Made by a program: the position numbers and the translations under genes. Under the pieces are notes generated by a model. That model ran no database searches. It worked only from the letters and a program-made list of their open reading frames with translations, and had not been told where the DNA came from. Below, piece after piece: positions 1 through 64,000 of a DNA stretch of 64,000 nt (position 1 is the first letter of the stretch; each line of letters begins with the position of its first letter). The stretch is from a bacterium (GTDB lineage: Bacteria; Hinthialibacterota; Hinthialibacteria; Hinthialibacterales; Hinthialibacteraceae). The DNA is taken from positions 1,184,001 to 1,248,000 of the forward strand of contig CAXXMV010000002.1 in assembly GCA_963662285.2 (NCBI GenBank), written 5' to 3'.

Positions 1-945
1 AAGCTCGCCAGTAGCGCAGAATGGATATCTTGTGCTTTCCAATTCTACCTGGTTTTTGTTAGAGGAAAGGACGCTGTGTCCATCAGAAGATTCAGCTTTT
101 CCAGTAGCAAGGTCAAGTGAGATGTTGGCGATCTCGCCATCCAATCCCATGGCTTCTAGAAAAGCATAAGCCATCACTAGTTGACCAGCCCATCCGGGAT
201 GAACGCCATCTTTACCTGAGATCATGTAATCGGAACCATATTCCTGTTTGGCGTTGAATCCTTCGACCAGCATTGGCAGGAATATATCGGCAAAACGTAC
301 TTTCTCTTCGAGCGCAAGACGCACATCAATATTACGCAACTCCAAAAGACTGAGATTCAGGTCTTTGATAGTACCCTGGGCCTGTTTCACCCATGAGGGC
401 ATTTTGCCGACTGTCCCGGCAGATCCCTGAATTACCCGCACGTTATTTTCTTTGAACATGCGTATGATGGCTTGGGAACTTTCGCGGTATTTGTCGCCGA
501 ACTCGGTTTTATATGGTTGATAGCGGTGGTCGTTCATGCCATAGCACGTTGTAGCGATGGTTGGATCGAAGCGCAAGCAGTCATTCTTCATTCGATTCAA
601 GAAGCCCGGCGCCTGCTCTCCGCTCCAGCCGAATTGGCGGACGGTGATTTCTAATTGAGGTACGCAAACCGTCAGATAGGTTTCCATGATGCGGGAATAC
701 ATTTTTTGCTCGGTTATGGAGTCGCCGCAAATAGCCAGACGGTCTCTCTTTTTTAGAAATAAACCTTCGGTTTGAGGCGCTTTGATCGGTTTGAACGCGG
801 CGAAGTATGGATCAGACGGCAGCGGCGCCAGTTCCTCGGCGAATAAAGGCGCGATCGGGACTATCACCAACAATAACAATAATGTTATTATGGTTTTTTG
901 GATGATAGAAAACGTGAACATTTTTTTCTGGTTCATTGCGGACAT
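1..945 (-). CDS. Secreted SGNH/GDSL hydrolase (3' end outside window)
   Basis: Not in ORF track. Manual minus-strand translation from ATG 945 (AGGAG RBS at 956-960): signal peptide, block I ICGDSITEQKMY, block V DGVHPGWAGQ near 185-210; frame stays open to the window edge. Confidence 0.85.
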   Translation of the reverse strand, partial: MSAMNQKKMFTFSIIQKTIITLLLLLVIVPIAPLFAEELAPLPSDPYFAAFKPIKAPQTEGLFLKKRDRLAICGDSITEQKMYSRIMETYLTVCVPQLEITVRQFGWSGEQAPGFLNRMKNDCLRFDPTIATTCYGMNDHRYQPYKTEFGDKYRESSQAIIRMFKENNVRVIQGSAGTVGKMPSWVKQAQGTIKDLNLSLLELRNIDVRLALEEKVRFADIFLPMLVEGFNAKQEYGSDYMISGKDGVHPGWAGQLVMAYAFLEAMGLDGEIANISLDLATGKAESSDGHSVLSSNKNQVELESTRYPFCATGEL

Positions 946-1053
946 TAGCTGATTACTCCTTGTGGATTATTGTGTTAAATTAAAAAAATGGTATGAGACA
1001 TAAAAAGTTTACTAAAAATATAGGGAAAAGATAAGTAGAAGGAAGGTATTGAA

Positions 1054-3657
1054 ATGACTATGTTAAGAACCAGAGGTAAGCGGAATTCATGCGCCATAAT
1101 TTTGTTTTTAATGGTTATGTGTTGTTTTTATATTGGTAATGTTCATAGCGCAAGTGATAACTGGCCTTTTGCGATCACCGCGCAACACCATCCTGGAACC
1201 TATTGGTGGGCGCCTGGAAGCGCGTGGGATAAAGAGAGCATTGATTGGAATTTGGAAAAACTCAAAGAGGGCGGCATCTATACGGTGCATATTGTTCCAA
1301 TATATGGCGCCAAAGGATATGAAGACCGGTATATTCCCTTTTTATCTGATAAGTGGGTGGATTCACTGCAATATATTTTGCAAAAGGCCGATTCGCTGGG
1401 TATGCAGGTCGATATGACTACTGGCACCGGGTGGTGCTTTGGCGGGCCTGATTTAGATAAGAACCATGTTGATATGAGGGGCAGCCTGGATGAAAACACA
1501 GGTGAGTTGAAGATAGCCACTAACCGCATGGTCAAACGAGCCGCGCCGGGCGGCGCCGGGCACATGCTTAATCCATTTTCTCATGCAGCAATCGCTTCAT
1601 ATCTCGAAAGATTCGACAAGGCGCTGGAAAAATGCGATGTGCTGCCGCGAGCTCAGTATCATGACTCGTTCGAGTACAACGCCAACTGGTGCGAAGAGAT
1701 GCCGGATGAGTTTCTGAAAAGGCGGGGATACGAACTTACTCCTCATATCAAGACATTGTTTGGCAATGATGAAACAATAGAAAACACCTCCCGCATCAAA
1801 TATGACTACCGCTTGACGGCAGCCGAGTTGCATCAGGAGTTTATCCAATATTGGGCTGATTGGGCTAAATCAAAGGGCATGTTAACCAGGGATCAAGCCC
1901 ATGGCGCCCCCGCGAACCTGCTGGATGTTTACGCCACAGCGGATATACCAGAAACCGAGATGTTCGGTTCGCCGCAGTTTCCTATTCCCGGTTTTCGCCA
2001 GGAAGAGCAGTTTTGCCGCCCCAGCGACTCTGATTCCCGTATATGCCGCATGGCGTCATCGGCGGCTCATGTTGCGCACGAACCGGGCAAGCAACTGGTC
2101 TCATCAGAAAGTTGCACCTGGATGCGCGAACATTGGCATGGCACGCTGGGGCAGATCAAGTTGGAGATGGACTTGTTTTTCCTGGTGGGCATTAACCATG
2201 TGATCTATCATGGCTCATGTTATTCGGCCAAGGATGCGCCCTGGCCGGGTTGGTTCTTCTACGCATCGACCAAAGCGGATTGGCGCAATGCAATATGGCG
2301 CGACATGCCGCTGCTCAATGTATACATAGCCCGATGCCAATCAATGCTGCAAGCCGGACAGCCAGCCAATGACGTACTGATTTATTGGCCTATACATGAT
2401 CTTTGGATGGATGCCAAAGGTCTTTTGAAAAACCTGACGGTTCATGATCATCAATGGTTGGGCGAGAGCAGTTTAGGCGACGTCGCCAGCCTACTCGATA
2501 AAAAAGGTTATACATTTGATTACATTTCAGACCAAATGCTGGGGCGGATTAAATGTGAAAACGGAGAATTATCGGCGCCAGGCGGCGACTACAAGGTTAT
2601 TGTCGTACCTAAATGCCGCTATATGCCAGCAGATACTATGAATCAGCTTGCCAAACTTTCACAGCAGGGCGCCAAGATAATTTTTGAGGGTGAATTACCC
2701 GCCGATGTTCCTGGTCTTTCCGGCCTGGAAAAAAATCGCGATAGTTTCGCTAAACAAAAGGCGCGTTTGAAGAATGCAATAATCACCAATGATGTGGTTG
2801 CTGGTCTAATCCAAACAGGCGTTAAATCTGAATCTATGGTGAATCATGGGTTGCGCTTTATCCGGCGCAAGACATCTGACGCCTACTGGTATTTTATCGC
2901 CAACCATACGGAACGCGCATTTAATGGATGGCTTGATCTATCATCACCCTTCGCCTCGGCTGTTATACATGACCCCATGACTGGCGCGGAAGCGTTGGCG
3001 CCTACAAGAATGCAGGGAGAATCCAAACAGATATATCTGGATATCGCTCCCGGCCAATCCCTGATTATCCAGGCCAGTTCAATTCAAGAGGATGCGGCGC
3101 CTTATGTTGCGCTGAAACCGACGGGTAAGGAATTTATTCTTTCCGGCAAGTGGGAAATTGAGTTCATCGACGGTGGACCTGAACTACCGCAACCTTATAG
3201 CGCGGATTCGCTGTCATGCTGGACTAACGCTCCTGATAAGAAAGCTCAAGCCTTCGCCGGAACCGCCCGTTATAAACTGGCTTTTGACCTGCCGGACATG
3301 GACGAGGCTGATGAATATCTGCTTGATCTGGGCGATGTGCGTGAATCGGCGCGGGTGAAAATTAACGGGGAGACGGCGGCTGAACTTTTCGCTTTACCCA
3401 TGAGCGCCTGTGTTGGAAAATATTTGCGCAAAGGCGGTAACACGATTGAGATTGAAGTGACCAATCTATCGGCCAACCGCATACGGGATTTGAGTTTACG
3501 CAAAGTTGATTGGCAGATTATGAACGAGATCAACATCGTTAACCAGCATTACAAAAAGTTTGATGCTACTCAATGGCCTTTGCAGCCATCAGGTTTATTG
3601 GGTCCGGTTACTTTGAAAGCGATGGAGAAGGTCACTTTCATAATTGGGAAGATGTGA
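1054..3657 (+). CDS. Glycoside hydrolase family 106 (alpha-L-rhamnosidase-like), secreted
   Basis: Motifs PGTYWWAPGSA, TGTGWCFGGP, HDSFE, DIPETE, SSAAH, GINHVIYHG, C-terminal LDLGDVRESA...GLLGPV; signal peptide. Confidence 0.85.
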   Translation: MTMLRTRGKRNSCAIILFLMVMCCFYIGNVHSASDNWPFAITAQHHPGTYWWAPGSAWDKESIDWNLEKLKEGGIYTVHIVPIYGAKGYEDRYIPFLSDKWVDSLQYILQKADSLGMQVDMTTGTGWCFGGPDLDKNHVDMRGSLDENTGELKIATNRMVKRAAPGGAGHMLNPFSHAAIASYLERFDKALEKCDVLPRAQYHDSFEYNANWCEEMPDEFLKRRGYELTPHIKTLFGNDETIENTSRIKYDYRLTAAELHQEFIQYWADWAKSKGMLTRDQAHGAPANLLDVYATADIPETEMFGSPQFPIPGFRQEEQFCRPSDSDSRICRMASSAAHVAHEPGKQLVSSESCTWMREHWHGTLGQIKLEMDLFFLVGINHVIYHGSCYSAKDAPWPGWFFYASTKADWRNAIWRDMPLLNVYIARCQSMLQAGQPANDVLIYWPIHDLWMDAKGLLKNLTVHDHQWLGESSLGDVASLLDKKGYTFDYISDQMLGRIKCENGELSAPGGDYKVIVVPKCRYMPADTMNQLAKLSQQGAKIIFEGELPADVPGLSGLEKNRDSFAKQKARLKNAIITNDVVAGLIQTGVKSESMVNHGLRFIRRKTSDAYWYFIANHTERAFNGWLDLSSPFASAVIHDPMTGAEALAPTRMQGESKQIYLDIAPGQSLIIQASSIQEDAAPYVALKPTGKEFILSGKWEIEFIDGGPELPQPYSADSLSCWTNAPDKKAQAFAGTARYKLAFDLPDMDEADEYLLDLGDVRESARVKINGETAAELFALPMSACVGKYLRKGGNTIEIEVTNLSANRIRDLSLRKVDWQIMNEINIVNQHYKKFDATQWPLQPSGLLGPVTLKAMEKVTFIIGKM

Positions 3658-3702
3658 CAAAGGGATGTTTGAAAATCTAACCTTAAATATTGAGTAATAA
3701 AG

Positions 3703-3738
3703 TCCCCTTGCCCTCCGGGAGAGGATGAGGGTGAGGGC
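3703..3738 (+). repeat. Degenerate copy of the CCCTCTCCC..GGGAGAGG..AGGGTGAGGG intergenic hairpin repeat
   Basis: tccccttgccctccgggagaggatgagggtgagggc; related copies at 27228-27256, 47942-47982 and the interrupted copy at 22379/23900. Confidence 0.6.
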
Positions 3739-3771
3739 GAAATTAGACGTATTCCTTTAGGAAATTACACT

Positions 3772-5076
3772 ATGAACAATAGTATTGACCGTAGAAAGTT
3801 TTTCACCCTCAGCGCTATGTCCACTTTGGCTATCCAAACCTCCAGGATGGCCAATTCTTCTGTTAATCAAGATAAACCAGTGCGGATTGGTATGATTGGC
3901 ATGGGGAATCGAGGTTGTAGTCTTTTGGGTATACTTTTGGAGTTGAAAAACGTAGAAATCCCCGCGATATGCGATATAAGGCCGGAACGGTTGGATTACG
4001 CTAATTCACTATTTGAAAAAGCAGGGCATCAGCAACCTGAGATATATAGCCAGAACGAGTATGCCTTCGAGAAGGTAAACAGCCGGGATGATTTGGATGC
4101 AATAATTATCGCAACCCCCTGGGATTGGCATACCAAAATGGCGGTTTCCGCTATGAAATCAGGCAAATATGTTGGCGTGGAAGTGCCTGCCGCAGTTACG
4201 GTTGATGAATGCTGGGAGTTGGTTAATACAGCAGAGGATACCGGCGTCCCCTGTATGATGCTGGAAAACTGGAGTTTCAGGCGCGACAACCTGGCTTTAT
4301 TGAATATGATTCGTGAGGGGCTGCTGGGTGAAACGGTTCATGCTCAATGCTCCTATTCCCATGATTGCGTAACCTATTTCTTCGATAAGAATGGCAAGCC
4401 GCGTTGGCAGGGCGAGTTTCTTATCAAACATAATCGCGATCCCTATCCCACTCACGGCTTGGGACCTGTTTTGAGTTGGATGAACATCAATTGCGGCGAC
4501 CGGTTTGATACTCTGGTCTCAGTTTCGAGTGGTTCTTTCGGCGTAAATCAGTATTATGAAGACCATTTTAAGCAGGATGGCTCTGTGGAAGTTCCCAAGA
4601 CGAAGCAGGGTGATATTGTCAACACAATTGTGAAAACCAAAAAAGGTAAGACTATTTATATTACAAATGATATGCTGTTGCCGCGTCCTTATGATAACCG
4701 CTGGATGATTCAGGGAACCAAAGGCATTTATTCCTATGAACGCAATTCCATTTATCTAGAGGGGAAAAGTCCACAATCTCATACTTGGGAACCGTTTGCT
4801 CCATACCAGGATAAGTATGATCATCGCTGGTGGAAAGACGCTCCCGATAATGTTGAACAACTGGGTCATGGCGGGCCGGATTATCTGGAATTGGCCGGAT
4901 TTGTAAAAGCGGTTCGTAATAAGACTACCCTTCCATTGGATATTTATGATTCAGTCACCATGAGTTCTGTGGTTGCCTTATCAGAGCAATCAATCGCGCA
5001 AAATAACGCTTCAGTGCAATGCCCTGATTTTACCCGTGGCAAATGGAAGATCAATCCACCTCGATTTGGAGTGTAA
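3772..5076 (+). CDS. Tat-exported Gfo/Idh/MocA oxidoreductase, GH109-like NAD-dependent glycosidase
   Basis: DRRKFF twin-Arg signal, GMIGMGNRG Rossmann motif, IATPWDWH, EVPAA, MMLEN, YPTHGLGP, GHGGPDY, PDFTRGKW. Confidence 0.85.
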   Translation: MNNSIDRRKFFTLSAMSTLAIQTSRMANSSVNQDKPVRIGMIGMGNRGCSLLGILLELKNVEIPAICDIRPERLDYANSLFEKAGHQQPEIYSQNEYAFEKVNSRDDLDAIIIATPWDWHTKMAVSAMKSGKYVGVEVPAAVTVDECWELVNTAEDTGVPCMMLENWSFRRDNLALLNMIREGLLGETVHAQCSYSHDCVTYFFDKNGKPRWQGEFLIKHNRDPYPTHGLGPVLSWMNINCGDRFDTLVSVSSGSFGVNQYYEDHFKQDGSVEVPKTKQGDIVNTIVKTKKGKTIYITNDMLLPRPYDNRWMIQGTKGIYSYERNSIYLEGKSPQSHTWEPFAPYQDKYDHRWWKDAPDNVEQLGHGGPDYLELAGFVKAVRNKTTLPLDIYDSVTMSSVVALSEQSIAQNNASVQCPDFTRGKWKINPPRFGV

Positions 5077-5381
5077 ATTTCAAAAATAACATGGCATTTT
5101 CTTTTTAGCAGTTACAATTACCATTTAAGTACTTTCTGAAAATGGGATGTAAATTGGCTGTATTTTTTATTGATTATGTAATGCTTTCTTAATTTTTTTG
5201 TAAAAATATTAATTTGGATTTTAATGTGCGTTTATATTTAATGGCGCGTATTGACCTCATATATATTTAACATCCTCAAAATTAAAGACATATATACACG
5301 TAATGGATTTTCTGTTTTGTGTAATGTAATAATGCATTAGGTTTTATATAGCAAAATAACGTTACCAAGTGCAAAATAGTA

Positions 5382-5409
5382 TTGACATTTTACTTGCTTT
5401 AGTTAAGAT
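5382..5409 (+). promoter_or_regulatory. Putative sigma70 promoter of the giant protease gene
   Basis: TTGACA (5382), 16 nt, TAAGAT (5404) in an AT-rich intergenic region. Confidence 0.5.
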
Positions 5410-5523
5410 ATTTATAGGATTAGTATCAAATAGATTCATGAAAAACATTTATTGATTTGTTATTGGCCACAGGGTGGATCGTAAGGGTTCGATAAAATCC
5501 ACATTAATTTGAGGTTGGAGACT

Positions 5524-8500
5524 ATGAGACGATTATTATTACAAGCGGTAATGGGTTTATTCGTTTTGAGCGTTGGCCTCTATGCAGGCGCTCAAGAGAA
5601 GGTGTTTACTCTCGCGGGAAACGGGACCAGCGGGTTTTTGGGTGACGGAGGATCAGCGCTTCAAGCCCGGTTATCTTCCCCATACGATGTTGCGGTGAAT
5701 AGTAATGGGGACGTCTTTATTGTTGATCATGGCAATAATCGCGTTCGTATGGTTAATGCTGCGGGCATCATCACCACCATCGCAGGAAACGGCAGCGCTG
5801 GTTATAGTGGAGACGGCGGCAGCGGAACAGCCGCTGCGTTGAACCGTCCCTATGGTTTGTGCGTCGATGCGATTGGAAATGTTTATATCGCCGACACATT
5901 CAATAACGTGATCCGTAAAGTCGACTTCAATGGAATTATTACTACAGTTGTCGGCAATGGCGATCAGGGTTATGAAGGCGACGATGGGAGCGCATTAAAC
6001 GCAAAACTTAATAATCCCTTCGGCGTGTCTATTGATAATGCAGGAAATTTACTTATTTCAGATACTGGCAACCATGTAGTCCGCATGGTGAATCCCAATG
6101 GAATTATCACGACTATCGCTGGTAATGGATTAGTGGGATATACCGGTGATGGTTTGCCCGCGACGGATGCTCGTATTAGCAATCCTCTATATGTTAATGT
6201 CTCTGTAACAGGTGAAATTTATATTGCCGATTCAGGCAATAATGTAATTCGTAAAGTAAACAGCCAGGGATTGATCTTCACCGTTGCTGGTGATGGTGAA
6301 GAAGGTTATGCGGGTGATGACGGTCAGGCGTCAAACGCCAAACTGACTAATCCCAGTGGAATAGCCTTTGATGGCGATGGAGATTTGCTTATCGCCGATA
6401 CAGGAAACCATGTGCTGCGTAAAGTTGATTCCAATGGAATCATTACTACTATTGCCGGCGCAGGAATTGCCGGATATGCAGGAGATGGCGGAATCCCAAG
6501 CAACGCAAAATTTGATAATCCAGTGCGCGTCATTATTGATGCCAACGGTCAAATATTTATTGCGGATATGAAAAATAATCGCGTCCGCTATATCACTCCA
6601 ACCGCTCCTTTGTCAGTCGAAGCAGGAGATGACCGGGTTGCTTTTGTTAATGATGCCACGCAACTTGACGCCAGCGCCTCAGGTGGAAGCGGCAACTATA
6701 GTTACTCGTGGAGTATTCTTTCCGGACCGAATGCCAGTTTGGCTCAGTTATCATCTTCAGTTGATGAAGATCCTATTATTACGCCGACTCATGCCGGCGT
6801 CTATGTGCTTCAAGTAGAAGTTAGCGACGGTGTTAATTCGCCGTTTGTCGATACTACAACTGTCCTGGTATTCAATCCCATTCCAGTGAATACCGTTATT
6901 ATTAATGATACAATTTCAACCCTGGATGACCTAAGTAATAGTATCGATTATGATGATGCGGATGAGCGCGCCTTGGTTATCCGCTGGAATCTGGATACAA
7001 CTCAGATTAAGCCTGAAGACGTCAGCGACATCAGCGTCTTCGTCAGCGTGGATGGCGGCGGCTATGTATTATTGGGCAGCGCGGGCAACGGCGTCTCTTC
7101 GTATATGAAATGGGAAGAGTCTTCCTCTGATCTGATTGAGCCGGAATTCCAAAGCGGTCCTCAGTTCGACAAGAGTTATAAGTTCCGCTTGTTCGTTTCG
7201 ACGCTGAGCGGTAATCCGCAGTTCTTCGGCCCGTTTGACACCGCTGGCGCCGTATCATTCAAGGAAGGCCTTGATCCAGAACCGACGCCAACCTTTACTC
7301 CGGTTCCGGTAGTTCCCACATCAACGCCGACTGTGGTAGAAGAACCTACTTCAACTCCAACTCCAGGGGAAGAGCCGACATTGACTCCTACTCCGGAAGA
7401 AGAACCTACAGCAACTCCGGTTTTGCCGACTCCAACTCCAGAAGAAGAGCCGACTGCAACTGCAACTCCGGATGTACAACCAACATCAACTCCTACTCCG
7501 GAAGAGGAACCGACGGCAACAGCTACCCCAGATGGAGAAGCCACGCCAACTGCTACTCCAGATGTGGAACCAACTGCTACGGCGACCCCGGATAGTGAAG
7601 CAACGCCAACAGCTACTCCGGAAGAAGAAGCGACTGCGACTCCGACTCCCGAAGAGCCGACTGCAACGCCGACCGCAACGCCGACCTGGACGCCGACCAA
7701 TACTCCAACGCCGACTGAAACCCCCGTACCGGGTGATCCTGAAATTCGGGTTGATCCGGAAACGCTGGAATTTACCCGCGAGGTAAACTCTTCAGTTAAT
7801 GTTAAGGAACAGGCTTCATTGCAGCAATCCGCGCCTCAGTCGCCCAATTTTGATTGGCAAATATTATTGAAGAGCGGCGTTGTTAATCCTGATTCGTTCT
7901 CTTCAAAATCCATTAGTCCATTCTCAACTCCACAGAAAAGCGGAACTGTTCAGCACATGCTGTTGCAGTTTAACAAAATTCCGTCATGGAAAGAGCAACA
8001 AGAGTTAGCGCAGCGCGGCATCCTCTTGCTGCAATATATCCCCCGTTTTGCTTATTGGGCGGCAGTGAGTTCGGATGGGTCTCCATTATCCTCTTCAGCC
8101 GTAAAGAACAAGGCTATTAGATGGATGGCGCATTCCAGTCAGATTAATCGACTGGCGCCGGAAGCTGCTGCCGGAGTATTCCCGCCCAACGCAATTATGG
8201 AAGATGGCCGCGTACAGGTCGTAGTGACTACCTTCAACGATATACAGAAGGCCGCGGCAAATAGCGCGATTGGTAAAAAAGGTGGAGAGATTATTGAGTG
8301 GATCAATGACAATTTAGTTCTGGTCGCTATCCGCTTTGAACGATTGAAAGCTCTGGCCGGACTGGATGAAGTTGAATGGGTTGAGCCGGCGCCTGCTCCT
8401 AACGAAACGGTTAATGCTACCGCATCGCAGCGGATTAATGCTACTGATTTAAGAACATTACCCTATGATGTAAATGGCAAGGGTGTCGTGGTCGGCGTAT

Positions 8501-11500
8501 GGGATGCCGGTCCGATTTATACCCATCCCGATTTCGGATCGCGTTTGACTGTAGTGGATTCAAGCAAGCCGGTTCATTATCATGCCACTCATGTCGGCGG
8601 AACCATTGGCGGCAATGCCGCTTCCGGCCAGACCAATGCGCTTGGCATGGCGCCCAGCGTCTTTATCCGTTCTTACGATTGGGACCTGGATACCTCAGAA
8701 ATGTCAAGCGGTTATGATGCCGGAATCCGGTTATCGAACCATTCTTATGGTGAAGTTGTCGGTTATTATTGGGATTCCGTTAAACAACAGATGGAATTCC
8801 TGGCTAATACATACCGGTTCGGTTTATATTCATCCGGTTCAGCTGCGTTTGATAGCGTCGTCTATGATAAAGGTTTGTTGGTCTTCAAGGCGGCAGGCAA
8901 CGACCGCGGCGAAGGCGATGGACCCTATGATACTATCCCCCCAAGAGGAGTAGCCAAGAATGTTATTACTATTGGAGCAACTGACGATAGCGACGGTATG
9001 TCTACCTTTAGCAGCTGGGGGCCGGTGGATGATGGCCGGGTTAAACCTGATCTCTGCGCCAATGGCGTTGGCCTTTATTCCACAATGCCCGACGGTAGTT
9101 TCGCAAGTTTATCAGGAACCTCAATGGCGTCTCCCAGCGCATGCGGCGCAGGCGCGCTCTTATTCCAACTTTATCAGAAAGAATTAAGTGACGAACCCGA
9201 TCCTGCTGTAATTAAAGCATTAATGATTCACGGTGCGGATGATTTAGGACGAACCGGACCGGATTATACCTACGGTTGGGGATTAATTAACGCCAAGACC
9301 AGCGCCGATTTAATTCTTGAAAGAATGTGGCGTGAGGGTTCGGTTTCAAATAGTAGTTTAGCTCCTTATACGTTATCGGTTCCCGCTGGTTCATCAGAAC
9401 TAAAAGTAACATTGGTTTGGACTGATGTTCCCGGATCGCCTTCAGCCAGCAAAGCTCTGGTAAACGATCTGGATTTGGTTTTGAAATCTCCCGATGGTAC
9501 AGTATATCGTCCCTGGGTGCTGGATAAGAATAATCCCACCAGTAATGCAACCACTGGCGTTAATACCGTTGATAATGTTGAGCAAGTGCTCATCGCCAGT
9601 CCAGCAGCTGGTAGTTGGACAATCGAAATTCAAGGGACGTCAATTCCCGGAGGCGCCAGTGATTACGCCGTCGTCACGGAAATGTTCCAAAGCGTAGACG
9701 ATTCTCAATCCTTCAGGATTTATAATGATGGCGATGGAACGCTTAATCTGGAATCAATGTCAGTTGAAGATGGCGGCTGGATCAACTTATCGCCGGATGC
9801 CCCTCTCAGCATCGCTCCAGGTCAGTTCCAGAAATTTGACGTGTGGATAAACTTCGACCAGACTCCCTATGGTGAATCTACACGGCAGATTGTAATATCG
9901 TCCAACGATGCGGATGAAAGTCCTTATGCGACTGGCGTTTATGTGACGGTTAATAATAATGCCACGCCAACGCCGACTCCTACCGTTACTCCTGAGCCTG
10001 TACCGACTGCCACGCCAACGCCCGCTCCGGCATTTCCGATCATACGGATCGAGCCGTTGACATTGAATTACGTCTATTCAGGAAATGTATCATTATTTAA
10101 CTCTGCTTTATCATTACCGGGCAGCGCTAATGCTCCTTCTGCATCAATCAACGCCGAGACGCCTGATTTTGATATTGCCGATACAACGCCCGACGGTCGC
10201 GTCCTGGTATGGATTTCATTTGAACCGGGAACCGATCTGAATGCCTTACGGCAAGAGATAGAAGCCAGAGGCGATGAGATCATAACCTTGACGCCTGAAG
10301 GGAAAATATTGATTGCCGTTCTTCCTGAGAACCTGTTATCAATGTCCGGCGTTGATGGCGTCGATGGCGTTGCGCCAGCCCTGCCCCGCACTGATTCGAT
10401 AACTGAGGCGCCTGCGCTTGATGAACCTTTCCTGGGCGCAGCTCAGCCATCCCAAGCAGATCAGGCGGTGCTTGATTCACTCTTTGAAGATGTTTCTTCG
10501 GTTCAGCCCAATGCGCTTTCCGTGATGAGGGCCAATCTTGATGGTCAAGACATGTTACCGGCTTCAGCGGATAACACTCTATCCAAATATTTCCCGCCGA
10601 TAAGAAGCCAGGGAGGTCAAGGATCATGCACAGCATGGGCGGCGTGTTATTATTACAACACCTTTACCCAGGCTTCTGATGAAGATCACGATGTTTCAAC
10701 TGGTAATAATGACTATATTTGCAGCCCGGGATTCATGTATCCGCTAGTTAACGGCGGCGGTGATAACGGCGCCTATACCTCTTATGTTGTTTCCCGCTTA
10801 AATGATATCGGCTGCGCCAGCTGGACGGAGAAACCGTATTCTGACAGAGACTATTCTTCTTGGCCCAGTGAAGCAGCCTGGCTGGATGCGTTGAAATACC
10901 GGACTAAATCCAGCAAACAAATATATGTAAACAGTTTAGAAAAAGTTCTTGAGTTGAAACAGCATCTTGCCAACGGTAAAATCGCCGCAACTCAAACTCC
11001 GGTTTATACTAACTGGTATTACTGGAAAGATAATCAGAATCGCGGCATTCAGAATGGCGTGCTCTTCTCTCACGCTGGGGAAACTTTAGTTGGTTATCAT
11101 GCCATGACAGTGGTGGGCTATGATGATGAACGAACTTTCAACACCGGTTCGGGAACCAGCAAGGGCGCCTTCCTGATCGCCAACTCATGGGGTCAGTGGG
11201 GAACCTACAATAGCCAGGGCAGCGGAAGCCGTGGGTTTATGTGGGTCTCCTATGATTACTTCATGACCGTCTTCCGCTATGCATGGTATAACGAAGACCG
11301 TGATGATTATCGTCCATCACTCTATGCCGCAACGGGAATGAATCACTCCAACCGTATTCAAGTGGCCTATAAAGGTATAGTCGGTACTCCTGAATCAAGT
11401 CAATGGACTTCGCATAGAGCGCTTGATCAGACTACTGGTAAGCCTAGCGGTAGTGCGTACTCAATGACGTCAACCAACCGGGTGATCGTCGATATGACTG

Positions 11501-13404
11501 ACGGTATTGCCCGTATTCCTGATATGAGCGATATTAATCTATTTGTTCAGTGCACCATGCCTGGCGCATCGGGGCAGCCAGTCTCCAGCGCTGAGTTCTT
11601 CCATGATTTCGATGGTGATGGCTCTTATGATAACATAGCATCAGAGAGTTCAGATATTGAAAATGCTGGAAATGATGTCTGGAATGCATCAGTGAAATTC
11701 ACCGCTTCGAACGATACATCCAGCTTCACCATCTACAATGATGGCGGGGTTGCATTGACCGTTTCAGCTGCAGCTCTTGATCAGGATGAACCTGCTCTGT
11801 CGTGGTCGCCTGAAGCTCCGTTTGATGTTGATCCCGGATCATCGCAGAAAGTATCTGTGGTAGTCGATTGGGATCAATTGGATATGGGTCAGTTTGTTAG
11901 AAGGCTGCTGGTTGAATCTAATGATGAAACCAATAGTCCATATCCGGAAGGTGTGTTTATTAGCGTTAATAAGGATGTTGAGCCGACGCCTACTCCAACC
12001 GCAACCAATACGCCGACGGCGACCAATACGCCAACTGTAACGAATACGCCGACTGCAACCAATACGCCGGGACCAGCAACGCCGACGCCTACTCCAGGTA
12101 ATGATCCGACGCCGACTCCTACATTAGCCGAGCCGACTCCGGTTCTACCTTCACCGACTCCAGGTGGCAATCCAACTGCGACTCCGACTCTCGGTGGTGA
12201 AGCAACCGCCACGCCTACTCCAGATAGTGGAGCAACCGCCACGCCTACTCCAGATAGTGGAGCAACTGCGACTCCGACTCCAGATAGTGAAGCGACTGCA
12301 ACTCCAACTCCTGGCGTTGAAGCAACTGCGACTCCGACTCCGGATGGAGAGCCAACTGCGACGCCAACTCCAGGTGAAGAAGCGACGCCGACTCCAACCA
12401 TTGAAGAAGGTACGCCTACACCAACAGCAACGGCTACAACTACGCCTACAGTGACTCCGACGCCGCAGGAAGAACCAACTGCGACGCCAACGCCTTTACC
12501 TGATGAGATTGAAGATAAATTTGATTTCGATAATGATACGCTGGAAGAACTTGGATTCAGCGTATTCCCGATTGACTCTAGTATTGAGGTTGCAACTATT
12601 CCTAAGGATAGTCAGCAGTCGGATGCAACCAACGGAACCGGTTTGAAAATCAATGCGATTCCTGGAACATTGATTACTATTAATGGTCCGGCCATTGAGG
12701 CTGTGCTTCAACCGATCAAGATTTCTCAATGGGTATCGGTTACCAGCGATGATATTCAAGTGGCGATGGGCGTTTACGCTTACCGGGATGGGCAAGCGGG
12801 CGCTGTGACATATAACTGGAATAGCGCTCCGGAAATCGCCGCCGGTAAATGGCGCCAAACCATGATCGAAATCGATGCCGGTTACAGTCGCGTTGTTCCG
12901 TTCCTGGCAATATATAATGCCGGCAGTGAGGCCAAATCAGTCTATGCTGATAATCTGGTCATTCTGCAAGGCATTGAAGGAACTCAGGGCGACGCTATTG
13001 AAATTGCTGAATGGCAGTCTAATCTCTGGTTGACTGAAGATGTCAGCGGCAACGCTTATACTGATGGCGACAAACTGGTTCTAGAGAAAGCGCCGGATAA
13101 GCAGGTCACCCGCTTTGGCGCGACTTATTCAGCCAGTGAATATCCACATTCGGTTGATGTTGAGATTGATGTTGTAAGGACGAAGGGTTCAACCAGTTCG
13201 CTGACATTATGGTTTGGCAACGGACCGAAAGCCTTCCAGAATGACATTCCGCTCTGGATGCTGAAAGAAGGCGTTCCCACTACCATTAAGATGTCGGGAA
13301 CCGTAACCCAGGATGTTGGTCCTATGATTGTGATTATACAATTGGCTGGTGATGACGATTCGCGGATCGTGGTTAACCAGGTGCGTGCGTTTAATCGAGA
13401 ATGA
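5524..13404 (+). CDS. Giant secreted multidomain protein: NHL propeller, PKD/Ig-like, PT linker, S8 subtilase, Ig-like, C1A papain-like protease, Ig-like, PT linker, C-terminal beta-sandwich region
   Basis: ATG 5524 after GGAG; signal peptide; six NHL repeats ([10 protein letters not shown]..ITTIAG); S8 triad VWDAG / HATHVGGTI / GTSMASP; papain motifs [10 protein letters not shown] / [10 protein letters not shown] / IANSWG. Confidence 0.9.
7276..7730 (+). repeat. Pro/Thr-rich low-complexity linker 1 (PTATATPxxE repeats)
   Basis: Imperfect ~30-nt coding repeats within the giant CDS. Confidence 0.85.
11980..12495 (+). repeat. Pro/Thr-rich low-complexity linker 2 ([10 protein letters not shown] repeats)
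   Basis: Near-identical 30-nt units such as gcaaccgccacgcctactccagatagtgga. Confidence 0.85.
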
Positions 13405-13437
13405 TGCAACCTTATTAATGATTAATGACTAATTACA

Positions 13438-13473
13438 ATAAGGCGTGCGGGATTTGAATCCCGCACGCCTTAT
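13438..13473. terminator. Bidirectional terminator hairpin
   Basis: Perfect 17-bp inverted repeat ataaggcgtgcgggatt-tg-aatcccgcacgccttat between convergent genes. Confidence 0.85.
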
Positions 13474-13475
13474 CT

Positions 13476-15518
13476 TTATTTCTCGATTATTATCCGGCAT
13501 AATTTCTTTGGAGGAAGAGTGAAATAGATTCTCTCTTTGGCCCCGTTAACCGTAAACTGGCCTGAATCAAATATATCCCCTGCATCTGATTTAACTGTAT
13601 AACAATATACGCCTTCTTGCAGCATATATAGTTCAGCGCCCATTTTTCGCGGCTTGGAACCAAAGTGAAATAGTTCGGCGGCAAATTTATCTTCATTTGC
13701 ATCAGTGACCAGCGCTGCTATATCTTGGGCTGGTGTCAACCACCGAACCCGGTTAAGAGGGAAATAAAGCGCATCGCCTGGATCACCAGTGGCGGATGCG
13801 TAAAGCAGCATCGGATTAGGTGATGCAGTATCTTCGTCGTTCCAACCACTCCGCTGCAAAAATGCAGGAAACCTGATGCAGCGATCAGTGTATCGCACTT
13901 CTTCTGTGTAACCGGGGAAATTAACGCTCAATGCTTCTGCATTTTTGCGCAATGATTTGGTTAAGGATTTTCTATCCTGCGTTAAGCGGAAAGTGTAATA
14001 GGGATCATTCTCTTTTTGCAGTAATTCATCAAACTCATGGCTGCCGCTGAAAAATCTGTATTTGGTAAGAACGCTCTTAAGGTTTATGCTTCGTGCGCAC
14101 CATGCCTCAGAACCAGGTTCAGTATTGCCGGAGGGAGGATGCTTGAGATAATCAAGCCGGATGCGCGCCATAGAACGGATTGGCTCCAGATAAGATTCTG
14201 ATCCGGTCATCAGGTGGGTCTGCAATAGAGTATGAAGCATCATGGTCATTGCGCTGGGCCAATCGTATAATGTCTCCTTATAGTTTTCCGGTTTCCACCA
14301 GTCTTTTCCGGTTCCGCCGACGGTTCCCGATGGCCAATGAATGGCGCTGGGGATGACGCCCGCTGGCTTGCCCCGTTCAGCGCGGGCGGTCGCATCAACC
14401 CAACCATCCATCCATTTACTGAAGATTGTTGTCAATCGTTTATCCTGCGTTCTCTGCCAATAAAGCAATGCTGGCTGCATGGCGCGTGGATGATAGACGC
14501 TGTCACAGGCGCGTTCGGTGCGCAGGTCGTTTTTCTCAGAAGTGAAATAAGTGCTCTTGAATTGTAGAAAGCCGCGCTGGTTCACGCCAGTCCAAAGATT
14601 CTCCATCAAATCAACCAAACGTAACGCCCGGTCACGCCATAACGGGTTATCCGCATCAAGGTGCATCATGGGCGTCATTGCGTCTGACGAATCTTCGGCG
14701 GTATGTTCGACGTCAGACATGTGGGATGTATATCCGCCTTTCATGTGCGGCTGGCTCAGCAGCGATTTGGAAAAGAACTCCTGCGCTTGGGTTATTTTTG
14801 GGTCATCGAATCCGATCAGAACGGGAATCCACCAGCGCCACATTTCACAATCGTCGCCCCAGCCGCCGCCATATTCACCGTTTTCCTGTAATCGGTTGTC
14901 GATCCACCAATGAATTATCTCAGAAAGCCTTTGCAATCCTTCCCGCTGATAAACCGCCCATTCAGGAACATCCGCAGGAGAATCGTAAGCAGGGGAGGGA
15001 ATTGCTTTTCCCAGGTACATTGAAATAAGTTTGTTATCAGGGAAAACCTCATGCGCCTGGTTGAGCAACTGTCTGGCTTTTCCTGCATAACGCTGGAATT
15101 CTTCATCATGGCTCCAGACGCCGCCATACTCCAGCGATACCCAAATAATCATACGGGCGCGGTAAAACCATGTCAGCGGTTCAAATACTGAGTCCTTTGA
15201 TATATTGAAATTCCAGTCTTGGTTCTGAAGAATTTCCCGGCTGAAATACTCCAGCCGTGGGCTGTTATTCCAGCGCTCAATTTCTTTGATGAGGTTGTTT
15301 AAGTCATTTACTCGTTGAGTATTAATAGCAGGATGATCTTTGAGTTTTTTAATCAGGCGCAGTTTTTGGATTTCGTTCTCATGATTGCCAATGATTTTGA
15401 TTGAATCTTCAAGAGATAAGATTGTCTCTTGTGAAAACGCAGTGCTGCATACTAGCCCTGAGATCAATGACAATGCTAAAAGTACCGGCAATGTTTTTGA
15501 TGGTTTAAGAAAGTTCAT
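13476..15518 (-). CDS. Secreted hypothetical protein (680 aa, Trp/Asp-rich helical core)
   Basis: Long ORF with signal peptide; motifs GEYGGGWGDDCEMW and DVEHTAED; family not recognised. Confidence 0.75.
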   Translation of the reverse strand: MNFLKPSKTLPVLLALSLISGLVCSTAFSQETILSLEDSIKIIGNHENEIQKLRLIKKLKDHPAINTQRVNDLNNLIKEIERWNNSPRLEYFSREILQNQDWNFNISKDSVFEPLTWFYRARMIIWVSLEYGGVWSHDEEFQRYAGKARQLLNQAHEVFPDNKLISMYLGKAIPSPAYDSPADVPEWAVYQREGLQRLSEIIHWWIDNRLQENGEYGGGWGDDCEMWRWWIPVLIGFDDPKITQAQEFFSKSLLSQPHMKGGYTSHMSDVEHTAEDSSDAMTPMMHLDADNPLWRDRALRLVDLMENLWTGVNQRGFLQFKSTYFTSEKNDLRTERACDSVYHPRAMQPALLYWQRTQDKRLTTIFSKWMDGWVDATARAERGKPAGVIPSAIHWPSGTVGGTGKDWWKPENYKETLYDWPSAMTMMLHTLLQTHLMTGSESYLEPIRSMARIRLDYLKHPPSGNTEPGSEAWCARSINLKSVLTKYRFFSGSHEFDELLQKENDPYYTFRLTQDRKSLTKSLRKNAEALSVNFPGYTEEVRYTDRCIRFPAFLQRSGWNDEDTASPNPMLLYASATGDPGDALYFPLNRVRWLTPAQDIAALVTDANEDKFAAELFHFGSKPRKMGAELYMLQEGVYCYTVKSDAGDIFDSGQFTVNGAKERIYFTLPPKKLCRIIIEK

Positions 15519-15556
15519 GGAGTAAACGCCTTTTTACAAAATGGATTTATATACGA

Positions 15557-15589
15557 ACTCCCCAAGTCTAAATCAAAGACTCGGGGAGT
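15557..15589. terminator. Hairpin downstream of the S8 gene
   Basis: actccccaagtct-7nt-agactcggggagt, one mismatch. Confidence 0.5.
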
Positions 15590-15631
15590 GGCAAGGCTTG
15601 TTGGTATTGTGATGGAGTGGAAATTGTTTTT

Positions 15632-18600
15632 TTAATACATCATCCATTCCTTAACGGCGGTTTCAATATTGCCGGAAAATATTAAACCTGCCTGAGAATC
15701 TGATGATGGTTTAGGTTGATATGGCGTTGTCGGAGTGAAGGGATAAACCTCTTCTGGATTGCGAATCTGTACTGAATATTCTCCATTGCCTTTTTTGGTT
15801 ATGACATGGAGATAGTATATATGATTGCTGAGCAATGGCATGAATAACCGGGCGCTGTATGAGCCATTGGTGTTAGTGCTGAACATATATTTAGTCGGAT
15901 CATCCGGTCCATAAAGAGATACGGTGGTGGATTCCGCCAGATCATCTGAATCAGTTCTAAATTCCATCATATAGGTGGAAAACATGAATGGTTGAATGAT
16001 ATACCAATTTTCTTCTATTCTTCCGGAATTAAACACACCGTATTTAATATTTCCATTTAACTCCAGGTTTTTAGTTGAGAATGTTGCTAGAGTGTTAACT
16101 GATATATTGTAACGGCCATTAGATTTTGGCGATGTGACGCGCAATAGGTATTTCTGATCTTTGGACATGATGAGCAGGATCGGATTTGATAGCGTCCCTG
16201 TCATCAAACTACGGGTTGGATCGCTTGGATTATATAGACTGAATTGGAAAAATTTGCCCGGAGCGGGAATTCCCGCAGAGGCTTCAATAATAATTGTCCC
16301 AATATCCGATTGAAGAAATTCATACCAGTGTTCATCTCCGATATCGTTAAATTGATTGGAAACCGCTGGTCCATTGACTATAAGAGGGATGATCTCTGGT
16401 TCAACGGGATTCTCTGTATATTTTTCTATACTAATCCCATAGAATCCCTCGGACAATGACGTGTATCCGTTCACGCTAACGAAATACATGCTCTCTTGAT
16501 CAAGATATTGGGTGATGGTAGAAAACGTATCTGGTCCGCTATCGTCATCTTCAGCTAAAACAAGATTTTTATTATCTGGACCATAGAGAACAATTTCCGT
16601 GTCTGGATAAATCAGATTAGAAGCAGAACTGGTTTTGATGGTATAGAATCCTGATTCTTGAACCTTAATGCTATACCAGTCGCGGGTGTGCGACATATTC
16701 AATTCACTGGTGATAGGCGGTTGATTAATTTGCAATGGCGCTAAGACCTGGTCGTTTGATATTAAAACCGGTATGTCTTTGGAGAAAACAAAACCGCTGG
16801 CGTCGGTGATAGACATAGCTAAATTATGTTCACCAGTAGGGATGTATCTTGTATCCCATTGAATACGATGATTAACGACTAATTGATCTTGTTCAAACTC
16901 TACTTCTCCTTCAATGTCTACTGTATATGGGTTGTCGAGTACTTCTCCATCCAATTCGATTACCAGTTTGCTGATTCCTACCTTGCTGGTTGCATACATA
17001 TGAACGGGAACTATACCAGCAGTTATTCTTCTTTGTGGTTGAAGAATTAATAATTTAGTATCATTGTCCATGATTTTAAGACCTGAAACGCAAAGAGTAA
17101 AATTCTGATAAGCGCCTAAATTTACCTGACCACCGATGCGGATGGTGTACGTGGCGCTTGATGGTGATGCGATGAAAACCTGTTCTACATTATCTCTATG
17201 GTTTTCGGCGTCTTGTTTTGCTGATGCGCTTGGATTGCCCGGATCCAGCGTCCAGGGGAAATACTCATTATTTTTGTCAGTGATTGAAATATCCAGATCA
17301 TTTACTAGCGTTGTTACGCTATAATCCATTCCTGAGGTTGTAATCATTCCTGGTGGATCTATCCAGGTTAAAGTAACCTTGATTGGGCCTTCCCCCGAAT
17401 ATTTACCTGGTATTTGGATTTCAGAATCGCTGTAATAATCGTTAATGATATTAGTATCATCATTACTGAAATTATGGATAAAGTCAGCTGCTGCTTTGGC
17501 GTCCACCAAACCCCAGCCGATTCGGTAATCCGGTCCCGGATCAGTGCCTCCGTCTTGCGCGGTGTGAATCAGGATGCCTTTCATAACTGCGGCGATAGGT
17601 TCCGATCCGCCGAATTGCTGCTTGTATTTTTGGGTCAGACACGCGATGGCCCCGGTCACTACCGGCGCAGCCATGGATGTCCCGCTGAGGAGCGTGGTTG
17701 CTTTATCATTCATAATTCCAAGTGACAGCAGTTTTGAACCATTGGCCACTACATCCGGTTTGATGCGCCCATCATCCGAAGGACCCCAACTCGACCAGGA
17801 CGTGATAGTTGAGAGTTCGGGAGTGGGCGGTTCGATTAATATGTCGTTTATGGCCCCGACCGCGATGACGTTTTTACCAAGCGAGATGGGATTCATAGTG
17901 TCATAACCGTCATCTTCTTCTCCATCGATGCCTCGCGGCTCATTCGAAGTTTCCGGTCCGTCGTTAAGAATGTAAGAAGCTCCTATAACGGGCGGTTGTT
18001 GATTGCGGTTATTTCCCGCTGATACCACTATCAACAAATCATGGTCGTATACTATTTTATCAAAAGCGCGGCTATGGGTGCTATACATACCAAACCAGTG
18101 CGACTGATATCCGCAGACATCTGTATTGCCATACCAGTGCCATTTATTATCTTCTTCATTAAATTCCCAACCGACTGCTGAAGAATATGAATGGTTTGAA
18201 GCCGTGATGCGATGAGCGTTAGCATCCATTTCGTAGATGTCTGCGCTGCTGTTCCAGCAGAGAAGATTAACATTAGGCGCCATGCCGCGCGTCTTTTTGC
18301 CATTAATGCCGGATGCGCCGATGGTTCCCGCAACATGAGTTGAATGATAATGAGACACCTTGGCATTATCTACTTGCTTCGCCCGGCCTATCAATTCGGT
18401 GTGCGTAGTGCGTACGCCGCTTGGATCCCAAACGCCAACCGTCACCCCGCTTCCACCAAGATTGTATCCGGTTGAGCCGTCCGGTTGGATTTCATCGATG
18501 TTGGAGGTGTCCTGCGCGTTGATATTACAGGGCACTATTGGAGGTTCGATCTCTGTGATCAGCATGACGCAATCTTCTTCAGCCAAAGCGTCGATGCTGT

Positions 18601-19183
18601 TACGGGGTATAGCAACGCTTGCCATGGTTTGATGATAATCAAAACGGGTTTGAGTCGCGCATAGTATCGCTCCATGATTGAGCAGCGCTTGTTTGGCTTG
18701 GTTGAACATCGTTCCCGGGTGAAACATAACGAGAACTTTTTTTAGACTGATGTCCATTATTTGTACTGCGCTTTTCGGAGTTGCTTCGAGCGTCTTCCGG
18801 ACAGCGAAACCGATCTTGGCCTTAGCGGGAAGATGGGCTGCGCCGACATCGGGCTTGTTGTTCTGCAACCATTTGTATGCATCTGTAGTTGCCGTCACAA
18901 TGTAAGCGTTTGGGTGTATGTACTGTTCAAAATGGATATTGTTAGAGATATATATATCCCGCTCTGCTGGTGATAGAGGCGCATTGAATTGAAGAATGAT
19001 TCTTGTAGATTTATTATCAGATGGAAAGGTAAATGTCCCTGTATTTTGTAACTGAATCTTTACGCCATTTAGATCAACTGACGCCGACTTTGATAGGCAT
19101 TCAATTGCAGAGAAGAGGACGGATAATACCAAGAAGTAACACAACGACTGACGAATCATTCCACTCATTAATAATTCTCCCAT
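15632..19183 (-). CDS. Secreted S8 subtilase with propeptide, Ig-like and three PPC-like domains
   Basis: VGVWDPSG, HSTHVAGTI, SAGN, GPSDDGRIKPD, GTSMAAP; DWYSI..EDDDSG PPC-like repeats; true start probably ATG 19168. Confidence 0.9.
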   Translation of the reverse strand: MGELLMSGMIRQSLCYFLVLSVLFSAIECLSKSASVDLNGVKIQLQNTGTFTFPSDNKSTRIILQFNAPLSPAERDIYISNNIHFEQYIHPNAYIVTATTDAYKWLQNNKPDVGAAHLPAKAKIGFAVRKTLEATPKSAVQIMDISLKKVLVMFHPGTMFNQAKQALLNHGAILCATQTRFDYHQTMASVAIPRNSIDALAEEDCVMLITEIEPPIVPCNINAQDTSNIDEIQPDGSTGYNLGGSGVTVGVWDPSGVRTTHTELIGRAKQVDNAKVSHYHSTHVAGTIGASGINGKKTRGMAPNVNLLCWNSSADIYEMDANAHRITASNHSYSSAVGWEFNEEDNKWHWYGNTDVCGYQSHWFGMYSTHSRAFDKIVYDHDLLIVVSAGNNRNQQPPVIGASYILNDGPETSNEPRGIDGEEDDGYDTMNPISLGKNVIAVGAINDILIEPPTPELSTITSWSSWGPSDDGRIKPDVVANGSKLLSLGIMNDKATTLLSGTSMAAPVVTGAIACLTQKYKQQFGGSEPIAAVMKGILIHTAQDGGTDPGPDYRIGWGLVDAKAAADFIHNFSNDDTNIINDYYSDSEIQIPGKYSGEGPIKVTLTWIDPPGMITTSGMDYSVTTLVNDLDISITDKNNEYFPWTLDPGNPSASAKQDAENHRDNVEQVFIASPSSATYTIRIGGQVNLGAYQNFTLCVSGLKIMDNDTKLLILQPQRRITAGIVPVHMYATSKVGISKLVIELDGEVLDNPYTVDIEGEVEFEQDQLVVNHRIQWDTRYIPTGEHNLAMSITDASGFVFSKDIPVLISNDQVLAPLQINQPPITSELNMSHTRDWYSIKVQESGFYTIKTSSASNLIYPDTEIVLYGPDNKNLVLAEDDDSGPDTFSTITQYLDQESMYFVSVNGYTSLSEGFYGISIEKYTENPVEPEIIPLIVNGPAVSNQFNDIGDEHWYEFLQSDIGTIIIEASAGIPAPGKFFQFSLYNPSDPTRSLMTGTLSNPILLIMSKDQKYLLRVTSPKSNGRYNISVNTLATFSTKNLELNGNIKYGVFNSGRIEENWYIIQPFMFSTYMMEFRTDSDDLAESTTVSLYGPDDPTKYMFSTNTNGSYSARLFMPLLSNHIYYLHVITKKGNGEYSVQIRNPEEVYPFTPTTPYQPKPSSDSQAGLIFSGNIETAVKEWMMY

Positions 19184-19271
19184 GAATATAGTATGTCAAA
19201 TTATCAAATAACGTTCTTTAGAATTTATCACAGAAATGAAACATAGACTGTAAAATATTGTAAAAGAAAAA

Positions 19272-19295
19272 GGGCGATGGATTTCTCCATCGCCC
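19272..19295 (-). terminator. Rho-independent terminator of the ceramidase-like gene
   Basis: gggcgatgga-tttc-tccatcgccc with an A-run on its left (U-tail on the minus strand). Confidence 0.75.
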
Positions 19296-19350
19296 CTGGG
19301 ATTGATAACTGTACTTGAGCGTCTGAATACTAATTACTACGGAGCAGATG

Positions 19351-19405
19351 GATGCCAAGGGCAAGACCGCATTGCGGTCAGCCCTTGATCAAACCACCCA
19401 ATATT
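19351..19405 (+). repeat. REP-like palindrome family A, copy 1
   Basis: gccaagggcaagaccgcattgcggtcagcccttgatcaaaccacccaatatt; copies at 34867-34912 (inverted) and 58114-58172. Confidence 0.85.
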
Positions 19406-19446
19406 AGGATGGTGATGGTGATTTAAAACAATTGCCTGACTAATTT

Positions 19447-20748
19447 CTACGGAGTTGACACGCGTCCTCCATACGGTTTGTCGTGTAACATACCACGCAA
19501 GGTATATAACTCAATCAAGCCCTGGTTGATGATCCGCTCGCCGCTTCCAACTTCAGCTATGCCCGAATCACTAGCGCCATAACCTCCACGCGCCGCTGAT
19601 TCGATGTCAGGGAAATACCAATTCGGCCAATCCTGATGTGCGCAATCGCAATACCCGAACATGTAGGCGTGGGGCAGCGCTGATTTCTCGCGCACGTCTA
19701 CCTGGAATTTATGGAATGGCTCTCCAGCGATAGTGACTATGCCGATATCATTATTTATCAACAATGCCGTAGTAGCGAATTTCAACGTTTTATCCGGTTC
19801 CCAGCGATGATTGGTGGTAATGGTTTTTACTGAAGCGCGAAGTTGAGTGGATTTCCCCTCCTCGGTTTTCATTTGGTCAAGCGTTTTAAGCACTTCCTTA
19901 GCTAGAAAACCTCCCATCTTATCTACGACGACAAAATTTTCTTTACTACTTTCAGAACGCCCCTGAAAAAGTGGATTGATATCTCCCGCGCCGCCTTGGG
20001 CGAACAGGCATAGCGCGTCATTGCCTAGTTCCTCTTCCACTTTGCGGTACATGGCGCCCACGTAATCTGCTGATAAAACAAGGTTTTTAGAACCTAAAAC
20101 AACCGGGTGACAGGCGTAATGCACTACCACGGCGCGGATTTTATTTTGGTTATCAGTGACCCGGATTACGCCGACCGTAGGATCAACGGGTCCAATGGGA
20201 ACGCGTTCAACATTAGAAAAAATGGTAGTCGCCAGGCCATCCGCGTCGCGTCGCAACCTGTTATAACCCAGAGTGATAGAGCCTTCATCAGCATTGATAT
20301 AAGCTGGGAACATATCTTGCTGCGCTTGTTTGATGGTATGAAGAATTCTCTCTTCGATGGTTTTTAACCAGGGCTTATCGGCTGAAGGAAATGGTTTAGC
20401 CAGGTCGGGACCAGCGTGGGTATGGCTGCAAAGCAAGAGAAGATGATCGATTCCAATAGATTGCATCTGGTCATGCAGCCAGGGCGATTGGAACTCGCAG
20501 ACATCCCAACTTACAATAGCGACTGTTGTCTCGGTGGATTGCAGTATCAGTACTTTAGCCATCAGTGGATCATGGACCGATTGGGCGCCTTCGGTTCTGC
20601 TGGCGTAACCCCACATGGGAATCCCGATAGGCGGCGTGATCTCGACTTGCGCTGTTCCTGCTTGAATAGCTGGTTCGCTGAAAGCGTATGAGGTGAATAT
20701 CATAAACAAAAATATGCATGATAATATTATAGTTTGTTGAGTTTTCAT
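19447..20748 (-). CDS. Neutral/alkaline ceramidase N-terminal-domain family amidohydrolase, secreted
   Basis: ITPPIG..GY, HDPL, SHTHAGP, NRLR, YACHP, SADY, QGGAGDINP, GEPF motifs. Confidence 0.8.
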   Translation of the reverse strand: MKTQQTIILSCIFLFMIFTSYAFSEPAIQAGTAQVEITPPIGIPMWGYASRTEGAQSVHDPLMAKVLILQSTETTVAIVSWDVCEFQSPWLHDQMQSIGIDHLLLLCSHTHAGPDLAKPFPSADKPWLKTIEERILHTIKQAQQDMFPAYINADEGSITLGYNRLRRDADGLATTIFSNVERVPIGPVDPTVGVIRVTDNQNKIRAVVVHYACHPVVLGSKNLVLSADYVGAMYRKVEEELGNDALCLFAQGGAGDINPLFQGRSESSKENFVVVDKMGGFLAKEVLKTLDQMKTEEGKSTQLRASVKTITTNHRWEPDKTLKFATTALLINNDIGIVTIAGEPFHKFQVDVREKSALPHAYMFGYCDCAHQDWPNWYFPDIESAARGGYGASDSGIAEVGSGERIINQGLIELYTLRGMLHDKPYGGRVSTP

Positions 20749-20943
20749 CCCTTATCTCCTGATGTAATTTGGTTTTGTAATATAATGTATTGAATATTGG
20801 ATCATTTTTATTCCTCATTAACAAGGGATAATTGGCAGTATTATATTTCTAGAGTGGATTGTATTATAATATTCTGATTCGCATCACAATAAAAAGATTA
20901 AAATGATGGGCTTTTCCAATTTATGCGTTAGGGAGTAAAACCA

Positions 20944-22323
20944 ATGAACAAGAAAACCACCCGCCGCAGTTTCTTAAATACTGCCATGGCTTCGTCGCTC
21001 GCTTTAACCGCTGCACCTGTTATTTCGTCAGCTAAGCCCAAGGCCAAATCGTTTTCCGCCAATGACCGCATCCGCATTGGTACCATCGGCATGGGGATTA
21101 TCGGCTTTTTCGATACCGAATGCGCTCTGAAAATTTCAGGCAACGAATTTGTTGCTGCGGCGGATTGTTATGATGGACGTCTTGAACGAACCAAAGAGAA
21201 ATTCGGTAAAGACATTTATACCACCCGCGAATATAAAGAGTTATTAAGCAGAGATGATATCGACGCTGTTCTCCTCTGCGTTCCAGATCATTGGCATCAA
21301 CAACTGGCTATTGAGGCCATGAAAGCCGGAAAAGCGGTTTATTGTGAAAAACCTATGGTGCGTGAGATTTCTGAAGGCGCGGCGATTATCAAAACCCAGA
21401 AAGAAACAGGCGCGATTCTCGAAGTGGGCAGCCAATTCGCCAGTTCTCTACTTACTCTGAAAGCCAAAGAACTCTATGAAAAAGGCGTTATCGGCAAATT
21501 GAATATGGCTAACATTCTAATCAGCCGTAATACCTCAATCGGCGCCTGGCAGTATTCCATTCCCCCCGACGCCTCAACCGATACTATCGACTGGGATCGA
21601 TTCCAGGGCAACGCCCCCAAGAGGGCATTTGATGCGGATCGCTTCTTCCGTTGGAGAAAATATTGGGATTACGGAACCGGCGTGGCTGGCGATATGTACG
21701 TGCATTATTTCACCGCACTGCATCGCATCATCAGCTCTAATGGCCCGAATAAAGCGATGGCTACCGGAGGCGTCCGCTTCTGGACCGAAAAACGTGAAGC
21801 GCCGGATATGATACTGGGTCTGTATGAATATGCTGAAACCGCTAAACATCCGGCATTTACATTGCAGATGGGCGCCAACTTCGCCGATGGCGGTCATGGC
21901 CCGGTATTCCAGTTGATCGGCGATGAAGGAATGTTATCCATGACCGAACGGGGCGTTACCGTAACTCACACCCGTAGTACCGAACCTTCACTGAATCAAT
22001 TAGTTGAGGGTTATAATTCGGTTTTCACCTTCTCGCAGGATCAGCAGGATGCTTTTGTGAAACAATTCAAAAAGATGAATCCCGATTATGATAAACTACA
22101 AAACGTTGCTCCACCCGATGATATCGATTTCCGGGCGCCGCGTGGTTATGATGACCGCCTGGATCACATGAAGGTCTTCTTCGGTGAGATGCGCGGTACT
22201 GATAAAGTTGTGGAAGATCCAGAATTCGGTTTACGCGCCGCCGCCCCTGCTATACTGGCCAATATGTGCTTCAAGGATGATAAAATCTATAAATGGAATC
22301 CTGATACGATGCAATTAGGATAG
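20944..22323 (+). CDS. Tat-exported Gfo/Idh/MocA oxidoreductase
   Basis: TRRSFL signal, GTIGMGIIG, PDHWH, YCEKP, RWRKYWDYGTG. Confidence 0.88.
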   Translation: MNKKTTRRSFLNTAMASSLALTAAPVISSAKPKAKSFSANDRIRIGTIGMGIIGFFDTECALKISGNEFVAAADCYDGRLERTKEKFGKDIYTTREYKELLSRDDIDAVLLCVPDHWHQQLAIEAMKAGKAVYCEKPMVREISEGAAIIKTQKETGAILEVGSQFASSLLTLKAKELYEKGVIGKLNMANILISRNTSIGAWQYSIPPDASTDTIDWDRFQGNAPKRAFDADRFFRWRKYWDYGTGVAGDMYVHYFTALHRIISSNGPNKAMATGGVRFWTEKREAPDMILGLYEYAETAKHPAFTLQMGANFADGGHGPVFQLIGDEGMLSMTERGVTVTHTRSTEPSLNQLVEGYNSVFTFSQDQQDAFVKQFKKMNPDYDKLQNVAPPDDIDFRAPRGYDDRLDHMKVFFGEMRGTDKVVEDPEFGLRAAAPAILANMCFKDDKIYKWNPDTMQLG

Positions 22324-22392
22324 CCGTATTCAAATAAGTATTGATTAAAGACAACAGGTCAGCCAATTTAAGTGCGTTATCCCTCCCCCAAG

Positions 22393-23899
22393 TGTACAGA
22401 CCGGGTAGATGGGTAACACATGTTCGGGGACATGGGTTACAGTTTTTTATCAAAACCGGGATTTATCCCAGGTTATTGTTTGAGTTTTTTTTTAGGCATC
22501 TAGAGATGCTCAGGATAATTGGTTGGCTTAGAGGGAGGAGGTGAATATTTCACCTCCTGCATTATCCCTCGCACCTCGGATCGGCTATCCCTGGCGGGTT
22601 GCACTCCTGCAGCGCCCGCTTCCGTTTCGCCCAACCAATTTCTATTGTGACGCCTTTTTCTGGATTGCCAAGTTATCTTCTTTGATTTCATTCAAACGCA
22701 GATCGAGCATCTTGATTTTTTGTCGGCAAAAATATACGTCCATCATCCCATCGGTCATAGCGGGTTTCAAGGCAACCGGGCATCCTACCAGGGCGCGGCT
22801 CACCCGGTAATCTTCACCACGGTACGCCACCCGACCTCCTTGTTGCACCTTCCTGATAATGCTGCCCGGCGCGTACTCGATATCCGGCAAACTTCCCGGA
22901 TAAACAAAAGGACTGGACGTATAATGGTTAGCCGGGACATCCATATCCAGGGCTTCGTGAGGACGCTCAAAATTGTATTCATAACGCCACTCATCAAACC
23001 GCCTTTGGCAATATTCCAAATCCACAAACGATTCCCTTATCAGCAATTCTTGCTTAAAGGTCCGGTGAAATCGCTCGACCTTGCCTTGGGTTTGCGGATG
23101 GTAGGGGCGACCGTGATACACGCGAATACCCAATCGTATCAGCCATATTGTCAATCTGGTGTATTCGCAGGTTTTGCATCCTCCCCACGGACTTCCGTTA
23201 TCCATCAACATCGCCCGAGGCATACCATACATCCTGAACACGCTTTCCAGGGAGTCTTGCACGGTTTCCCTTTGCTGATTGGCGCACGAAAATAATCCGG
23301 GAACAAAGCGCGTGCAATCATCCAGAATGCTGAGCGGATAACAGCGTGCTTTGAGCGTGGGAAAATCTCCTTTGAAATCCATTTGCCACAATTCGTTGGG
23401 CGTATCTTTTTCAAAACGCTTATAGGCTTTGTGCTTGTGACTTTCCTTTTCATCCAGCAATCCCAGTCGGCGTAACACGGCAGTAATAGTGCTGGCGCTA
23501 GGAACATTTTCGTATCCCAATTGAATCAGACGAGAGCGAATTTTGCGTCCTCCCCATCCTTTTTCGCGATTTTCTGTAATGGCTTGCTCGATAGACTTAT
23601 CTGTTTGATGAGGGCAAGTATTGGGTTTTTTGGAACGGTCTTGGAGATTTTCGCCTCCTCCTTCTTTGTACCGTTTGATCCATTTGTAACCCGTCTTACG
23701 GCTGATATCAAACCGTTTACATAATTGGCTGATGTTGCTTTCTTCTTGCTGGCTCAACAATACGAATTCTTTTCTCAGAGACATAAGGTCCACCTCGTTC
23801 CAGGGCATATTCTTCGCCTCCTTTCAAGGCTAGAATACACTCAGGGAATGTGTTACCTATGTCCCCGAACACCTGTTACCCATGTCCCAGGCCTTTACA
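22393..23899 (-). mobile_element. IS481-family insertion sequence (1507 bp)
   Basis: TGT...ACA ends, ~50-bp imperfect terminal inverted repeats with internal GGACATGGGTAACA-type repeats, 5-bp target duplication CCAAG (22388-22392 / 23900-23904). Confidence 0.92.
22642..23808 (-). CDS. IS481-family DDE transposase
   Basis: MPW start, HTH ISRKTGYKW, LWQMDFKG, LDDCTRF, MDNGSPW, HPQTQGKVERFHRT, YNFERPHEAL. Confidence 0.95.
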   Translation of the reverse strand: MPWNEVDLMSLRKEFVLLSQQEESNISQLCKRFDISRKTGYKWIKRYKEGGGENLQDRSKKPNTCPHQTDKSIEQAITENREKGWGGRKIRSRLIQLGYENVPSASTITAVLRRLGLLDEKESHKHKAYKRFEKDTPNELWQMDFKGDFPTLKARCYPLSILDDCTRFVPGLFSCANQQRETVQDSLESVFRMYGMPRAMLMDNGSPWGGCKTCEYTRLTIWLIRLGIRVYHGRPYHPQTQGKVERFHRTFKQELLIRESFVDLEYCQRRFDEWRYEYNFERPHEALDMDVPANHYTSSPFVYPGSLPDIEYAPGSIIRKVQQGGRVAYRGEDYRVSRALVGCPVALKPAMTDGMMDVYFCRQKIKMLDLRLNEIKEDNLAIQKKASQ

Positions 23900-24005
23900 C
23901 CAAGCCTGGGGGAGGTTAGGTGGGGGGTTGATTCGTTGAACGCAACCCCCTCCTCTAACTCCCAATGTCATTAAGTTAAGCCCCTTGTCCCCTCTCCCAT
24001 CGGGA

Positions 24006-24030
24006 GTTACTCATGTCCCAGGCCTTTACA
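24006..24030. mobile_element. Solo remnant of the same IS481 end
   Basis: gttactcatgtcccaggcctttaca matches the IS end at 23875-23899 with one mismatch; followed by ccaaacttgggggga. Confidence 0.8.
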
Positions 24031-24126
24031 CCAAACTTGGGGGGATAATTTTAATGAAAAAGTCTTGTATAAAGCATAGTTATAATGTTACTGTTTTATA
24101 TGGCTGACCTGTTACGATTAAAGTAA

Positions 24127-24152
24127 AAAAGGCCCGGATATCCGGGCCTTTT
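24127..24152. terminator. Bidirectional terminator
   Basis: aaaaggcccgga-ta-tccgggcctttt. Confidence 0.85.
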
Positions 24153-24181
24153 AACCTTATCGCTTTAGGTTTTTCTGAGGT

Positions 24182-24805
24182 TCATTTCTTTAATACGCAA
24201 ACCAGTGAAATCTCCTTTTGTTTGGCGAAATCTGCGGGAGCAATAAATCCTTTGCGATCATGTTTAATTTTAATTCCCAGATGGTTGTAGCATTCCCACA
24301 CATATTCTGAGCAGATATACTCACGATCTCTTTTTAGTTCTTTTTTTTCGGCGTTTGAGAAAGGCAGCCATGATGTCGCGATTCTGGCAGCGATTTTGGC
24401 TATTTCTTTGTTGTCGTAGGGATAGCCGAAAAGATCCACTGCGAATTGTCCGAATTTGTCCATGTTTTTCTGTTTTGCTTTTTCCGCGAAGTTTGAGTGG
24501 CGTAGAAGAACGAATCCTCCTTTGTATGGATTGCCTTTGCTGTCGTAGTCGGTCAGGTATTTGCTGAGAGGGACGGTTCGGATTCCGAGAGGTTCAACGC
24601 TTTCCAGAACCATGACCCGGTCAATTGCATCCAATCGCATAACAAATCCTACATGGCTCCAACAACTCTTGGTCGCCCTTTGGATCATCTTTGAGAAAAA
24701 GCCCGAACCAGAGCAAAGAAGAATATCGCCTGATTGGATATTCTTGCGAAAATCTTTATAATCAACTGCTTTGTTGGTTGGGAATTTAGTTGAGGGAATT
24801 GCCAT
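24182..24805 (-). CDS. Permuted papain-like NlpC/P60 (YiiX/YebB-like) amidase/acyltransferase
   Basis: QSGDILL, WSHVG (His) precedes YICSEYV (Cys); GYPYD; APADF. Confidence 0.85.
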   Translation of the reverse strand: MAIPSTKFPTNKAVDYKDFRKNIQSGDILLCSGSGFFSKMIQRATKSCWSHVGFVMRLDAIDRVMVLESVEPLGIRTVPLSKYLTDYDSKGNPYKGGFVLLRHSNFAEKAKQKNMDKFGQFAVDLFGYPYDNKEIAKIAARIATSWLPFSNAEKKELKRDREYICSEYVWECYNHLGIKIKHDRKGFIAPADFAKQKEISLVCVLKK

Positions 24806-24962
24806 TGCATTACTCCTTCCTCAGGATTTTTTTTGATTATAAATGCATTTTTATTTATGTAAAAATTAGTATAGAGTGATTTTGAATAATACGCGTGTTA
24901 GTGGAGTTGTTCAAAATTCCATTGACTTTTTGTCGGCTCATCATAAATTGGTTTAAAGAACC

Positions 24963-24991
24963 ACGGTGAGATTCGCACCGAATCTCACCGT
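24963..24991. terminator. Hairpin downstream of 25062-25667
   Basis: acggtgagattcg-cac-cgaatctcaccgt, perfect 13-bp stem. Confidence 0.6.
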
Positions 24992-25061
24992 TTGGGGGGA
25001 GGGGGATGTATCGCATTAGACTATCTGCTGTTTGCAATACATGTATTATTCTGTAATTTGT

Positions 25062-25667
25062 TTAGGCGTCTTCTTTCTCATTATCCTCGTTTGTGATTCT
25101 TTTCAGGGCTTTGCGAACTTCGGGGGGCAGTTCTACAAATTCTTCTACCAAGCCTAATTCTTGAATGACTCTGGCTGCTAGTTTAACTAAACCTTTGGGA
25201 ACCTTAACATGGATATCTTGACCTTTATCATCATCTTGATCTTCTTTTACATGCACGGTAATGAAATTTAATTGTTTGCGGTTTTCGTCAGTGATTGGTT
25301 CAAACCATACGCGAACTTTGTCTTCTCCGGTAATGCGAACCAGGTCTTCACCTTCAAGCGTACTGAGTTCTTTCATGATTGTTTTGGGAGTTAATTCCAG
25401 TTTTTCGCAGGCTTGATGGATCTCTTTGGGCATTACTTTGTAAAGAACGTCAAGCAATCCCAGTGGTACTGATATCTCTACTATTTCACCGCGTTTTTGT
25501 TCTACTTCTACTCGCAGCAAAGTTGTTTCTGCATCCAGCGCAGCGCTGGCGCTATTGATGATGGTTAGTCCTGTGATGATGCAGCATGTGAAAATCAATG
25601 CTGTTGTGATTGTTTTTTTGGAAATGTTCATCATAATCCCTCTTCTCTTTTTTTGTATTTCCGTCAT
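25062..25667 (-). CDS. Exported hypothetical protein with an internally duplicated ~70-aa unit
   Basis: Signal peptide (start probably ~25634); VEISVPLGLL and IHVKVPKGLV repeated motif. Confidence 0.7.
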   Translation of the reverse strand: MTEIQKKRRGIMMNISKKTITTALIFTCCIITGLTIINSASAALDAETTLLRVEVEQKRGEIVEISVPLGLLDVLYKVMPKEIHQACEKLELTPKTIMKELSTLEGEDLVRITGEDKVRVWFEPITDENRKQLNFITVHVKEDQDDDKGQDIHVKVPKGLVKLAARVIQELGLVEEFVELPPEVRKALKRITNEDNEKEDA

Positions 25668-25829
25668 CCATTGAAACTAATACGGAGAGAGTTCTGGATT
25701 ATTTCAATTTTATTTCATTTTTTTTATTTTTCTTGTTTGTATCATGCTTAATATATCAACGAAAAGTGTAAAATAACCATAAATATATATTGGGAATATT
25801 GCTGCTAAAGTTTTAGCAAATATTGATTT

Positions 25830-26687
25830 ATGAAGAGGAAAATAATGAAAAGAATTATTATGCGTTATTCTGTATTATTTTTGTGTTTAGTATTTTTTAC
25901 CCTATCCGCCCAGACTCAACCAATCCCCAGAATATTATTGGTTGGCGACAGTTGGCCGGAAATAATGTGGAACGAAAGGTCTTTCCAAAAAGTATTAGAT
26001 CAGTCCGGTTTAAGTCAGTTCGAGGAAAAAGGCGCAGTTACCGCCAGAGGTGGATCAACCGCCCAGCAGTGGGCGACCCAGGGTTATCTTCATAACATCA
26101 CCGCTGAACTGGATAAGTATCCTACCATCGATATTGTTTGCTTATGGATAGGCGGAAATGATTTTCTCCCAGCAAGTAGTCCTTCTGATACGCCGTCGCA
26201 AATCAATGCTTTGAAAACAAATATCACTAAGAATGTAGAAATAATTGTAGATCATATTTTATCTATTCGACCTGATTTAAGGGTTCTTTTAGTCGATTAT
26301 GATTATTTGGTTTGGATATCTGGATTTACTACGCCAGAATTAAATGGAAGGTTTATCGATTTTGCGCAGGCCAGGTTGGAATTAGCCAATACCAAAGAAC
26401 GGATGTTCTATTTATCAAATTACGGATTGATGCAGCATGCTTATGGCTTAACCGGTATATACGAGCCGGGTGAATTACCTGCTCCAGGCGGCCCGCCTAA
26501 TCATGATCCACTTGCGGGAGGCGACCCGAATTACGGCAGCCCGGCAAGCGCTTTCAGGGATACTCTCCATTTGACGACCGAGGCATATTTGGTTCTGGCG
26601 CAAAGATGTGTGGATATGTACCTGGAAGATTGGCTGCTGCATCCACTGGGGCAATCCAGCGTGCAAAGTTGGGAATTATTGAATTAG
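25830..26687 (+). CDS. Secreted SGNH/GDSL hydrolase
   Basis: LLVGDSW, ARGGST, IGGND, DTLH; ends SSVQSWELLN. Confidence 0.85.
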   Translation: MKRKIMKRIIMRYSVLFLCLVFFTLSAQTQPIPRILLVGDSWPEIMWNERSFQKVLDQSGLSQFEEKGAVTARGGSTAQQWATQGYLHNITAELDKYPTIDIVCLWIGGNDFLPASSPSDTPSQINALKTNITKNVEIIVDHILSIRPDLRVLLVDYDYLVWISGFTTPELNGRFIDFAQARLELANTKERMFYLSNYGLMQHAYGLTGIYEPGELPAPGGPPNHDPLAGGDPNYGSPASAFRDTLHLTTEAYLVLAQRCVDMYLEDWLLHPLGQSSVQSWELLN

Positions 26688-26804
26688 AATTATTCTGGTA
26701 CTTTGATCAACTCATAATCTGAGGTAACAAATTTCCCTCTCCCGCCGGGCTCCTCTCCTGACACAAATCAGGAGAGGAGCATGAAACGGAGAACATCATA
26801 GAGT

Positions 26805-27123
26805 GGGGAGCATCGGCTTCTAGCCGGTGCGTCAAAGAAACCTATAAACCAGTCAACCAATTCCTAATGTCTCGTAGAATCCTTCCTCACATTCAATATC
26901 CTGGCCAAACCTATTTCATTACGTTCAGAATCCATGATATTATTATGCCAAACGTAGTGTTGTCATGAATTCATGTTTGTGTTGTGATGCCGGATCACGT
27001 GCACATCCACCTGACGCCATTGGAAATTTCAAACCTTGGATATCATTCGATCACAACAATACTTCATATTTGTTTGAAGAGAACCAAAGGTATTGGCGCA
27101 CCGGCTAGAAGCCGATGCTCCCC
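26805..27123. repeat. Inverted REP pair bracketing a RAYT remnant
   Basis: Perfect 27-bp inverted repeat ggggagcatcggcttctagccggtgcg (26805-26831 / 27097-27123). Confidence 0.88.
26867..27096 (+). pseudogene. Truncated REP-associated tyrosine (HUH/Y1) transposase
   Basis: Manual translation MSRRILPHIQYPGQTYFITFR...VVLS*IHVCVVMPDHVHIHLTPL...SITTILH; in-frame TGA at 26966; C-terminal catalytic Tyr region absent. Confidence 0.85.
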
Positions 27124-27284
27124 TTTTTGATGTTCCCTGGTTATTGGTTGAGTGTTTTTTCAGTTCATCAGAGGTAGGTGCATTGCCACTACTTCAATTT
27201 CACAACAATGTGTCTGGAGAGTAGCACTCCGGGAGAGGGCTAGGGTGAGGGGGAATTACAGAACACCAATCAAACGAGCCTGCC

Positions 27285-28283
27285 TCAGGACAGCGATGAA
27301 ATCGCGTTGAGGGCCAGATCAGCGGTTCTTCCCGCCTTGAGGTAGTGATAGGCCAGTCCGGCTACCATAGCGCCGTTGTCCATCGAAAAGCGTTTTTCGG
27401 GGATATAGACGTTGTATCCTGCTTTTTCAGCCCGCTTAGTCAGTTCGTCACGCAGTGGTTGGTTGGCGGATACGCCGCCGACCAGTGAAATATGGCGCAA
27501 TCCGAATTGTTGAGCGGCGCGTAATGTCTTGGTAACCAGCACATCTACCGCCGCTTGTTGGAATGATGCAGCGATGCGGGTTATCTCGGCTTCATCAAGA
27601 GTGTTTTTGCGCATGTAGTTGACTACAGCGGTTTTTAATCCACTGAATGAAAAATCTAATCCCTTAGACATCATGGGGCGCGGGAACTTGATCCATTCAC
27701 CGTCGAAATTCGCGGCGCGTTTCTGGATAGCCGGTCCACCGGGGTATCCCAGATCGAGGGCTTTGGCTACTTTGTCGAAGGCCTCGCCAGCCGCGTCATC
27801 TTTGGTTCCACTGAGCCGGGTTAATTCCTGCCAGCTGTCGATGCGGTAAAGAGAAGTATGCCCCCCGGATACCAGTAAGGCCAAATGAGGGAAGGGTGGA
27901 TGTTGATCGGGCGGCATGTCTAATGCCGTGGTATAGACATGCGCTTCGAGATGGTTGACGCCGATCAGCGGCTTGTGTAGTGAATAAGCCAGAGATTTAG
28001 CCAGCGATAAGCCCGCCAATAGACATCCGGCTAAACCGGGGCCGTATGTAACCGCCACCGCATCAATCCGGTTAAACGACATATCCGCTTGGGATAGGCA
28101 TTGTTTAACCAGAGGCGCCAGATTTTCGACATGGGCGCGGGAAGCGATTTCCGGCACTACTCCGCCATAGGGACGATGTATTTCGATTTGCGATGAAACC
28201 AGATTGGAGAGAGTATGCACTCCATCAACCGTTATGGCTACTGCGGTATCATCGCATGATGTTTCAATTCCTAGGATTCGCAA
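27285..28283 (-). CDS. tsaD: tRNA N6-threonylcarbamoyladenosine transferase TsaD
   Basis: ILGIETSCDDT, GGVVPEIASRAH, NHLEAH, LLVSGGHT, DDAAGEAFDKVA, GYPGGP, FSFSGLKTA, DNGAM. Confidence 0.97.
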   Translation of the reverse strand: MRILGIETSCDDTAVAITVDGVHTLSNLVSSQIEIHRPYGGVVPEIASRAHVENLAPLVKQCLSQADMSFNRIDAVAVTYGPGLAGCLLAGLSLAKSLAYSLHKPLIGVNHLEAHVYTTALDMPPDQHPPFPHLALLVSGGHTSLYRIDSWQELTRLSGTKDDAAGEAFDKVAKALDLGYPGGPAIQKRAANFDGEWIKFPRPMMSKGLDFSFSGLKTAVVNYMRKNTLDEAEITRIAASFQQAAVDVLVTKTLRAAQQFGLRHISLVGGVSANQPLRDELTKRAEKAGYNVYIPEKRFSMDNGAMVAGLAYHYLKAGRTADLALNAISSLS

Positions 28284-29664
28284 GGCTGTATAGACTTTCT
28301 TTATTGGATTGGAGCAAGACTGCTCCCTTTATGCATTGATAGGCCGTGTATAATTCGATATCGTAAACCTGGTCTTGCTCGCTCTCTTCCTTCTTTTCGA
28401 ATATTTCATCTACCGTGACGGGTTTATCCGGATCGGCTTCCTGTTCGACTTTTTCTTCAACTTTTTTTCCGGTCTGTGCAGGATGTAGATAGCCGACTTT
28501 ACCGGCCAGGTGAACTGCCCGTCGTTGTTCGTCTGTAACCTGGGCAAAGATATCCGGCAGCAATCCTTTTTGCTCATCGATGGATTTACCGGCTGGCGTA
28601 TAATACTTGGCGGTAGTAATTTTAAGTCTGGCGCCTTCCAGGGAGGGCAAATCGTATACTGTTTGAACCAAGCCTTTACCGAAGGTTCGATGCCCGACAG
28701 GCCCGACTATGATGCCGCGTTTATGGTCCTGGAGGCAGCCGGCGACGATCTCCGATGCGCTGGCGGAGTATTCGTTTACCAACACCGCCAACGCAAAATT
28801 GCTGACGGGTTTCTTTTTGGAATAATAGGTTGTTTCAAAATCGTTGCAGTCTTTTTGAGAGACGATTATTTTATCTTTTTCAAGAAACAGATCGCAAATA
28901 CTTACCGCTACATCAAGCAGCCCCCCTACGTTATCTCTTAAATCGAGCACCAAACCACGCATGCCTTCGTCTTCCAGTTTACGGATGGCTTTTTCCAACT
29001 CTTCGGAGGCGTCACGGGTGAAATCGCGCAGCCTGATATAGCCGATAGACGAATCGAGCATAATTTGTTCATCATTTGGTACGGCGCTTACATTGATTAT
29101 CGCTCTAGTAAGGGTTTTCTTGATTAATTCAGTCTCTCCTTTTCGGGCGATAGAGATGGTAACCTGGGTGTCCGGTTCTCCCTTGAGCTGTTTGATGGCT
29201 TTTTCGATGGATATGCCCCGCATGCTGACGCCTTCGATCTCAACAATCCGGTCTCCGCTCAAAAGTTGGGCTTTGCTGGCGGGAGTATCCGGCAATGGTT
29301 CAAGCACCGTTAGCCATCCGTCAATCACTTTGATTTGAATGCCCAGGCCGCCGAATGAACCTTCGGTTTGATCATCAAATTCCTTGGCTTCGTCAACTTC
29401 CAGGAAGACGCTATAGCGGTCAAGGCTGGAGACCATCCCATGAATAGCTCCTTTGACCAGATCTTCGGTTTTTGTTTTATCCGAATCAACATAATTCTTC
29501 TGGATGGTGACAAGTACTTTGGTGAGTACTTTCATCTTTTTCATGTATTCGTCGATATCTTCATAGGCTAGAACGCTGCGTTGAACGCCTATTCCTGTTC
29601 CAATAAATACGAATAACATAACAACAAAGAGGAAATAAATATGTTTTCTGCCCGGGGTTGCCAT
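28264..29664 (-). CDS. ctpA: S41 C-terminal processing peptidase with PDZ domain
   Basis: FGGLGI, LDLRDNVGG, SASASEIVAG, TFGKG, TAKYYTP; overlaps the tsaD start by 20 nt. Confidence 0.9.
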   Translation of the reverse strand: MATPGRKHIYFLFVVMLFVFIGTGIGVQRSVLAYEDIDEYMKKMKVLTKVLVTIQKNYVDSDKTKTEDLVKGAIHGMVSSLDRYSVFLEVDEAKEFDDQTEGSFGGLGIQIKVIDGWLTVLEPLPDTPASKAQLLSGDRIVEIEGVSMRGISIEKAIKQLKGEPDTQVTISIARKGETELIKKTLTRAIINVSAVPNDEQIMLDSSIGYIRLRDFTRDASEELEKAIRKLEDEGMRGLVLDLRDNVGGLLDVAVSICDLFLEKDKIIVSQKDCNDFETTYYSKKKPVSNFALAVLVNEYSASASEIVAGCLQDHKRGIIVGPVGHRTFGKGLVQTVYDLPSLEGARLKITTAKYYTPAGKSIDEQKGLLPDIFAQVTDEQRRAVHLAGKVGYLHPAQTGKKVEEKVEQEADPDKPVTVDEIFEKKEESEQDQVYDIELYTAYQCIKGAVLLQSNKESLYSLANPRN

Positions 29665-29766
29665 CTGCCTGACTCCTTGGGAGTATAGATTTTTATCTGT
29701 TTACCATTGTTTATAAAAAATTTATTCTGATCAAATCTTATATCCGTTTATATTTTTATATACCGA

Positions 29767-30987
29767 TCATCGGCTCAGCCACGAAATGGGATTAAGCGCC
29801 TGATCGTTATATCGCAAACCGAAATAATACTCCATACCCATAGTATGCCCGATCACCTGCCCGGATGAAACGCTTTGCTGCGAGGAAACTTGCGGTTTTA
29901 CATTTCCATAAACCGTCACGTAATCATCTCCATGATCAATAATGATAGTTGACCCCATGCCTGCGATCTCGCCGGTATGAAAAACAACGCCCTTGGCAAC
30001 GGTGCAAATCGGATTATTTTCGGAAACGCGCACATTGATGCCGTAACTCCGCATTTTAACCTGGTATTGAGGGTGGGTAAACTCGCCGAAGGGGCGCACG
30101 ATAGTTCCTGGTGCAGGCCATGGCAGTTTGCCTTTTTGCTGAGCGATAGGACGATTATCCCCTGTTGTTGATTGTGATTGTGTTATAGGTATTTTAACTG
30201 CGATTTCGCTTGGAGGCGGTTTTGTTTGTTGCTCTTGTTTACGTTTTGCTTCTTCTGCGCTTCTTTTTTGTGCGGCTGCCAGTCTTTGTTTAGCGATACT
30301 CTCTTGAATGATTTTTTCAGCAGACGCCAGTTCGTTGCGTAATTCAGCAACGCGCTTTTCTATTTCAGCGGATGTTATTTGAGCTTTTTCTACTGCTTTT
30401 GAATTTTCTGTAACAACACGTTCATGATTCTCTTTTTTTTCCAGATCGGCCGGAAGATAACGGGTGAAAATTCGTTCCTGAAGCGCTTGTTTATCTTCAA
30501 TTACGTTCAATAGTTCGGCCATGCGGGGCTTTTCGCCCTGCATTTCTTGAAATATCTTTTGCGTGATCTGGTCGATGGCCTGAGATATGCTTTTAACGGT
30601 TATTTGATGAGCTGGTCCCTGATATGGGGAATATGGTTTATAGTCGCTGAGAATTTCAAGGCAGCGTGAGAAAAAAAGTTCTCTCTTGTTATTTCGTACT
30701 TCAATGTGAGATATTTCGGTTTGCGCCGCATCAATCACTTTTTGGGCTTGATCCAGATTATATTGATAATTACGGAGGATTTTATCGAATTTTTGTAATT
30801 TGTATTGACTGTTTTTTATACTATTTTCCAGTTGACGTTTTTGTTCTTGAATATCTTTAGCCCGCTTCATCTCCGTCTGGATCTTTTTACGTAAACTGCT
30901 GGTGCTTTGCTGGATTTTTTCGGCAGAGCATGGCGCAGCCATAATGACAGTGAGCATAATAATTAATGCGCTTCGCGTGAAGAACAT
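29767..30987 (-). CDS. envC: EnvC-like murein hydrolase activator (coiled coil plus degenerate M23)
   Basis: Signal peptide, long coiled coil, KGKLPWP, IIIDHG; Zn-ligand His residues missing; synteny ftsX-envC-ctpA. Confidence 0.75.
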   Translation of the reverse strand: MFFTRSALIIMLTVIMAAPCSAEKIQQSTSSLRKKIQTEMKRAKDIQEQKRQLENSIKNSQYKLQKFDKILRNYQYNLDQAQKVIDAAQTEISHIEVRNNKRELFFSRCLEILSDYKPYSPYQGPAHQITVKSISQAIDQITQKIFQEMQGEKPRMAELLNVIEDKQALQERIFTRYLPADLEKKENHERVVTENSKAVEKAQITSAEIEKRVAELRNELASAEKIIQESIAKQRLAAAQKRSAEEAKRKQEQQTKPPPSEIAVKIPITQSQSTTGDNRPIAQQKGKLPWPAPGTIVRPFGEFTHPQYQVKMRSYGINVRVSENNPICTVAKGVVFHTGEIAGMGSTIIIDHGDDYVTVYGNVKPQVSSQQSVSSGQVIGHTMGMEYYFGLRYNDQALNPISWLSR

Positions 30988-30990
30988 GGA

Positions 30991-31878
30991 TTACTCCCCT
31001 CCCCATCCTTTTACCGGGGGATTAATGTTCGTAACCGAGTTGATCTCTTTTGTCTTTATCCACCAGCCTATAAGGCACACTGTAATCGCCAGAGCGCCGG
31101 ATATGACGGCGCCCTCGGTTATGTAGGAGAAGAAGCCCGGTCCTTCTGCGGTCGGAGCGGGAAAGGGGAAAAGCAGGTATCCCAAGGTGAATACGGCGCT
31201 ATAGCATATTACAGAGAATGCGACATGAAAGATGATTAATTGAATCCATACGCCCTCTGGATTAACTTGCGAGCCAGCGCCTCCGAATCCGGTTCGAACT
31301 ACGTAATCACGGCGAAAGCGAACAGGATAACTGCTGAGCAGTCCCACGGTGATTGCCGTCATGAAAAGAAAGAAAAGAATGGAATAATAGTTCTGTTCTT
31401 TATCCCATTGATCCAGATTCGCTGAATAGGCCTGAAAGCGCTTTTGATCCCAGATAACTTGGATTACGCCGCTTACATTTTGAATCTGCTCCGCTAATTG
31501 CGGCGAGCGATGAATTGGATCGAGCTGGAATTCTGAAGTTGCGTAGAGGATTGGATCCAGATGAGCGCTCCATAATTCGTTCCAGTCTTCTTCGTAATCA
31601 GCCGGGCCTTTCCATGGAGGAACCGGGATATTCAATTCTGCTGCATTGATGTCATGTATGGCTTCTACTATGGAGACGATCTCGTCGTTGCGCCCTTCTT
31701 CCAAACCATATTCAAGCCGGGCGGCGTAAAGCACCGGGAAAACGGCTTGTTCTATGGTCTGTTTTTTGAATTGAAAATATATCTGAGTGAGAGAACGAAG
31801 CGAAACGCAACAGGAAACAATGATGATTAATGCTGTGTATAGTTGAATCTTGGAATTTTTCAATTTTAATAATACCAT
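30991..31878 (-). CDS. Divergent FtsX-like membrane protein
   Basis: One TM helix, periplasmic domain (IQNVSGVIQVIWDQ), three TM helices; immediately upstream of envC. Confidence 0.5.
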   Translation of the reverse strand: MVLLKLKNSKIQLYTALIIIVSCCVSLRSLTQIYFQFKKQTIEQAVFPVLYAARLEYGLEEGRNDEIVSIVEAIHDINAAELNIPVPPWKGPADYEEDWNELWSAHLDPILYATSEFQLDPIHRSPQLAEQIQNVSGVIQVIWDQKRFQAYSANLDQWDKEQNYYSILFFLFMTAITVGLLSSYPVRFRRDYVVRTGFGGAGSQVNPEGVWIQLIIFHVAFSVICYSAVFTLGYLLFPFPAPTAEGPGFFSYITEGAVISGALAITVCLIGWWIKTKEINSVTNINPPVKGWGGE

Positions 31879-31971
31879 TTAGGAAATAGAACTTTCTGGT
31901 TGTATCTTGCATGTATTTACAAATTATATGCACGAGAGACGCTGATGTAAATAATCTTCAGCATTTTTAAT

Positions 31972-32964
31972 TCACCCGGAATAGGCTTGTTGGACTGTTT
32001 TACCTACTATTTCCGGTTCTGAATCCAGGGAAACAATGCCTGATGTGGTCCAAGGACCGGTTCGTTCGGGGTATGTCGGACCAAAAAGGGCAATATTGGG
32101 CATCTTAAGCGCTCCTGCAATCTGGATTGGCCCGGTATCTCCTCCAATGCATATTCCCGCCGATCTGATAAGTTCAACTAATTCAGGGATATCCGTTTGG
32201 GGGCCGATGATAATTTTATTTCCTGCATTTGCTGGAATCATCTGCTTAAGTTGTTCATCTTTCCCCGGAGTCCATGAGAATACAACGCGATAGCCTGTTT
32301 GAGACAGTTCTTGGGCTAATCGGGTGAAATGCTGTTGCGGCCACTCTTTTTCCCGGCGTCCGCAGAATGGAAATAACAGGCAATAACCTTTCTCTGATAG
32401 ATCATGAACTCGAAGCCATTCAAGTATAGGGCGTTGGGCGAATGGGTCAGGATTAAGTGGAAAGCGTGGCTCGCTTATTTCGATGCCTAGAGCAGTGAGC
32501 AGGTTCAGGTTGCGTATGATGATATGCTTCATGTCGGCTGGATGGTTAACCGGATGATTGTTGAGCCACTGGCTGATCTCTTTTGCTTCACCCTGACCAT
32601 GTCCGATGCGGTGAGGCGCCCGGGTTAAAAAAGATAGAGTTGCGCTTTTGGTATTACTCTGCGCATCAACCACCAGATCGAAGCGCCGCATGCGCAACCG
32701 GCGCGCTAAGCGTAATGCTTCAGTGGTTTTATTCCAGTTTGATCTCATCTCTTTCCATCTGTGACGGGGGAAAACGATAATTTCATCAATACCGGGAATA
32801 TTGCGTATCAATGGCGCATAATTGTCCTGAATAGCCCATGCGATATGTTTATCAGGGAATCTCTGACGTAAAGCGGTGAAAACCGGGATCGAAGCGACGC
32901 AGTCTCCCAACGCTGAAAGTCTTACTATTAATATACGCTCTATTTTATCAAGGTCTATTTTCAT
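31972..32964 (-). CDS. GT9 LPS heptosyltransferase (WaaC/WaaF-like)
   Basis: ILIVRLSALGD, FDLVVDAQ, KEWP, GGDTGP, ALFGPT. Confidence 0.9.
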   Translation of the reverse strand: MKIDLDKIERILIVRLSALGDCVASIPVFTALRQRFPDKHIAWAIQDNYAPLIRNIPGIDEIIVFPRHRWKEMRSNWNKTTEALRLARRLRMRRFDLVVDAQSNTKSATLSFLTRAPHRIGHGQGEAKEISQWLNNHPVNHPADMKHIIIRNLNLLTALGIEISEPRFPLNPDPFAQRPILEWLRVHDLSEKGYCLLFPFCGRREKEWPQQHFTRLAQELSQTGYRVVFSWTPGKDEQLKQMIPANAGNKIIIGPQTDIPELVELIRSAGICIGGDTGPIQIAGALKMPNIALFGPTYPERTGPWTTSGIVSLDSEPEIVGKTVQQAYSG

Positions 32965-33260
32965 AGAAGAAAGATGCTCAAGGCCATCGTCGGTTCGGAT
33001 TTGAGTAAATTATATGTAAGATAAAATCTCTTGGAATAAAATACTCATTATTTTTATGCTATTCTATTAGAAATAGAATAGGAAGAAGCATCTACCGGAA
33101 AAAAAGATAATATCATTCGGCATGCTTCTATAACGAAGGATAAGCATGAAAAGGTTCATTCTTTTCCACATATATCTGTAAGAACACTTGCCAAGGCGGT
33201 GTTTTTTGCGTAAAAAGTTAAATTGAACGTGATTTTATTTCTTAAAAGGTGCCGTAATAG

Positions 33261-33884
33261 ATGGAATTAAAACTGGATAACCAACTGATTGATGTTTGTG
33301 AAAGCGATGATGTTTCTGTGCAGCAGGTCATTGAGCGCGTATCTAATGACCTGAAGGACAGTAAACGCGTGATTAGTGAGATATCTGTAAATGGCCGCGT
33401 CATGGGGGGGATGGATGATCCACTTTGCGCAGAATTAACGGTTGGTACATGCCAGAGCGTGGTTTTAATTTCAGAAGAGCCGCGCCGCCTGGCTCATAAA
33501 GTGCTCTACGATATCGCAGGGTATATGCCCAAAATTCAGGAAGCGCTGGTTGAGACCTCCAATTTGATTCAATCCCGCAAAGAAGAACAAGGTCTTAGAA
33601 TGCTGGAGCAGGTCACTTCAACCTGGTCGGAGTTATACCAGGGATTCGGCAATGCACTGATCGTAACCGGGCTTGATCTTGATTCTGTGTCTGTTAAAGG
33701 AAAAACTTTTACAAGCGTCAACGATGATATTCAACAACTATTAGAAAGCATCTCAGACCTGGTTGAAGAACAAAGGTTTCTGGAATTATCCGATATGCTG
33801 GAATACGAACTGGCGCCCAAAATGCCCCTGGTCGAAGAAGGCATCTACCAACTAGTCAAGGAACTGGAAAAGGGCGTTAATTGA
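33261..33884 (+). CDS. Hypothetical helical protein
   Basis: Ubiquitin-like-looking N-terminus (VISEISVNG) and C-terminal LSDMLEYELAP motif; function unknown. Confidence 0.7.
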   Translation: MELKLDNQLIDVCESDDVSVQQVIERVSNDLKDSKRVISEISVNGRVMGGMDDPLCAELTVGTCQSVVLISEEPRRLAHKVLYDIAGYMPKIQEALVETSNLIQSRKEEQGLRMLEQVTSTWSELYQGFGNALIVTGLDLDSVSVKGKTFTSVNDDIQQLLESISDLVEEQRFLELSDMLEYELAPKMPLVEEGIYQLVKELEKGVN

Positions 33885-33894
33885 TTTGTCGAAG

Positions 33895-34206
33895 TTAATC
33901 TGCTTTTGTTTCAGGAACAATAGAAAGACGCAATCCTGTAGCCCGCAAAACCTTGGTCAATGTTTAAAGTTTTGGATTTCCTGTTTTTGAAAGTGATTTA
34001 TATAGACTTTCCCGCCCTAAACTGGTTTTTTCGGCCAGGACGGATATACCGCCCAGACGCGCGTCAGCCACATTTTTCAAAGCAAGTTTGAACAATTCCA
34101 TATCCCCATCTGCAAGGCATTCTTCCAGATACAACGCCGCACATTCCGGGTCTTTTAATAATTCGTTGCTTAATTCCTTAAAAGGTCTACTCGCTTTTCT
34201 AGCCAT
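33895..34206 (-). pseudogene. HI1420-type addiction-module antitoxin with premature stop
   Basis: MARKAS...LYLEECL..ALKNVADAR.GGISVLAEKTSLGRESLYKSLSKTGNPKL*TLTKVLRATGLRLSIV; TAA at 33964-33966 interrupts the conserved tail. Confidence 0.8.
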
Positions 34207-34268
34207 GATTTTCTGTTCTTTCAATTGTCCTTGGCTCTTGGTGCGCAATACTATTAAATTCAACAATC

Positions 34269-34325
34269 ACCCAATCATATCAAATCCAGTTCATCCTTCC
34301 ATCCTGAGTATCCAGATTCAGACAA
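34269..34325 (+). repeat. 57-bp direct repeat, copy 1
   Basis: acccaatcatatcaaatccagttcatccttccatcctgagtatccagattcagacaa, closely matching 34937-34993. Confidence 0.85.
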
Positions 34326-34445
34326 GTAATAATCTTGTTAATATTATATCATGAGGGATATCCGTTTCTGGATATAGTGGGTGGTTCTTTAGTGAGTCGG
34401 AAAGGCTTAGTTACCCTAAGCGCTGTCAGCCGGAAATAAAAATGC

Positions 34446-34474
34446 TTGACGAATGATGACAAAAATGTCATCAT
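34446..34474 (+). promoter_or_regulatory. -35 box overlapped by a palindromic operator
   Basis: TTGACG at 34446; atgatgaca-aaaa-tgtcatcat at 34453-34474. Confidence 0.65.
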
Positions 34475-34521
34475 CTCATGTCAATACGGAATAGGATTAA
34501 CAAGTTGAAAGAGGCGCTCTT

Positions 34522-34836
34522 ATGACTGAAAAAATCGAAATCGTCCGTGGTAGTGGAAACCTCTACAAAGACCTTGGATATCCAGATGCGGATGTACGTC
34601 AGGCGAAAGTTTTACTTGCTTCGAAAATCATTGGCATTTTAGAGGAACGGGAACTTTCCACTCGTCAAGCGGCAGGATTAACAGGCGTTGATCAAAGCGA
34701 ATTTGTAAGGCTTCGCAAACCTGAACTGAAACGTTTCACCATTGACCGGTTGATTACGATCCTGAATAAATTGGATCAAACTGTTGATGTGTCTTTCAAC
34801 GTAGAATTAAATCCTATGCTTGAACGTCAGGGATAA
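34522..34836 (+). CDS. XRE/HigA-type HTH antitoxin
   Basis: GSGNLYKDLG, LSTRQAAGLTGVDQSEFVRL, FTIDRL. Confidence 0.85.
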   Translation: MTEKIEIVRGSGNLYKDLGYPDADVRQAKVLLASKIIGILEERELSTRQAAGLTGVDQSEFVRLRKPELKRFTIDRLITILNKLDQTVDVSFNVELNPMLERQG

Positions 34837-34866
34837 AGTGAAGACTTTGAGGCGTATACTTAATCG

Positions 34867-34912
34867 TGGGTGGTTTATCAAGGGCTGACCGCATTGCGGT
34901 CTTGCCCTTGGC
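34867..34912 (-). repeat. REP-like palindrome family A, copy 2
   Basis: Reverse complement gccaagggcaagaccgcaatgcggtcagcccttgataaaccaccca. Confidence 0.85.
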
Positions 34913-34936
34913 GCCCGGCTATTAATTATTACAACT

Positions 34937-34993
34937 ACCCAATCATATAAAATCCAAGTCATCCTTCCATCCAGAGTATCCAGATTCAGACAA
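34937..34993 (+). repeat. 57-bp direct repeat, copy 2
   Basis: acccaatcatataaaatccaagtcatccttccatccagagtatccagattcagacaa. Confidence 0.85.
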
Positions 34994-35128
34994 ATAACCA
35001 CCCAGACCAAAATAAAGTTCAGTATTTGTCGCTTGGTATTCCGTAAATAATCGGATGTGTTTACTATATTGATGCCGTTATCTTATCTCGAAAATAGCTA
35101 ATCAAATTTTATCCACCGGGGGAAACCA

Positions 35129-36751
35129 ATGAATCTACGATACTATTCGATACTCATCCTTCTTTTTATTGTCATTCCGATATGGTCAGAAGAACGTCCA
35201 GACTCAGAAATCTGTATGGTGCAGATGCGGGATGGCTTAAAATTGGCTACTAAAATTTATTTTCCAGAGGAAGGAGACGGTCCCTGGCCGATTCTATTGT
35301 CTCGAACTCCTTATGGAAAAGGCACACGTGAAGAGCATGAAAAGTTCTTATCGAAAGGAATTATAGTCATAATTCAAGAAGTACGTGGGACAGGAGATTC
35401 TGAAGGTACGTTCGACTTACTTGCTTCGAGTGGTTGGGGAGAAAAGCAAGATGGTTTTGATACCGTCGAATGGATTATGGCTCAACCGTGGTGTAATGGT
35501 AAGATCGCAACATTCGGTGGTTCAGCTGTAGGACATACACAAATTTTATTAGCCGGTACTGGTCCTGGAGGGCTAGTTGGGCAACATATTATCGTCGCAT
35601 CCATTGGAAGTTACCGCACCTATTATAAGGGAGGAGTGTTCCGTAAATTGTTCGTTGAGACCATTACTGGCTGGTATCGAGGTCAAGATCAAGTATTGAA
35701 TACTGTAAGGTCGCACTATACATACGATGATTATTGGAAAACACAAAACTTGGCCGAGCGCGCCGACCGGGTCAATTGGCCTGTTTTATTGAAAACGGGC
35801 TGGTTTGATTTAGGTCTGCAAGGAGCCATTGATACCTATAACACGATTCGAAGTAGGGGCGGTTCAAAAGCGCGGAATCAAGTTTGCTTGACCATATGTC
35901 CATGTGGGCATGGAATAGAGGCCGGACAGTTTAAATTTCCCGAAGAGATCATATCGTTATTGGACGAGGTTCCTTATGAGGACTATTTCCATTGGTTATT
36001 GGATAGCCCCGCACCGGACAAGATTCCGGCTATCAAATACTTTACGATGGGTGAGAATCCTATCGGAAATTCGCCGGGAAACGAATGGAAGACGTCGCAA
36101 ACCTGGCCGCCGGAAAATTCCCGATTAATTCCGTTTTATCTCGCAGCCAATGATAATCTTAAGCAAAAAAAGTCAGAACCATCTAAAGTTAACTTCGTGT
36201 ATGATCCCAAAAATCCTGTACCTACAAACGGAGGGCAGGTTGCTTTTAACTTATTAGGTGCTTTTGACCAAAGCGAGTCTGAAAAGCGTGAGGATGTAAT
36301 CGTCTTCAGCACTCCGATTCTCAAGGAGCCAGTCGAGGTTACCGGACGAATGACCGCTGTACTCTATGTATCGACCAGCGCGGTCGATACGGATTTCACC
36401 ACCAAGATATGCGATGTTTATCCCGATGGCCGTAGTATGATGCTGACTCGCAGTATACGTCGTCTCAGTTTCCGTAACTCGTATGAGAAACACGAACTCG
36501 CAACACCGGGAAAAATCTATAAACTGGAAATTGATCTGCTATCCACTAGCATGGTCTTCAATACTGGCCACCGTATTCGAGTTGATATATCCAGCAGCAA
36601 CAGTCCCTGGTTAGAACCCAATCCCAATACAGGCGTTCCCAATGATAGCATCGAACATTCAATCAAAGCGAATCAGACCATTTATCTGGGAGGCGACCAT
36701 GCCTCCTATATTAATTTGCCCATTGTGGGATCGTTAGATGGTTTGAATTGA
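35129..36751 (+). CDS. CocE/NonD family (S15) alpha/beta hydrolase, secreted
   Basis: MRDGLKLAT, RTPY, RGTGDSEG, QPWCNGK, GGSAVG, GWFD, YDPKNPVPT, GHRIRVDISSSN. Confidence 0.9.
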   Translation: MNLRYYSILILLFIVIPIWSEERPDSEICMVQMRDGLKLATKIYFPEEGDGPWPILLSRTPYGKGTREEHEKFLSKGIIVIIQEVRGTGDSEGTFDLLASSGWGEKQDGFDTVEWIMAQPWCNGKIATFGGSAVGHTQILLAGTGPGGLVGQHIIVASIGSYRTYYKGGVFRKLFVETITGWYRGQDQVLNTVRSHYTYDDYWKTQNLAERADRVNWPVLLKTGWFDLGLQGAIDTYNTIRSRGGSKARNQVCLTICPCGHGIEAGQFKFPEEIISLLDEVPYEDYFHWLLDSPAPDKIPAIKYFTMGENPIGNSPGNEWKTSQTWPPENSRLIPFYLAANDNLKQKKSEPSKVNFVYDPKNPVPTNGGQVAFNLLGAFDQSESEKREDVIVFSTPILKEPVEVTGRMTAVLYVSTSAVDTDFTTKICDVYPDGRSMMLTRSIRRLSFRNSYEKHELATPGKIYKLEIDLLSTSMVFNTGHRIRVDISSSNSPWLEPNPNTGVPNDSIEHSIKANQTIYLGGDHASYINLPIVGSLDGLN

Positions 36752-36785
36752 TTGGTTAATCCAAGGCGGCGGAATTTGTATTGTT

Positions 36786-36814
36786 TCAAGCCTTCGCCCG
36801 AAGGCTTGATTTTA
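36786..36814 (+). terminator. Terminator after the CocE gene
   Basis: tcaagccttcg-cc-cgaaggcttga followed by a T run. Confidence 0.7.
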
Positions 36815-36839
36815 CTGATTCTCCAGATTTACTTCATCT

Positions 36840-38222
36840 ATGAAAGTTCTACTGCTTAATCCCTGGATTCATGATTTTGCTGCTTTTGATCATTGGACCC
36901 GTCCGCTTAATCTGCTGCGTCTGGCCTCGCTGCTGCTCAAGTGTGGTTGTGAGGTGGACTTCTATGATTGCCTGAATCGACGATCCCCTGATCTCAATGG
37001 ATTTTCCGCTCCTCAACGGCATCGGTTGAATCCCTGGGGATGCGGGCATTATTATCGTGAATCTATTCCATTGCCGGAAATTCTCGAATTCGTACCGCGT
37101 CAATATAAACGTTACGGCGTTCCACCTGAGCGGGTCAAGCAGAGTTTGCAGCAATTGGATCAACCGGACGTGGTAGTGATTTCCACTATGATGACCTATT
37201 GGTATCCGGGCGTATTTGAAGCGGTGAAAATGATGCGCCAGGTGTTTCCCAAAGCCAAGGTTATCATCGGGGGGATATATGCTGTTCTGTGCAAGGAACA
37301 TGCTGAGCAATATTCCGGCGCCGATGCGGTAGTCAGTGGGCCTCATTGGCCTTCAATCGTGAATCAGATACTGGAAATTGCTGGTGACTCCAGTAATCCA
37401 TGCGCAGGCGACCAAAGCACATGGATTGAACCTTGCTACGATTATATTAAAGGCGATCCGTGTTTGCCGCTGCTTACTTCTACTGGATGCCCGTGTCATT
37501 GCGTGTATTGCGCGACCCATGAATTATGGCCTAAGTGCGTGCAATACGGCCATGATGATATTATCAATTCTATTGAGCGCATGGAGTATGAATTCGGCGC
37601 TACCGATGCGGCTTTCTATGATGATGCTCTACTTATAAATAAAGAGACTCATATGATTCCTCTGATGGAAACCATAATCCAAAGAGAATGCCATATTCGT
37701 TTTCATACTCCAAACGCCCTGCATGTGCGGCAGATCAACCGTGAGACGGCCCATCTCATGAAGCGGGCCGGATTCGTTACGGTTCGCCTGGGTCTCGAAG
37801 TGGTTGAAAAAGATTTGCAGAAAGAGACCGGCGGAAAAGTATATACTGAGGAATACATCCAGGCAGTGCGATACCTGCGCCAAGCAGGTTTCAGCGGGCG
37901 GGAAATCGGGACGTATATATTGTATGGCATGCCGGGGCAGACAATTGAATCGGTTTGGGAAGCTTGCCAATTGGTAGTAGAGCAGGGAAGCGAAGTCAAA
38001 CTTGCCATGTATTCTCCCATTCCCAAAACGCCGGTTTTTGAAAAATCAGTGGATGATTTTATCTTTGATCCAGGCAGTGATCCCTTGCTTCATAACAGTT
38101 CTCTGGCGCCTTGGCGTTCACGATCTATCCCCTATGAACGCTATCAGGAGATGAAAAAACAAGTTGCTTTTCTCAATCAAAATGTAAGAAAAACCCCTTC
38201 TGAAGGGGCTAAAACGAGATAA
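36840..38222 (+). CDS. B12-binding-domain radical SAM protein
   Basis: LLLNPWIHDF N-terminal B12-like domain, MMTYWYPG, GGIYA, CPCHCVYC, FYDDALL, TPNALH. Confidence 0.88.
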   Translation: MKVLLLNPWIHDFAAFDHWTRPLNLLRLASLLLKCGCEVDFYDCLNRRSPDLNGFSAPQRHRLNPWGCGHYYRESIPLPEILEFVPRQYKRYGVPPERVKQSLQQLDQPDVVVISTMMTYWYPGVFEAVKMMRQVFPKAKVIIGGIYAVLCKEHAEQYSGADAVVSGPHWPSIVNQILEIAGDSSNPCAGDQSTWIEPCYDYIKGDPCLPLLTSTGCPCHCVYCATHELWPKCVQYGHDDIINSIERMEYEFGATDAAFYDDALLINKETHMIPLMETIIQRECHIRFHTPNALHVRQINRETAHLMKRAGFVTVRLGLEVVEKDLQKETGGKVYTEEYIQAVRYLRQAGFSGREIGTYILYGMPGQTIESVWEACQLVVEQGSEVKLAMYSPIPKTPVFEKSVDDFIFDPGSDPLLHNSSLAPWRSRSIPYERYQEMKKQVAFLNQNVRKTPSEGAKTR

Positions 38223-38352
38223 TTTCGCAAAAATAACGGAAAAACGAGGATTTTTCAGGATTTTTTAATATTTTTGCTTGACGGATATTTAAAAATATGT
38301 AAATTACATTAGGTAAAATATAATTCGTACAATCATACAAAGGAGAATAGTT

Positions 38353-38682
38353 ATGGTAAGGAAAGCCGCAGCCAAAAAAACCACCGAAAAAACCACTACT
38401 GCCAAGAAACCAATTACAAAAGCGCAGTTGGTGACTCAACTGGCCGAATCATGTGAATTAACCAAAAAGCAGGTTGGTGATCTGCTGGCTGAACTGGCTG
38501 CCGTGGGATACAAAGAAGCCAAGAAAGGCTTCACTCTCCCCGGTTTTGGCAAATTGATTGTTGTTAAGCGCAAGGCGCGTATGGGTCGTAATCCTGCGAC
38601 AGGCGAAACAATCAAGATACCGGCCAAGACAGTGCTCAAATTCCGTATTGCCAAAGCTTGTAAAGACGCAGTTTTAGGATAA
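38353..38682 (+). CDS. hup: HU family DNA-binding protein with Lys/Ala-rich N-terminal tail
   Basis: LPGFGKL, RKARMGRNPATGETIKIPAK. Confidence 0.93.
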   Translation: MVRKAAAKKTTEKTTTAKKPITKAQLVTQLAESCELTKKQVGDLLAELAAVGYKEAKKGFTLPGFGKLIVVKRKARMGRNPATGETIKIPAKTVLKFRIAKACKDAVLG

Positions 38683-38781
38683 CGCAATTTACTAGTTAAT
38701 TGTTAAATCTGGGTTGAGGGACCTTCTTTTTCAGTTAACCTAGGTGCGGCCTACGGATAAAGACTAGGATTTTCGTTACTC

Positions 38782-38826
38782 CCCCCTCTTCTTCCAATAT
38801 AGATATGGAAGGAGGGGGTTTTTTTA
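38782..38826 (+). terminator. Terminator after hup
   Basis: ccccctcttcttcca...tggaaggaggggg followed by a long T run. Confidence 0.7.
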
Positions 38827-38915
38827 TTTTAATGCATTTTGGATTTTTGTAATGTTTTGGATATTGGTGGTGTTATATAGAGAGAGTCATTTTATTCCAA
38901 GGAGGCATCCCATCA

Positions 38916-40007
38916 ATGAAGAATCGCGCAAGAATAATATTCATGGCAGTTTTAATTTTCTTATTATGCGGCATGGGTTTATTATCGATTCTTTTTCCAA
39001 ATGAAGAATTGCCGCCTCTACCAACTCGACAGCCGGATTTTGAAATTAAACTTATGAATCCTTCATGCGTCGCTTTCTCTCCTGATGGGAAGCAGATTGC
39101 TATCGGGCATATGGATGGTTGGGATCTGTTTGATTTTAATACTAGAGAGATGGTTGATAAGCATAGATGGAAAGAATCTTATGTTTCTCAAATATCCTTC
39201 TCGCCGGATGGAAGGAGATTGCTAACTTCCAGGGACGACGAAAATATAATTCTGTGGGATATCGAAACAAAGAAAGAACTATTCAGATTAGATAAAATAG
39301 GCTTTTGCACTTCAATAGGTTTTTCTTTGGATGGAAGCAAAATAGTTGCGGCGGTTGGCCAGCGTGTACCTACCCCTGGATATGCTGCGATTTGGGATAT
39401 CAAGACCGGGAAATCGGAAAGTGTTTTCCGTACATCATGTAACCGGGCAGTTTACGCCCCGGATCAAAAATCGGTGGTTTTAACCCATGTTAACCAGGTC
39501 GAAAGGTGGGGTATTGACATAGAAGATAAAGTTAAAGATATCGCCGTATTCAAACAGGGTATAGTTGCGTCCGGTTTTTCTGTTGATGGCAAGCAGATGT
39601 TGGCAGCATTATTTAATGCTCCGGCAAAACTGATTGATATTGAATCCGGAAGTATCTTAAAGGAATTCAAGAATACCAAGGGTTGGTTGAAATTCGCTGG
39701 TTTATCCCAAAATAGCTCCTTTGCCCTGGTAGGTGATTCAGGCGGGATTCCTATGAAGGCTTCAAAAGCCGATATCTTGGACAAGATACCTTTTTCCGAG
39801 GTAGTATACCCAAGAAGATGTAAAGGCGGCCTCTATGTTTATTCGACTGCTTCTGGAGAAGGAATAGTAAGATTGGCGGGATATGATATGTGGTATAGTT
39901 TTGCTCTCTCCGCTGATCGATCAATGGCGGCTGGGGTCACGCAAGGCTCCGTCTGCTTTTGGGATATCAGCAATATTGTTGACGATACGGTTGCTGATTC
40001 GGAATAG
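38916..40007 (+). CDS. Membrane-anchored WD40-repeat protein
   Basis: N-terminal TM helix; AFSPDG and LWDI repeats. Confidence 0.85.
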   Translation: MKNRARIIFMAVLIFLLCGMGLLSILFPNEELPPLPTRQPDFEIKLMNPSCVAFSPDGKQIAIGHMDGWDLFDFNTREMVDKHRWKESYVSQISFSPDGRRLLTSRDDENIILWDIETKKELFRLDKIGFCTSIGFSLDGSKIVAAVGQRVPTPGYAAIWDIKTGKSESVFRTSCNRAVYAPDQKSVVLTHVNQVERWGIDIEDKVKDIAVFKQGIVASGFSVDGKQMLAALFNAPAKLIDIESGSILKEFKNTKGWLKFAGLSQNSSFALVGDSGGIPMKASKADILDKIPFSEVVYPRRCKGGLYVYSTASGEGIVRLAGYDMWYSFALSADRSMAAGVTQGSVCFWDISNIVDDTVADSE

Positions 40008-40072
40008 CGATTTGCACTATATATATACGTATGATTGGAATGTTTGGTTCATCATAGGAAGGAAGCGCATCC

Positions 40073-41338
40073 ATGAGAAAACGCATATTATTTACATTTC
40101 TGGCAGTGATAGTATTTCAAGGCTGTTTTGTATTAGTATTAATAATTCTTATCCCAGATAAAATAATCGCGCCTTGGCCCTCTCTGTCGCCGGATTTCGA
40201 GATAAAGCAATTGAATGCTTCGTGCTTGGTATTTTCTCCTAAAGGGAAACACATTGCTATAGCGCACATGGATGGTTGGCATCTGGTTGATTATCAAACG
40301 AGAGAGATTGTTTTTAAGCATAAATGGAAGAAGAAGATTTATATTTATCAAATTTGTTTCTCTCCCGATGGAAAACAAATTGCTATCGGGCATTCCGATG
40401 GTTGGGATGTGGTTGATTGTCAAACGCGGGAGATAGTTGTTAAGTATAGAGGGAAGGAAGATTATATTTCTCAAATGTGTTTCTCGCCGGATGGAAAGAA
40501 ACTACTGACGACTAACAAATACAATAATATCATCGTGTGGGATATTGAATCAAAGCAAGAACTATTCAGGATGGATGATATCGAATTCTGTTGTTCAAGC
40601 GGCTTTTCTTCAGATGGAACAAAAATAATTGCAGCGGTTGGAGGCTATTTTTCAAAAACTGGATATGGCGGGATTTGGGATATAGAGACAGGCGAACCGG
40701 AAAGAATTTTTGATACGAGATGCACCCAGGTAGATTACGCCCCGGATGAGAAAACGGTGATTTTAGCGAATTATAAGCAGATAGAAAGATGGGATGTTGA
40801 AATGGGAAAGAAGATAAACAATATAGCGGAGCTTAGGGGGGCGCTGCATGATATTAACTTTACTATTGATGGCAAGCAGATGATGGTTGGATTCTCGCAA
40901 CTTGGTAATGCAATACTAATTGATATTGAATCAGGGAGAATCTTGAAGGAATTTGAGATTCCCAGAGGAGATATAGTATTCTTAGGTTTATTAGAAAATG
41001 GCGCCTTTGCCCTGATAGGTAATACAGGTGTATCTCCGAAGAAGGATTCAGTTAAAAATCTATTAGATAAACTGCCTTTTTCTGATGTATTCACTCCAGC
41101 ATTTGATAAAGGTGGTCTCTCTGTTTATTCGACTTCTACAGGAGAAATAGTGGTTAGAATGGGTGGATACAATCATTGGCGTAGTTTCGCGCTTTCCCCG
41201 GATCGCTCAATTGCGGCTGGGATTGCTAAAGATTCCGTCTGCTTTTGGGATATCAGCAATATTTCCGGCGATGAGGTTTTTGATTTAGACTATATATATG
41301 TAGCCTGTTATAACTTTTTGAATGGCTGCCTTCATTAG
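40073..41338 (+). CDS. Membrane-anchored WD40-repeat protein, tandem paralog
   Basis: Colinear with the previous ORF, with one extra duplicated blade. Confidence 0.85.
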   Translation: MRKRILFTFLAVIVFQGCFVLVLIILIPDKIIAPWPSLSPDFEIKQLNASCLVFSPKGKHIAIAHMDGWHLVDYQTREIVFKHKWKKKIYIYQICFSPDGKQIAIGHSDGWDVVDCQTREIVVKYRGKEDYISQMCFSPDGKKLLTTNKYNNIIVWDIESKQELFRMDDIEFCCSSGFSSDGTKIIAAVGGYFSKTGYGGIWDIETGEPERIFDTRCTQVDYAPDEKTVILANYKQIERWDVEMGKKINNIAELRGALHDINFTIDGKQMMVGFSQLGNAILIDIESGRILKEFEIPRGDIVFLGLLENGAFALIGNTGVSPKKDSVKNLLDKLPFSDVFTPAFDKGGLSVYSTSTGEIVVRMGGYNHWRSFALSPDRSIAAGIAKDSVCFWDISNISGDEVFDLDYIYVACYNFLNGCLH

Positions 41339-41921
41339 TATTTTTAAGCCATTAATACTACTTACTTATATTTAGAAGGATTTTTGGAACCTTTCGGGTT
41401 ATTCAACAACCGATTTATAGGTTTCAGACATATATATAAGGTGAAATTAGCCGGAAACTGATTATGCAAACGCTTTTTATGGGGGTAGCCCATTAAATTA
41501 GGGCTTTTTGGAGTACTGTTATTGGGGTGAATCAGCTAATTCAGGGGGCAAAATCGGGATTATGGCAAACAAAGCAGGTCAGTAGCAGGTTATATGGAGG
41601 TAAATCAATCAAAAATGGCGAAAAAATGGATGGATTGGAGGGCGTTATCTAATAAAACATAAATAAATTCAAAATAAATACAATTTTTATCTCTTGTATT
41701 ATCAACACATTATGTGCCTTTTAGAAAATATTTGCAAATTATATGTTCACGGGGCTTCATCGGCGCCCCCATATCGCTATTATATGCTCCGCTTGGTAAA
41801 CAAAACGAAGCGAAGGGCGGACAGCGAAGAGCGCTCTTAACCTAGTAAACACAAAGGTTTAAGAAAATTCTTCGAAATCAAAACCAGGAAATAAAAACTT
41901 GAAGAAAGTTGATTGACTGGG

Positions 41922-41949
41922 TTGACAGAGTTCGCGGGGCTGCTAGAAT
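41922..41949 (+). promoter_or_regulatory. rrn promoter (upstream)
   Basis: TTGACA, 16 nt, TAGAAT preceded by TGn. Confidence 0.7.
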
Positions 41950-42084
41950 CTTAACTCGCTGGCCAACAAACAGTGACGCACTGTTGTGAGGAAAGCGGAC
42001 TTAGGCAGACAGCAACCAGATAAGCATCACGCAGCAAGTTGGAAAAAAAGAGAATAAAAAAAAATACGATACACGCAGTAAGCC

Positions 42085-42113
42085 TTGACGAGTAAAGCAC
42101 TTAGCAGTAAACT
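42085..42113 (+). promoter_or_regulatory. rrn promoter (downstream)
   Basis: TTGACG, 17 nt, TAAACT; boxA-like tgctctttgacaa at ~42175-42187. Confidence 0.6.
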
Positions 42114-42368
42114 CTAACAGGCAGGCAACGAGCCTTGAACGGTTCGCGGCGCGAAAAGGAAGGGATTCCTTCCTTGCTCTTTGACAATCGAACAGGTTAG
42201 ACAGTTAACATACCCGTCAACTGTATAAGTAATCTTTTGTTGTTTTGATCCTCTAGGGGGTCAGGATGACACCAAATAAGTATATTCGAACATTGTCACG
42301 TAAGTACGTGGCGTTTGTGAGATTATCAGGTATAAATCACCATTCGGTTAAACGGATGGTTTTCAAAT

Positions 42369-43936
<1,568 letters not shown>

Positions 43937-44162
43937 AGTATTATGCCTCGATGGGGCGTTTAGCACCCTGAGATGGAAAAGCGTCGCTTCCTAGATGAAG
44001 CGGCCGAAGCTCAGATGCTTGACACTTAGTCTCATTCTTGGTAACTCCAAGGTAGAACTTATACAGTAACACCTGTTCGATTGTTATAGATCAAGGAAGA
44101 GCTCCTGCGCGCACTAGCAAATGTGAGTGCGCGTAAGTTTTGTCCGGATAATCAGTTCCGAG

Positions 44163-44238
44163 GGGCCTGTAGCTCAGCTGCGGTTAGAGCGTTCGCCTGA
44201 TAAGCGAAAGGTCACAGGTTCAACTCCTGTCAGGCCCA
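44163..44238 (+). tRNA. tRNA-Ile(GAT), CCA not encoded
   Basis: GGGCCTG/CAGGCCC acceptor stem, ttcgc-ctGATaa-gcgaa, GGTTCAACTCC. Confidence 0.97.
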
Positions 44239-44258
44239 ATCTGACAGTAGACTGAAAA

Positions 44259-44334
44259 GGGGCTGTAGTTCAGCTGGGAGAACGACGGCTTTGCAAGCCG
44301 TAGGTCACCGGTTCGATCCCGGTCAGCTCCACCA
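44259..44334 (+). tRNA. tRNA-Ala(TGC), CCA encoded
   Basis: GGGGCTG/CAGCTCC with G3:U70, acggc-ttTGCaa-gccgt, GGTTCGATCCC, ACCA. Confidence 0.97.
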
Positions 44335-44498
44335 TCATACGTTATATTTGCATTCGCCATATATTACCATGACGAACGCAAATATGCCTCGAATTAACAT
44401 TCGAGCTAAGTATTCAAATTATAGAATACTGTTCTTTGAAAATTGGTTTATAAAGTGTTGTATCTTGTTGTCGGGTGTTGTTGCTAACACAAAGATAC

Positions 44499-47460
<2,962 letters not shown>

Positions 47461-47547
47461 ATGTGTCTTTGATGCGGCAACATCCGACAACCGATACAAC
47501 ACTTGATATATAAACCAATTTAATCAACTCGAAACTACTTTTTAGTT

Positions 47548-47663
47548 TCCGGTGACAATAGCAGAGAGGTCACACCCGTTCCCTTTCCGAACACGGAAGT
47601 TAAGCTCTCTTGCGCCGATGGTACTGCCGCGGACACGTGGTGGGAGAGTAGGACATCGCCGGA
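47548..47663 (+). rRNA. rrf: 5S rRNA
   Basis: tccggtgac...CCGAACACGGAAGTTAAG...GCCGATGGTACT...GGGAGAGTAGG...cgccgga. Confidence 0.97.
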
Positions 47664-47673
47664 TCTATTTTTC

Positions 47674-47704
47674 AAAAAGCCCCTGGCAATCCCAGGGGCT
47701 TTTT
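47674..47704 (+). terminator. rrn terminator
   Basis: aaaaagcccctgg-caatc-ccaggggcttttt. Confidence 0.9.
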
Positions 47705-47941
47705 CTTGTTTATACTACCAAAACCCCCTCTATTTCTACCATCCGAAAACAAAATATTTGTAATCATCTTATGTAAAACGGTAGTTAGATTATCATTCTA
47801 AAGTCAATTGCCATAAAATCTATAGTTTTAGAAAACAACCCCCTCTTGTATACTCAGAGTCCCCAAGTTTGGGGGAGAAGGATTTTGTATATAAACATAT
47901 AGATCGTTTAGACTTAGTTATTGAAAACACTTTGATCATAC

Positions 47942-47997
47942 ATCCCTCTCCCAAGATTGGGAGAGGTTAGGTGAGGGTTGATAATAATCACCCTCGC
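47942..47997 (+). repeat. Intact copy of the hairpin repeat that is interrupted by IS481 at 22392/23900
   Basis: atccctctcccaagattgggagaggttaggtgagggttgat..atcaccctc; related tccccaagtttggggga at ~47860. Confidence 0.8.
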
Positions 47998-48162
47998 AAA
48001 CAAATTTCTACTACAGTTATTTCACCTTCTGGGAGATTCGAAAAAATTGGTAATTTTATCTTATCAAACTGATTGAAAATAACTTTGTTCTATATTGTCA
48101 AATTTAACCGACGTTTTTAGGATAATACGCATACTTTTTTTGAAACTCTATACAATCAACAA

Positions 48163-50973
48163 TTACAACCTGTCGCCTTCAGATATAATTGTCACTCGAA
48201 CTCGTGGTTTTATCTTGTCTTTTCCTTCATGGGTAAAGACAATTTCATTATCGCCTTTATTGAGCATGGGTATTTCACCAATCGGTTTGATCTCTCCAAT
48301 TAAATCACCGTCCGCTCCAAAATGCATACAATTCGTTAGAGAATAAAATTCAAGATACTGGCCGCTTTCAAGGGCTATGGGGAAAACTATCTTTTTCCCA
48401 TCTATCATGATGGCTGGATTATTGATTGTATTACTTATTGTTGGCAGGGCTTTGATGGCGCCGATTTTTACTTGCGCTTCTGTATTGATAGCAATGTTGT
48501 TTACCCAAATATTCAAATTGGATACATGGTCAAATTTAAGTTTTTCCCTATAAATTGAATACGTCGAACCGTAGGGCCATTTATAATTATTGTAACGCTC
48601 CGATTCCATTTCAAGCAACTCGCAATATTTCCAGCCAGTGAAATCAATAACGATATATCTTTCTCCATATCCACCGATCAGGTGCTCTGGACTGCGTAAT
48701 TGAATATTTAACACCTCTCCCTTGCCATCGCCATATACCCACAAACCTAATGCTTGATGTTTGCTAAGATCCAAATTCGGCTCAAAAGGTACTTCAATTT
48801 TAGCCCAGGCGCCTTTTCCATCCTTTTGACCTATGTTCTTTACTGTTATTTCATTGATAAATGGACCAAACTTACCTGATTCCTTTTTACATTGGAAATC
48901 GAGTTGAACTCCCTCCGCTGTTGCATGACTCATCTGATCTTTATTAGGGGAAAAGTCGACCAGAATCTTATTCTCTTCCGAATCGTACAATTCCGCCGAC
49001 ATCAGCGCTTCGATTCTTAATTTAACAGGTTGAGATTCAAATGGATTATTTGATATCCAAAGCGCTTCATTATCTACTACCTCTTCAATTTTATGCTTAT
49101 CGTATTGACGTGGATAAAAACTCCAGTCATCTTTTGAATCCTTTTTAAGAGTGTATTCGCTTCCCGGAATCCGCAGTTTCTCCTTGATAGACTCATCAAA
49201 ATAATTGGCATGGCGTAAATCTTCATACTGTTTCATGATTCCGGCCAGGCGTTTAAATACAGGTTTATTACAGTTCGAGGGATTAATCCCCATGATCGAA
49301 AAGCCCACATCCGTGCCTATACATTTACCGCAGAGATATTCAATATCGTCGGAAAATGTCGGTTCTCCCTGGATTCCAGTCCAGGTCTTAGTGGCCCACC
49401 ATCCTAAATGACCTGGCAGGAACATGCGTTTCAAACCTTCATTGGCCTGGCAATGGATATCAATAAAGCGTTTGTGCCCCCTTGTTGGATGATCCCAGGC
49501 GCCCATTCTGGAACGGACATACCAAAGATGGTGATGAAAGGTACTCATTTCCATCAAGGCGGATTTCTTTAAGCGGGAAAACAATTCGAAGACATATTTG
49601 GAACCATAATGCCATGAGTTTTCTGATCCGCCCAGAATATCTTCTCCATCCAAGGCATCAAGATAGATCATGTCGAATCCACACTCATTAAAAGCCTGCG
49701 CAGATTTACTGGCCACTTCCGCTAAAAGCGTTGAGTCGCCATCAGGAACAAATAAGCCAAAACATTCTTTCAGATGATGTACTTTGGCGCCCTTGGGATG
49801 CTGCGATACTTTGGTTCCATACGCGCCTCTTTTGCACTGCAAAAACGCATAGGGAGGCTGTTTGTCTATATCACTGTATGTAATGAGTTCATCTTCGATT
49901 TGCAGGGTTACGCTATTTCGCACGAAAAATCCCGTCAAATTAGACATATTTTCGGTCGATTCGATGACGGGTACTTTGGTTTCATCCTCGGAAAGGTCGG
50001 AAGCCAGTGTCAACGTAGCGTCTTTCGCCAAACGTGGATCGGGTATTGGCGTTACCCAGGGACATTTTTTATCAATAAAGAATGCATAAGTATGCAGACC
50101 AGCTGATATCCCGGCGGCATGCAGGCGGTCAATCACGCGCTTAAGGCTCTTGCGCCCTTCTGGATACGTCTTGGGATTGGGCAAACAATCACCAAAGCGA
50201 AATGATGTGCCTCCATGAAAATCAATTTGATTAATGCCCAACTGATTCGCTAGAGATATCCATTGATCTACTGCGTCTTCGGATAGATCTCCGAAATTAA
50301 ACAGGTATGATCCTTTGTTAATCGGACCATCCAATGCCCATGGTCCACCGATGGTTGAATGGGGCAAGTCCTTCGATTGACTGACAACTTCTTGTATTAC
50401 TTCACGCAAATCACTTTGCAAACAGCCGATCAAAGCCATTTCGGCGCCCACCATACCAAACCGTGGATAACACATTGCATGTATTTTGCTATTAGCTTGA
50501 GGCAATTCCGGGACATTGGTTTGTAAATTCAGAGCCAAGGCGCATCCCGCTATAGGATCACCAGGAGATTTAAGAGATAAATCAATGAAGGTCAGCGACT
50601 CAACATCATCACCCGCAACCTCGATAACTTCAAATAAAAAGTAGCGCTTGTTGATCGTTGCCTTGACTAATGCATGGACGCCGGATTCACCGAACTTATA
50701 CTGTATCTGTGTCCCATCGTACGAGACTTCGCTAACCGGCCAATCCCGACCACCTGATTTGACCGATGCGCAGTAAGGAGTCGCCGCCTGATCGCAGTAA
50801 TCCTGGCCGGATTTTTTATCGGTAAAATGTAGATTCCTACCATCTGATCCGATTTCATAGATAACACAATCATTCTCCAGTGAGATATTGGCGGATTCGA
50901 CGATTAATGCTGAAAAAAAACAATAAAATAGCGTAAATACCAAGACGTTTCTCATATTTGGGTTCCTTCTCAC
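48163..50973 (-). CDS. Secreted hypothetical protein, probable TIM-barrel glycoside hydrolase with carbohydrate-binding-like inserts
   Basis: Signal peptide; GINQIDFHGG, IDRLHAAGISAGLHTY, FDMIYLDALDG; late DLSKHQALGLWVYGDG..IDFTGWKY CBM11-like segment. Confidence 0.6.
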   Translation of the reverse strand: MRRNPNMRNVLVFTLFYCFFSALIVESANISLENDCVIYEIGSDGRNLHFTDKKSGQDYCDQAATPYCASVKSGGRDWPVSEVSYDGTQIQYKFGESGVHALVKATINKRYFLFEVIEVAGDDVESLTFIDLSLKSPGDPIAGCALALNLQTNVPELPQANSKIHAMCYPRFGMVGAEMALIGCLQSDLREVIQEVVSQSKDLPHSTIGGPWALDGPINKGSYLFNFGDLSEDAVDQWISLANQLGINQIDFHGGTSFRFGDCLPNPKTYPEGRKSLKRVIDRLHAAGISAGLHTYAFFIDKKCPWVTPIPDPRLAKDATLTLASDLSEDETKVPVIESTENMSNLTGFFVRNSVTLQIEDELITYSDIDKQPPYAFLQCKRGAYGTKVSQHPKGAKVHHLKECFGLFVPDGDSTLLAEVASKSAQAFNECGFDMIYLDALDGEDILGGSENSWHYGSKYVFELFSRLKKSALMEMSTFHHHLWYVRSRMGAWDHPTRGHKRFIDIHCQANEGLKRMFLPGHLGWWATKTWTGIQGEPTFSDDIEYLCGKCIGTDVGFSIMGINPSNCNKPVFKRLAGIMKQYEDLRHANYFDESIKEKLRIPGSEYTLKKDSKDDWSFYPRQYDKHKIEEVVDNEALWISNNPFESQPVKLRIEALMSAELYDSEENKILVDFSPNKDQMSHATAEGVQLDFQCKKESGKFGPFINEITVKNIGQKDGKGAWAKIEVPFEPNLDLSKHQALGLWVYGDGKGEVLNIQLRSPEHLIGGYGERYIVIDFTGWKYCELLEMESERYNNYKWPYGSTYSIYREKLKFDHVSNLNIWVNNIAINTEAQVKIGAIKALPTISNTINNPAIMIDGKKIVFPIALESGQYLEFYSLTNCMHFGADGDLIGEIKPIGEIPMLNKGDNEIVFTHEGKDKIKPRVRVTIISEGDRL

Positions 50974-51095
50974 ACGGTATTATGAAACCTGTTTAGTTAA
51001 ATTTGAAAATTCTACTTTCTCATTAATTCTTACTTTCGTCTAGAGTCATTTTCCTAATAACTTTCTAATCTGTGATTCTAAAAAGCCGAAAAAGA

Positions 51096-51136
51096 TTGAC
51101 CTTATTTGGCAATTTGGCTAAAATGCCAAATAAGGT
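51096..51136 (+). promoter_or_regulatory. sigma70 promoter overlapped by a 13-bp inverted repeat (probable ArsR operator)
   Basis: TTGACC (51096), 17 nt, TAAAAT (51119); accttatttggca-12nt-tgccaaataaggt (51099-51136). Confidence 0.8.
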
Positions 51137-51174
51137 TATGCGTCAAGAAATCCTGAAAATGGAGGAAGAATATC

Positions 51175-51864
51175 ATGTCAAAGACAATCGGGAGAAGAGA
51201 GTTAATTGGCGTTGCAGGAGCGGCGGCAGTGGTGAGCGTTGTTGGCAACGATGCTACGGGACAGGAGAACAAAACCAAACGCAAAATTATTGGCGTCTGT
51301 TGTAGTCCGCGTAAAGGAATGACAACCTCATCGGCGCTTACCGCATGTTTGAACGCAGTTAAAGAAAAAGACCCTAATTTAGAAACCGAACTAATTGAAC
51401 TGGCCGAACTCAGCATCCCGGCGCAGTTGGCCGCTGGTCAGCCTTTACGCAAAGGTGAGACGGATGATTTTCCCATCATCGTCGAGAAACTTGGTGATCC
51501 AGCCGTGGTCGGAATCATTGTCGGTTCACCGGTATATTTCGGGAATATGAGCGCCTTATGCAAGGCTTTTCTAGACCGTTGCATTGCATTCCGGAAAGAT
51601 GGATTCAAACTCCGCAACAAGGTCGCGGGAGTCTTGGCAGTCGGTGGAGCACGCAATGGTGGCCAGGAACTGACTATTCGTTCCATTCAAACATCGTTGA
51701 TGTGTCAGGACATGATAATCGTTGGTGACGGTCAACCTTCGGCGCGGATCGGAGCGACGCTCTGGAGTCAGAGCAACTCTATTGATGATGATTCATTTGG
51801 GCAGGGTACTGTGAAAAATCTTGGAAACCGTGTTGCTGAAATGGCGTCGCTAATTAGAAGATGA
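51175..51864 (+). CDS. Flavodoxin-fold FMN reductase (iron-sulfur-flavoprotein-like) with Tat-like leader
   Basis: GRRELIG leader, CSPRKG, GSPVYFG, KAFLDR, GGARNGGQE. Confidence 0.85.
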   Translation: MSKTIGRRELIGVAGAAAVVSVVGNDATGQENKTKRKIIGVCCSPRKGMTTSSALTACLNAVKEKDPNLETELIELAELSIPAQLAAGQPLRKGETDDFPIIVEKLGDPAVVGIIVGSPVYFGNMSALCKAFLDRCIAFRKDGFKLRNKVAGVLAVGGARNGGQELTIRSIQTSLMCQDMIIVGDGQPSARIGATLWSQSNSIDDDSFGQGTVKNLGNRVAEMASLIRR

Positions 51865-51921
51865 TGCAACTCCAGTTTAAGGTTAACAATGATATAACAA
51901 TTGGGGAAAAGTCTATCTAGT

Positions 51922-52239
51922 ATGGATCAAAAAACCAGACAACAACTCGAATTGAGAGCAAGAATAATTAAGTCTCTTGCTCATCCATCCCGTTTGCTCG
52001 TAGTGCAAACTTTGAGCGATGGAGAGCAGTGCGTATGCTGCCTGACCGCATTGATCGGTTCTGATATGTCGACTGTTTCAAAGCATCTTGCTCTCTTAAA
52101 GAATGCTGGAATTATTCAAGATGAAAAACGGGGCAATCAGGTTTTCTATAGATTGAAAACTCCCTGCGTCTTGAATTTTCTGAAATGCGTGGAACGGGTA
52201 ATAGAGGAATCACATCAATCACATATAGATATGGCCTGA
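51922..52239 (+). CDS. ArsR/SmtB family regulator
   Basis: KSLAHPSRL, EQCVCCL, STVSKHLALLKNAG, VFYRL..PC; ATG 51922 preferred to TTG 51901. Confidence 0.92.
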   Translation: MDQKTRQQLELRARIIKSLAHPSRLLVVQTLSDGEQCVCCLTALIGSDMSTVSKHLALLKNAGIIQDEKRGNQVFYRLKTPCVLNFLKCVERVIEESHQSHIDMA

Positions 52240-52330
52240 TCTGCTTAGGCGGAAAAATATGGTTTTCGAATCCTAATGGCCGCATTGAGTAATGTGATTT
52301 CCAGAATGATCTAAAAAGGATAACAAACTT

Positions 52331-53563
52331 ATGAACAATCAAAAAAGCGTCTCAAAAAAATATGCTGGTCTATATTACACTCTGTTGGCGCTGCTCTTGT
52401 TTGTACCCATCATTCTATCTCTATCTACGAAAATGTGGGTTCTGACAGCAATCAGTATTGGCGTTCTATTTGGATTCTTTTTACAAAAAGGCGACCTATG
52501 CGGAGCATCGGCGTTCAGCGAAATCCTTCTTTTACGTAGTTGGAGAAAAGTTTTTGGAATATGGGTGGCAATCGTTGTCTCAATGATCGGTTTTGCGGTA
52601 TTGAACTCATTGGGATTGATTGCGCTAAATCCGAAACCTTTCATCTGGCTGAATTACATTGTCGGAGGGGTGATTTTTGGCGTAGGCATGGTATTGGCTG
52701 GTGGATGCGTCAGCGGCTGTTTGTATAAAGCAGGCGCCGGAAACCTCAATTCAATGGCAGGTCTGGTTGGCATCCCTATCGGAGTAGCCATGGTTGAATT
52801 CGGACCATTTTCTTCATTTCATAAATATATGAAGCAATTCATTATCCGGGCGGATGATGGATCATCAATCACATTATCTTCATTAACCGGGTTGCCATAT
52901 TGGCTGCTGGCGTTAGGCTTCGCAATCATAACGATATTGTTGGTGTTCTTTTTATCAAAACAAAAAACAAATTCTGCTAACAATAAAAGGTTGGAAGAGA
53001 GAATCTTTTTCCAGTCTTGGAAACCTTGGATGGCTGGGCTTGCTATCGGTCTTTTATCCATTCCCGCCTATTTATCGTCTGCTGAAAGCGGCAGAAATTA
53101 TCCCTTAGGCGTCACTCATGGCGTGCTGCATGCAGAATTACTTTTAACCGATCAACAGTTTAACCATGTCTTTCAAAAGAAGACCACAACACCCCAGCCT
53201 GCTATCAATGCGCAAAATAAATCCACCGTTCCGGCTCAAAACAATTCAAATCCTCCCAAAAAAATTGTATGGTGGCTTGTAGCATTAATTATCAGTATGG
53301 TGGCCGGTTCATTTATCTCTGGGAAATTATCCGGTCAAACGCGCTTGTTACCCAAGCCTCCGGAACAAACATTTATTGCATTTTTTGGGGGAATATTAGT
53401 TGGAACAGGAGCGGCTTTTGCCACTGGATGCGTCATCGGAAACATCTTTTCCGGATTTGCATTGATGAGCGTAGGTAATTATCTATTTGCAGTCGTGGCC
53501 ATTTTAGCCAATTGGTTCACAACATATTTCTATCTGATGGGCGCCTCACTGAAAAAATCTTAA
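52331..53563 (+). CDS. YeeE/YedE (thiosulfate/sulfur) transporter
   Basis: Multiple TM helices; conserved Cys in GDLCGASAF, LAGGCVSG, FATGCVIG. Confidence 0.88.
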   Translation: MNNQKSVSKKYAGLYYTLLALLLFVPIILSLSTKMWVLTAISIGVLFGFFLQKGDLCGASAFSEILLLRSWRKVFGIWVAIVVSMIGFAVLNSLGLIALNPKPFIWLNYIVGGVIFGVGMVLAGGCVSGCLYKAGAGNLNSMAGLVGIPIGVAMVEFGPFSSFHKYMKQFIIRADDGSSITLSSLTGLPYWLLALGFAIITILLVFFLSKQKTNSANNKRLEERIFFQSWKPWMAGLAIGLLSIPAYLSSAESGRNYPLGVTHGVLHAELLLTDQQFNHVFQKKTTTPQPAINAQNKSTVPAQNNSNPPKKIVWWLVALIISMVAGSFISGKLSGQTRLLPKPPEQTFIAFFGGILVGTGAAFATGCVIGNIFSGFALMSVGNYLFAVVAILANWFTTYFYLMGASLKKS

Positions 53564-53810
53564 ATCTTAACTCATGATTTTCGAGTGCATTCCATAATAA
53601 CATTAGTGGAACAATTAATTCATCTCGGTTACAATTCTATTGAATGACGATTTGGGTTAAGATGGATCATATCTAGAGCGATTCTAAAAATAACATGCGT
53701 CAATTCGGTTGTTATAAGTCCCCTCTTTTGGGGACTTTTAACAAATTCAACGTTTTCAATACGCATATATTTTGGTTAACCGCTATATCTGAATAAAGAG
53801 GTTAAAACCA

Positions 53811-55103
53811 TTGAAAAAACGGATTCTGACTATCTATTTTATCGTCGTAATGTCTGCATTGATTAGCTGGAGTGATTGGCCGCAATTCCGTGGACCCAAC
53901 AATGATGGGCATGCCGTCCTGCAGGCTGGAGAACAGGCCAAACCGCTGCCCGTTGAGTTTAATGAGTCTACCAATGTCAAGTGGAAAATTCCCATACATG
54001 ATCTGGGGTGGTGCACTCCGGTTATTATGGGTAAGCAGGTCTGGTTGACAACGGCGTCGCTTGATGGACGCAAAATGTATGTTCTTTGCATTGACAGGGA
54101 ATCTGGCGAAATTCTATTGGATCGTCAACAATTTAATATTGAATCACCCCGGCCATTAGGCAATGATGTCAATACCTACGCTTCGCCTTCCTGCGTCATT
54201 GAAGAGGGAAGAGTTTATGTTCATTTTGGCAGTTACGGCACTGCGTGTATTGATACGAAGACCTTCAAGACGCTGTGGCAACGGCAGGACCTTCCCTGCA
54301 ACCATTTCCGGGGCCCGGCCTCATCGCCCATTCTGTTTGAAGACAAATTAATCTTGACCTTTGATGGCTCCGATTACCAATATCAGGCGGCGTTAAATAA
54401 AATCACTGGCGAAACAATCTGGAAAACCGACCGCGATTCAAATTTCAAAGATTTGGATAATGAGGGAAAGCCCAAGCGTGATGGTGATTTACGCAAAGCT
54501 TATTGCACTCCCTATATCGCCATGATTGATAATCAACCGCAAATGTTGGTTGCGGCTTCACATACCTCATTCTGCTATGATCCACGATCCGGCGAAGAAA
54601 TATGGCGCATTGACCACGAGGGTTACTCCATCGCTTCAATGTCGTTATATGGTCATGGTTTGATTTATATCTTTACCGGACGCAGCCGCCCTGATTTACT
54701 AGCGGTGCAACCGGGCGGTAAGGGAGATATTACCAAGACGCACATCAAGTGGAAATACAACAAAGGAGTTCCATCCATGTGCTCGCCCATTATGGTTGGT
54801 GATCTTATTTACTTTGTGAATAACGGCGGCGTTATTACCTGTCTGGATGCAAAAACGGGAGAAGAGGTTTGGAAGGATCGCTTGAAAGGTCAATACTATG
54901 CATCTCCCATCTTTGCGGATAATAAACTCTATTTTTGTAATGTTACTGGAGATGTGACTATTATTAAACCAGGAAGAAAAATGAATATTTTAAAGATCAA
55001 TACTTTATCTGATGGTTTCATGTCTTCACCGGCAGCCATCAATGGTGAATTATACTTGAGGACCAAATCTCATCTGTATCGCATCGAACAAATTGGTTCG
55101 TAA
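53811..55103 (+). CDS. Secreted PQQ-like beta-propeller protein
   Basis: DWPQFRGP after the signal peptide; repeated SP..../TG..xW blades. Confidence 0.88.
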   Translation: MKKRILTIYFIVVMSALISWSDWPQFRGPNNDGHAVLQAGEQAKPLPVEFNESTNVKWKIPIHDLGWCTPVIMGKQVWLTTASLDGRKMYVLCIDRESGEILLDRQQFNIESPRPLGNDVNTYASPSCVIEEGRVYVHFGSYGTACIDTKTFKTLWQRQDLPCNHFRGPASSPILFEDKLILTFDGSDYQYQAALNKITGETIWKTDRDSNFKDLDNEGKPKRDGDLRKAYCTPYIAMIDNQPQMLVAASHTSFCYDPRSGEEIWRIDHEGYSIASMSLYGHGLIYIFTGRSRPDLLAVQPGGKGDITKTHIKWKYNKGVPSMCSPIMVGDLIYFVNNGGVITCLDAKTGEEVWKDRLKGQYYASPIFADNKLYFCNVTGDVTIIKPGRKMNILKINTLSDGFMSSPAAINGELYLRTKSHLYRIEQIGS

Positions 55104-55151
55104 TTAGTGGAGCCCTTGATGATTCAAGGGTAAAAAAAGGAGATTGTTAAT

Positions 55152-56372
55152 ATGTATTCTGGTTATAACAAAAAAATTATATATGTTTTTTCGGCAGTTC
55201 TAATGGTTGCTTTAATGGCGCCATGTGGAGTGATTGCGGATGATTGGCATCAATTTCATGGACCCAATCGTGACCGGATTTCCAACGAAACAGGTTGGCG
55301 CACCAATTGGAGCGATGACGATCCCAAGGTTCTCTGGAAAAAGTCAATCGGCATAGGTTTTTCGTCAATGTCCATTGTCGGAGACCGTGTGTTTACTATG
55401 GGTAACACAAACAATCAGGAGACGGTCTGGTGTTTTGATGTGAAAACCGGGGAAAAAGTGTGGTCTCATACCTACGACTGCGAACTATTTCCAAAGAATC
55501 ACGAAGGTGGTCCTGGTGGAACGCCGACTATCGATAACGAGTCTGTCTACACCGTGAGCAAAGAAGGATATATGTATTGCCTGGATGTTAAGACAGGCAA
55601 AGTTAAATGGGAAAAAGACCTGAAAAAAGAATTTGACGCCAAGATGCCAACCTGGCGTTTCGCCCTCTCTCCATTGCTTGAAGGTGATCGTCTTGTTCTT
55701 GATGTGGGCCTGGCAGTCGTCTTGAATAAAAAGACCGGCGATCTTATTTGGAAATCAGCCAACTACGGTTCCGCCTATTCATCGCCCATCGCTTTTGATT
55801 TTAATGGAAAACGTTGCTTTGCGATTGTACCCGCTTTCGGTCTGGTTGTGCTTGATGCATCTAGTGGTAAAGAAATCGGAAAATTTAAATGGGAAACTCG
55901 TTACGATGTTAATGCAGCTACTCCATTAGTTATGGGGAACAAATTCTTCCTCTCCTCGGGTTACAAAAAGGGTGGGTCAATGGTCGAAATGAGCGCTGAT
56001 GGTGAAATTAAAGAACTATGGCATAACCCCCTGATGCGTAACCACATGAATGCCACGATATTCTGGAAAGACTATTTGTATGGATTTGATGAAGGCAAAC
56101 TTAAATGCATCAATGCCAAAACAGGTGCTGATGTCTGGGAGCAACGTGGTCTTGGAAAAGGATCACTTATGCTGGCTGATGGAAAATTGATCATCCTTAG
56201 TGAAAAAGGTGAACTCGTGGTTGCAGAAGCCAATGGAGCAGCATTTAAACCTCTGTGTCGTAAGCAGGTTCTCTCAGGCCGATGCTGGACCGTTCCCGTT
56301 CTGGCGAATGGTAATATCTATTGCCGCAATGCCGCCGGAGATTTCATATGCCTGGATGTCAGTAAAAAATAG
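55152..56372 (+). CDS. Secreted PQQ-like beta-propeller protein
   Basis: DWHQFHGP, CLDVKTGKVKW, WTVPVLANG. Confidence 0.88.
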   Translation: MYSGYNKKIIYVFSAVLMVALMAPCGVIADDWHQFHGPNRDRISNETGWRTNWSDDDPKVLWKKSIGIGFSSMSIVGDRVFTMGNTNNQETVWCFDVKTGEKVWSHTYDCELFPKNHEGGPGGTPTIDNESVYTVSKEGYMYCLDVKTGKVKWEKDLKKEFDAKMPTWRFALSPLLEGDRLVLDVGLAVVLNKKTGDLIWKSANYGSAYSSPIAFDFNGKRCFAIVPAFGLVVLDASSGKEIGKFKWETRYDVNAATPLVMGNKFFLSSGYKKGGSMVEMSADGEIKELWHNPLMRNHMNATIFWKDYLYGFDEGKLKCINAKTGADVWEQRGLGKGSLMLADGKLIILSEKGELVVAEANGAAFKPLCRKQVLSGRCWTVPVLANGNIYCRNAAGDFICLDVSKK

Positions 56373-56408
56373 ATGGGAAATCGGTTATCAAATAACCTGA
56401 TAGTATAA

Positions 56409-56452
56409 AAAATCCCTTTCAATAGATGCATCTGTTAATTGAAAGGGATTTT
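56409..56452 (+). terminator. Intergenic hairpin
   Basis: aaaatccctttcaat-14nt-attgaaagggatttt. Confidence 0.6.
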
Positions 56453-56551
56453 ACTTTAGACAAAAACCACTCTACTTCTGATCCACGATTCGACTCCCGT
56501 TATTACATGCAATCGGCTAAGCTGTTGCGATAACGACAACTTGTTGGAAAA

Positions 56552-58090
56552 GTGAGGCAAGCATTAACCATGAGATGCAACAACATCAAACTTCTATTAT
56601 TGATATCAATTACATTATCAGGATTAACCGTTCAGGGAGATGATTGGCCTCAGTGGGGGCGTGATGCTACTCGAAATATGATCTCTTCAGAAAAAGCAAT
56701 CTCCCATGATTTCAATGTGGGGAAGTTCAAAGATCAATCCAATGATGTAGATTTATCAACGACGAAAAATGTCAAATGGGTCGCCCCCCTTGGTTCTGAG
56801 GCTTATGGCAACGTAACCGTAGCCCAGGGCAAAGTCTTTGTCGGTACGAATAATGATACGCCTCGCGATCCAAAACATGTTGGAGATCGTGGTGTGCTGC
56901 TTTGTCTTGATGAAAAGACGGGTGAACTGCTCTGGCAATTGGTGGTTCCCAAACTCAAGTCTGATGATGATCTCGATATGGATTATCTTGGTATATGCTC
57001 ATCGCCGACGGTTGATGGCGACAAGGTATATGTTGTGACCAATCGCTGTGAAGTTGTTTGCCTGGATATTAATGGACAAAAGAACGGTAACGATGGACCC
57101 TTCAAAGATGAAGGCGTTTATATGGCAGACCAAGGACAGCCTCCATTAACAATAGGTCAAACAGACGCTGACATTCTTTGGCGTTATGATATGCGCGCTG
57201 AACTGCAAGTTTATCCACATAATATCACCAGTAGTGCTGTCCTGGTTTTTGATGACCGGATTTATGCAACCACATCGAATGGCAAGGATGGAATGCATAA
57301 AACAATTCCTTCTCCTCATGCTCCATGCTTGATTGTATTGGATAAAAATACCGGGAAGTTGCTTGGCGTCGAGTCATCAGGAATCAGCCAACGGATGATG
57401 CACTGTAATTGGTCGTCACCCGCTTTCGCTGTGATTGATGTGACGCCGATGATTGTCTTTGGCGCCGGTGATGGCTTTTGTTATGGTTTTGATCCCATAC
57501 CTGTGAAGAGCGCGAACAACCATTATGTTCTTAAGGAACGTTGGCGCTTCGATTGCGTCCCCGAAGAGTACAAAGCCAAAGATTATAATTCTCCTGATGG
57601 TCCTAGCGAAATAATTTCAACGCCGGTAGTAGCCAACAATTATGTTTACGCAGCCATCGGGCAAGACCCGGAAAAAGGTGATGGAGTTGGCCGGTTGTCA
57701 TGTATTGACCTGTCCAAGACCGGGGATATTTCCAAAACAGGCGTGGTTTGGTCGTATAAAGAAATCACGCGCTCGCTTTCAACTCCCTCGATTACTGATG
57801 GATTGTTATTCATGGCCGATTATGCAGGCTTTGTTCATTGCCTTAATGCAAAAACAGGTGATGTGCATTGGGTGCATGATACGGCAAGTCATATCTGGGG
57901 ATCAACCATTGTAGTGGATGGTAAAGTATATGTCGGCAATGAAGATGGATACCTGACGGTGCTTAAAGCGGATAAAGAGAAATCCGTGATTAATGAAATC
58001 GATATGGGCGCGCCGGTTTATTCGTCTCCAGTAGTAGCGAATGGTGTGTTGTACATATCAACCCAGACGCATCTATACGCTATCCAGTAG
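56552..58090 (+). CDS. Secreted PQQ-like beta-propeller protein
   Basis: DWPQWGRD, CLDEKTGELLW, YSSPVVANG; start probably ATG 56570. Confidence 0.88.
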   Translation: MRQALTMRCNNIKLLLLISITLSGLTVQGDDWPQWGRDATRNMISSEKAISHDFNVGKFKDQSNDVDLSTTKNVKWVAPLGSEAYGNVTVAQGKVFVGTNNDTPRDPKHVGDRGVLLCLDEKTGELLWQLVVPKLKSDDDLDMDYLGICSSPTVDGDKVYVVTNRCEVVCLDINGQKNGNDGPFKDEGVYMADQGQPPLTIGQTDADILWRYDMRAELQVYPHNITSSAVLVFDDRIYATTSNGKDGMHKTIPSPHAPCLIVLDKNTGKLLGVESSGISQRMMHCNWSSPAFAVIDVTPMIVFGAGDGFCYGFDPIPVKSANNHYVLKERWRFDCVPEEYKAKDYNSPDGPSEIISTPVVANNYVYAAIGQDPEKGDGVGRLSCIDLSKTGDISKTGVVWSYKEITRSLSTPSITDGLLFMADYAGFVHCLNAKTGDVHWVHDTASHIWGSTIVVDGKVYVGNEDGYLTVLKADKEKSVINEIDMGAPVYSSPVVANGVLYISTQTHLYAIQ

Positions 58091-58113
58091 GATTATATTA
58101 TGTTTGGATGGGT

Positions 58114-58172
58114 GATGGGTGGCAAGGGCAAGACCGCATTGTGTCCAGCCCTTGATCAAGCCACCTGATATT
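58114..58172 (+). repeat. REP-like palindrome family A, copy 3 (diverged)
   Basis: gatgggtggcaagggcaagaccgcattgtgtccagcccttgatcaagccacctgatatt. Confidence 0.8.
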
Positions 58173-58283
58173 GTCGGGTATTTAACATAGTTTTTAGTAA
58201 AAGCGAATTGTAATGGTAAAGATAAATTTTTTGTCTATAATTTTTCAACTTGGTTTTGTTTGTAAGAAAAAGGAGATTTTTGA

Positions 58284-59636
58284 ATGAAACGATTGCATTT
58301 TTTCGTCATCGCTTTTTTTATGACCTTGCCTTTATGTTCGAGCGAATTTGATGACCAGAAAGATTTAAATTGGCATCAATGGCGTGGACCGAATGCTACT
58401 GGCGTGGCGCCGCATGGAGATCCTCCTATCGAATGGAGTGATTCAAAAAATATAAAATGGAAAGCGCCCATTCCAGGTGATGGAGATTCCACCCCTATCA
58501 TTTGGGGTGATCAGGTTTTTTTATTGACGGCCATCAAGACGGATAAAACTGATCCCCAAGCGAAAGCGGCGGAACCAGCGGCCAGTGATGCGCCGCCTCC
58601 CCGTCGTCGCGGAGGTATGGGCGCTTCAAAGCCAACTAATATATATCAGTTTGTCGTACTCTGTTATGAACGCAATACTGGAAAAATCCAATGGCAAAAA
58701 ACTGCGGTTGAGTGCGTCCCCCATGAAGGACATCATGGTACTGGTACCTTTGCATCAGCCTCTCCAAGCACCGATGGTAAATACCTCTATGCCTTCTTCG
58801 GTTCGCGCGGGATTTATTGTTATGATCTGGCTGGTGAACTGCAATGGTCGCGGGATTTAGGTGATATGCAGATTACCAACAGTTTCGGAGAAGGGGCGTC
58901 TCCAGCCTTGTATAAGGATTCGTTGATCGTCAATTGGGATCACGAGGGACAATCGTTTATCACCAATCTCGACGCCAAGACAGGTGAACCGAAATGGACC
59001 ATGGATCGGGATGAACCGACTTCCTGGTCGACTCCATTGATCGTGGAATATAATGGCAACCCCCAAATCATTATCAATGCCACTAATAAAAGCCGGGGTT
59101 ACGATCTGAATACTGGAAAAGTGCTCTGGGAATCAGGTGGACAGACCAGAAATGTAATTCCCGCATCGCTTGCTTTGGATAAATCAGTTATTTGTATGAG
59201 CGGTTTTCGCGGCAGCGCAATGCAATCCATTTCATTGGATTCCACAGGTGATGTCACCGGTACAGACAAAGTTCTCTGGTCATACAACAAAGATACACCC
59301 TACACGCCTTCAGCGCTGCTCTATGGAACCTCTTTGTATTTTACCAAGACGAATGGTACTACATTAACATGCTTGAACGCGGAAACTGGCCAACCGATTA
59401 TTGAAGGCGTCCGCTTACCTGATATGATGGGAACCATTTACTCTTCACCAGTCGGCGCGGCGAATCGCATATATCTCATGACCCGTGACGGTAAATTTCT
59501 CGTAATCAAACATGGACCTCAACTTGAAATTCTGGCCAACAACAAACTGAACGATGAATTCAGCGCTTCTCCTGCGGTTGCCGGTAAGCAGCTGTTTTTG
59601 CGAGGCAGGGAATTTCTGTATTGTATTGAGGAATAG
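58284..59636 (+). CDS. Secreted PQQ-like beta-propeller protein
   Basis: NWHQWRGP, STPIIWGD, SWSTP, FSASPA. Confidence 0.88.
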   Translation: MKRLHFFVIAFFMTLPLCSSEFDDQKDLNWHQWRGPNATGVAPHGDPPIEWSDSKNIKWKAPIPGDGDSTPIIWGDQVFLLTAIKTDKTDPQAKAAEPAASDAPPPRRRGGMGASKPTNIYQFVVLCYERNTGKIQWQKTAVECVPHEGHHGTGTFASASPSTDGKYLYAFFGSRGIYCYDLAGELQWSRDLGDMQITNSFGEGASPALYKDSLIVNWDHEGQSFITNLDAKTGEPKWTMDRDEPTSWSTPLIVEYNGNPQIIINATNKSRGYDLNTGKVLWESGGQTRNVIPASLALDKSVICMSGFRGSAMQSISLDSTGDVTGTDKVLWSYNKDTPYTPSALLYGTSLYFTKTNGTTLTCLNAETGQPIIEGVRLPDMMGTIYSSPVGAANRIYLMTRDGKFLVIKHGPQLEILANNKLNDEFSASPAVAGKQLFLRGREFLYCIEE

Positions 59637-59939
59637 AGTGGTTTATAGAATATTTGTCTTATTCGCCTTCAAAAAGCCTCTTATAATGGGCATTTTGAAG
59701 GCGATCACTTTATATGTATCGGGCACGGCGAGCAATGTAGAACCGGCGTCATCAATAGATGCGAAATTGATAATGTACTCCTATCTAAAGTGTTTTCGAG
59801 TATGATAAATGTGATATAGAGTACGCTTTTTTCCTTTTGTGATTGTTAGATAAATCGCATTAGGTAATCTCTCAGTTCACCTGTTTCGACAATCTTGCCA
59901 TAGCCTCCGTACGGTTATGGATTTAACGGTAATAAATAG

Positions 59940-61082
59940 ATGAATTACACGCGACAAATGATTCCACTAGGTCTTTTTCTACTTGCATTCTTTCCCTTAA
60001 TCGGTGTTCACGCGGATGCCAACCCGGACGAGTGGCGTATGTTTCGCGGGGGGCAGGGACAGATGGGCGTCTACCAGGGCGCCTTGCCAGAAGAACTTGA
60101 TCTTCTTTGGACATACAAAACCGATGGCCCGATCATTTCATCCGCCGTCATCAGCGACGGAACAGTGTATATCGGTTCAGGCGACGGATCGTTATACGCG
60201 ATATCACTCATGTCGGGCGAAAAAATCTGGGCGTATCCAACTGGGTCTCCTATCGAAGCTCCTCCTATGGTTTTGGATGATTCGATTTATATCGGTTCAT
60301 CGGATGGTTTTCTCTATTCAGTCGATATTGAAGATGGAACATTAAACTGGAAATTCGAGACTTATGATAAAATTATCGGCTCAGCCAACTGGAGTTATGA
60401 AGCAGGAGCGCCGAACAAGACCATTATTCTAGGAAGCTATGATGGCTTTCTATACGCTCTGGATGCTAAAACCGGGCAAGAACGATGGCGCTATGAATCG
60501 GAAAGTTACATTAACGGCTCACCAGCGGTGTATGATGGTATGGCGATTTTCGGTGGCTGTGATGCAATGATCCATTGCGTTTCACTAAAAGATGGCGCCG
60601 CAAAATCTGTGTTTGAGGTCGATGCCTATATCGCGGCGTCTATCGCCTTTGATGGAACAATGGCTTATGTGGGACATTATTCAAATAAGTTTATTTGTGT
60701 TGATATAGAAAAACAGGAATTAGTATGGGAATACGAGGATCGTGAGTTCCCGTTTTTTTCCTCGGCAGCCATAGCGGAAGACCGCATCGTTTTCGGTTCA
60801 CGGGATCGCCGGGTGCATTGCGTCAATCGTACGACGGGAAAGCCGGTTTGGACCTTTCTTACAAAAGGTGAAGTTGATTCTTCTCCGGTGGTTTGTGGGA
60901 ATGATATCGTCATCGGTTCAGAGGATGGACGTTTGTACCGCCTGCGACTTTTGGATGGAACTGTTGTCTGGTCCTATGAAATCGGCGCCTCAATTCTGGC
61001 TTCGCCCGCCCTCTCTCGCGGGATCGTTGTTATCGGAGCGGATGATGGGGTATTATATGCTTTTGGCAAAAAAAATAGTTAA
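59940..61082 (+). CDS. Secreted PQQ-like (BamB/YxaL-type) beta-propeller protein
   Basis: EWRMFRGG; very regular SSP/YIGSxDGxLYA blades. Confidence 0.88.
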   Translation: MNYTRQMIPLGLFLLAFFPLIGVHADANPDEWRMFRGGQGQMGVYQGALPEELDLLWTYKTDGPIISSAVISDGTVYIGSGDGSLYAISLMSGEKIWAYPTGSPIEAPPMVLDDSIYIGSSDGFLYSVDIEDGTLNWKFETYDKIIGSANWSYEAGAPNKTIILGSYDGFLYALDAKTGQERWRYESESYINGSPAVYDGMAIFGGCDAMIHCVSLKDGAAKSVFEVDAYIAASIAFDGTMAYVGHYSNKFICVDIEKQELVWEYEDREFPFFSSAAIAEDRIVFGSRDRRVHCVNRTTGKPVWTFLTKGEVDSSPVVCGNDIVIGSEDGRLYRLRLLDGTVVWSYEIGASILASPALSRGIVVIGADDGVLYAFGKKNS

Positions 61083-61112
61083 AGTACAGTTATTCGAATT
61101 AATGGTTTAGTA

Positions 61113-62399
61113 ATGAAAATACTACAGATTATTCCCGGAACTTCCAATTTTTACTGCGGCGGCTGCATCCGTGATATGGCGTTGTTCAAGGCTTTCAAGA
61201 AACTTGGGCATGACGTCATTCTTCAGCCGTTATACCTGCCTATATTCGCCGATGAGTCGAATGTTGATGAACATAAAGCAATTTTATTCGGAGGGATTAA
61301 CCTCTACCTTCAGCAAAATTCCAGTTTTTTCAAAAACACTCCTCGCTGGATAGATCAGATTTTCGATTCTCAATGGCTCTTGAATCTCTCCGCCAAGCAG
61401 GCCGGGATGACCAAAGCGTCAACCCTGGGCGAGATGATGATCTCCATGCTGCAAGGGGATCAGGGATGTCTGGTTAAAGAATTCGACCGTTTTGCTGTCT
61501 GGTTGAAAGAACAAGAAAAAGCGGATGTGATTATATTACCGAACGGTATGTTGTTGTCTCTGGCCCGTACTATCAAAAAAGAATGGGGCATCCCGGTCAT
61601 TTGCACGCTGCAGGGCGAAGACAGTTTTATCGACGCATTGCCCGAACCGTATCTTTCAGAAGCATGGCGGCTTTTTGAGGAATTGACGGAATACGCCGAT
61701 GCGTTGATTCCAGTCAGCTATTATTATGCGGATGTAATGAAAAAAAGATTAAACTTAAACGATGATAAATGTTTTCCCGTGCAAAATGGCATCTCTCTGG
61801 ACGGTTATGGAGAAATGAATGGGATACCAAACGAGTTGACTTTAGGTTATCTGGCGCACATGCGTCAGGAAAAGGGCTTGGATCTTCTGGTTGACGCGTT
61901 TATACACTTAAAACAGAAACCGGAGTTTTCGCATTTGAAACTGAAAATTGCCGGCACGATCACCAGAGCCGAACATTCCTTTGTCGAACAATTGAAAGAA
62001 CGGCTAAACCAAAAAGGTTTCTTAAATGACGCCGGATTTCATGTCAACTTGTCGCGTGATGAAAAGATTAAAGTTTTGAAATCACTATCCGTCTTTTCGG
62101 TTCCAGCGGTTTATGGAGAATCGTTTGGTTTATACATTGTTGAAGCGATGGCGGCGGGCATACCAGTCGTCCAGCCCCGGCATGGTGGTTTTCAAGAGAT
62201 CATTGAGCGAACCCAAGGCGGTCTGCTATTCGAGCCGAATGATTTCGATTCCTATGTTGCGGCTTTAGCGGATTTATTATCGAATGCGGATAAGGCATAT
62301 AATATGGGAAAACAGGGTCGACAGGGCGTACATGAACATTTTTCCGTCGAACGAATGGCCCAAGATGTTCTAGAAGTTATCAAGCGCGTACAAAATTAA
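61113..62399 (+). CDS. GT4 glycosyltransferase
   Basis: EKGLDLL, ESFGLYIVEAMAAGIPVV, GGFQE; N-terminal FYCGGCIRD. Confidence 0.9.
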   Translation: MKILQIIPGTSNFYCGGCIRDMALFKAFKKLGHDVILQPLYLPIFADESNVDEHKAILFGGINLYLQQNSSFFKNTPRWIDQIFDSQWLLNLSAKQAGMTKASTLGEMMISMLQGDQGCLVKEFDRFAVWLKEQEKADVIILPNGMLLSLARTIKKEWGIPVICTLQGEDSFIDALPEPYLSEAWRLFEELTEYADALIPVSYYYADVMKKRLNLNDDKCFPVQNGISLDGYGEMNGIPNELTLGYLAHMRQEKGLDLLVDAFIHLKQKPEFSHLKLKIAGTITRAEHSFVEQLKERLNQKGFLNDAGFHVNLSRDEKIKVLKSLSVFSVPAVYGESFGLYIVEAMAAGIPVVQPRHGGFQEIIERTQGGLLFEPNDFDSYVAALADLLSNADKAYNMGKQGRQGVHEHFSVERMAQDVLEVIKRVQN

Positions 62400-62470
62400 A
62401 AATCGATCTACGTGAAATCAATTCAATTTCACGTTATATTAAAGAAGAAACCGTAGGTAAAGGTCTTAAA

Positions 62471-63178
62471 ATGAACCAGACATTTCCCCTACTACACATC
62501 GAATCACTCAAAGCCGTTTATAGCAATGGTGAAGGCGGATTTTCTCTCCAGGTCTTGCAGGATGTTCAATTGGATGTTCAGCAGGGAGAAACCGTTGCCA
62601 TTGTCGGCCCTTCCGGCTCCGGTAAAAGTACTTTGCTCAATATGATCGGCGCCTTGGATTCTCCTGCATCCGGGAAAATCTATCTTGATAATCAAGACCT
62701 GTCCCAGTTAAACGAACAGGAACTTGCGCTGGTTCGCAATCAGAAAATAGGATTTATTTTTCAGGATCACCATTTGCTGCCGCAATGTTCGGTGTTAGAA
62801 AACGTCCTGCTTCCAACACTGGTTCGCGCTGCTTCAGCTGGCTCTGAAAGCGTAGATGAAGCCAGGCGGTTGCTCGGTCGAGTTGGTCTTTCTGAACGCC
62901 TGGAGCATAAACCGGCTCAACTATCCGGCGGCGAACGGCAGCGCGTCGCGTATGTCCGGTCGCTTATCAATCAACCGGTATTGCTGTTAGCCGATGAGCC
63001 AACCGGATCACTGGATCATGAAAACGCCAATCAATTGATGAGTTTACTGCTGGAAATCAACCATGATCGTGGATTGACGTCAATAGTCGTTACTCATGCG
63101 CTGGAACTCGTAAAAAACATGGATCGCGTCTTCGAACTGAGAGACGGCCATTTGCGCGAAATCGGGGAAATGCCGTGA
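62471..63178 (+). CDS. ABC transporter ATP-binding protein (LolD/MacB type)
   Basis: GPSGSGKST, IGFIFQ, LSGGERQR, ADEPTGSLD, VTH. Confidence 0.95.
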   Translation: MNQTFPLLHIESLKAVYSNGEGGFSLQVLQDVQLDVQQGETVAIVGPSGSGKSTLLNMIGALDSPASGKIYLDNQDLSQLNEQELALVRNQKIGFIFQDHHLLPQCSVLENVLLPTLVRAASAGSESVDEARRLLGRVGLSERLEHKPAQLSGGERQRVAYVRSLINQPVLLLADEPTGSLDHENANQLMSLLLEINHDRGLTSIVVTHALELVKNMDRVFELRDGHLREIGEMP

Positions 63179-64000
63179 ATCGTTTTCGCTTAATGCTTAA
63201 TGGACTCAAATATTTTTGGCGCTCGCATGTCGGCGTTACGCTTGGGGTGGTTGTATCAACTATCGTCCTGACTGGCGCGTTGATGGTGGGCGATTGCGTG
63301 GATTTCACCCTCCGCTCCATTGCGCTGAAGCGATTGGGAACCATTCAATTTGCGTTATCCCATCCTTCCCGTTTCTTTCGCGGGCAGCTGGCCGACGATT
63401 TAGAGCAATCTCTTGCTGCGCAAGTAGCGCCGGTTTTTCAGGTAAAAGGCGTGCTTCGCAAAGGGGGAGAATCCTTTAGCGCCAATAATGTTTTTGTATA
63501 TGGGGTTGATTCCCGGTTCTGGAACTTTGGGAACAAGGCTTTCGCGGGTTTTGACGATGGCGACGAGAGCGTCATTATCAATCGATATCTCGCTGATCGT
63601 TTTTCTATCCGGGAAGGTGATGACATTGTCCTACGAATAGAAAATCCATCGACGCTTTCCAAAGAAGTTCCGTTATCCACCCTGGATGATTTTTCTATGG
63701 CATTTCGCCTGCCGGTAAAAAAGATTGTTGATAATGATCAAATGGGGCGATTCGATTTCCGGTCAAATCAAGTGGCTCCCTACAACGTGTTCGTTCCCAT
63801 TAAGTTGATTCAGGAAAAAACCGCCAAGACAAATCTATGCAATGGGCTTCTGGTCAGCGCAAAGCATGATCATGATGTTTTGTTGGAACAAATCAATGCC
63901 GCATTGCAAAATTCATGGAATCTGCAAGACGCCCAAATTGAGATCAAAAACTTAAATTCCAATGGATGGCATGAAATCCGCACGGATCGGGTATTTCTGG
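63175..64000 (+). CDS. FtsX/MacB-like ABC permease (5' part; runs off window)
   Basis: Not in ORF track. GTG overlaps the ATPase stop (GTGA); MNRFRLMLNGLKYFWRSHVGVTLGVVVSTIVLTGALMVGDCVDFTLRSIALKRLG; frame open to the edge. Confidence 0.85.
   Translation, partial: MNRFRLMLNGLKYFWRSHVGVTLGVVVSTIVLTGALMVGDCVDFTLRSIALKRLGTIQFALSHPSRFFRGQLADDLEQSLAAQVAPVFQVKGVLRKGGESFSANNVFVYGVDSRFWNFGNKAFAGFDDGDESVIINRYLADRFSIREGDDIVLRIENPSTLSKEVPLSTLDDFSMAFRLPVKKIVDNDQMGRFDFRSNQVAPYNVFVPIKLIQEKTAKTNLCNGLLVSAKHDHDVLLEQINAALQNSWNLQDAQIEIKNLNSNGWHEIRTDRVFL

Follow-up and report, generated by a model that had tools for sequence, protein, structure and literature searches.

The window analysed here, a 64,000-nucleotide stretch of bacterial DNA, carries on its plus strand an open frame (5509..13404) that encodes 2631 aa if counted from the first TTG and 2626 aa if translation starts at the ATG at 5524, the start chosen in an earlier sequence-only reading. 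A GGAG-type ribosome-binding site is located 6 to 9 nt upstream of this ATG, and the encoded N-terminus was recognised by eye as a signal peptide (basic n-region, hydrophobic core, and AGA-Q), in line with the secreted polypeptide of ~2630 residues first read from the sequence. Inside 5509..13404, the other frames of at least 100 aa are five short ones of 104 to 174 aa. A promoter-like site lies in a 430-bp AT-rich intergenic region, its consensus occurring at 9 sites versus 14.2 expected in shuffles, and a terminator-like hairpin follows the stop codon. This is a real, probably monocistronic gene, whose product would be a secreted modular protease precursor of ~275 kDa. Its neighbours encode glycosidases, esterases, and another S8 protease. 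The host is an uncultured, sediment-type heterotrophic bacterium and shares its GTDB family with a genome carrying a protein named for Candidatus Hinthialibacter antarcticus, an organism described, in the accessible part of the source, as a polysaccharide degrader with abundant proteases (PMC9324843).

As shown in Table 1, the backbone starts with the signal peptide, an NHL propeller, a PKD domain, a domain of unknown family, and a Pro/Thr (PT) linker; these are followed by an S8 cassette in one Ig domain (Ig1), a second PT linker, a C1 cassette in another Ig domain (Ig2), a third PT linker, and tandem CBM-like jelly rolls. The NHL propeller, already placed ahead of the proteases by the sequence-only reading, is covered by NHL models over residues 30 to 370, with TEN_NHL matching in five stretches, and the region is 56% and 49% identical to that of two orthologues. 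The domain after PKD gave no Pfam match. Pro/Thr-rich residues occupy 593 to 743, 1485 to 1510, and 2157 to 2335, so the proteases are flanked by two long PT linkers, as initially described, and parted by a short one, in which a tandem repeat was looked for and not found. The prodomain before each protease, the nesting of the cassettes in Ig domains, and the C-terminal tandem had gone unseen in that reading.

Table 1. Features of the two-protease gene and its flanks (positions in the window; residues numbered in the protein unless marked as model residues)
Feature	Position	Strand	Basis
Promoter-like site, TTGACA, 16 nt, TAAGAT	5382..5409	+	Consensus match only, weak
Start codon ATG 5524 and Sec-type signal peptide (25 residues)	5524..5598	+	By eye
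NHL-repeat beta-propeller	5599..6618	+	Pfam TEN_NHL 147.4 bits, NHL 72 bits
PKD-like Ig domain	6619..6873	+	K319L-like_PKD 28.3 bits (cut-off 27), residues 372-454
Conserved domain, unknown family	6874..7284	+	58% and 46% identity in orthologues
Pro/Thr/Glu-rich linker 1, degenerate 30-nt repeats	7285..7737	+	Repeat identity 67-80%
Detached strand A, Ig domain 1 (12-residue motif)	7738..7788	+	Motif and aligned loci
Subtilase N-terminal prodomain region, about two alpha/beta units	7789..8463	+	Weak CspB_prodomain match, E 0.11
S8 subtilase catalytic domain, D999, H1025, N1131, S1205	8464..9303	+	Pfam, catalytic codons, orthologues
P-domain/PPC-like beta-barrel	9304..9660	+	P_proprotein 21.4 bits (cut-off 21)
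Ig domain 1, strands B to G, ASH/HYDIN/PapD-like	9661..9960	+	Pfam HYDIN_VesB_CFA65-like_Ig
Short Pro/Thr linker 2, S8-to-C1 junction	9961..10038	+	78 nt
Detached strand A hairpin, Ig domain 2 (14-residue motif)	10039..10089	+	AF2 and structural alignment
C1 prodomain	10183..10578	+	AF2 model, structural alignment, profile comparison
C1A papain-like catalytic domain, Q1701, C1707, H1864, N1892, W1894	10579..11304	+	Pfam, codons, fold
Beta-sandwich after C1 domain	11305..11643	+	AF2 strands at model residues 434-540
Ig domain 2, strands B to G	11644..11976	+	Pfam, BLASTP, AF2, structural alignment
Pro/Thr-rich linker 3, degenerate 18/30-nt repeats	11977..12513	+	Repeat analysis
Tandem CBM-like jelly-roll domains, C-terminus	12514..13401	+	AF2 model and Foldseek
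Terminator-like hairpin, 16-bp stem, T-rich tail	13438..13473	+	34 nt past stop codon

Peptidase_S8 (PF00082) matched residues 990 to 1258 at 133.4 bits (cut-off 21.8), over profile positions 1 to 288 of 288. The triad follows the order Asp, His, and Ser, with codons at 8503 (VWDAG), 8581 (HATHVGG), and 9121 (GTSMASP), and N1131, which we take to be the oxyanion asparagine, lies within AAGND. NCBIfam gave a partial CspBA-type match on the S8 domain. In a phmmer search, the nearest solved sequences to the S8 domain plus barrel were 5fax and 1wmd (presumably KP-43), with E values of ~1e-37; this match spans the barrel region, where PPC scored 22.1 bits, under its cut-off of 25.9. KP-43/SubHal-type subtilases are alike in having an S8 domain with a D-H-S triad and then a C-terminal beta-barrel, but these are free enzymes of ~430 residues, whereas the present one is internal to ~2600 residues and is accompanied by a long double prodomain and a split Ig domain.

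The C1A codons are Gln 10609, Cys 10627 (QGSCTAWA), His 11098 (within a 12-residue motif), and Asn 11182 (ANSWGQWG), and all seven codons assigned by the sequence-only reading to a complete S8 triad and complete C1A residues in one open reading frame are indeed in frame. Peptidase_C1 (PF00112) matched residues 1683 to 1898 at 26.8 bits, a marginal score only 6 bits over the cut-off of 20.7; the orthologues scored 22.6 to 30.9 bits, and a family-level genome scan with PF00112 did not pick up this C1 copy. Across 46 family members, conservation of the C1A residues (Q197, C203, H360, and N388 of the fragment) is 90% or higher. The AF2 model of the C1 unit (pLDDT 90, pTM 0.83) gave a best Foldseek E value of 4e-13 (4.4e-13) with a TM(target) of 0.72, and procathepsin zymogens aligned with it from model residue 131 at Z scores of 21 to 25.5. 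Xylellain (3ois), Lpg2622 (6a0n), and Cwp84 (4ci7) share the papain fold and the Q/C/H/N residues, with Z scores in model-based structural alignment of 26.9 (rmsd 2.5 A over 239 residues), 18.9, and 19.5, respectively; the likeness to Cwp84, over model residues 138 to 495, includes the lectin-like beta domain following its protease. The predicted structure confirmed a papain fold despite the marginal sequence match. Bacterial C1A peptidases differ in that their sequence similarity to this C1 unit is barely detectable (E 0.037 to 0.095); moreover, the cassette here is nested in an Ig domain and has a subtilase-like alpha/beta prodomain rather than a helical I29 one.

Helical I29-type propeptides are typical of eukaryotic (cathepsin L-like) C1A enzymes, and C1 membership does not require them. 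A Pfam match to the I29 propeptide was not found here at E values up to 5. In the AF2 model, prodomain residues 1565 to 1623 form a beta-alpha-beta-beta-alpha-beta unit, and only the segment that follows, ~1635 to 1684, can be aligned with cathepsin propeptides, at their cleft-blocking end. Comparison with the subtilase prodomain yielded a BLASTP E value of 1e-5 and, against a profile built from S8-only relatives, an hhalign probability of 94.3% (E 1e-7); a PDB search with the prodomain profile gave no significant hit (best E 0.35). Judged from these comparisons, the C1 prodomain is homologous to the subtilase prodomain and not of the cathepsin I29 type.

Misassembly was the obvious concern with such a chain, and the PT linkers are repetitive, with short-word contigs breaking within linker 3 (12201 to 12260). 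Modules misjoined at these repeats, or one module being a decaying pseudo-enzyme, nevertheless make a very improbable account of the locus. The S8-C1 junction is nonrepetitive, and single contigs from a separate assembly of runs X1 and X2 span it, covering 7000 to 12230 with 0 differences, although the two runs represent one sample, probably the source of the assembly, and are thus not independent. Colinear full-length orthologues were found in three other genomes of the order, a fourth being cut by a contig end, and one further metagenome protein on a separate contig has the same domain order; P0002 (60% identity) and P0003 (51%) align colinearly from end to end. Among 61 genomes searched, uninterrupted S8-to-C1 matches (query 1 to 925, no stops) occurred in G000, G020, G021, and G022, and the match in G017 ends at the contig end, which brings the count to 5 of the 26 genomes in the order. 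Pfam confirmed NHL, S8, and C1 in three matching genomes, with PKD over its gathering cut-off in two of them and under it in G022. The catalytic domains are the best-conserved segments of the protein (78% and 62% identity to two orthologues for S8, 73% and 73% for C1), and D999, H1025, N1131, and S1205, invariant in three orthologues, are joined by Q1701, C1707, H1864, N1892, and W1894, so that all catalytic residues are invariant. These data contradict a chimera: the S8-C1 fusion is not an assembly artefact.

The architecture search proposed from the sequence gave a divided answer. S8+C1 fusions are rare, being found in 3 of 150 C1-family representatives (147 had no S8), but they are not unique, since the combination is already present in public data, unannotated, in at least three unrelated contexts. 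The fusion arose more than once, one case being in an archaeon. The C1 unit itself belongs to a large uncharacterised bacterial and archaeal C1 clade, which comprises 304 clusters at E values of 1e-30 or lower. P0142, a distant C1 relative, carries a dockerin.

Each protease cassette apparently sits inside an ASH/PapD-like Ig domain, inserted between its strands A and B. HYDIN_VesB_CFA65-like_Ig scored 27.0 bits as a whole-protein score (cut-off 25.5), with the profile starting at position 14 or 8, and the two Ig domains share 32% identity (E 4e-15). In the model, strand A of Ig2 (model residues 8 to 19) has a pLDDT of ~78 to 80, and PapD/ASH alignments take in these residues together with model residues 547 to 651, the contact being read from the aligned ranges; the PapD/ASH/MSP matches (Z 10.6 to 12.6) span model residues 1 to 651, yet only ~92 to 110 residues are aligned. 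In eight of nine related loci, the strand-A motif lies ~240 aa upstream of the S8 domain. An Ig domain follows C1 in 23 of the 150 representatives, 10 of which carry the motif upstream of the prodomain; all 11 inspected of the remaining 13, plus P0214, have their own contiguous strand A, and just 1 of the 127 representatives without Ig has the motif. For Ig1, complex prediction of strands B to G with the strand-A peptide scored 0.56, versus 0.02 for the best of three controls, with runs agreeing in at least 83% of contacts and a partner pLDDT of at least 58. Of 157 solved complexes, 116 reached the mark used, as did 2 of 215 mismatched pairs, while passing scores of 0.60 or less included only 18 of the 157 solved complexes but both passing mismatched pairs; the prediction lends weak support to the Ig1 strand-A pairing. 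This S8/C1A-in-Ig layout recurs in related genomes, yet it has not been described so far.

The C-terminal tandem gave no Pfam match. Its AF2 model (pLDDT 86.1, pTM 0.81) resembled SGBP-B (7kwb, E 3.7e-10) and tandem CBM22 (4xup, E 8.6e-9) in Foldseek, with a TM of only ~0.33, and its Atlas features resemble CBM_4_9 clusters (score 0.95); this fold likeness, at low TM, points to a tandem CBM-like jelly roll. A cell anchor or sorting signal was not recognised in the giant protein. We infer that the protein serves extracellular, glycan-anchored protein degradation. In what is probably the best explanation, it would be exported by Sec and then be held, through the CBM-like tandem and perhaps also the NHL propeller, on particulate substrate rich in glycans or on the envelope of the producing cell. 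Cleavage at the prodomain would mature each zymogen cassette, and serine and cysteine endopeptidases of complementary specificity and inhibitor sensitivity would then degrade proteins side by side, feeding a polymer-degrading lifestyle. Of the tethered multi-enzyme arm suggested earlier, the architecture is real and both active sites are intact and conserved, whereas the binding role goes no further than being consistent with the NHL propeller and the CBM-like tandem. Its comparison with a single-chain cellulosome is loose, with neither cohesin nor dockerin among the Pfam matches of the protein. Cellulosomes and multi-catalytic single-chain polysaccharide degraders also combine catalytic modules, PT linkers, and binding modules such as CBMs, and the closer analogy would be a glycoside hydrolase of this single-chain, multi-catalytic type. 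In contrast to these systems, the substrates here would be proteins, and the catalytic modules would be zymogens whose activation should cut the chain.

Such a cut is expected because a separate prodomain stands ahead of each protease. With the cassettes suspended between strands A and B of their Ig domains, cleavage at a prodomain would sever the backbone. Strand A might stay hydrogen-bonded in its Ig sheet after cleavage, so that the pieces could remain together noncovalently. We tentatively propose, as a possibility short of an even chance, that the Ig domains are sockets between strands A and B, that the cut chain is held by strand complementation, and that the C1 unit is the founding example of a clade with a subtilase-type prodomain as folding and inhibitory unit. 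Donor-strand complementation in chaperone-usher pili is alike in its PapD-like fold, the Ig domains here matching PapD-like chaperones and pilins (Z ~11), and in the use of a strand from elsewhere, which here lies in a distant part of the chain; here, however, donor strand and Ig domain belong to one polypeptide until cleavage, and persistence of the pairing thereafter is hypothetical.

The same internal prodomains could instead mark a polyprotein, in which autoprocessing at the prodomains and/or PT linkers frees an NHL fragment, the subtilase, and the papain-like enzyme with a CBM tail, the products acting independently and the fusion only ensuring co-expression and co-secretion. Consistent with this reading, a lone C1 cassette stands behind a signal peptide in many proteins (matches from query ~57, protein residues ~20 to 50). 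We regard it as unlikely, since the Ig domain split around each cassette looks like a device holding pieces together and the entire domain order is colinear across three families. CspBA of Clostridioides difficile is a fusion of two S8 domains, of which one is inactive, and, like the giant Omnitrophota S8/C39 proteins, has more than one peptidase domain per precursor. The accessible part of a preprint discusses S8 and C39 domains within one giant, membrane-associated Omnitrophota protein and proposes polyprotein-like cleavage for such giants (bioRxiv 10.1101/2023.11.21.568195); as far as that part goes, neither they nor CspBA combine S8 with C1A or have split-Ig nesting.

The subtilase-type C1 prodomain could also be a substrate or ligand of the adjoining S8 site, so that one protease mainly processes the other, or the cell's own envelope proteins, with no nutritional role. 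Cwp84, whose protease and lectin-like domain are among the structural matches, is a C1 peptidase that matures the S-layer protein of C. difficile. An activation cascade or surface-protein maturase is, however, quite improbable: the same prodomain occurs in C1-only proteins without S8 in the chain, the neighbouring genes are not envelope-assembly genes, and the Pfam matches of the giant protein included neither an S-layer nor an anchor domain.

The locus shows a serine and a cysteine endopeptidase that have stayed together in a single chain while three bacterial families diverged. Secreted proteases of uncultured polymer degraders are behind the turnover of protein in sediments and sludge, and industrial enzymes are also sourced from them. 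Two structural ideas are new, namely, a papain-like enzyme that would be governed by a subtilase-like prodomain and cassettes set into Ig domains, an arrangement in which the assembly could survive activation cleavage. If the Ig clasp holds true, several self-cleaving zymogens of unrelated protease clans would be strung on one secreted chain; a working clasp would offer a natural design principle for multi-enzyme display and would explain internal zymogens in very long secreted proteins. Finally, the locus marks a large C1 clade that the current family model, judged by sequence matches, barely picks up.

The S8 (subtilisin-type) and C1 (papain-type) proteases are encoded by a single long frame, and this two-protease gene is real and not an artefact. 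The sequence-only reading had advised excluding a chimeric join at the Pro/Thr repeats. We found that the S8-C1 junction, a 78-nt linker devoid of tandem repeats, is intact in contigs built from sequencing runs X1 and X2. Assembled independently from the two runs, these contigs covered positions 7000-12230 with 0 differences and broke only inside linker 3, the last of three Pro/Thr-rich stretches; both runs come from one sample, probably the source of the assembly. A further run, X3, provided three 151-nt pieces only. The gene looks monocistronic, because an AT-rich spacer with a promoter-like site precedes it and a hairpin follows the stop codon. The positions of these and other features are collected in the table.

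Features of the protease gene, its surroundings and related loci
Feature	Location	Strand	Details
Protease frame	window 5509..13404	+	2631 aa counted from first TTG
ATG start	window 5524	+	2626 aa; GGAG motif 6-9 nt 5' of ATG
Promoter-like site	430-bp AT-rich spacer 5' of gene		one site
Hairpin	34 nt past stop codon		16-bp, T-rich tail
Pro/Thr-rich linker 1	residues 593-743
Pro/Thr-rich linker 2	residues 1485-1510
Pro/Thr-rich linker 3	residues 2157-2335; window 11977-12513
S8 triad	D999, H1025, S1205
C1 catalytic set	Q1701, C1707, H1864, N1892
ORF without Pfam match	window 13476-15518	-	680 aa; adjoins second S8 subtilase gene
Second secreted-type S8 subtilase	window 15632-19183	-	1183 aa; weak PPC domain; just downstream of protease gene
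IS481-family transposase	window 22642-23808	-	rve integrase core and HTH domains; 9 kb from protease gene
WD40 propeller genes	window 38916-41338		two, adjacent
Complete rRNA operon	window 42369-47664	+	16S, two spacer tRNAs, 23S, 5S; 29 kb downstream
ORF without Pfam match at E<=1e-5	window 48163-50973	-	936 aa
PQQ_2/BamB-like beta-propeller genes	window 53811-61082	+	five consecutive paralogues
C1 peptidase domain, same assembly (G000)	C8:7284-7886	-	106 bits; frame of 1418 aa
C1 peptidase domain, same assembly (G000)	C1:494688-495413	+	106 bits; frame of 754 aa
C1-only ORF of related genome G011	L017:3314-7279	-	C1 cassette and shared C-terminus
~1000-aa conserved protein, G022	L014:15440-18520
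~1000-aa conserved protein, G020	L015:15154-18165
~1000-aa conserved protein, G011	L018:1910-4915	-
Thermoplasmata archaeon frame	L097:4515-11054	+	2180 aa; S8 (289-596), six PKD, C1 (1166-1365), GEVED

The seven catalytic codons proposed from the sequence all lie in frame at the positions claimed and inside canonical motifs. Pfam bore out the proposed domains as well, with Peptidase_S8 at 133.4 bits, Peptidase_C1 at 26.8 bits against a cut-off of 20.7, and NHL/TEN_NHL matches for the propeller. It also matched PKD, a weak P-domain and an ASH/HYDIN-type Ig domain, and gave no usable match for the domain at residues 456-600, the C1 prodomain or the C-terminus. The window protein aligns colinearly from end to end with two database proteins, P0002 (2596 aa) at 60% identity and P0003 (2831 aa, from an 852-kb contig) at 51%, and the catalytic residues of both proteases are invariant among the three. 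The active sites of these two proteases of unrelated clans are thus complete and conserved. No segments are better conserved than the two catalytic domains, with identities to these two orthologues of 78% and 62% for S8 and of 73% and 73% for C1.

When the S8-to-C1 segment was searched for in 61 genomes (60 relatives and the window's own assembly, G000, whose 8 contigs total 7.29 Mb at 92.5% completeness), the full 925 residues were recovered free of stops in G000, G020, G021 and G022, and residues 309-925 in G017, where the contig ends. The five come from three families within a single order, which contributed 26 genomes to the search; the match was not found in 9 genomes of the same class or in 26 more distant ones. 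Pfam confirmed NHL, S8 and C1 in three complete orthologous frames, and PKD exceeded its gathering cut-off in two of the three, falling below it in G022 (21.6 bits versus 27).

By sequence, the closest solved relatives of the S8 module are 5fax (SubHal) and 1wmd (E ~1e-37), the match spanning the catalytic domain and the beta-barrel that follows. Ahead of it lies a prodomain of ~225 residues, the second half of which gives a weak Pfam CspB_prodomain signal. In the same bacterial family, many relatives have NHL, S8 and Ig domains and share the C-terminus, but lack the C1 unit. In a quick tree of 55 S8 regions, from which 5 identical duplicate rows had been dropped, the fused forms fell inside one well-supported NHL-S8 clade and needed three changes of state; they may share a single origin. 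Genome G011, considered as a natural split form with an S8-only protein and a C1-only ORF, is not usable as such because the C1 ORF starts within a stretch of N and could be part of a fused gene.

When residues 1505-2160 were searched against the full library, 4617 clusters passed E<=1e-3, 304 of them at E<=1e-30, which places the C1 module within a large and mostly unnamed clade. Among the best 80 of 209 stretches confirmed from one peptide pattern, its taxa include Sumerlaeota, Auribacterota, Verrucomicrobiota, Armatimonadota, Planctomycetota, Elusimicrobiota, Omnitrophota, Thermoplasmatota and others. Compared with PDB sequences by phmmer, the module gave E values of 0.037-0.095 only. An AlphaFold model of the C1 fragment built from 46 sequences was confident (pLDDT 90.0, pTM 0.83); its catalytic part aligned with xylellain over 239 residues (Z 26.9, rmsd 2.5 A), and Lpg2622 and Cwp84 also matched that part in the structural search. 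The window's own assembly encodes two further C1 peptidase domains, which are more canonical.

Cathepsin zymogens aligned with the C1 model at Z 21-25.5 from model residue 131 on. Since this residue falls within the segment before the mature domain, the model looks like a zymogen whose prosegment blocks the cleft. N-terminal to that segment, model residues 61-119 are predicted to form a beta-alpha-beta-beta-alpha-beta unit, which aligned by BLASTP with the second half of the protein's own subtilase prodomain (33% over 63 residues, E 1e-5). Independent profiles, one built on 64 S8 prodomains taken from C1-free proteins and the other on 38 C1 prodomains taken from S8-free proteins, were aligned by hhalign over 77 columns with a probability of 94.3% and an E of 1e-7. 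These alignments argue that the C1 prodomain unit is homologous to the subtilase prodomain. A C1 prodomain profile of 13 sequences found no significant match among PDB sequences, so the homology was not independently confirmed there; its best match, 'Open reading frame 2' of 2mk4/3wqb, which we take to be the external chaperone of an Aeromonas subtilase, is a lead only (E 0.35-0.5). Both modules carry zymogen-type prodomains.

To survey S8 partners, an iterated S8 profile was used because single-sequence phmmer had missed the S8 domain of P0054. It detected a subtilase in three of the 150 best C1-clade representatives: the orthologue P0003; P0122, a fragment of the same kind; and P0054, whose order is reversed (C1 at 153-375, S8 at 1108-1361). 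At the genome level, S8 shared the frame in 2 of 80 loci with a C1 cassette, namely the G020 orthologue and a Thermoplasmata archaeon, the latter being an independent S8+C1 fusion in Archaea. By these counts the fusion is rare, yet it has arisen at least three times. It is present, unannotated, in public data, and we found no description of an S8+C1 protein in the literature searched, a scope outside which lay subscription journals and the MEROPS/InterPro architecture tables. Chains that join other unlike proteases also occur. Of the 81 representatives that reach 850 aa, 30 were run through Pfam, and in one of them, P0039, a clostripain C11 domain precedes this C1 cassette. Precomputed Pfam lists show S8 with C25 in P0016 and P0022, and M23 in P0016.

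Each protease is followed by an Ig domain. Ig1 (after S8) and Ig2 (after C1) are 32% identical (E 4e-15), and in both the match to the Pfam Ig model starts only at position 14 or 8. PapD-, ASH- and MSP-type domains aligned with the C1 model over 92-110 residues (Z 10.6-12.6, rmsd ~2-3 A) within a range of model residues 1..651 that comprises an N-terminal hairpin and residues 547-651. The hairpin, [14 protein letters not shown], occupies model residues 8-19 with a pLDDT of ~78-80. Because these alignments, read as aligned ranges and not as coordinates, join the hairpin with residues 547-651, it seems to be strand A of Ig2, the other strands following ~530 residues on. A strand-A motif, [ILV]x[ILV]x[PS]xx[ILV]x[FY], has a background of 0.04 hits per 260 residues. 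In 23 of the 150 family representatives the C1 domain is followed, at most 260 residues on, by such an Ig domain; 10 of these 23 carry the motif upstream of the prodomain, as does 1 of the 127 representatives without Ig. Inspection of 11 of the remaining 13 and of P0214 revealed in each a contiguous strand A of its own directly before strand B. The S8 module has [12 protein letters not shown] ~240 residues before its catalytic domain, and the motif precedes S8 at eight of nine related loci, a set in which one gene is counted twice. The S8 module spans residues 744-1484 and the C1 module residues 1511-2156, with the putative strand-A segments at 745-758 and 1511-1523; the NHL propeller occupies residues 31-370. 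Model and motif pattern together indicate a split-Ig topology, in which a cassette of prodomain, protease and barrel or sandwich sits between strand A and strands B-G.

The C-terminus, residues 2336-2631, is common to the S8-only relatives and was modelled as two beta-sandwiches (pLDDT 86). Its Foldseek matches included a surface glycan-binding protein of Bacteroides (E 3.7e-10), tandem CBM22 (E 8.6e-9) and further tandems of CBM-like type; the TM-scores were low, which is expected because the two domains are mobile. Protein-language features pointed to CBM_4_9 clusters (0.95). The window protein is thereby predicted to end in a CBM-like tail, and it is reasonable to suppose that the tandem binds glycans. 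A sorting signal common within the genome was considered for this region and rejected, as only three weak paralogous matches were obtained (E 1.8e-4 to 7e-4).

G002, a genome of the same family, has P0011 at 100% identity over 2278 residues, and one source name of P0011 is Candidatus Hinthialibacter antarcticus. That family, in the phylum described as OLB16/Hinthialibacterota, is therefore the most likely origin of the window. Ca. Hinthialibacter antarcticus was inferred to be a polysaccharide degrader with abundant proteases (PMC9324843); the passages that say so do not mention a dual protease. Neighbouring genes in the window encode a GH106 rhamnosidase, a GH109-like enzyme, a ceramidase-like protein and GDSL esterases. 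In G022, G020 and G011, a gene for a ~1000-aa conserved protein with an N-terminal 'DEWDP...HGPHTL' and CBM-like C-terminal repeats comes after the protease gene, and the window lacks such a gene at the corresponding position.

We propose that the window protein would be exported by Sec, attach to glycan-rich material and be activated by prodomain cleavage, after which S8 and C1 would carry out joint endoproteolysis while strand complementation holds the cleaved pieces together. In the main rival reading, the chain would just come apart and leave the enzymes separate. Bearing on strand complementation, a prediction in trans of Ig1 strands B-G with the strand-A peptide scored 0.56, against 0.02 for the best of 3 controls, on a scale where 116 of 157 solved complexes and 2 of 215 mismatched pairs passed the mark; only 18 of those complexes, and both passing mismatches, did so at 0.60 or under. 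Runs agreed in at least 83% of contacts, with a partner pLDDT of at least 58. The prediction lends weak support to pairing of the peptide with Ig1 strands B-G.

With its two proteases in one chain, the window protein belongs with the modular secreted proteases, a known kind, to which it adds two testable structural novelties.

What the first reader, a model, noticed from the sequence alone, without database searches (positions are those of the whole stretch)
7738..11967. Each protease appears inserted into the same loop of a duplicated, split Ig-like domain
Seen: module 1 = [12 protein letters not shown] (7738) [propeptide+S8] [14 protein letters not shown]...PLSIAPGQ...[21 protein letters not shown] (9709-9951). 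Module 2 = [12 protein letters not shown] (10036) [propeptide+C1A] [14 protein letters not shown]...PFDVDPGS...[21 protein letters not shown] (11722-11967). Established: P-x-I-x-V-x-P-x-x-L-x-F followed by F-x-I-x-N-x-G and SND is the pattern of a contiguous ASH/choice-of-anchor-D Ig domain. Inference: strand A is separated from the rest by 550-650 aa of cargo, making an Ig 'socket' that displays interchangeable enzymes. Strand complementation could also keep the chain together after propeptide autocleavage. Best candidate for an undescribed design in this window.
Basis: partly seen in the sequence, partly recalled or inferred. Interest (0 to 1): 0.8.

Follow-up and report, generated by a model that had tools for sequence, protein, structure and literature searches.

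The report
Proteases nested inside a split Ig domain
One giant secreted protein carries two complete pro-proteases, each plugged into a loop of a small Ig-like domain whose first strand lies about 600 residues ahead of the rest, and relatives use the same split domain to hold other protease families.

Summary
Window 5509..13404 (+) is one 2631-aa secreted protein: NHL propeller, PKD, PT-rich linkers, then two modules.

- **Layout.** Each module is strand A/A' ([24 protein letters not shown]), a roughly 25-residue disordered tether, a prodomain, a protease (KP-43/Tk-SP-like S8, or papain-like C1), then strands B-G of a choice-of-anchor-D/ASH Ig domain.
- **Profiles.** Pfam and NCBIfam match only the back part of their models.
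- **Joined test.** Adding the upstream strand in silico extends an independent HMM of contiguous domains to its start. It gains 10-16 bits in module 1, 2.5-2.7 in module 2, and 2.6-12.4 in 26 modules of relatives.
- **Models.** AlphaFold2 gives the isolated strand pLDDT 93 and 83. Contiguous solved ASH/PapD/MSP domains superpose on strand plus half (Z 10-12).
- **Conservation.** Strand and half co-occur in every complete relative examined.
- **Cargo.** The same split host also holds C25, a second S8 lineage and an HExxH cargo. One protein has one split and three contiguous copies.

The function is inferred, not shown: a non-covalent staple that keeps upstream domains attached after prodomain autocleavage, and/or a fervidolysin-like clamp. 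This is a new variant of domain insertion. I found no description of it.

The parts
5509..13404 (+). One gene, 2631 aa: signal peptide, NHL propeller, PKD, unknown domain, PT linker, module 1, PT linker, module 2, PT linker, unknown C-terminal domain
5596..6870 (+). NHL beta-propeller (aa ~30-360) and K319L-like PKD domain (aa 372-454), upstream of both modules
   Evidence: Pfam TEN_NHL 147.4 bits, NHL 72 bits, PF22352 28.3 bits
7306..7731 (+). Pro/Thr/Glu-rich linker (aa ~600-741)
   Evidence: read from the translation
7738..7773 (+). Module 1 strand A/A' of the split Ig domain, [12 protein letters not shown] (aa 744-755)
   Evidence: AF2 strands at model residues 13-16 and 19-23, block pLDDT 93; falls within the range aligned to contiguous Ig domains; joined-HMM gain
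7783..7842 (+). Disordered tether between strand A' and the prodomain (aa 759-778)
   Evidence: AF2 pLDDT <50 at model residues 26-45; poorly conserved in the alignment
7861..8397 (+). S8 N-terminal prodomain region, two beta-alpha-beta units (aa ~785-963)
   Evidence: AF2 secondary structure; ProN-Tk-SP 3afg_B aligns model 55..661, Z 36.1
8476..9282 (+). Subtilase S8 catalytic domain (aa 990-1258); D999, H1025, S1205 present
   Evidence: Pfam 133.4 bits; H and S columns invariant in A1; KP-43 1wmd Z 49.1, rmsd 1.8, 380 aligned
9328..9684 (+). Beta-barrel after S8, as in KP-43/Tk-SP (aa ~1274-1392)
   Evidence: 1wmd alignment runs to model residue 659; weak P_proprotein hit
9703..9957 (+). Module 1 strands B-G of the split Ig domain (aa 1399-1483)
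   Evidence: PF22544 positions 14-91 of 100, 21.2 bits; NF012200 positions 35-108 of 108; seven AF2 strands
10036..10071 (+). Module 2 strand A/A', [12 protein letters not shown] (aa 1510-1521)
   Evidence: AF2 strands 13-16 and 19-24, block pLDDT 83; falls within the range aligned to contiguous Ig domains
10078..10152 (+). Disordered tether (aa 1524-1548)
   Evidence: AF2 pLDDT <50 at model residues 25-49
10201..10377 (+). Beta-alpha-beta prodomain ahead of C1 (aa ~1565-1623); no Pfam match
   Evidence: AF2 E66-72, H78-87, E91-95, E101-105, E119-124
10555..11202 (+). Papain-like C1 catalytic domain (aa 1683-1898); C1707, H1864, N1892 present
   Evidence: Pfam 26.8 bits; conserved columns in A2; xylellain 3ois Z 26.9, rmsd 2.5, 240 aligned
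11320..11700 (+). Beta-rich domain after C1 (aa ~1938-2064), shared with C1 relatives that lack the split Ig
   Evidence: AF2; phmmer 'C1post' hits
11716..11973 (+). Module 2 strands B-G of the split Ig domain (aa 2070-2155)
   Evidence: PF22544 positions 8-90 of 100, 17.2 bits; NF012200 positions 32-88; AF2
12526..13401 (+). C-terminal ~290-aa domain with no family match
   Evidence: 0 Pfam families at E <= 10

Best explanation
Each protease module is a whole pro-protease (tether, prodomain, catalytic domain, trailing beta-domain) inserted into the A'-B loop of a choice-of-anchor-D/ASH-type Ig domain. Strand A/A' lies upstream of the prodomain. It folds back over 560-660 residues to complete the B-G sandwich downstream, so the module's entry and exit points sit on one small Ig domain. 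I put this architecture at about 0.9.

The function is inferred (about 0.4). Proteases with an N-terminal prodomain cut that prodomain off, which would also cut off everything upstream of it. The docked strand would then act as a non-covalent staple that keeps the upstream domains (here NHL propeller, PKD, and module 1 relative to module 2) attached to the mature enzyme. That would let pro-proteases be threaded into a beads-on-a-string protein. The same strand may also hold the prodomain near the enzyme, as a clamp.
For: **Shown**
- Public profiles match only the back part of their models. PF22544 covers positions 14-91 and 8-90 of 100; NF012200 covers 35-108 and 32-88 of 108. KP-43 aligns up to model residue 659, so only about 9 residues remain before strand B.
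- I built an HMM from 55 contiguous domains of related genomes. Joining the strand to the half moves the alignment start from position 23-27 to 3-5. The gain is 10.4-15.7 bits for module 1 (0 of 200 random pieces as good) and 2.5-2.7 bits for module 2 (1-4 of 200). In 15 of 15 relatives it is 2.6-12.4 bits: 13 with 0 of 100 random pieces as good, one with 1, one with 4. In 11 of 11 further modules it is 4.1-11.7 bits: 10 with 0 of 100, one with 1.
- AF2 gives mean pLDDT 88.0 and 87.1. The strand blocks score 93 and 83, between disordered flanks.
- VIA-align superposes contiguous domains on strand plus half. Module 1: 7sqc_F0, Z 11.8, rmsd 1.9, 97 aligned, model 10..750, chain 463..565; 2qsv_A, Z 12.3, 106 aligned, 4..750. 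Module 2: 7sqc_F0, Z 11.9, 99 aligned, 10..656; 2qsv_A, Z 11.8, 103 aligned; also CEP192 ASH, MSP domains and chaperone-usher chaperones.
- Co-occurrence: of 20 proteins with a strong C-half, 17 have the strand upstream and 3 are records that begin inside the module. Among the 54 module-2 homologs regex-scanned (P0122-P0175), 6 have both parts and the other 48 have neither at module spacing. In related genomes, 20 of 21 split C-halves with cargo have the strand 520-668 residues upstream, and the last lies on a truncated contig.
- P0260 has one split copy and three contiguous copies with the same PDIRxxPxxLxF strand.
- Cargo differs between copies: S8, C1, C25 with its propeptide, a second S8 lineage, and an HExxH cargo.

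**Weak**
- Complex prediction of the half with the 45-residue strand piece scored ipSAE 0.54, with the best of 3 controls at 0.00 (verdict 'weak support'). That mark was reached by 116 of 157 solved complexes and 2 of 215 mismatched pairs, but at 0.60 or under by only 18 of those 157 and by both mismatches that passed. The runs agree in at least 85% of contacts and the partner pLDDT is at least 57. The half's own pLDDT was 73 with the strand and 56-58 with unrelated partners. My own alignment was used, and the pass may only reflect likeness to intact Ig domains.

**For the function**
- The split Ig occurs only where something lies upstream. Among S8 relatives, 16 have the strand and their prodomains start at residue 151-529. 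Of the 66 without it, 61 have prodomains starting at residue 70 or earlier.
- Among C1 relatives, 7 have the strand (prodomain start 195-724) and 21 lack it (all at 70 or earlier).
Against: - No contact map or PAE could be read, so docking is inferred from superposition ranges, pLDDT and a weak complex score.
- Module 2's joined gain is small. It vanishes at other junctions and with the DUF1573-like HMM.
- The halves alone stay under the curated cut-offs: 21.2 and 17.2 against 25.5 bits; 22.1 and 16.4 against 45 bits.
- Five S8 relatives have 106-197 residues upstream of the prodomain but no strand motif. P0021 has a PKD there, so upstream domains do not require the split Ig.
- No data show that these prodomains are cleaved or that the fragments stay together.
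- AF2 never saw both modules together, so competition from the next module's strand, 29 residues after the module 1 half, is untested.
- The tree of host halves is poorly resolved (11 of 49 branches well supported). It cannot say whether cargo was swapped or each insertion is old.
Confidence: 0.75

Rival explanations
1. Latency clamp only. The strand's role is to anchor the prodomain's N-terminal end to the last beta-sandwich, so the inhibitor stays on the enzyme until something removes it. Holding upstream domains would be incidental.
For: A review says of fervidolysin (1R6V) that the N-terminal region of the propeptide domain interacts with SD2, the last sandwich domain, while its C-terminal part spans the active site (passages read in PMC11937091, citing Kim et al. 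2004, which I did not see). Foldseek aligns 745 columns of the module 1 model with 1r6v (E 1.6e-19). All cargo seen so far are proteases, most with prodomains.
Against: A 20-25-residue disordered, unconserved tether separates the strand from the prodomain, which makes for a loose clamp. No relative has the strand directly after a signal peptide; the earliest positions are residues 108-151. A pure clamp would work there too. VIA-align superposes 1r6v only over model 142..649, so equivalence of strand and SD2 is not shown.
Confidence: 0.3
2. Neutral by-product. Protease cassettes were inserted into a loop of an Ig repeat in repeat-rich surface proteins. The nested layout persists because it does no harm.
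For: Domain insertion is common: 20% of multidomain proteins according to the abstract of PMC13114784 (seen in the listing; two passages read). Discontinuous beta-sandwiches around a catalytic domain are known, e.g. FiBAP (passage in PMC11937091). Contiguous copies of the same subfamily sit in similar proteins (P0260, L103, L107).
Against: The same loop of the same Ig subfamily hosts at least four unrelated protease families and no other cargo in the 54 domains examined. Strand and half stay conserved at 31-63% identity in the half, and the layout is present in 17 of 35 genomes of the phylum.
Confidence: 0.2
3. The upstream motif is unrelated to the downstream half. It would be a linker-end or prodomain element, with the half folding as a complete sandwich or borrowing a strand from the neighbouring barrel.
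For: The halves are detected by Pfam without the strand. C1 modules have a PTVTxxPGxxGY strand about 23 residues before the half.
Against: That PTVT strand also occurs in C1 relatives with no half (P0135, P0154, P0160, P0167), so it belongs to the preceding domain. The profile coverage, joined-HMM gains, AF2 confidence, superpositions and co-occurrence all point the other way.
Confidence: 0.05
4. Strand exchange between modules. In the two-module protein the strand after the module 1 half (aa 1510, 29 residues downstream) fills module 1's empty slot, giving a daisy chain or circular permutation rather than a fold-back.
For: The two strands are alike, and AF2 was run on single modules only.
Against: Single-module relatives end soon after the half and have only the upstream strand. 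P0009, for example, is 875 aa with the half at 765-845.
Confidence: 0.05

Closest known systems
Fervidolysin (PDB 1R6V): pro-subtilase with two C-terminal sandwich domains
   Same: Same order of parts: N-terminal extension, prodomain, S8, beta-domain, last sandwich. A review says the N-terminal region of the propeptide domain interacts with SD2. Foldseek gives E 1.6e-19 over 745 alignment columns.
   Different: Fervidolysin's extension follows the signal peptide, with no upstream domains. It is not described, in what I read, as strand A of a split Ig. There is no sequence match between SD2 and the C-half profile. VIA-align covers only model 142..649.
[quoted passage not shown]
   Same: The module 1 cargo is of this kind. 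1wmd gives Z 49.1, rmsd 1.8, 380 aligned, 34% identity. 3afg_B gives Z 36.1 and includes the N-prodomain.
   Different: None of these has the flanking strand and half Ig domain. Their alignments stop at model residues 659-661.
Contiguous choice-of-anchor-D / HYDIN-VesB-CFA65 / ASH-PapD-MSP Ig domains
   Same: The host domain has this fold and sequence family. Contiguous copies carry the same PDIRxxPxxLxF strand.
   Different: Here 520-803 residues of cargo sit between strand A' and strand B (365 in the HExxH module of P0260).
Discontinuous beta-sandwich around a catalytic domain (e.g. FiBAP, amidohydrolase-type enzymes)
   Same: A sandwich built from N- and C-terminal segments with the enzyme between them (passage on FiBAP).
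   Different: There the pairing is fixed to one enzyme family. Here one Ig subfamily hosts S8, C1, C25 and an HExxH cargo, the N-side piece is a single strand pair, and modules are repeated in tandem.
Cleaved but non-covalently held domains (GAIN/GPS and SEA) and donor-strand complementation in chaperone-usher pili (recalled, not tested here)
   Same: A beta-strand lodged in a sheet holds two polypeptides together. The module 2 model superposes on chaperone-usher chaperone domains.
   Different: In GAIN and SEA the cut lies inside the domain itself. Here the presumed cut lies in the inserted cargo, and retention after cleavage is not shown.

Membership tests
Choice-of-anchor-D / PF22544 HYDIN-VesB-CFA65-like Ig domain (host) | Profile score above the curated cut-off | tested here: inconclusive
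   The whole protein scores 27.0 bits against 25.5 over two stretches. Each half alone scores 21.2 and 17.2 bits. NF012200 gives 22.1 and 16.4 bits against 45.
Choice-of-anchor-D / PF22544 HYDIN-VesB-CFA65-like Ig domain (host) | Contiguous match over the whole profile, strand A included | tested here: not met
   Coverage is 14-91 and 8-90 of 100, and 35-108 and 32-88 of 108. The start of the profile is matched only when the upstream strand is joined in silico (HMM start 3-5).
Choice-of-anchor-D / PF22544 HYDIN-VesB-CFA65-like Ig domain (host) | ASH/PapD/MSP-type beta-sandwich fold | tested here: met
   This holds in AF2 models only. Z is 10.4-12.3 for module 1 and 10.1-11.9 for module 2 against 7sqc_F0, 2qsv_A, 6fvi_A and others, with 92-114 aligned residues.
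Peptidase S8, KP-43/Tk-SP type (cargo 1) | Profile match, Asp-His-Ser triad, subtilase fold with trailing beta-barrel | tested here: met
   Pfam 133.4 bits. H1025 and S1205 columns are invariant and D999 is present. 1wmd gives Z 49.1.
Peptidase C1, papain-like (cargo 2) | Profile match, Cys-His-Asn catalytic residues, papain fold | tested here: met
   Pfam 26.8 bits against 20.7. The C1707 column is nearly invariant (90% or more) and the H1864 and N1892 columns are invariant. 3ois gives Z 26.9.
Peptidase C1, papain-like (cargo 2) | Papain-type I29 propeptide | tested here: inconclusive
   No Pfam prodomain hit. AF2 shows a beta-alpha-beta unit. Procathepsin alignments start only at model residue 131-146.
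Fervidolysin-like clamp | The N-terminal extension of the prodomain contacts the last sandwich domain | tested here: inconclusive
   The models are consistent with it. Equivalence to 1R6V's SD2 contact could not be checked because no coordinates were readable.
Non-covalent retention after autoproteolysis (GAIN/SEA-like principle) | The chain is cut and the fragments stay associated through a shared beta-sheet | not testable with these tools
   Needs expression, N-terminal sequencing and co-purification.

The most novel reading that the evidence does not exclude
The split choice-of-anchor-D Ig domain is a portable 'zymogen socket'. Any protease that must shed an N-terminal prodomain can be plugged into its A'-B loop. 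After autocleavage, the lodged strand A staples the two polypeptides together. That would let bacteria build self-maturing multi-protease, multi-binding-domain assemblies from a single gene. Cargo (S8, C1, C25, HExxH metalloprotease-like) would be exchanged by recombination at the tether and the strand-B junction.
Probability: 0.35. Interest if true: 0.8.

Novelty: new variant of a known kind. Interest (0 to 1): 0.62.

Why it matters
**A solution to a topological problem.** Prodomain-dependent proteases lose whatever lies N-terminal to the prodomain when they mature. A single strand that folds back into a downstream Ig domain would solve this. It would also explain how 2600-5000-residue 'polyproteases' can exist. 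P0287, for example, has three such modules plus an M23 domain.

**Annotation.** Profile scans see only a sub-threshold 'half' Ig domain and miss the upstream strand, so these proteins are mis-segmented.

**Engineering.** A roughly 100-residue host that tolerates 365-800-residue inserts from several enzyme families, and brings its own ends together, is a candidate scaffold for display or for split-and-reassemble designs.

If the layout is only a by-product of insertion, it is still a clean, recurrent case of one host domain with interchangeable cargo.

Tried and rejected
- **Word-based search.** The search for homologous proteins with the C-half and lengths 'longer' found nothing among 38 candidates. 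This is weak evidence only.
- **Genome collection scans.** The single-protein scan of genome contigs confirmed 1 of 304 pattern matches, a locus I already held.
- **Representative search.** It gave 13,648 hits at E <= 0.001. The 150 listed are ranked by summed score, so tandem arrays of contiguous domains fill the list. Only 4 of the 150 carried high-scoring single domains, so this is not a true census of cargo.
- **PDB by sequence.** The C-half profile gave 13 hits, all with E >= 0.075, which I read as chance.
- **pdb_via on module 1.** All 50 rows were subtilases and said nothing about the strand. The wide search was the informative one.
- **DUF1573-like HMM.** It supports module 1 only at the natural junction (11.4 to 18.4 bits) and gives nothing for module 2. 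I take it to be too distant a subfamily.
- **Two apparent new cases that were not.** L107's PA14 domain looked like a non-protease cargo, but the Ig domain there is contiguous with a longer A'-B loop. P0051 looked like a half without a strand, but its record begins at query residue 187, inside the prodomain.
- **P0043.** It may carry a diverged split Ig (PWLKVKPEAVSL ... IDIANEG, 679 residues apart), but the HMM scores 0.2 bits with or without the strand. Undecided.
- **Protein atlas on the P0260 cargo.** The best score was 0.88, below the 0.9 lead threshold. The M10 and M8 hints are leads only. The HEICH motif is read from the sequence.
- **Tree of host halves.** There are too few columns to decide between one insertion per cargo and repeated swapping.
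- **Literature.** None of these searches returned a description of a protease nested in a split ASH/choice-of-anchor-D domain. Subscription papers, including Kim et al. 2004, are outside the library.

Full report
**What is there.** Window 5509..13404 (+) is a single ORF of 2631 aa.
- It starts with a signal-peptide-like N-terminus.
- An NHL propeller and a K319L-like PKD domain follow, then a conserved region with no family match, then a Pro/Thr/Glu-rich linker.
- Two protease modules come next, separated by another PT linker.
- A long PT linker and a 290-aa C-terminal domain with no Pfam match close the protein.

Module 1 holds Peptidase_S8 (aa 990-1258, 133.4 bits). Module 2 holds Peptidase_C1 (aa 1683-1898, 26.8 bits against a cut-off of 20.7). 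The catalytic residues are in place: D999, H1025 and S1205 in the S8; C1707, H1864 and N1892 in the C1.

**The downstream halves lack their first strand locally.**
- Pfam PF22544 (HYDIN/CFA65/VesB-like Ig) matches aa 1391-1470 to profile positions 14-91 of 100, and the module 2 half to positions 8-90. The scores are 21.2 and 17.2 bits, below the 25.5 cut-off when taken singly.
- NCBIfam choice_anch_D matches positions 35-108 and 32-88 of 108 (22.1 and 16.4 bits, cut-off 45).
- The upstream 48-51-residue pieces hit nothing on their own.
- In the module 1 model, the KP-43 crystal structure aligns up to residue 659 (Z 49.1, rmsd 1.8, 380 aligned). The preceding strand therefore belongs to the KP-43-type barrel, and only about nine residues remain before strand B.

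**The upstream motif is strand A of the same family.** I built an HMM from 55 non-identical contiguous choice-of-anchor-D domains found in related genomes. Its consensus starts ..PEIEVPPKSLDFG.., close to [13 protein letters not shown] then joined, inside a script, the upstream strand piece to the downstream half.

| Set | Half alone | Joined | HMM start | Random pieces as good |
|---|---|---|---|---|
| Module 1 | 18.8 bits | 29.2-34.5 bits | 26 to 3 | 0 of 200 |
| Module 2, natural junction | 9.6 bits | 12.1-12.3 bits | 24 to 4-5 | 1-4 of 200 |
| 15 relatives | - | gain 2.6-12.4 bits, mean 7.9 | to 3-4 | 0 of 100 in 13, 1 in one, 4 in one |
| 11 further modules | - | gain 4.1-11.7 bits | to 3-4 | 0 of 100 in 10, 1 in one |

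- Module 2's gain disappears when the half is trimmed further.
- A second HMM of the more distant DUF1573-like subfamily supports module 1 only at the natural junction and gives nothing for module 2.
- My regex dropped two proteins (P0004 and P0005). They are among the 11 further modules, which also include C25, HExxH and second-lineage S8 cargo.

The most direct sequence evidence is P0260. In that one protein, a split copy (strand at 151, half at 520) is followed by three contiguous copies. In each contiguous copy, PDIRxxPxxLxF is followed after 11 residues by F-x-I-x-N-x-G. The insertion point is therefore the A'-B loop.

**Structure prediction.**
- AlphaFold2 with alignments of 88 and 77 rows gave mean pLDDT 88.0 (pTM 0.83) and 87.1 (pTM 0.81).
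- In both models the motif forms two short strands (residues 13-16 and 19-23/24). Its 10-residue block has pLDDT 93 and 83. The blocks around it score 58/58/37 and 56/50/29/38.
- An isolated strand pair with that confidence must be docked on something.
- Coordinates were not readable, so I used the wide VIA-align search. After the protease rows, solved contiguous Ig domains align to model ranges that start at the strand and end at the last strand of the half, yet have only about 100 aligned residues.
- Module 1: 2qsv_A (Z 12.3, rmsd 3.1, 106 aligned, model 4..750, chain 110..220); 7sqc_F0 (Z 11.8, rmsd 1.9, 97 aligned, 10..750, chain 463..565); also 4zmh_B, 9ijj_h, 7n6g_4C and the CEP192 ASH domain 6fvi_A.
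- Module 2: 7sqc_F0 (Z 11.9, rmsd 2.0, 99 aligned, 10..656); 2qsv_A (Z 11.8, 103 aligned, 6..656); also MSP domains and chaperone-usher chaperones.
- The half has about 90 residues, so at least 7-16 aligned residues must come from the N-terminal strand region. In the models, then, the strand sits where strand A of an intact domain sits.
- A complex prediction of the half with the 45-residue strand piece gave ipSAE 0.54, with the best of three controls at 0.00. The tool's verdict was 'weak support'. The mark was reached by 116 of 157 solved complexes and 2 of 215 mismatches, but scores of 0.60 or under were seen in only 18 of those 157 and in both passing mismatches. The runs agree in at least 85% of contacts and the partner pLDDT is at least 57.
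- That pass used my own alignment and may only reflect likeness to intact Ig domains. The half's own pLDDT was 73 with the strand and 56-58 with unrelated partners.

**Conservation.**
- An HMM of the half found 20 strong hits among the 239 relatives then held. Of these, 17 have the strand upstream: 16 by regex, plus P0005 with G in place of the first P. The other three records (P0002's S8 module, P0007, P0051) begin inside the module.
- Four proteins have the strand but no half (P0003, P0010, P0016, P0040). Their records end, or stop aligning, before the place of the half.
- Among the 54 module-2 homologs regex-scanned (P0122-P0175), six have both parts about 563 residues apart, and the other 48 have neither at that spacing.
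- In the window's phylum, 17 of 35 genomes have split-type halves at E <= 1e-10, 29 hits in all. I fetched 20 regions around them.
- Of the 24 halves in those regions, 21 have cargo upstream and 3 are contiguous copies (two in L103, one in L107). Of the 21, 20 have the strand 520-668 residues upstream, and one sits on a truncated contig. L095 is missing from the labelling, L106's strand comes, and I did not fetch three hits on G030, G002 and G006.

**Other cargo.** A profile of the half was searched against 1.84 billion representatives and returned 13,648 hits at E <= 0.001. The 150 listed are mostly tandem arrays, and four carried high single-domain scores.
- P0329 is an orthologue with the same NHL-PKD-S8-C1 layout.
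- P0287 (4976 aa) has three split modules. Two hold Peptidase_C25; Propeptide_C25 matches two stretches, the best at 1467-1603 in the first module. One holds S8.
- P0384 has one S8 module and one C25 module.
- P0260's 365-residue cargo has no Pfam match but contains HEICHGLGF, an HExxH motif. Atlas hints to M10 and M8 score below 0.9.
- L094 holds an S8 that phmmer does not link to module 1's S8 at E <= 1e-3.
- Every cargo identified so far is a peptidase.

A tree of 54 host halves is poorly resolved (11 of 49 inner branches well supported). The S8- and C25-bearing hosts of P0287 and P0384 group together (91/91), which hints at cargo exchange within a lineage but does not show it.

**How it most likely works.**
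- Shown: the pro-protease is nested in the A'-B loop. A disordered, unconserved tether of 20-25 residues links strand A' to the prodomain. The cargo's last domain runs almost directly into strand B.
- Inferred: relatives of the cargo mature by cutting off the N-terminal prodomain. Self-cleavage of KP-43-subfamily enzymes is reported in PMC11982257 (passages read). For Tk-SP, papain-like enzymes and gingipains I rely on recall.
- Such a cut would sever everything upstream. The lodged strand would keep the two fragments together.
- The distribution fits. All 16 S8 relatives with the strand have prodomains starting at residue 151-529, while 61 of the 66 without it start at residue 70 or earlier. 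All 7 C1 relatives with the strand start at 195-724, and all 21 without it start at 70 or earlier (5 and 48 rows had no aligned anchor and were left out).
- No protein has the strand directly after a signal peptide.
- Against this: five S8 relatives have 106-197 upstream residues without the motif, and P0021 has a PKD there.
- The main rival is a latency clamp like that of fervidolysin, whose propeptide N-terminal region contacts SD2 (review passages). The two roles are not exclusive.

**Comparison and novelty.**
- Domain insertion and discontinuous sandwiches are well known (PMC13114784 abstract and two passages; the FiBAP passage in PMC11937091).
- The closest solved analogue is fervidolysin.
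- The new element is one Ig subfamily that serves as a recurrent host for whole zymogens of at least four peptidase families. It contributes a single strand pair on the N side, and it is repeated in tandem within giant proteins.
- Six literature searches found no description of it. The library lacks most subscription papers.

I file this as a new variant of a known kind, with interest 0.62. The architecture is about 0.9 likely and the staple function about 0.4.

Noticed in passing
window 6871-7308 (aa ~455-600): Conserved region with no Pfam match (…LVIRWNLD…[10 protein letters not shown]…KFRLFV…). A similar stretch lies in L107 (G009) after its PKD domains. In P0004 it sits between strand A and the prodomain, so there it is part of the cargo and stretches the spacing to 803 residues.
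   Followed up: partly
window 12526-13401 (aa 2340-2631): C-terminal ~290-aa domain with no family match at E <= 10. No recognisable sorting signal is visible at the very end of the translation.
   Followed up: no
P0287 (4976 aa): A giant protein with an M23 peptidase domain, three split-Ig modules (C25, S8, C25), PKD, Calx-beta and InlB B-repeat-like domains. It is a 'polyprotease' with at least four peptidase domains.
   Followed up: partly
P0260 residues 163-515: Cargo with no Pfam family, containing HEICHGLGF (HExxH). Possibly an undescribed metalloprotease family. Atlas leads to M10 and M8 are below threshold.
   Followed up: partly
P0043 residues 370 and 1049: S8 protein with PWLKVKPEAVSL upstream and an IDIANEG-type beta-rich stretch 679 residues later. 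It may be a split host from a diverged Ig subfamily, but the HMMs do not detect it.
   Followed up: partly
window 42369-47664 (+): Complete rRNA operon: 16S (42369-43930), two tRNAs (44163-44238, 44259-44331), 23S (44499-47460), 5S (47548-47664). It explains the ORF-poor, higher-GC stretch.
   Followed up: yes
window 15632-19183 (-): A second large subtilase (1183 aa, Peptidase_S8 at aa 244-558) two genes downstream. It has no split-type half.
   Followed up: partly
window 1054-5076 (+): The upstream neighbours are glycoside-hydrolase-like (GH106 alpha-L-rhamnosidase family, and GH109-like with a Rossmann fold and a twin-arginine-like N-terminus). This suggests a polymer-degrading neighbourhood.
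   Followed up: no
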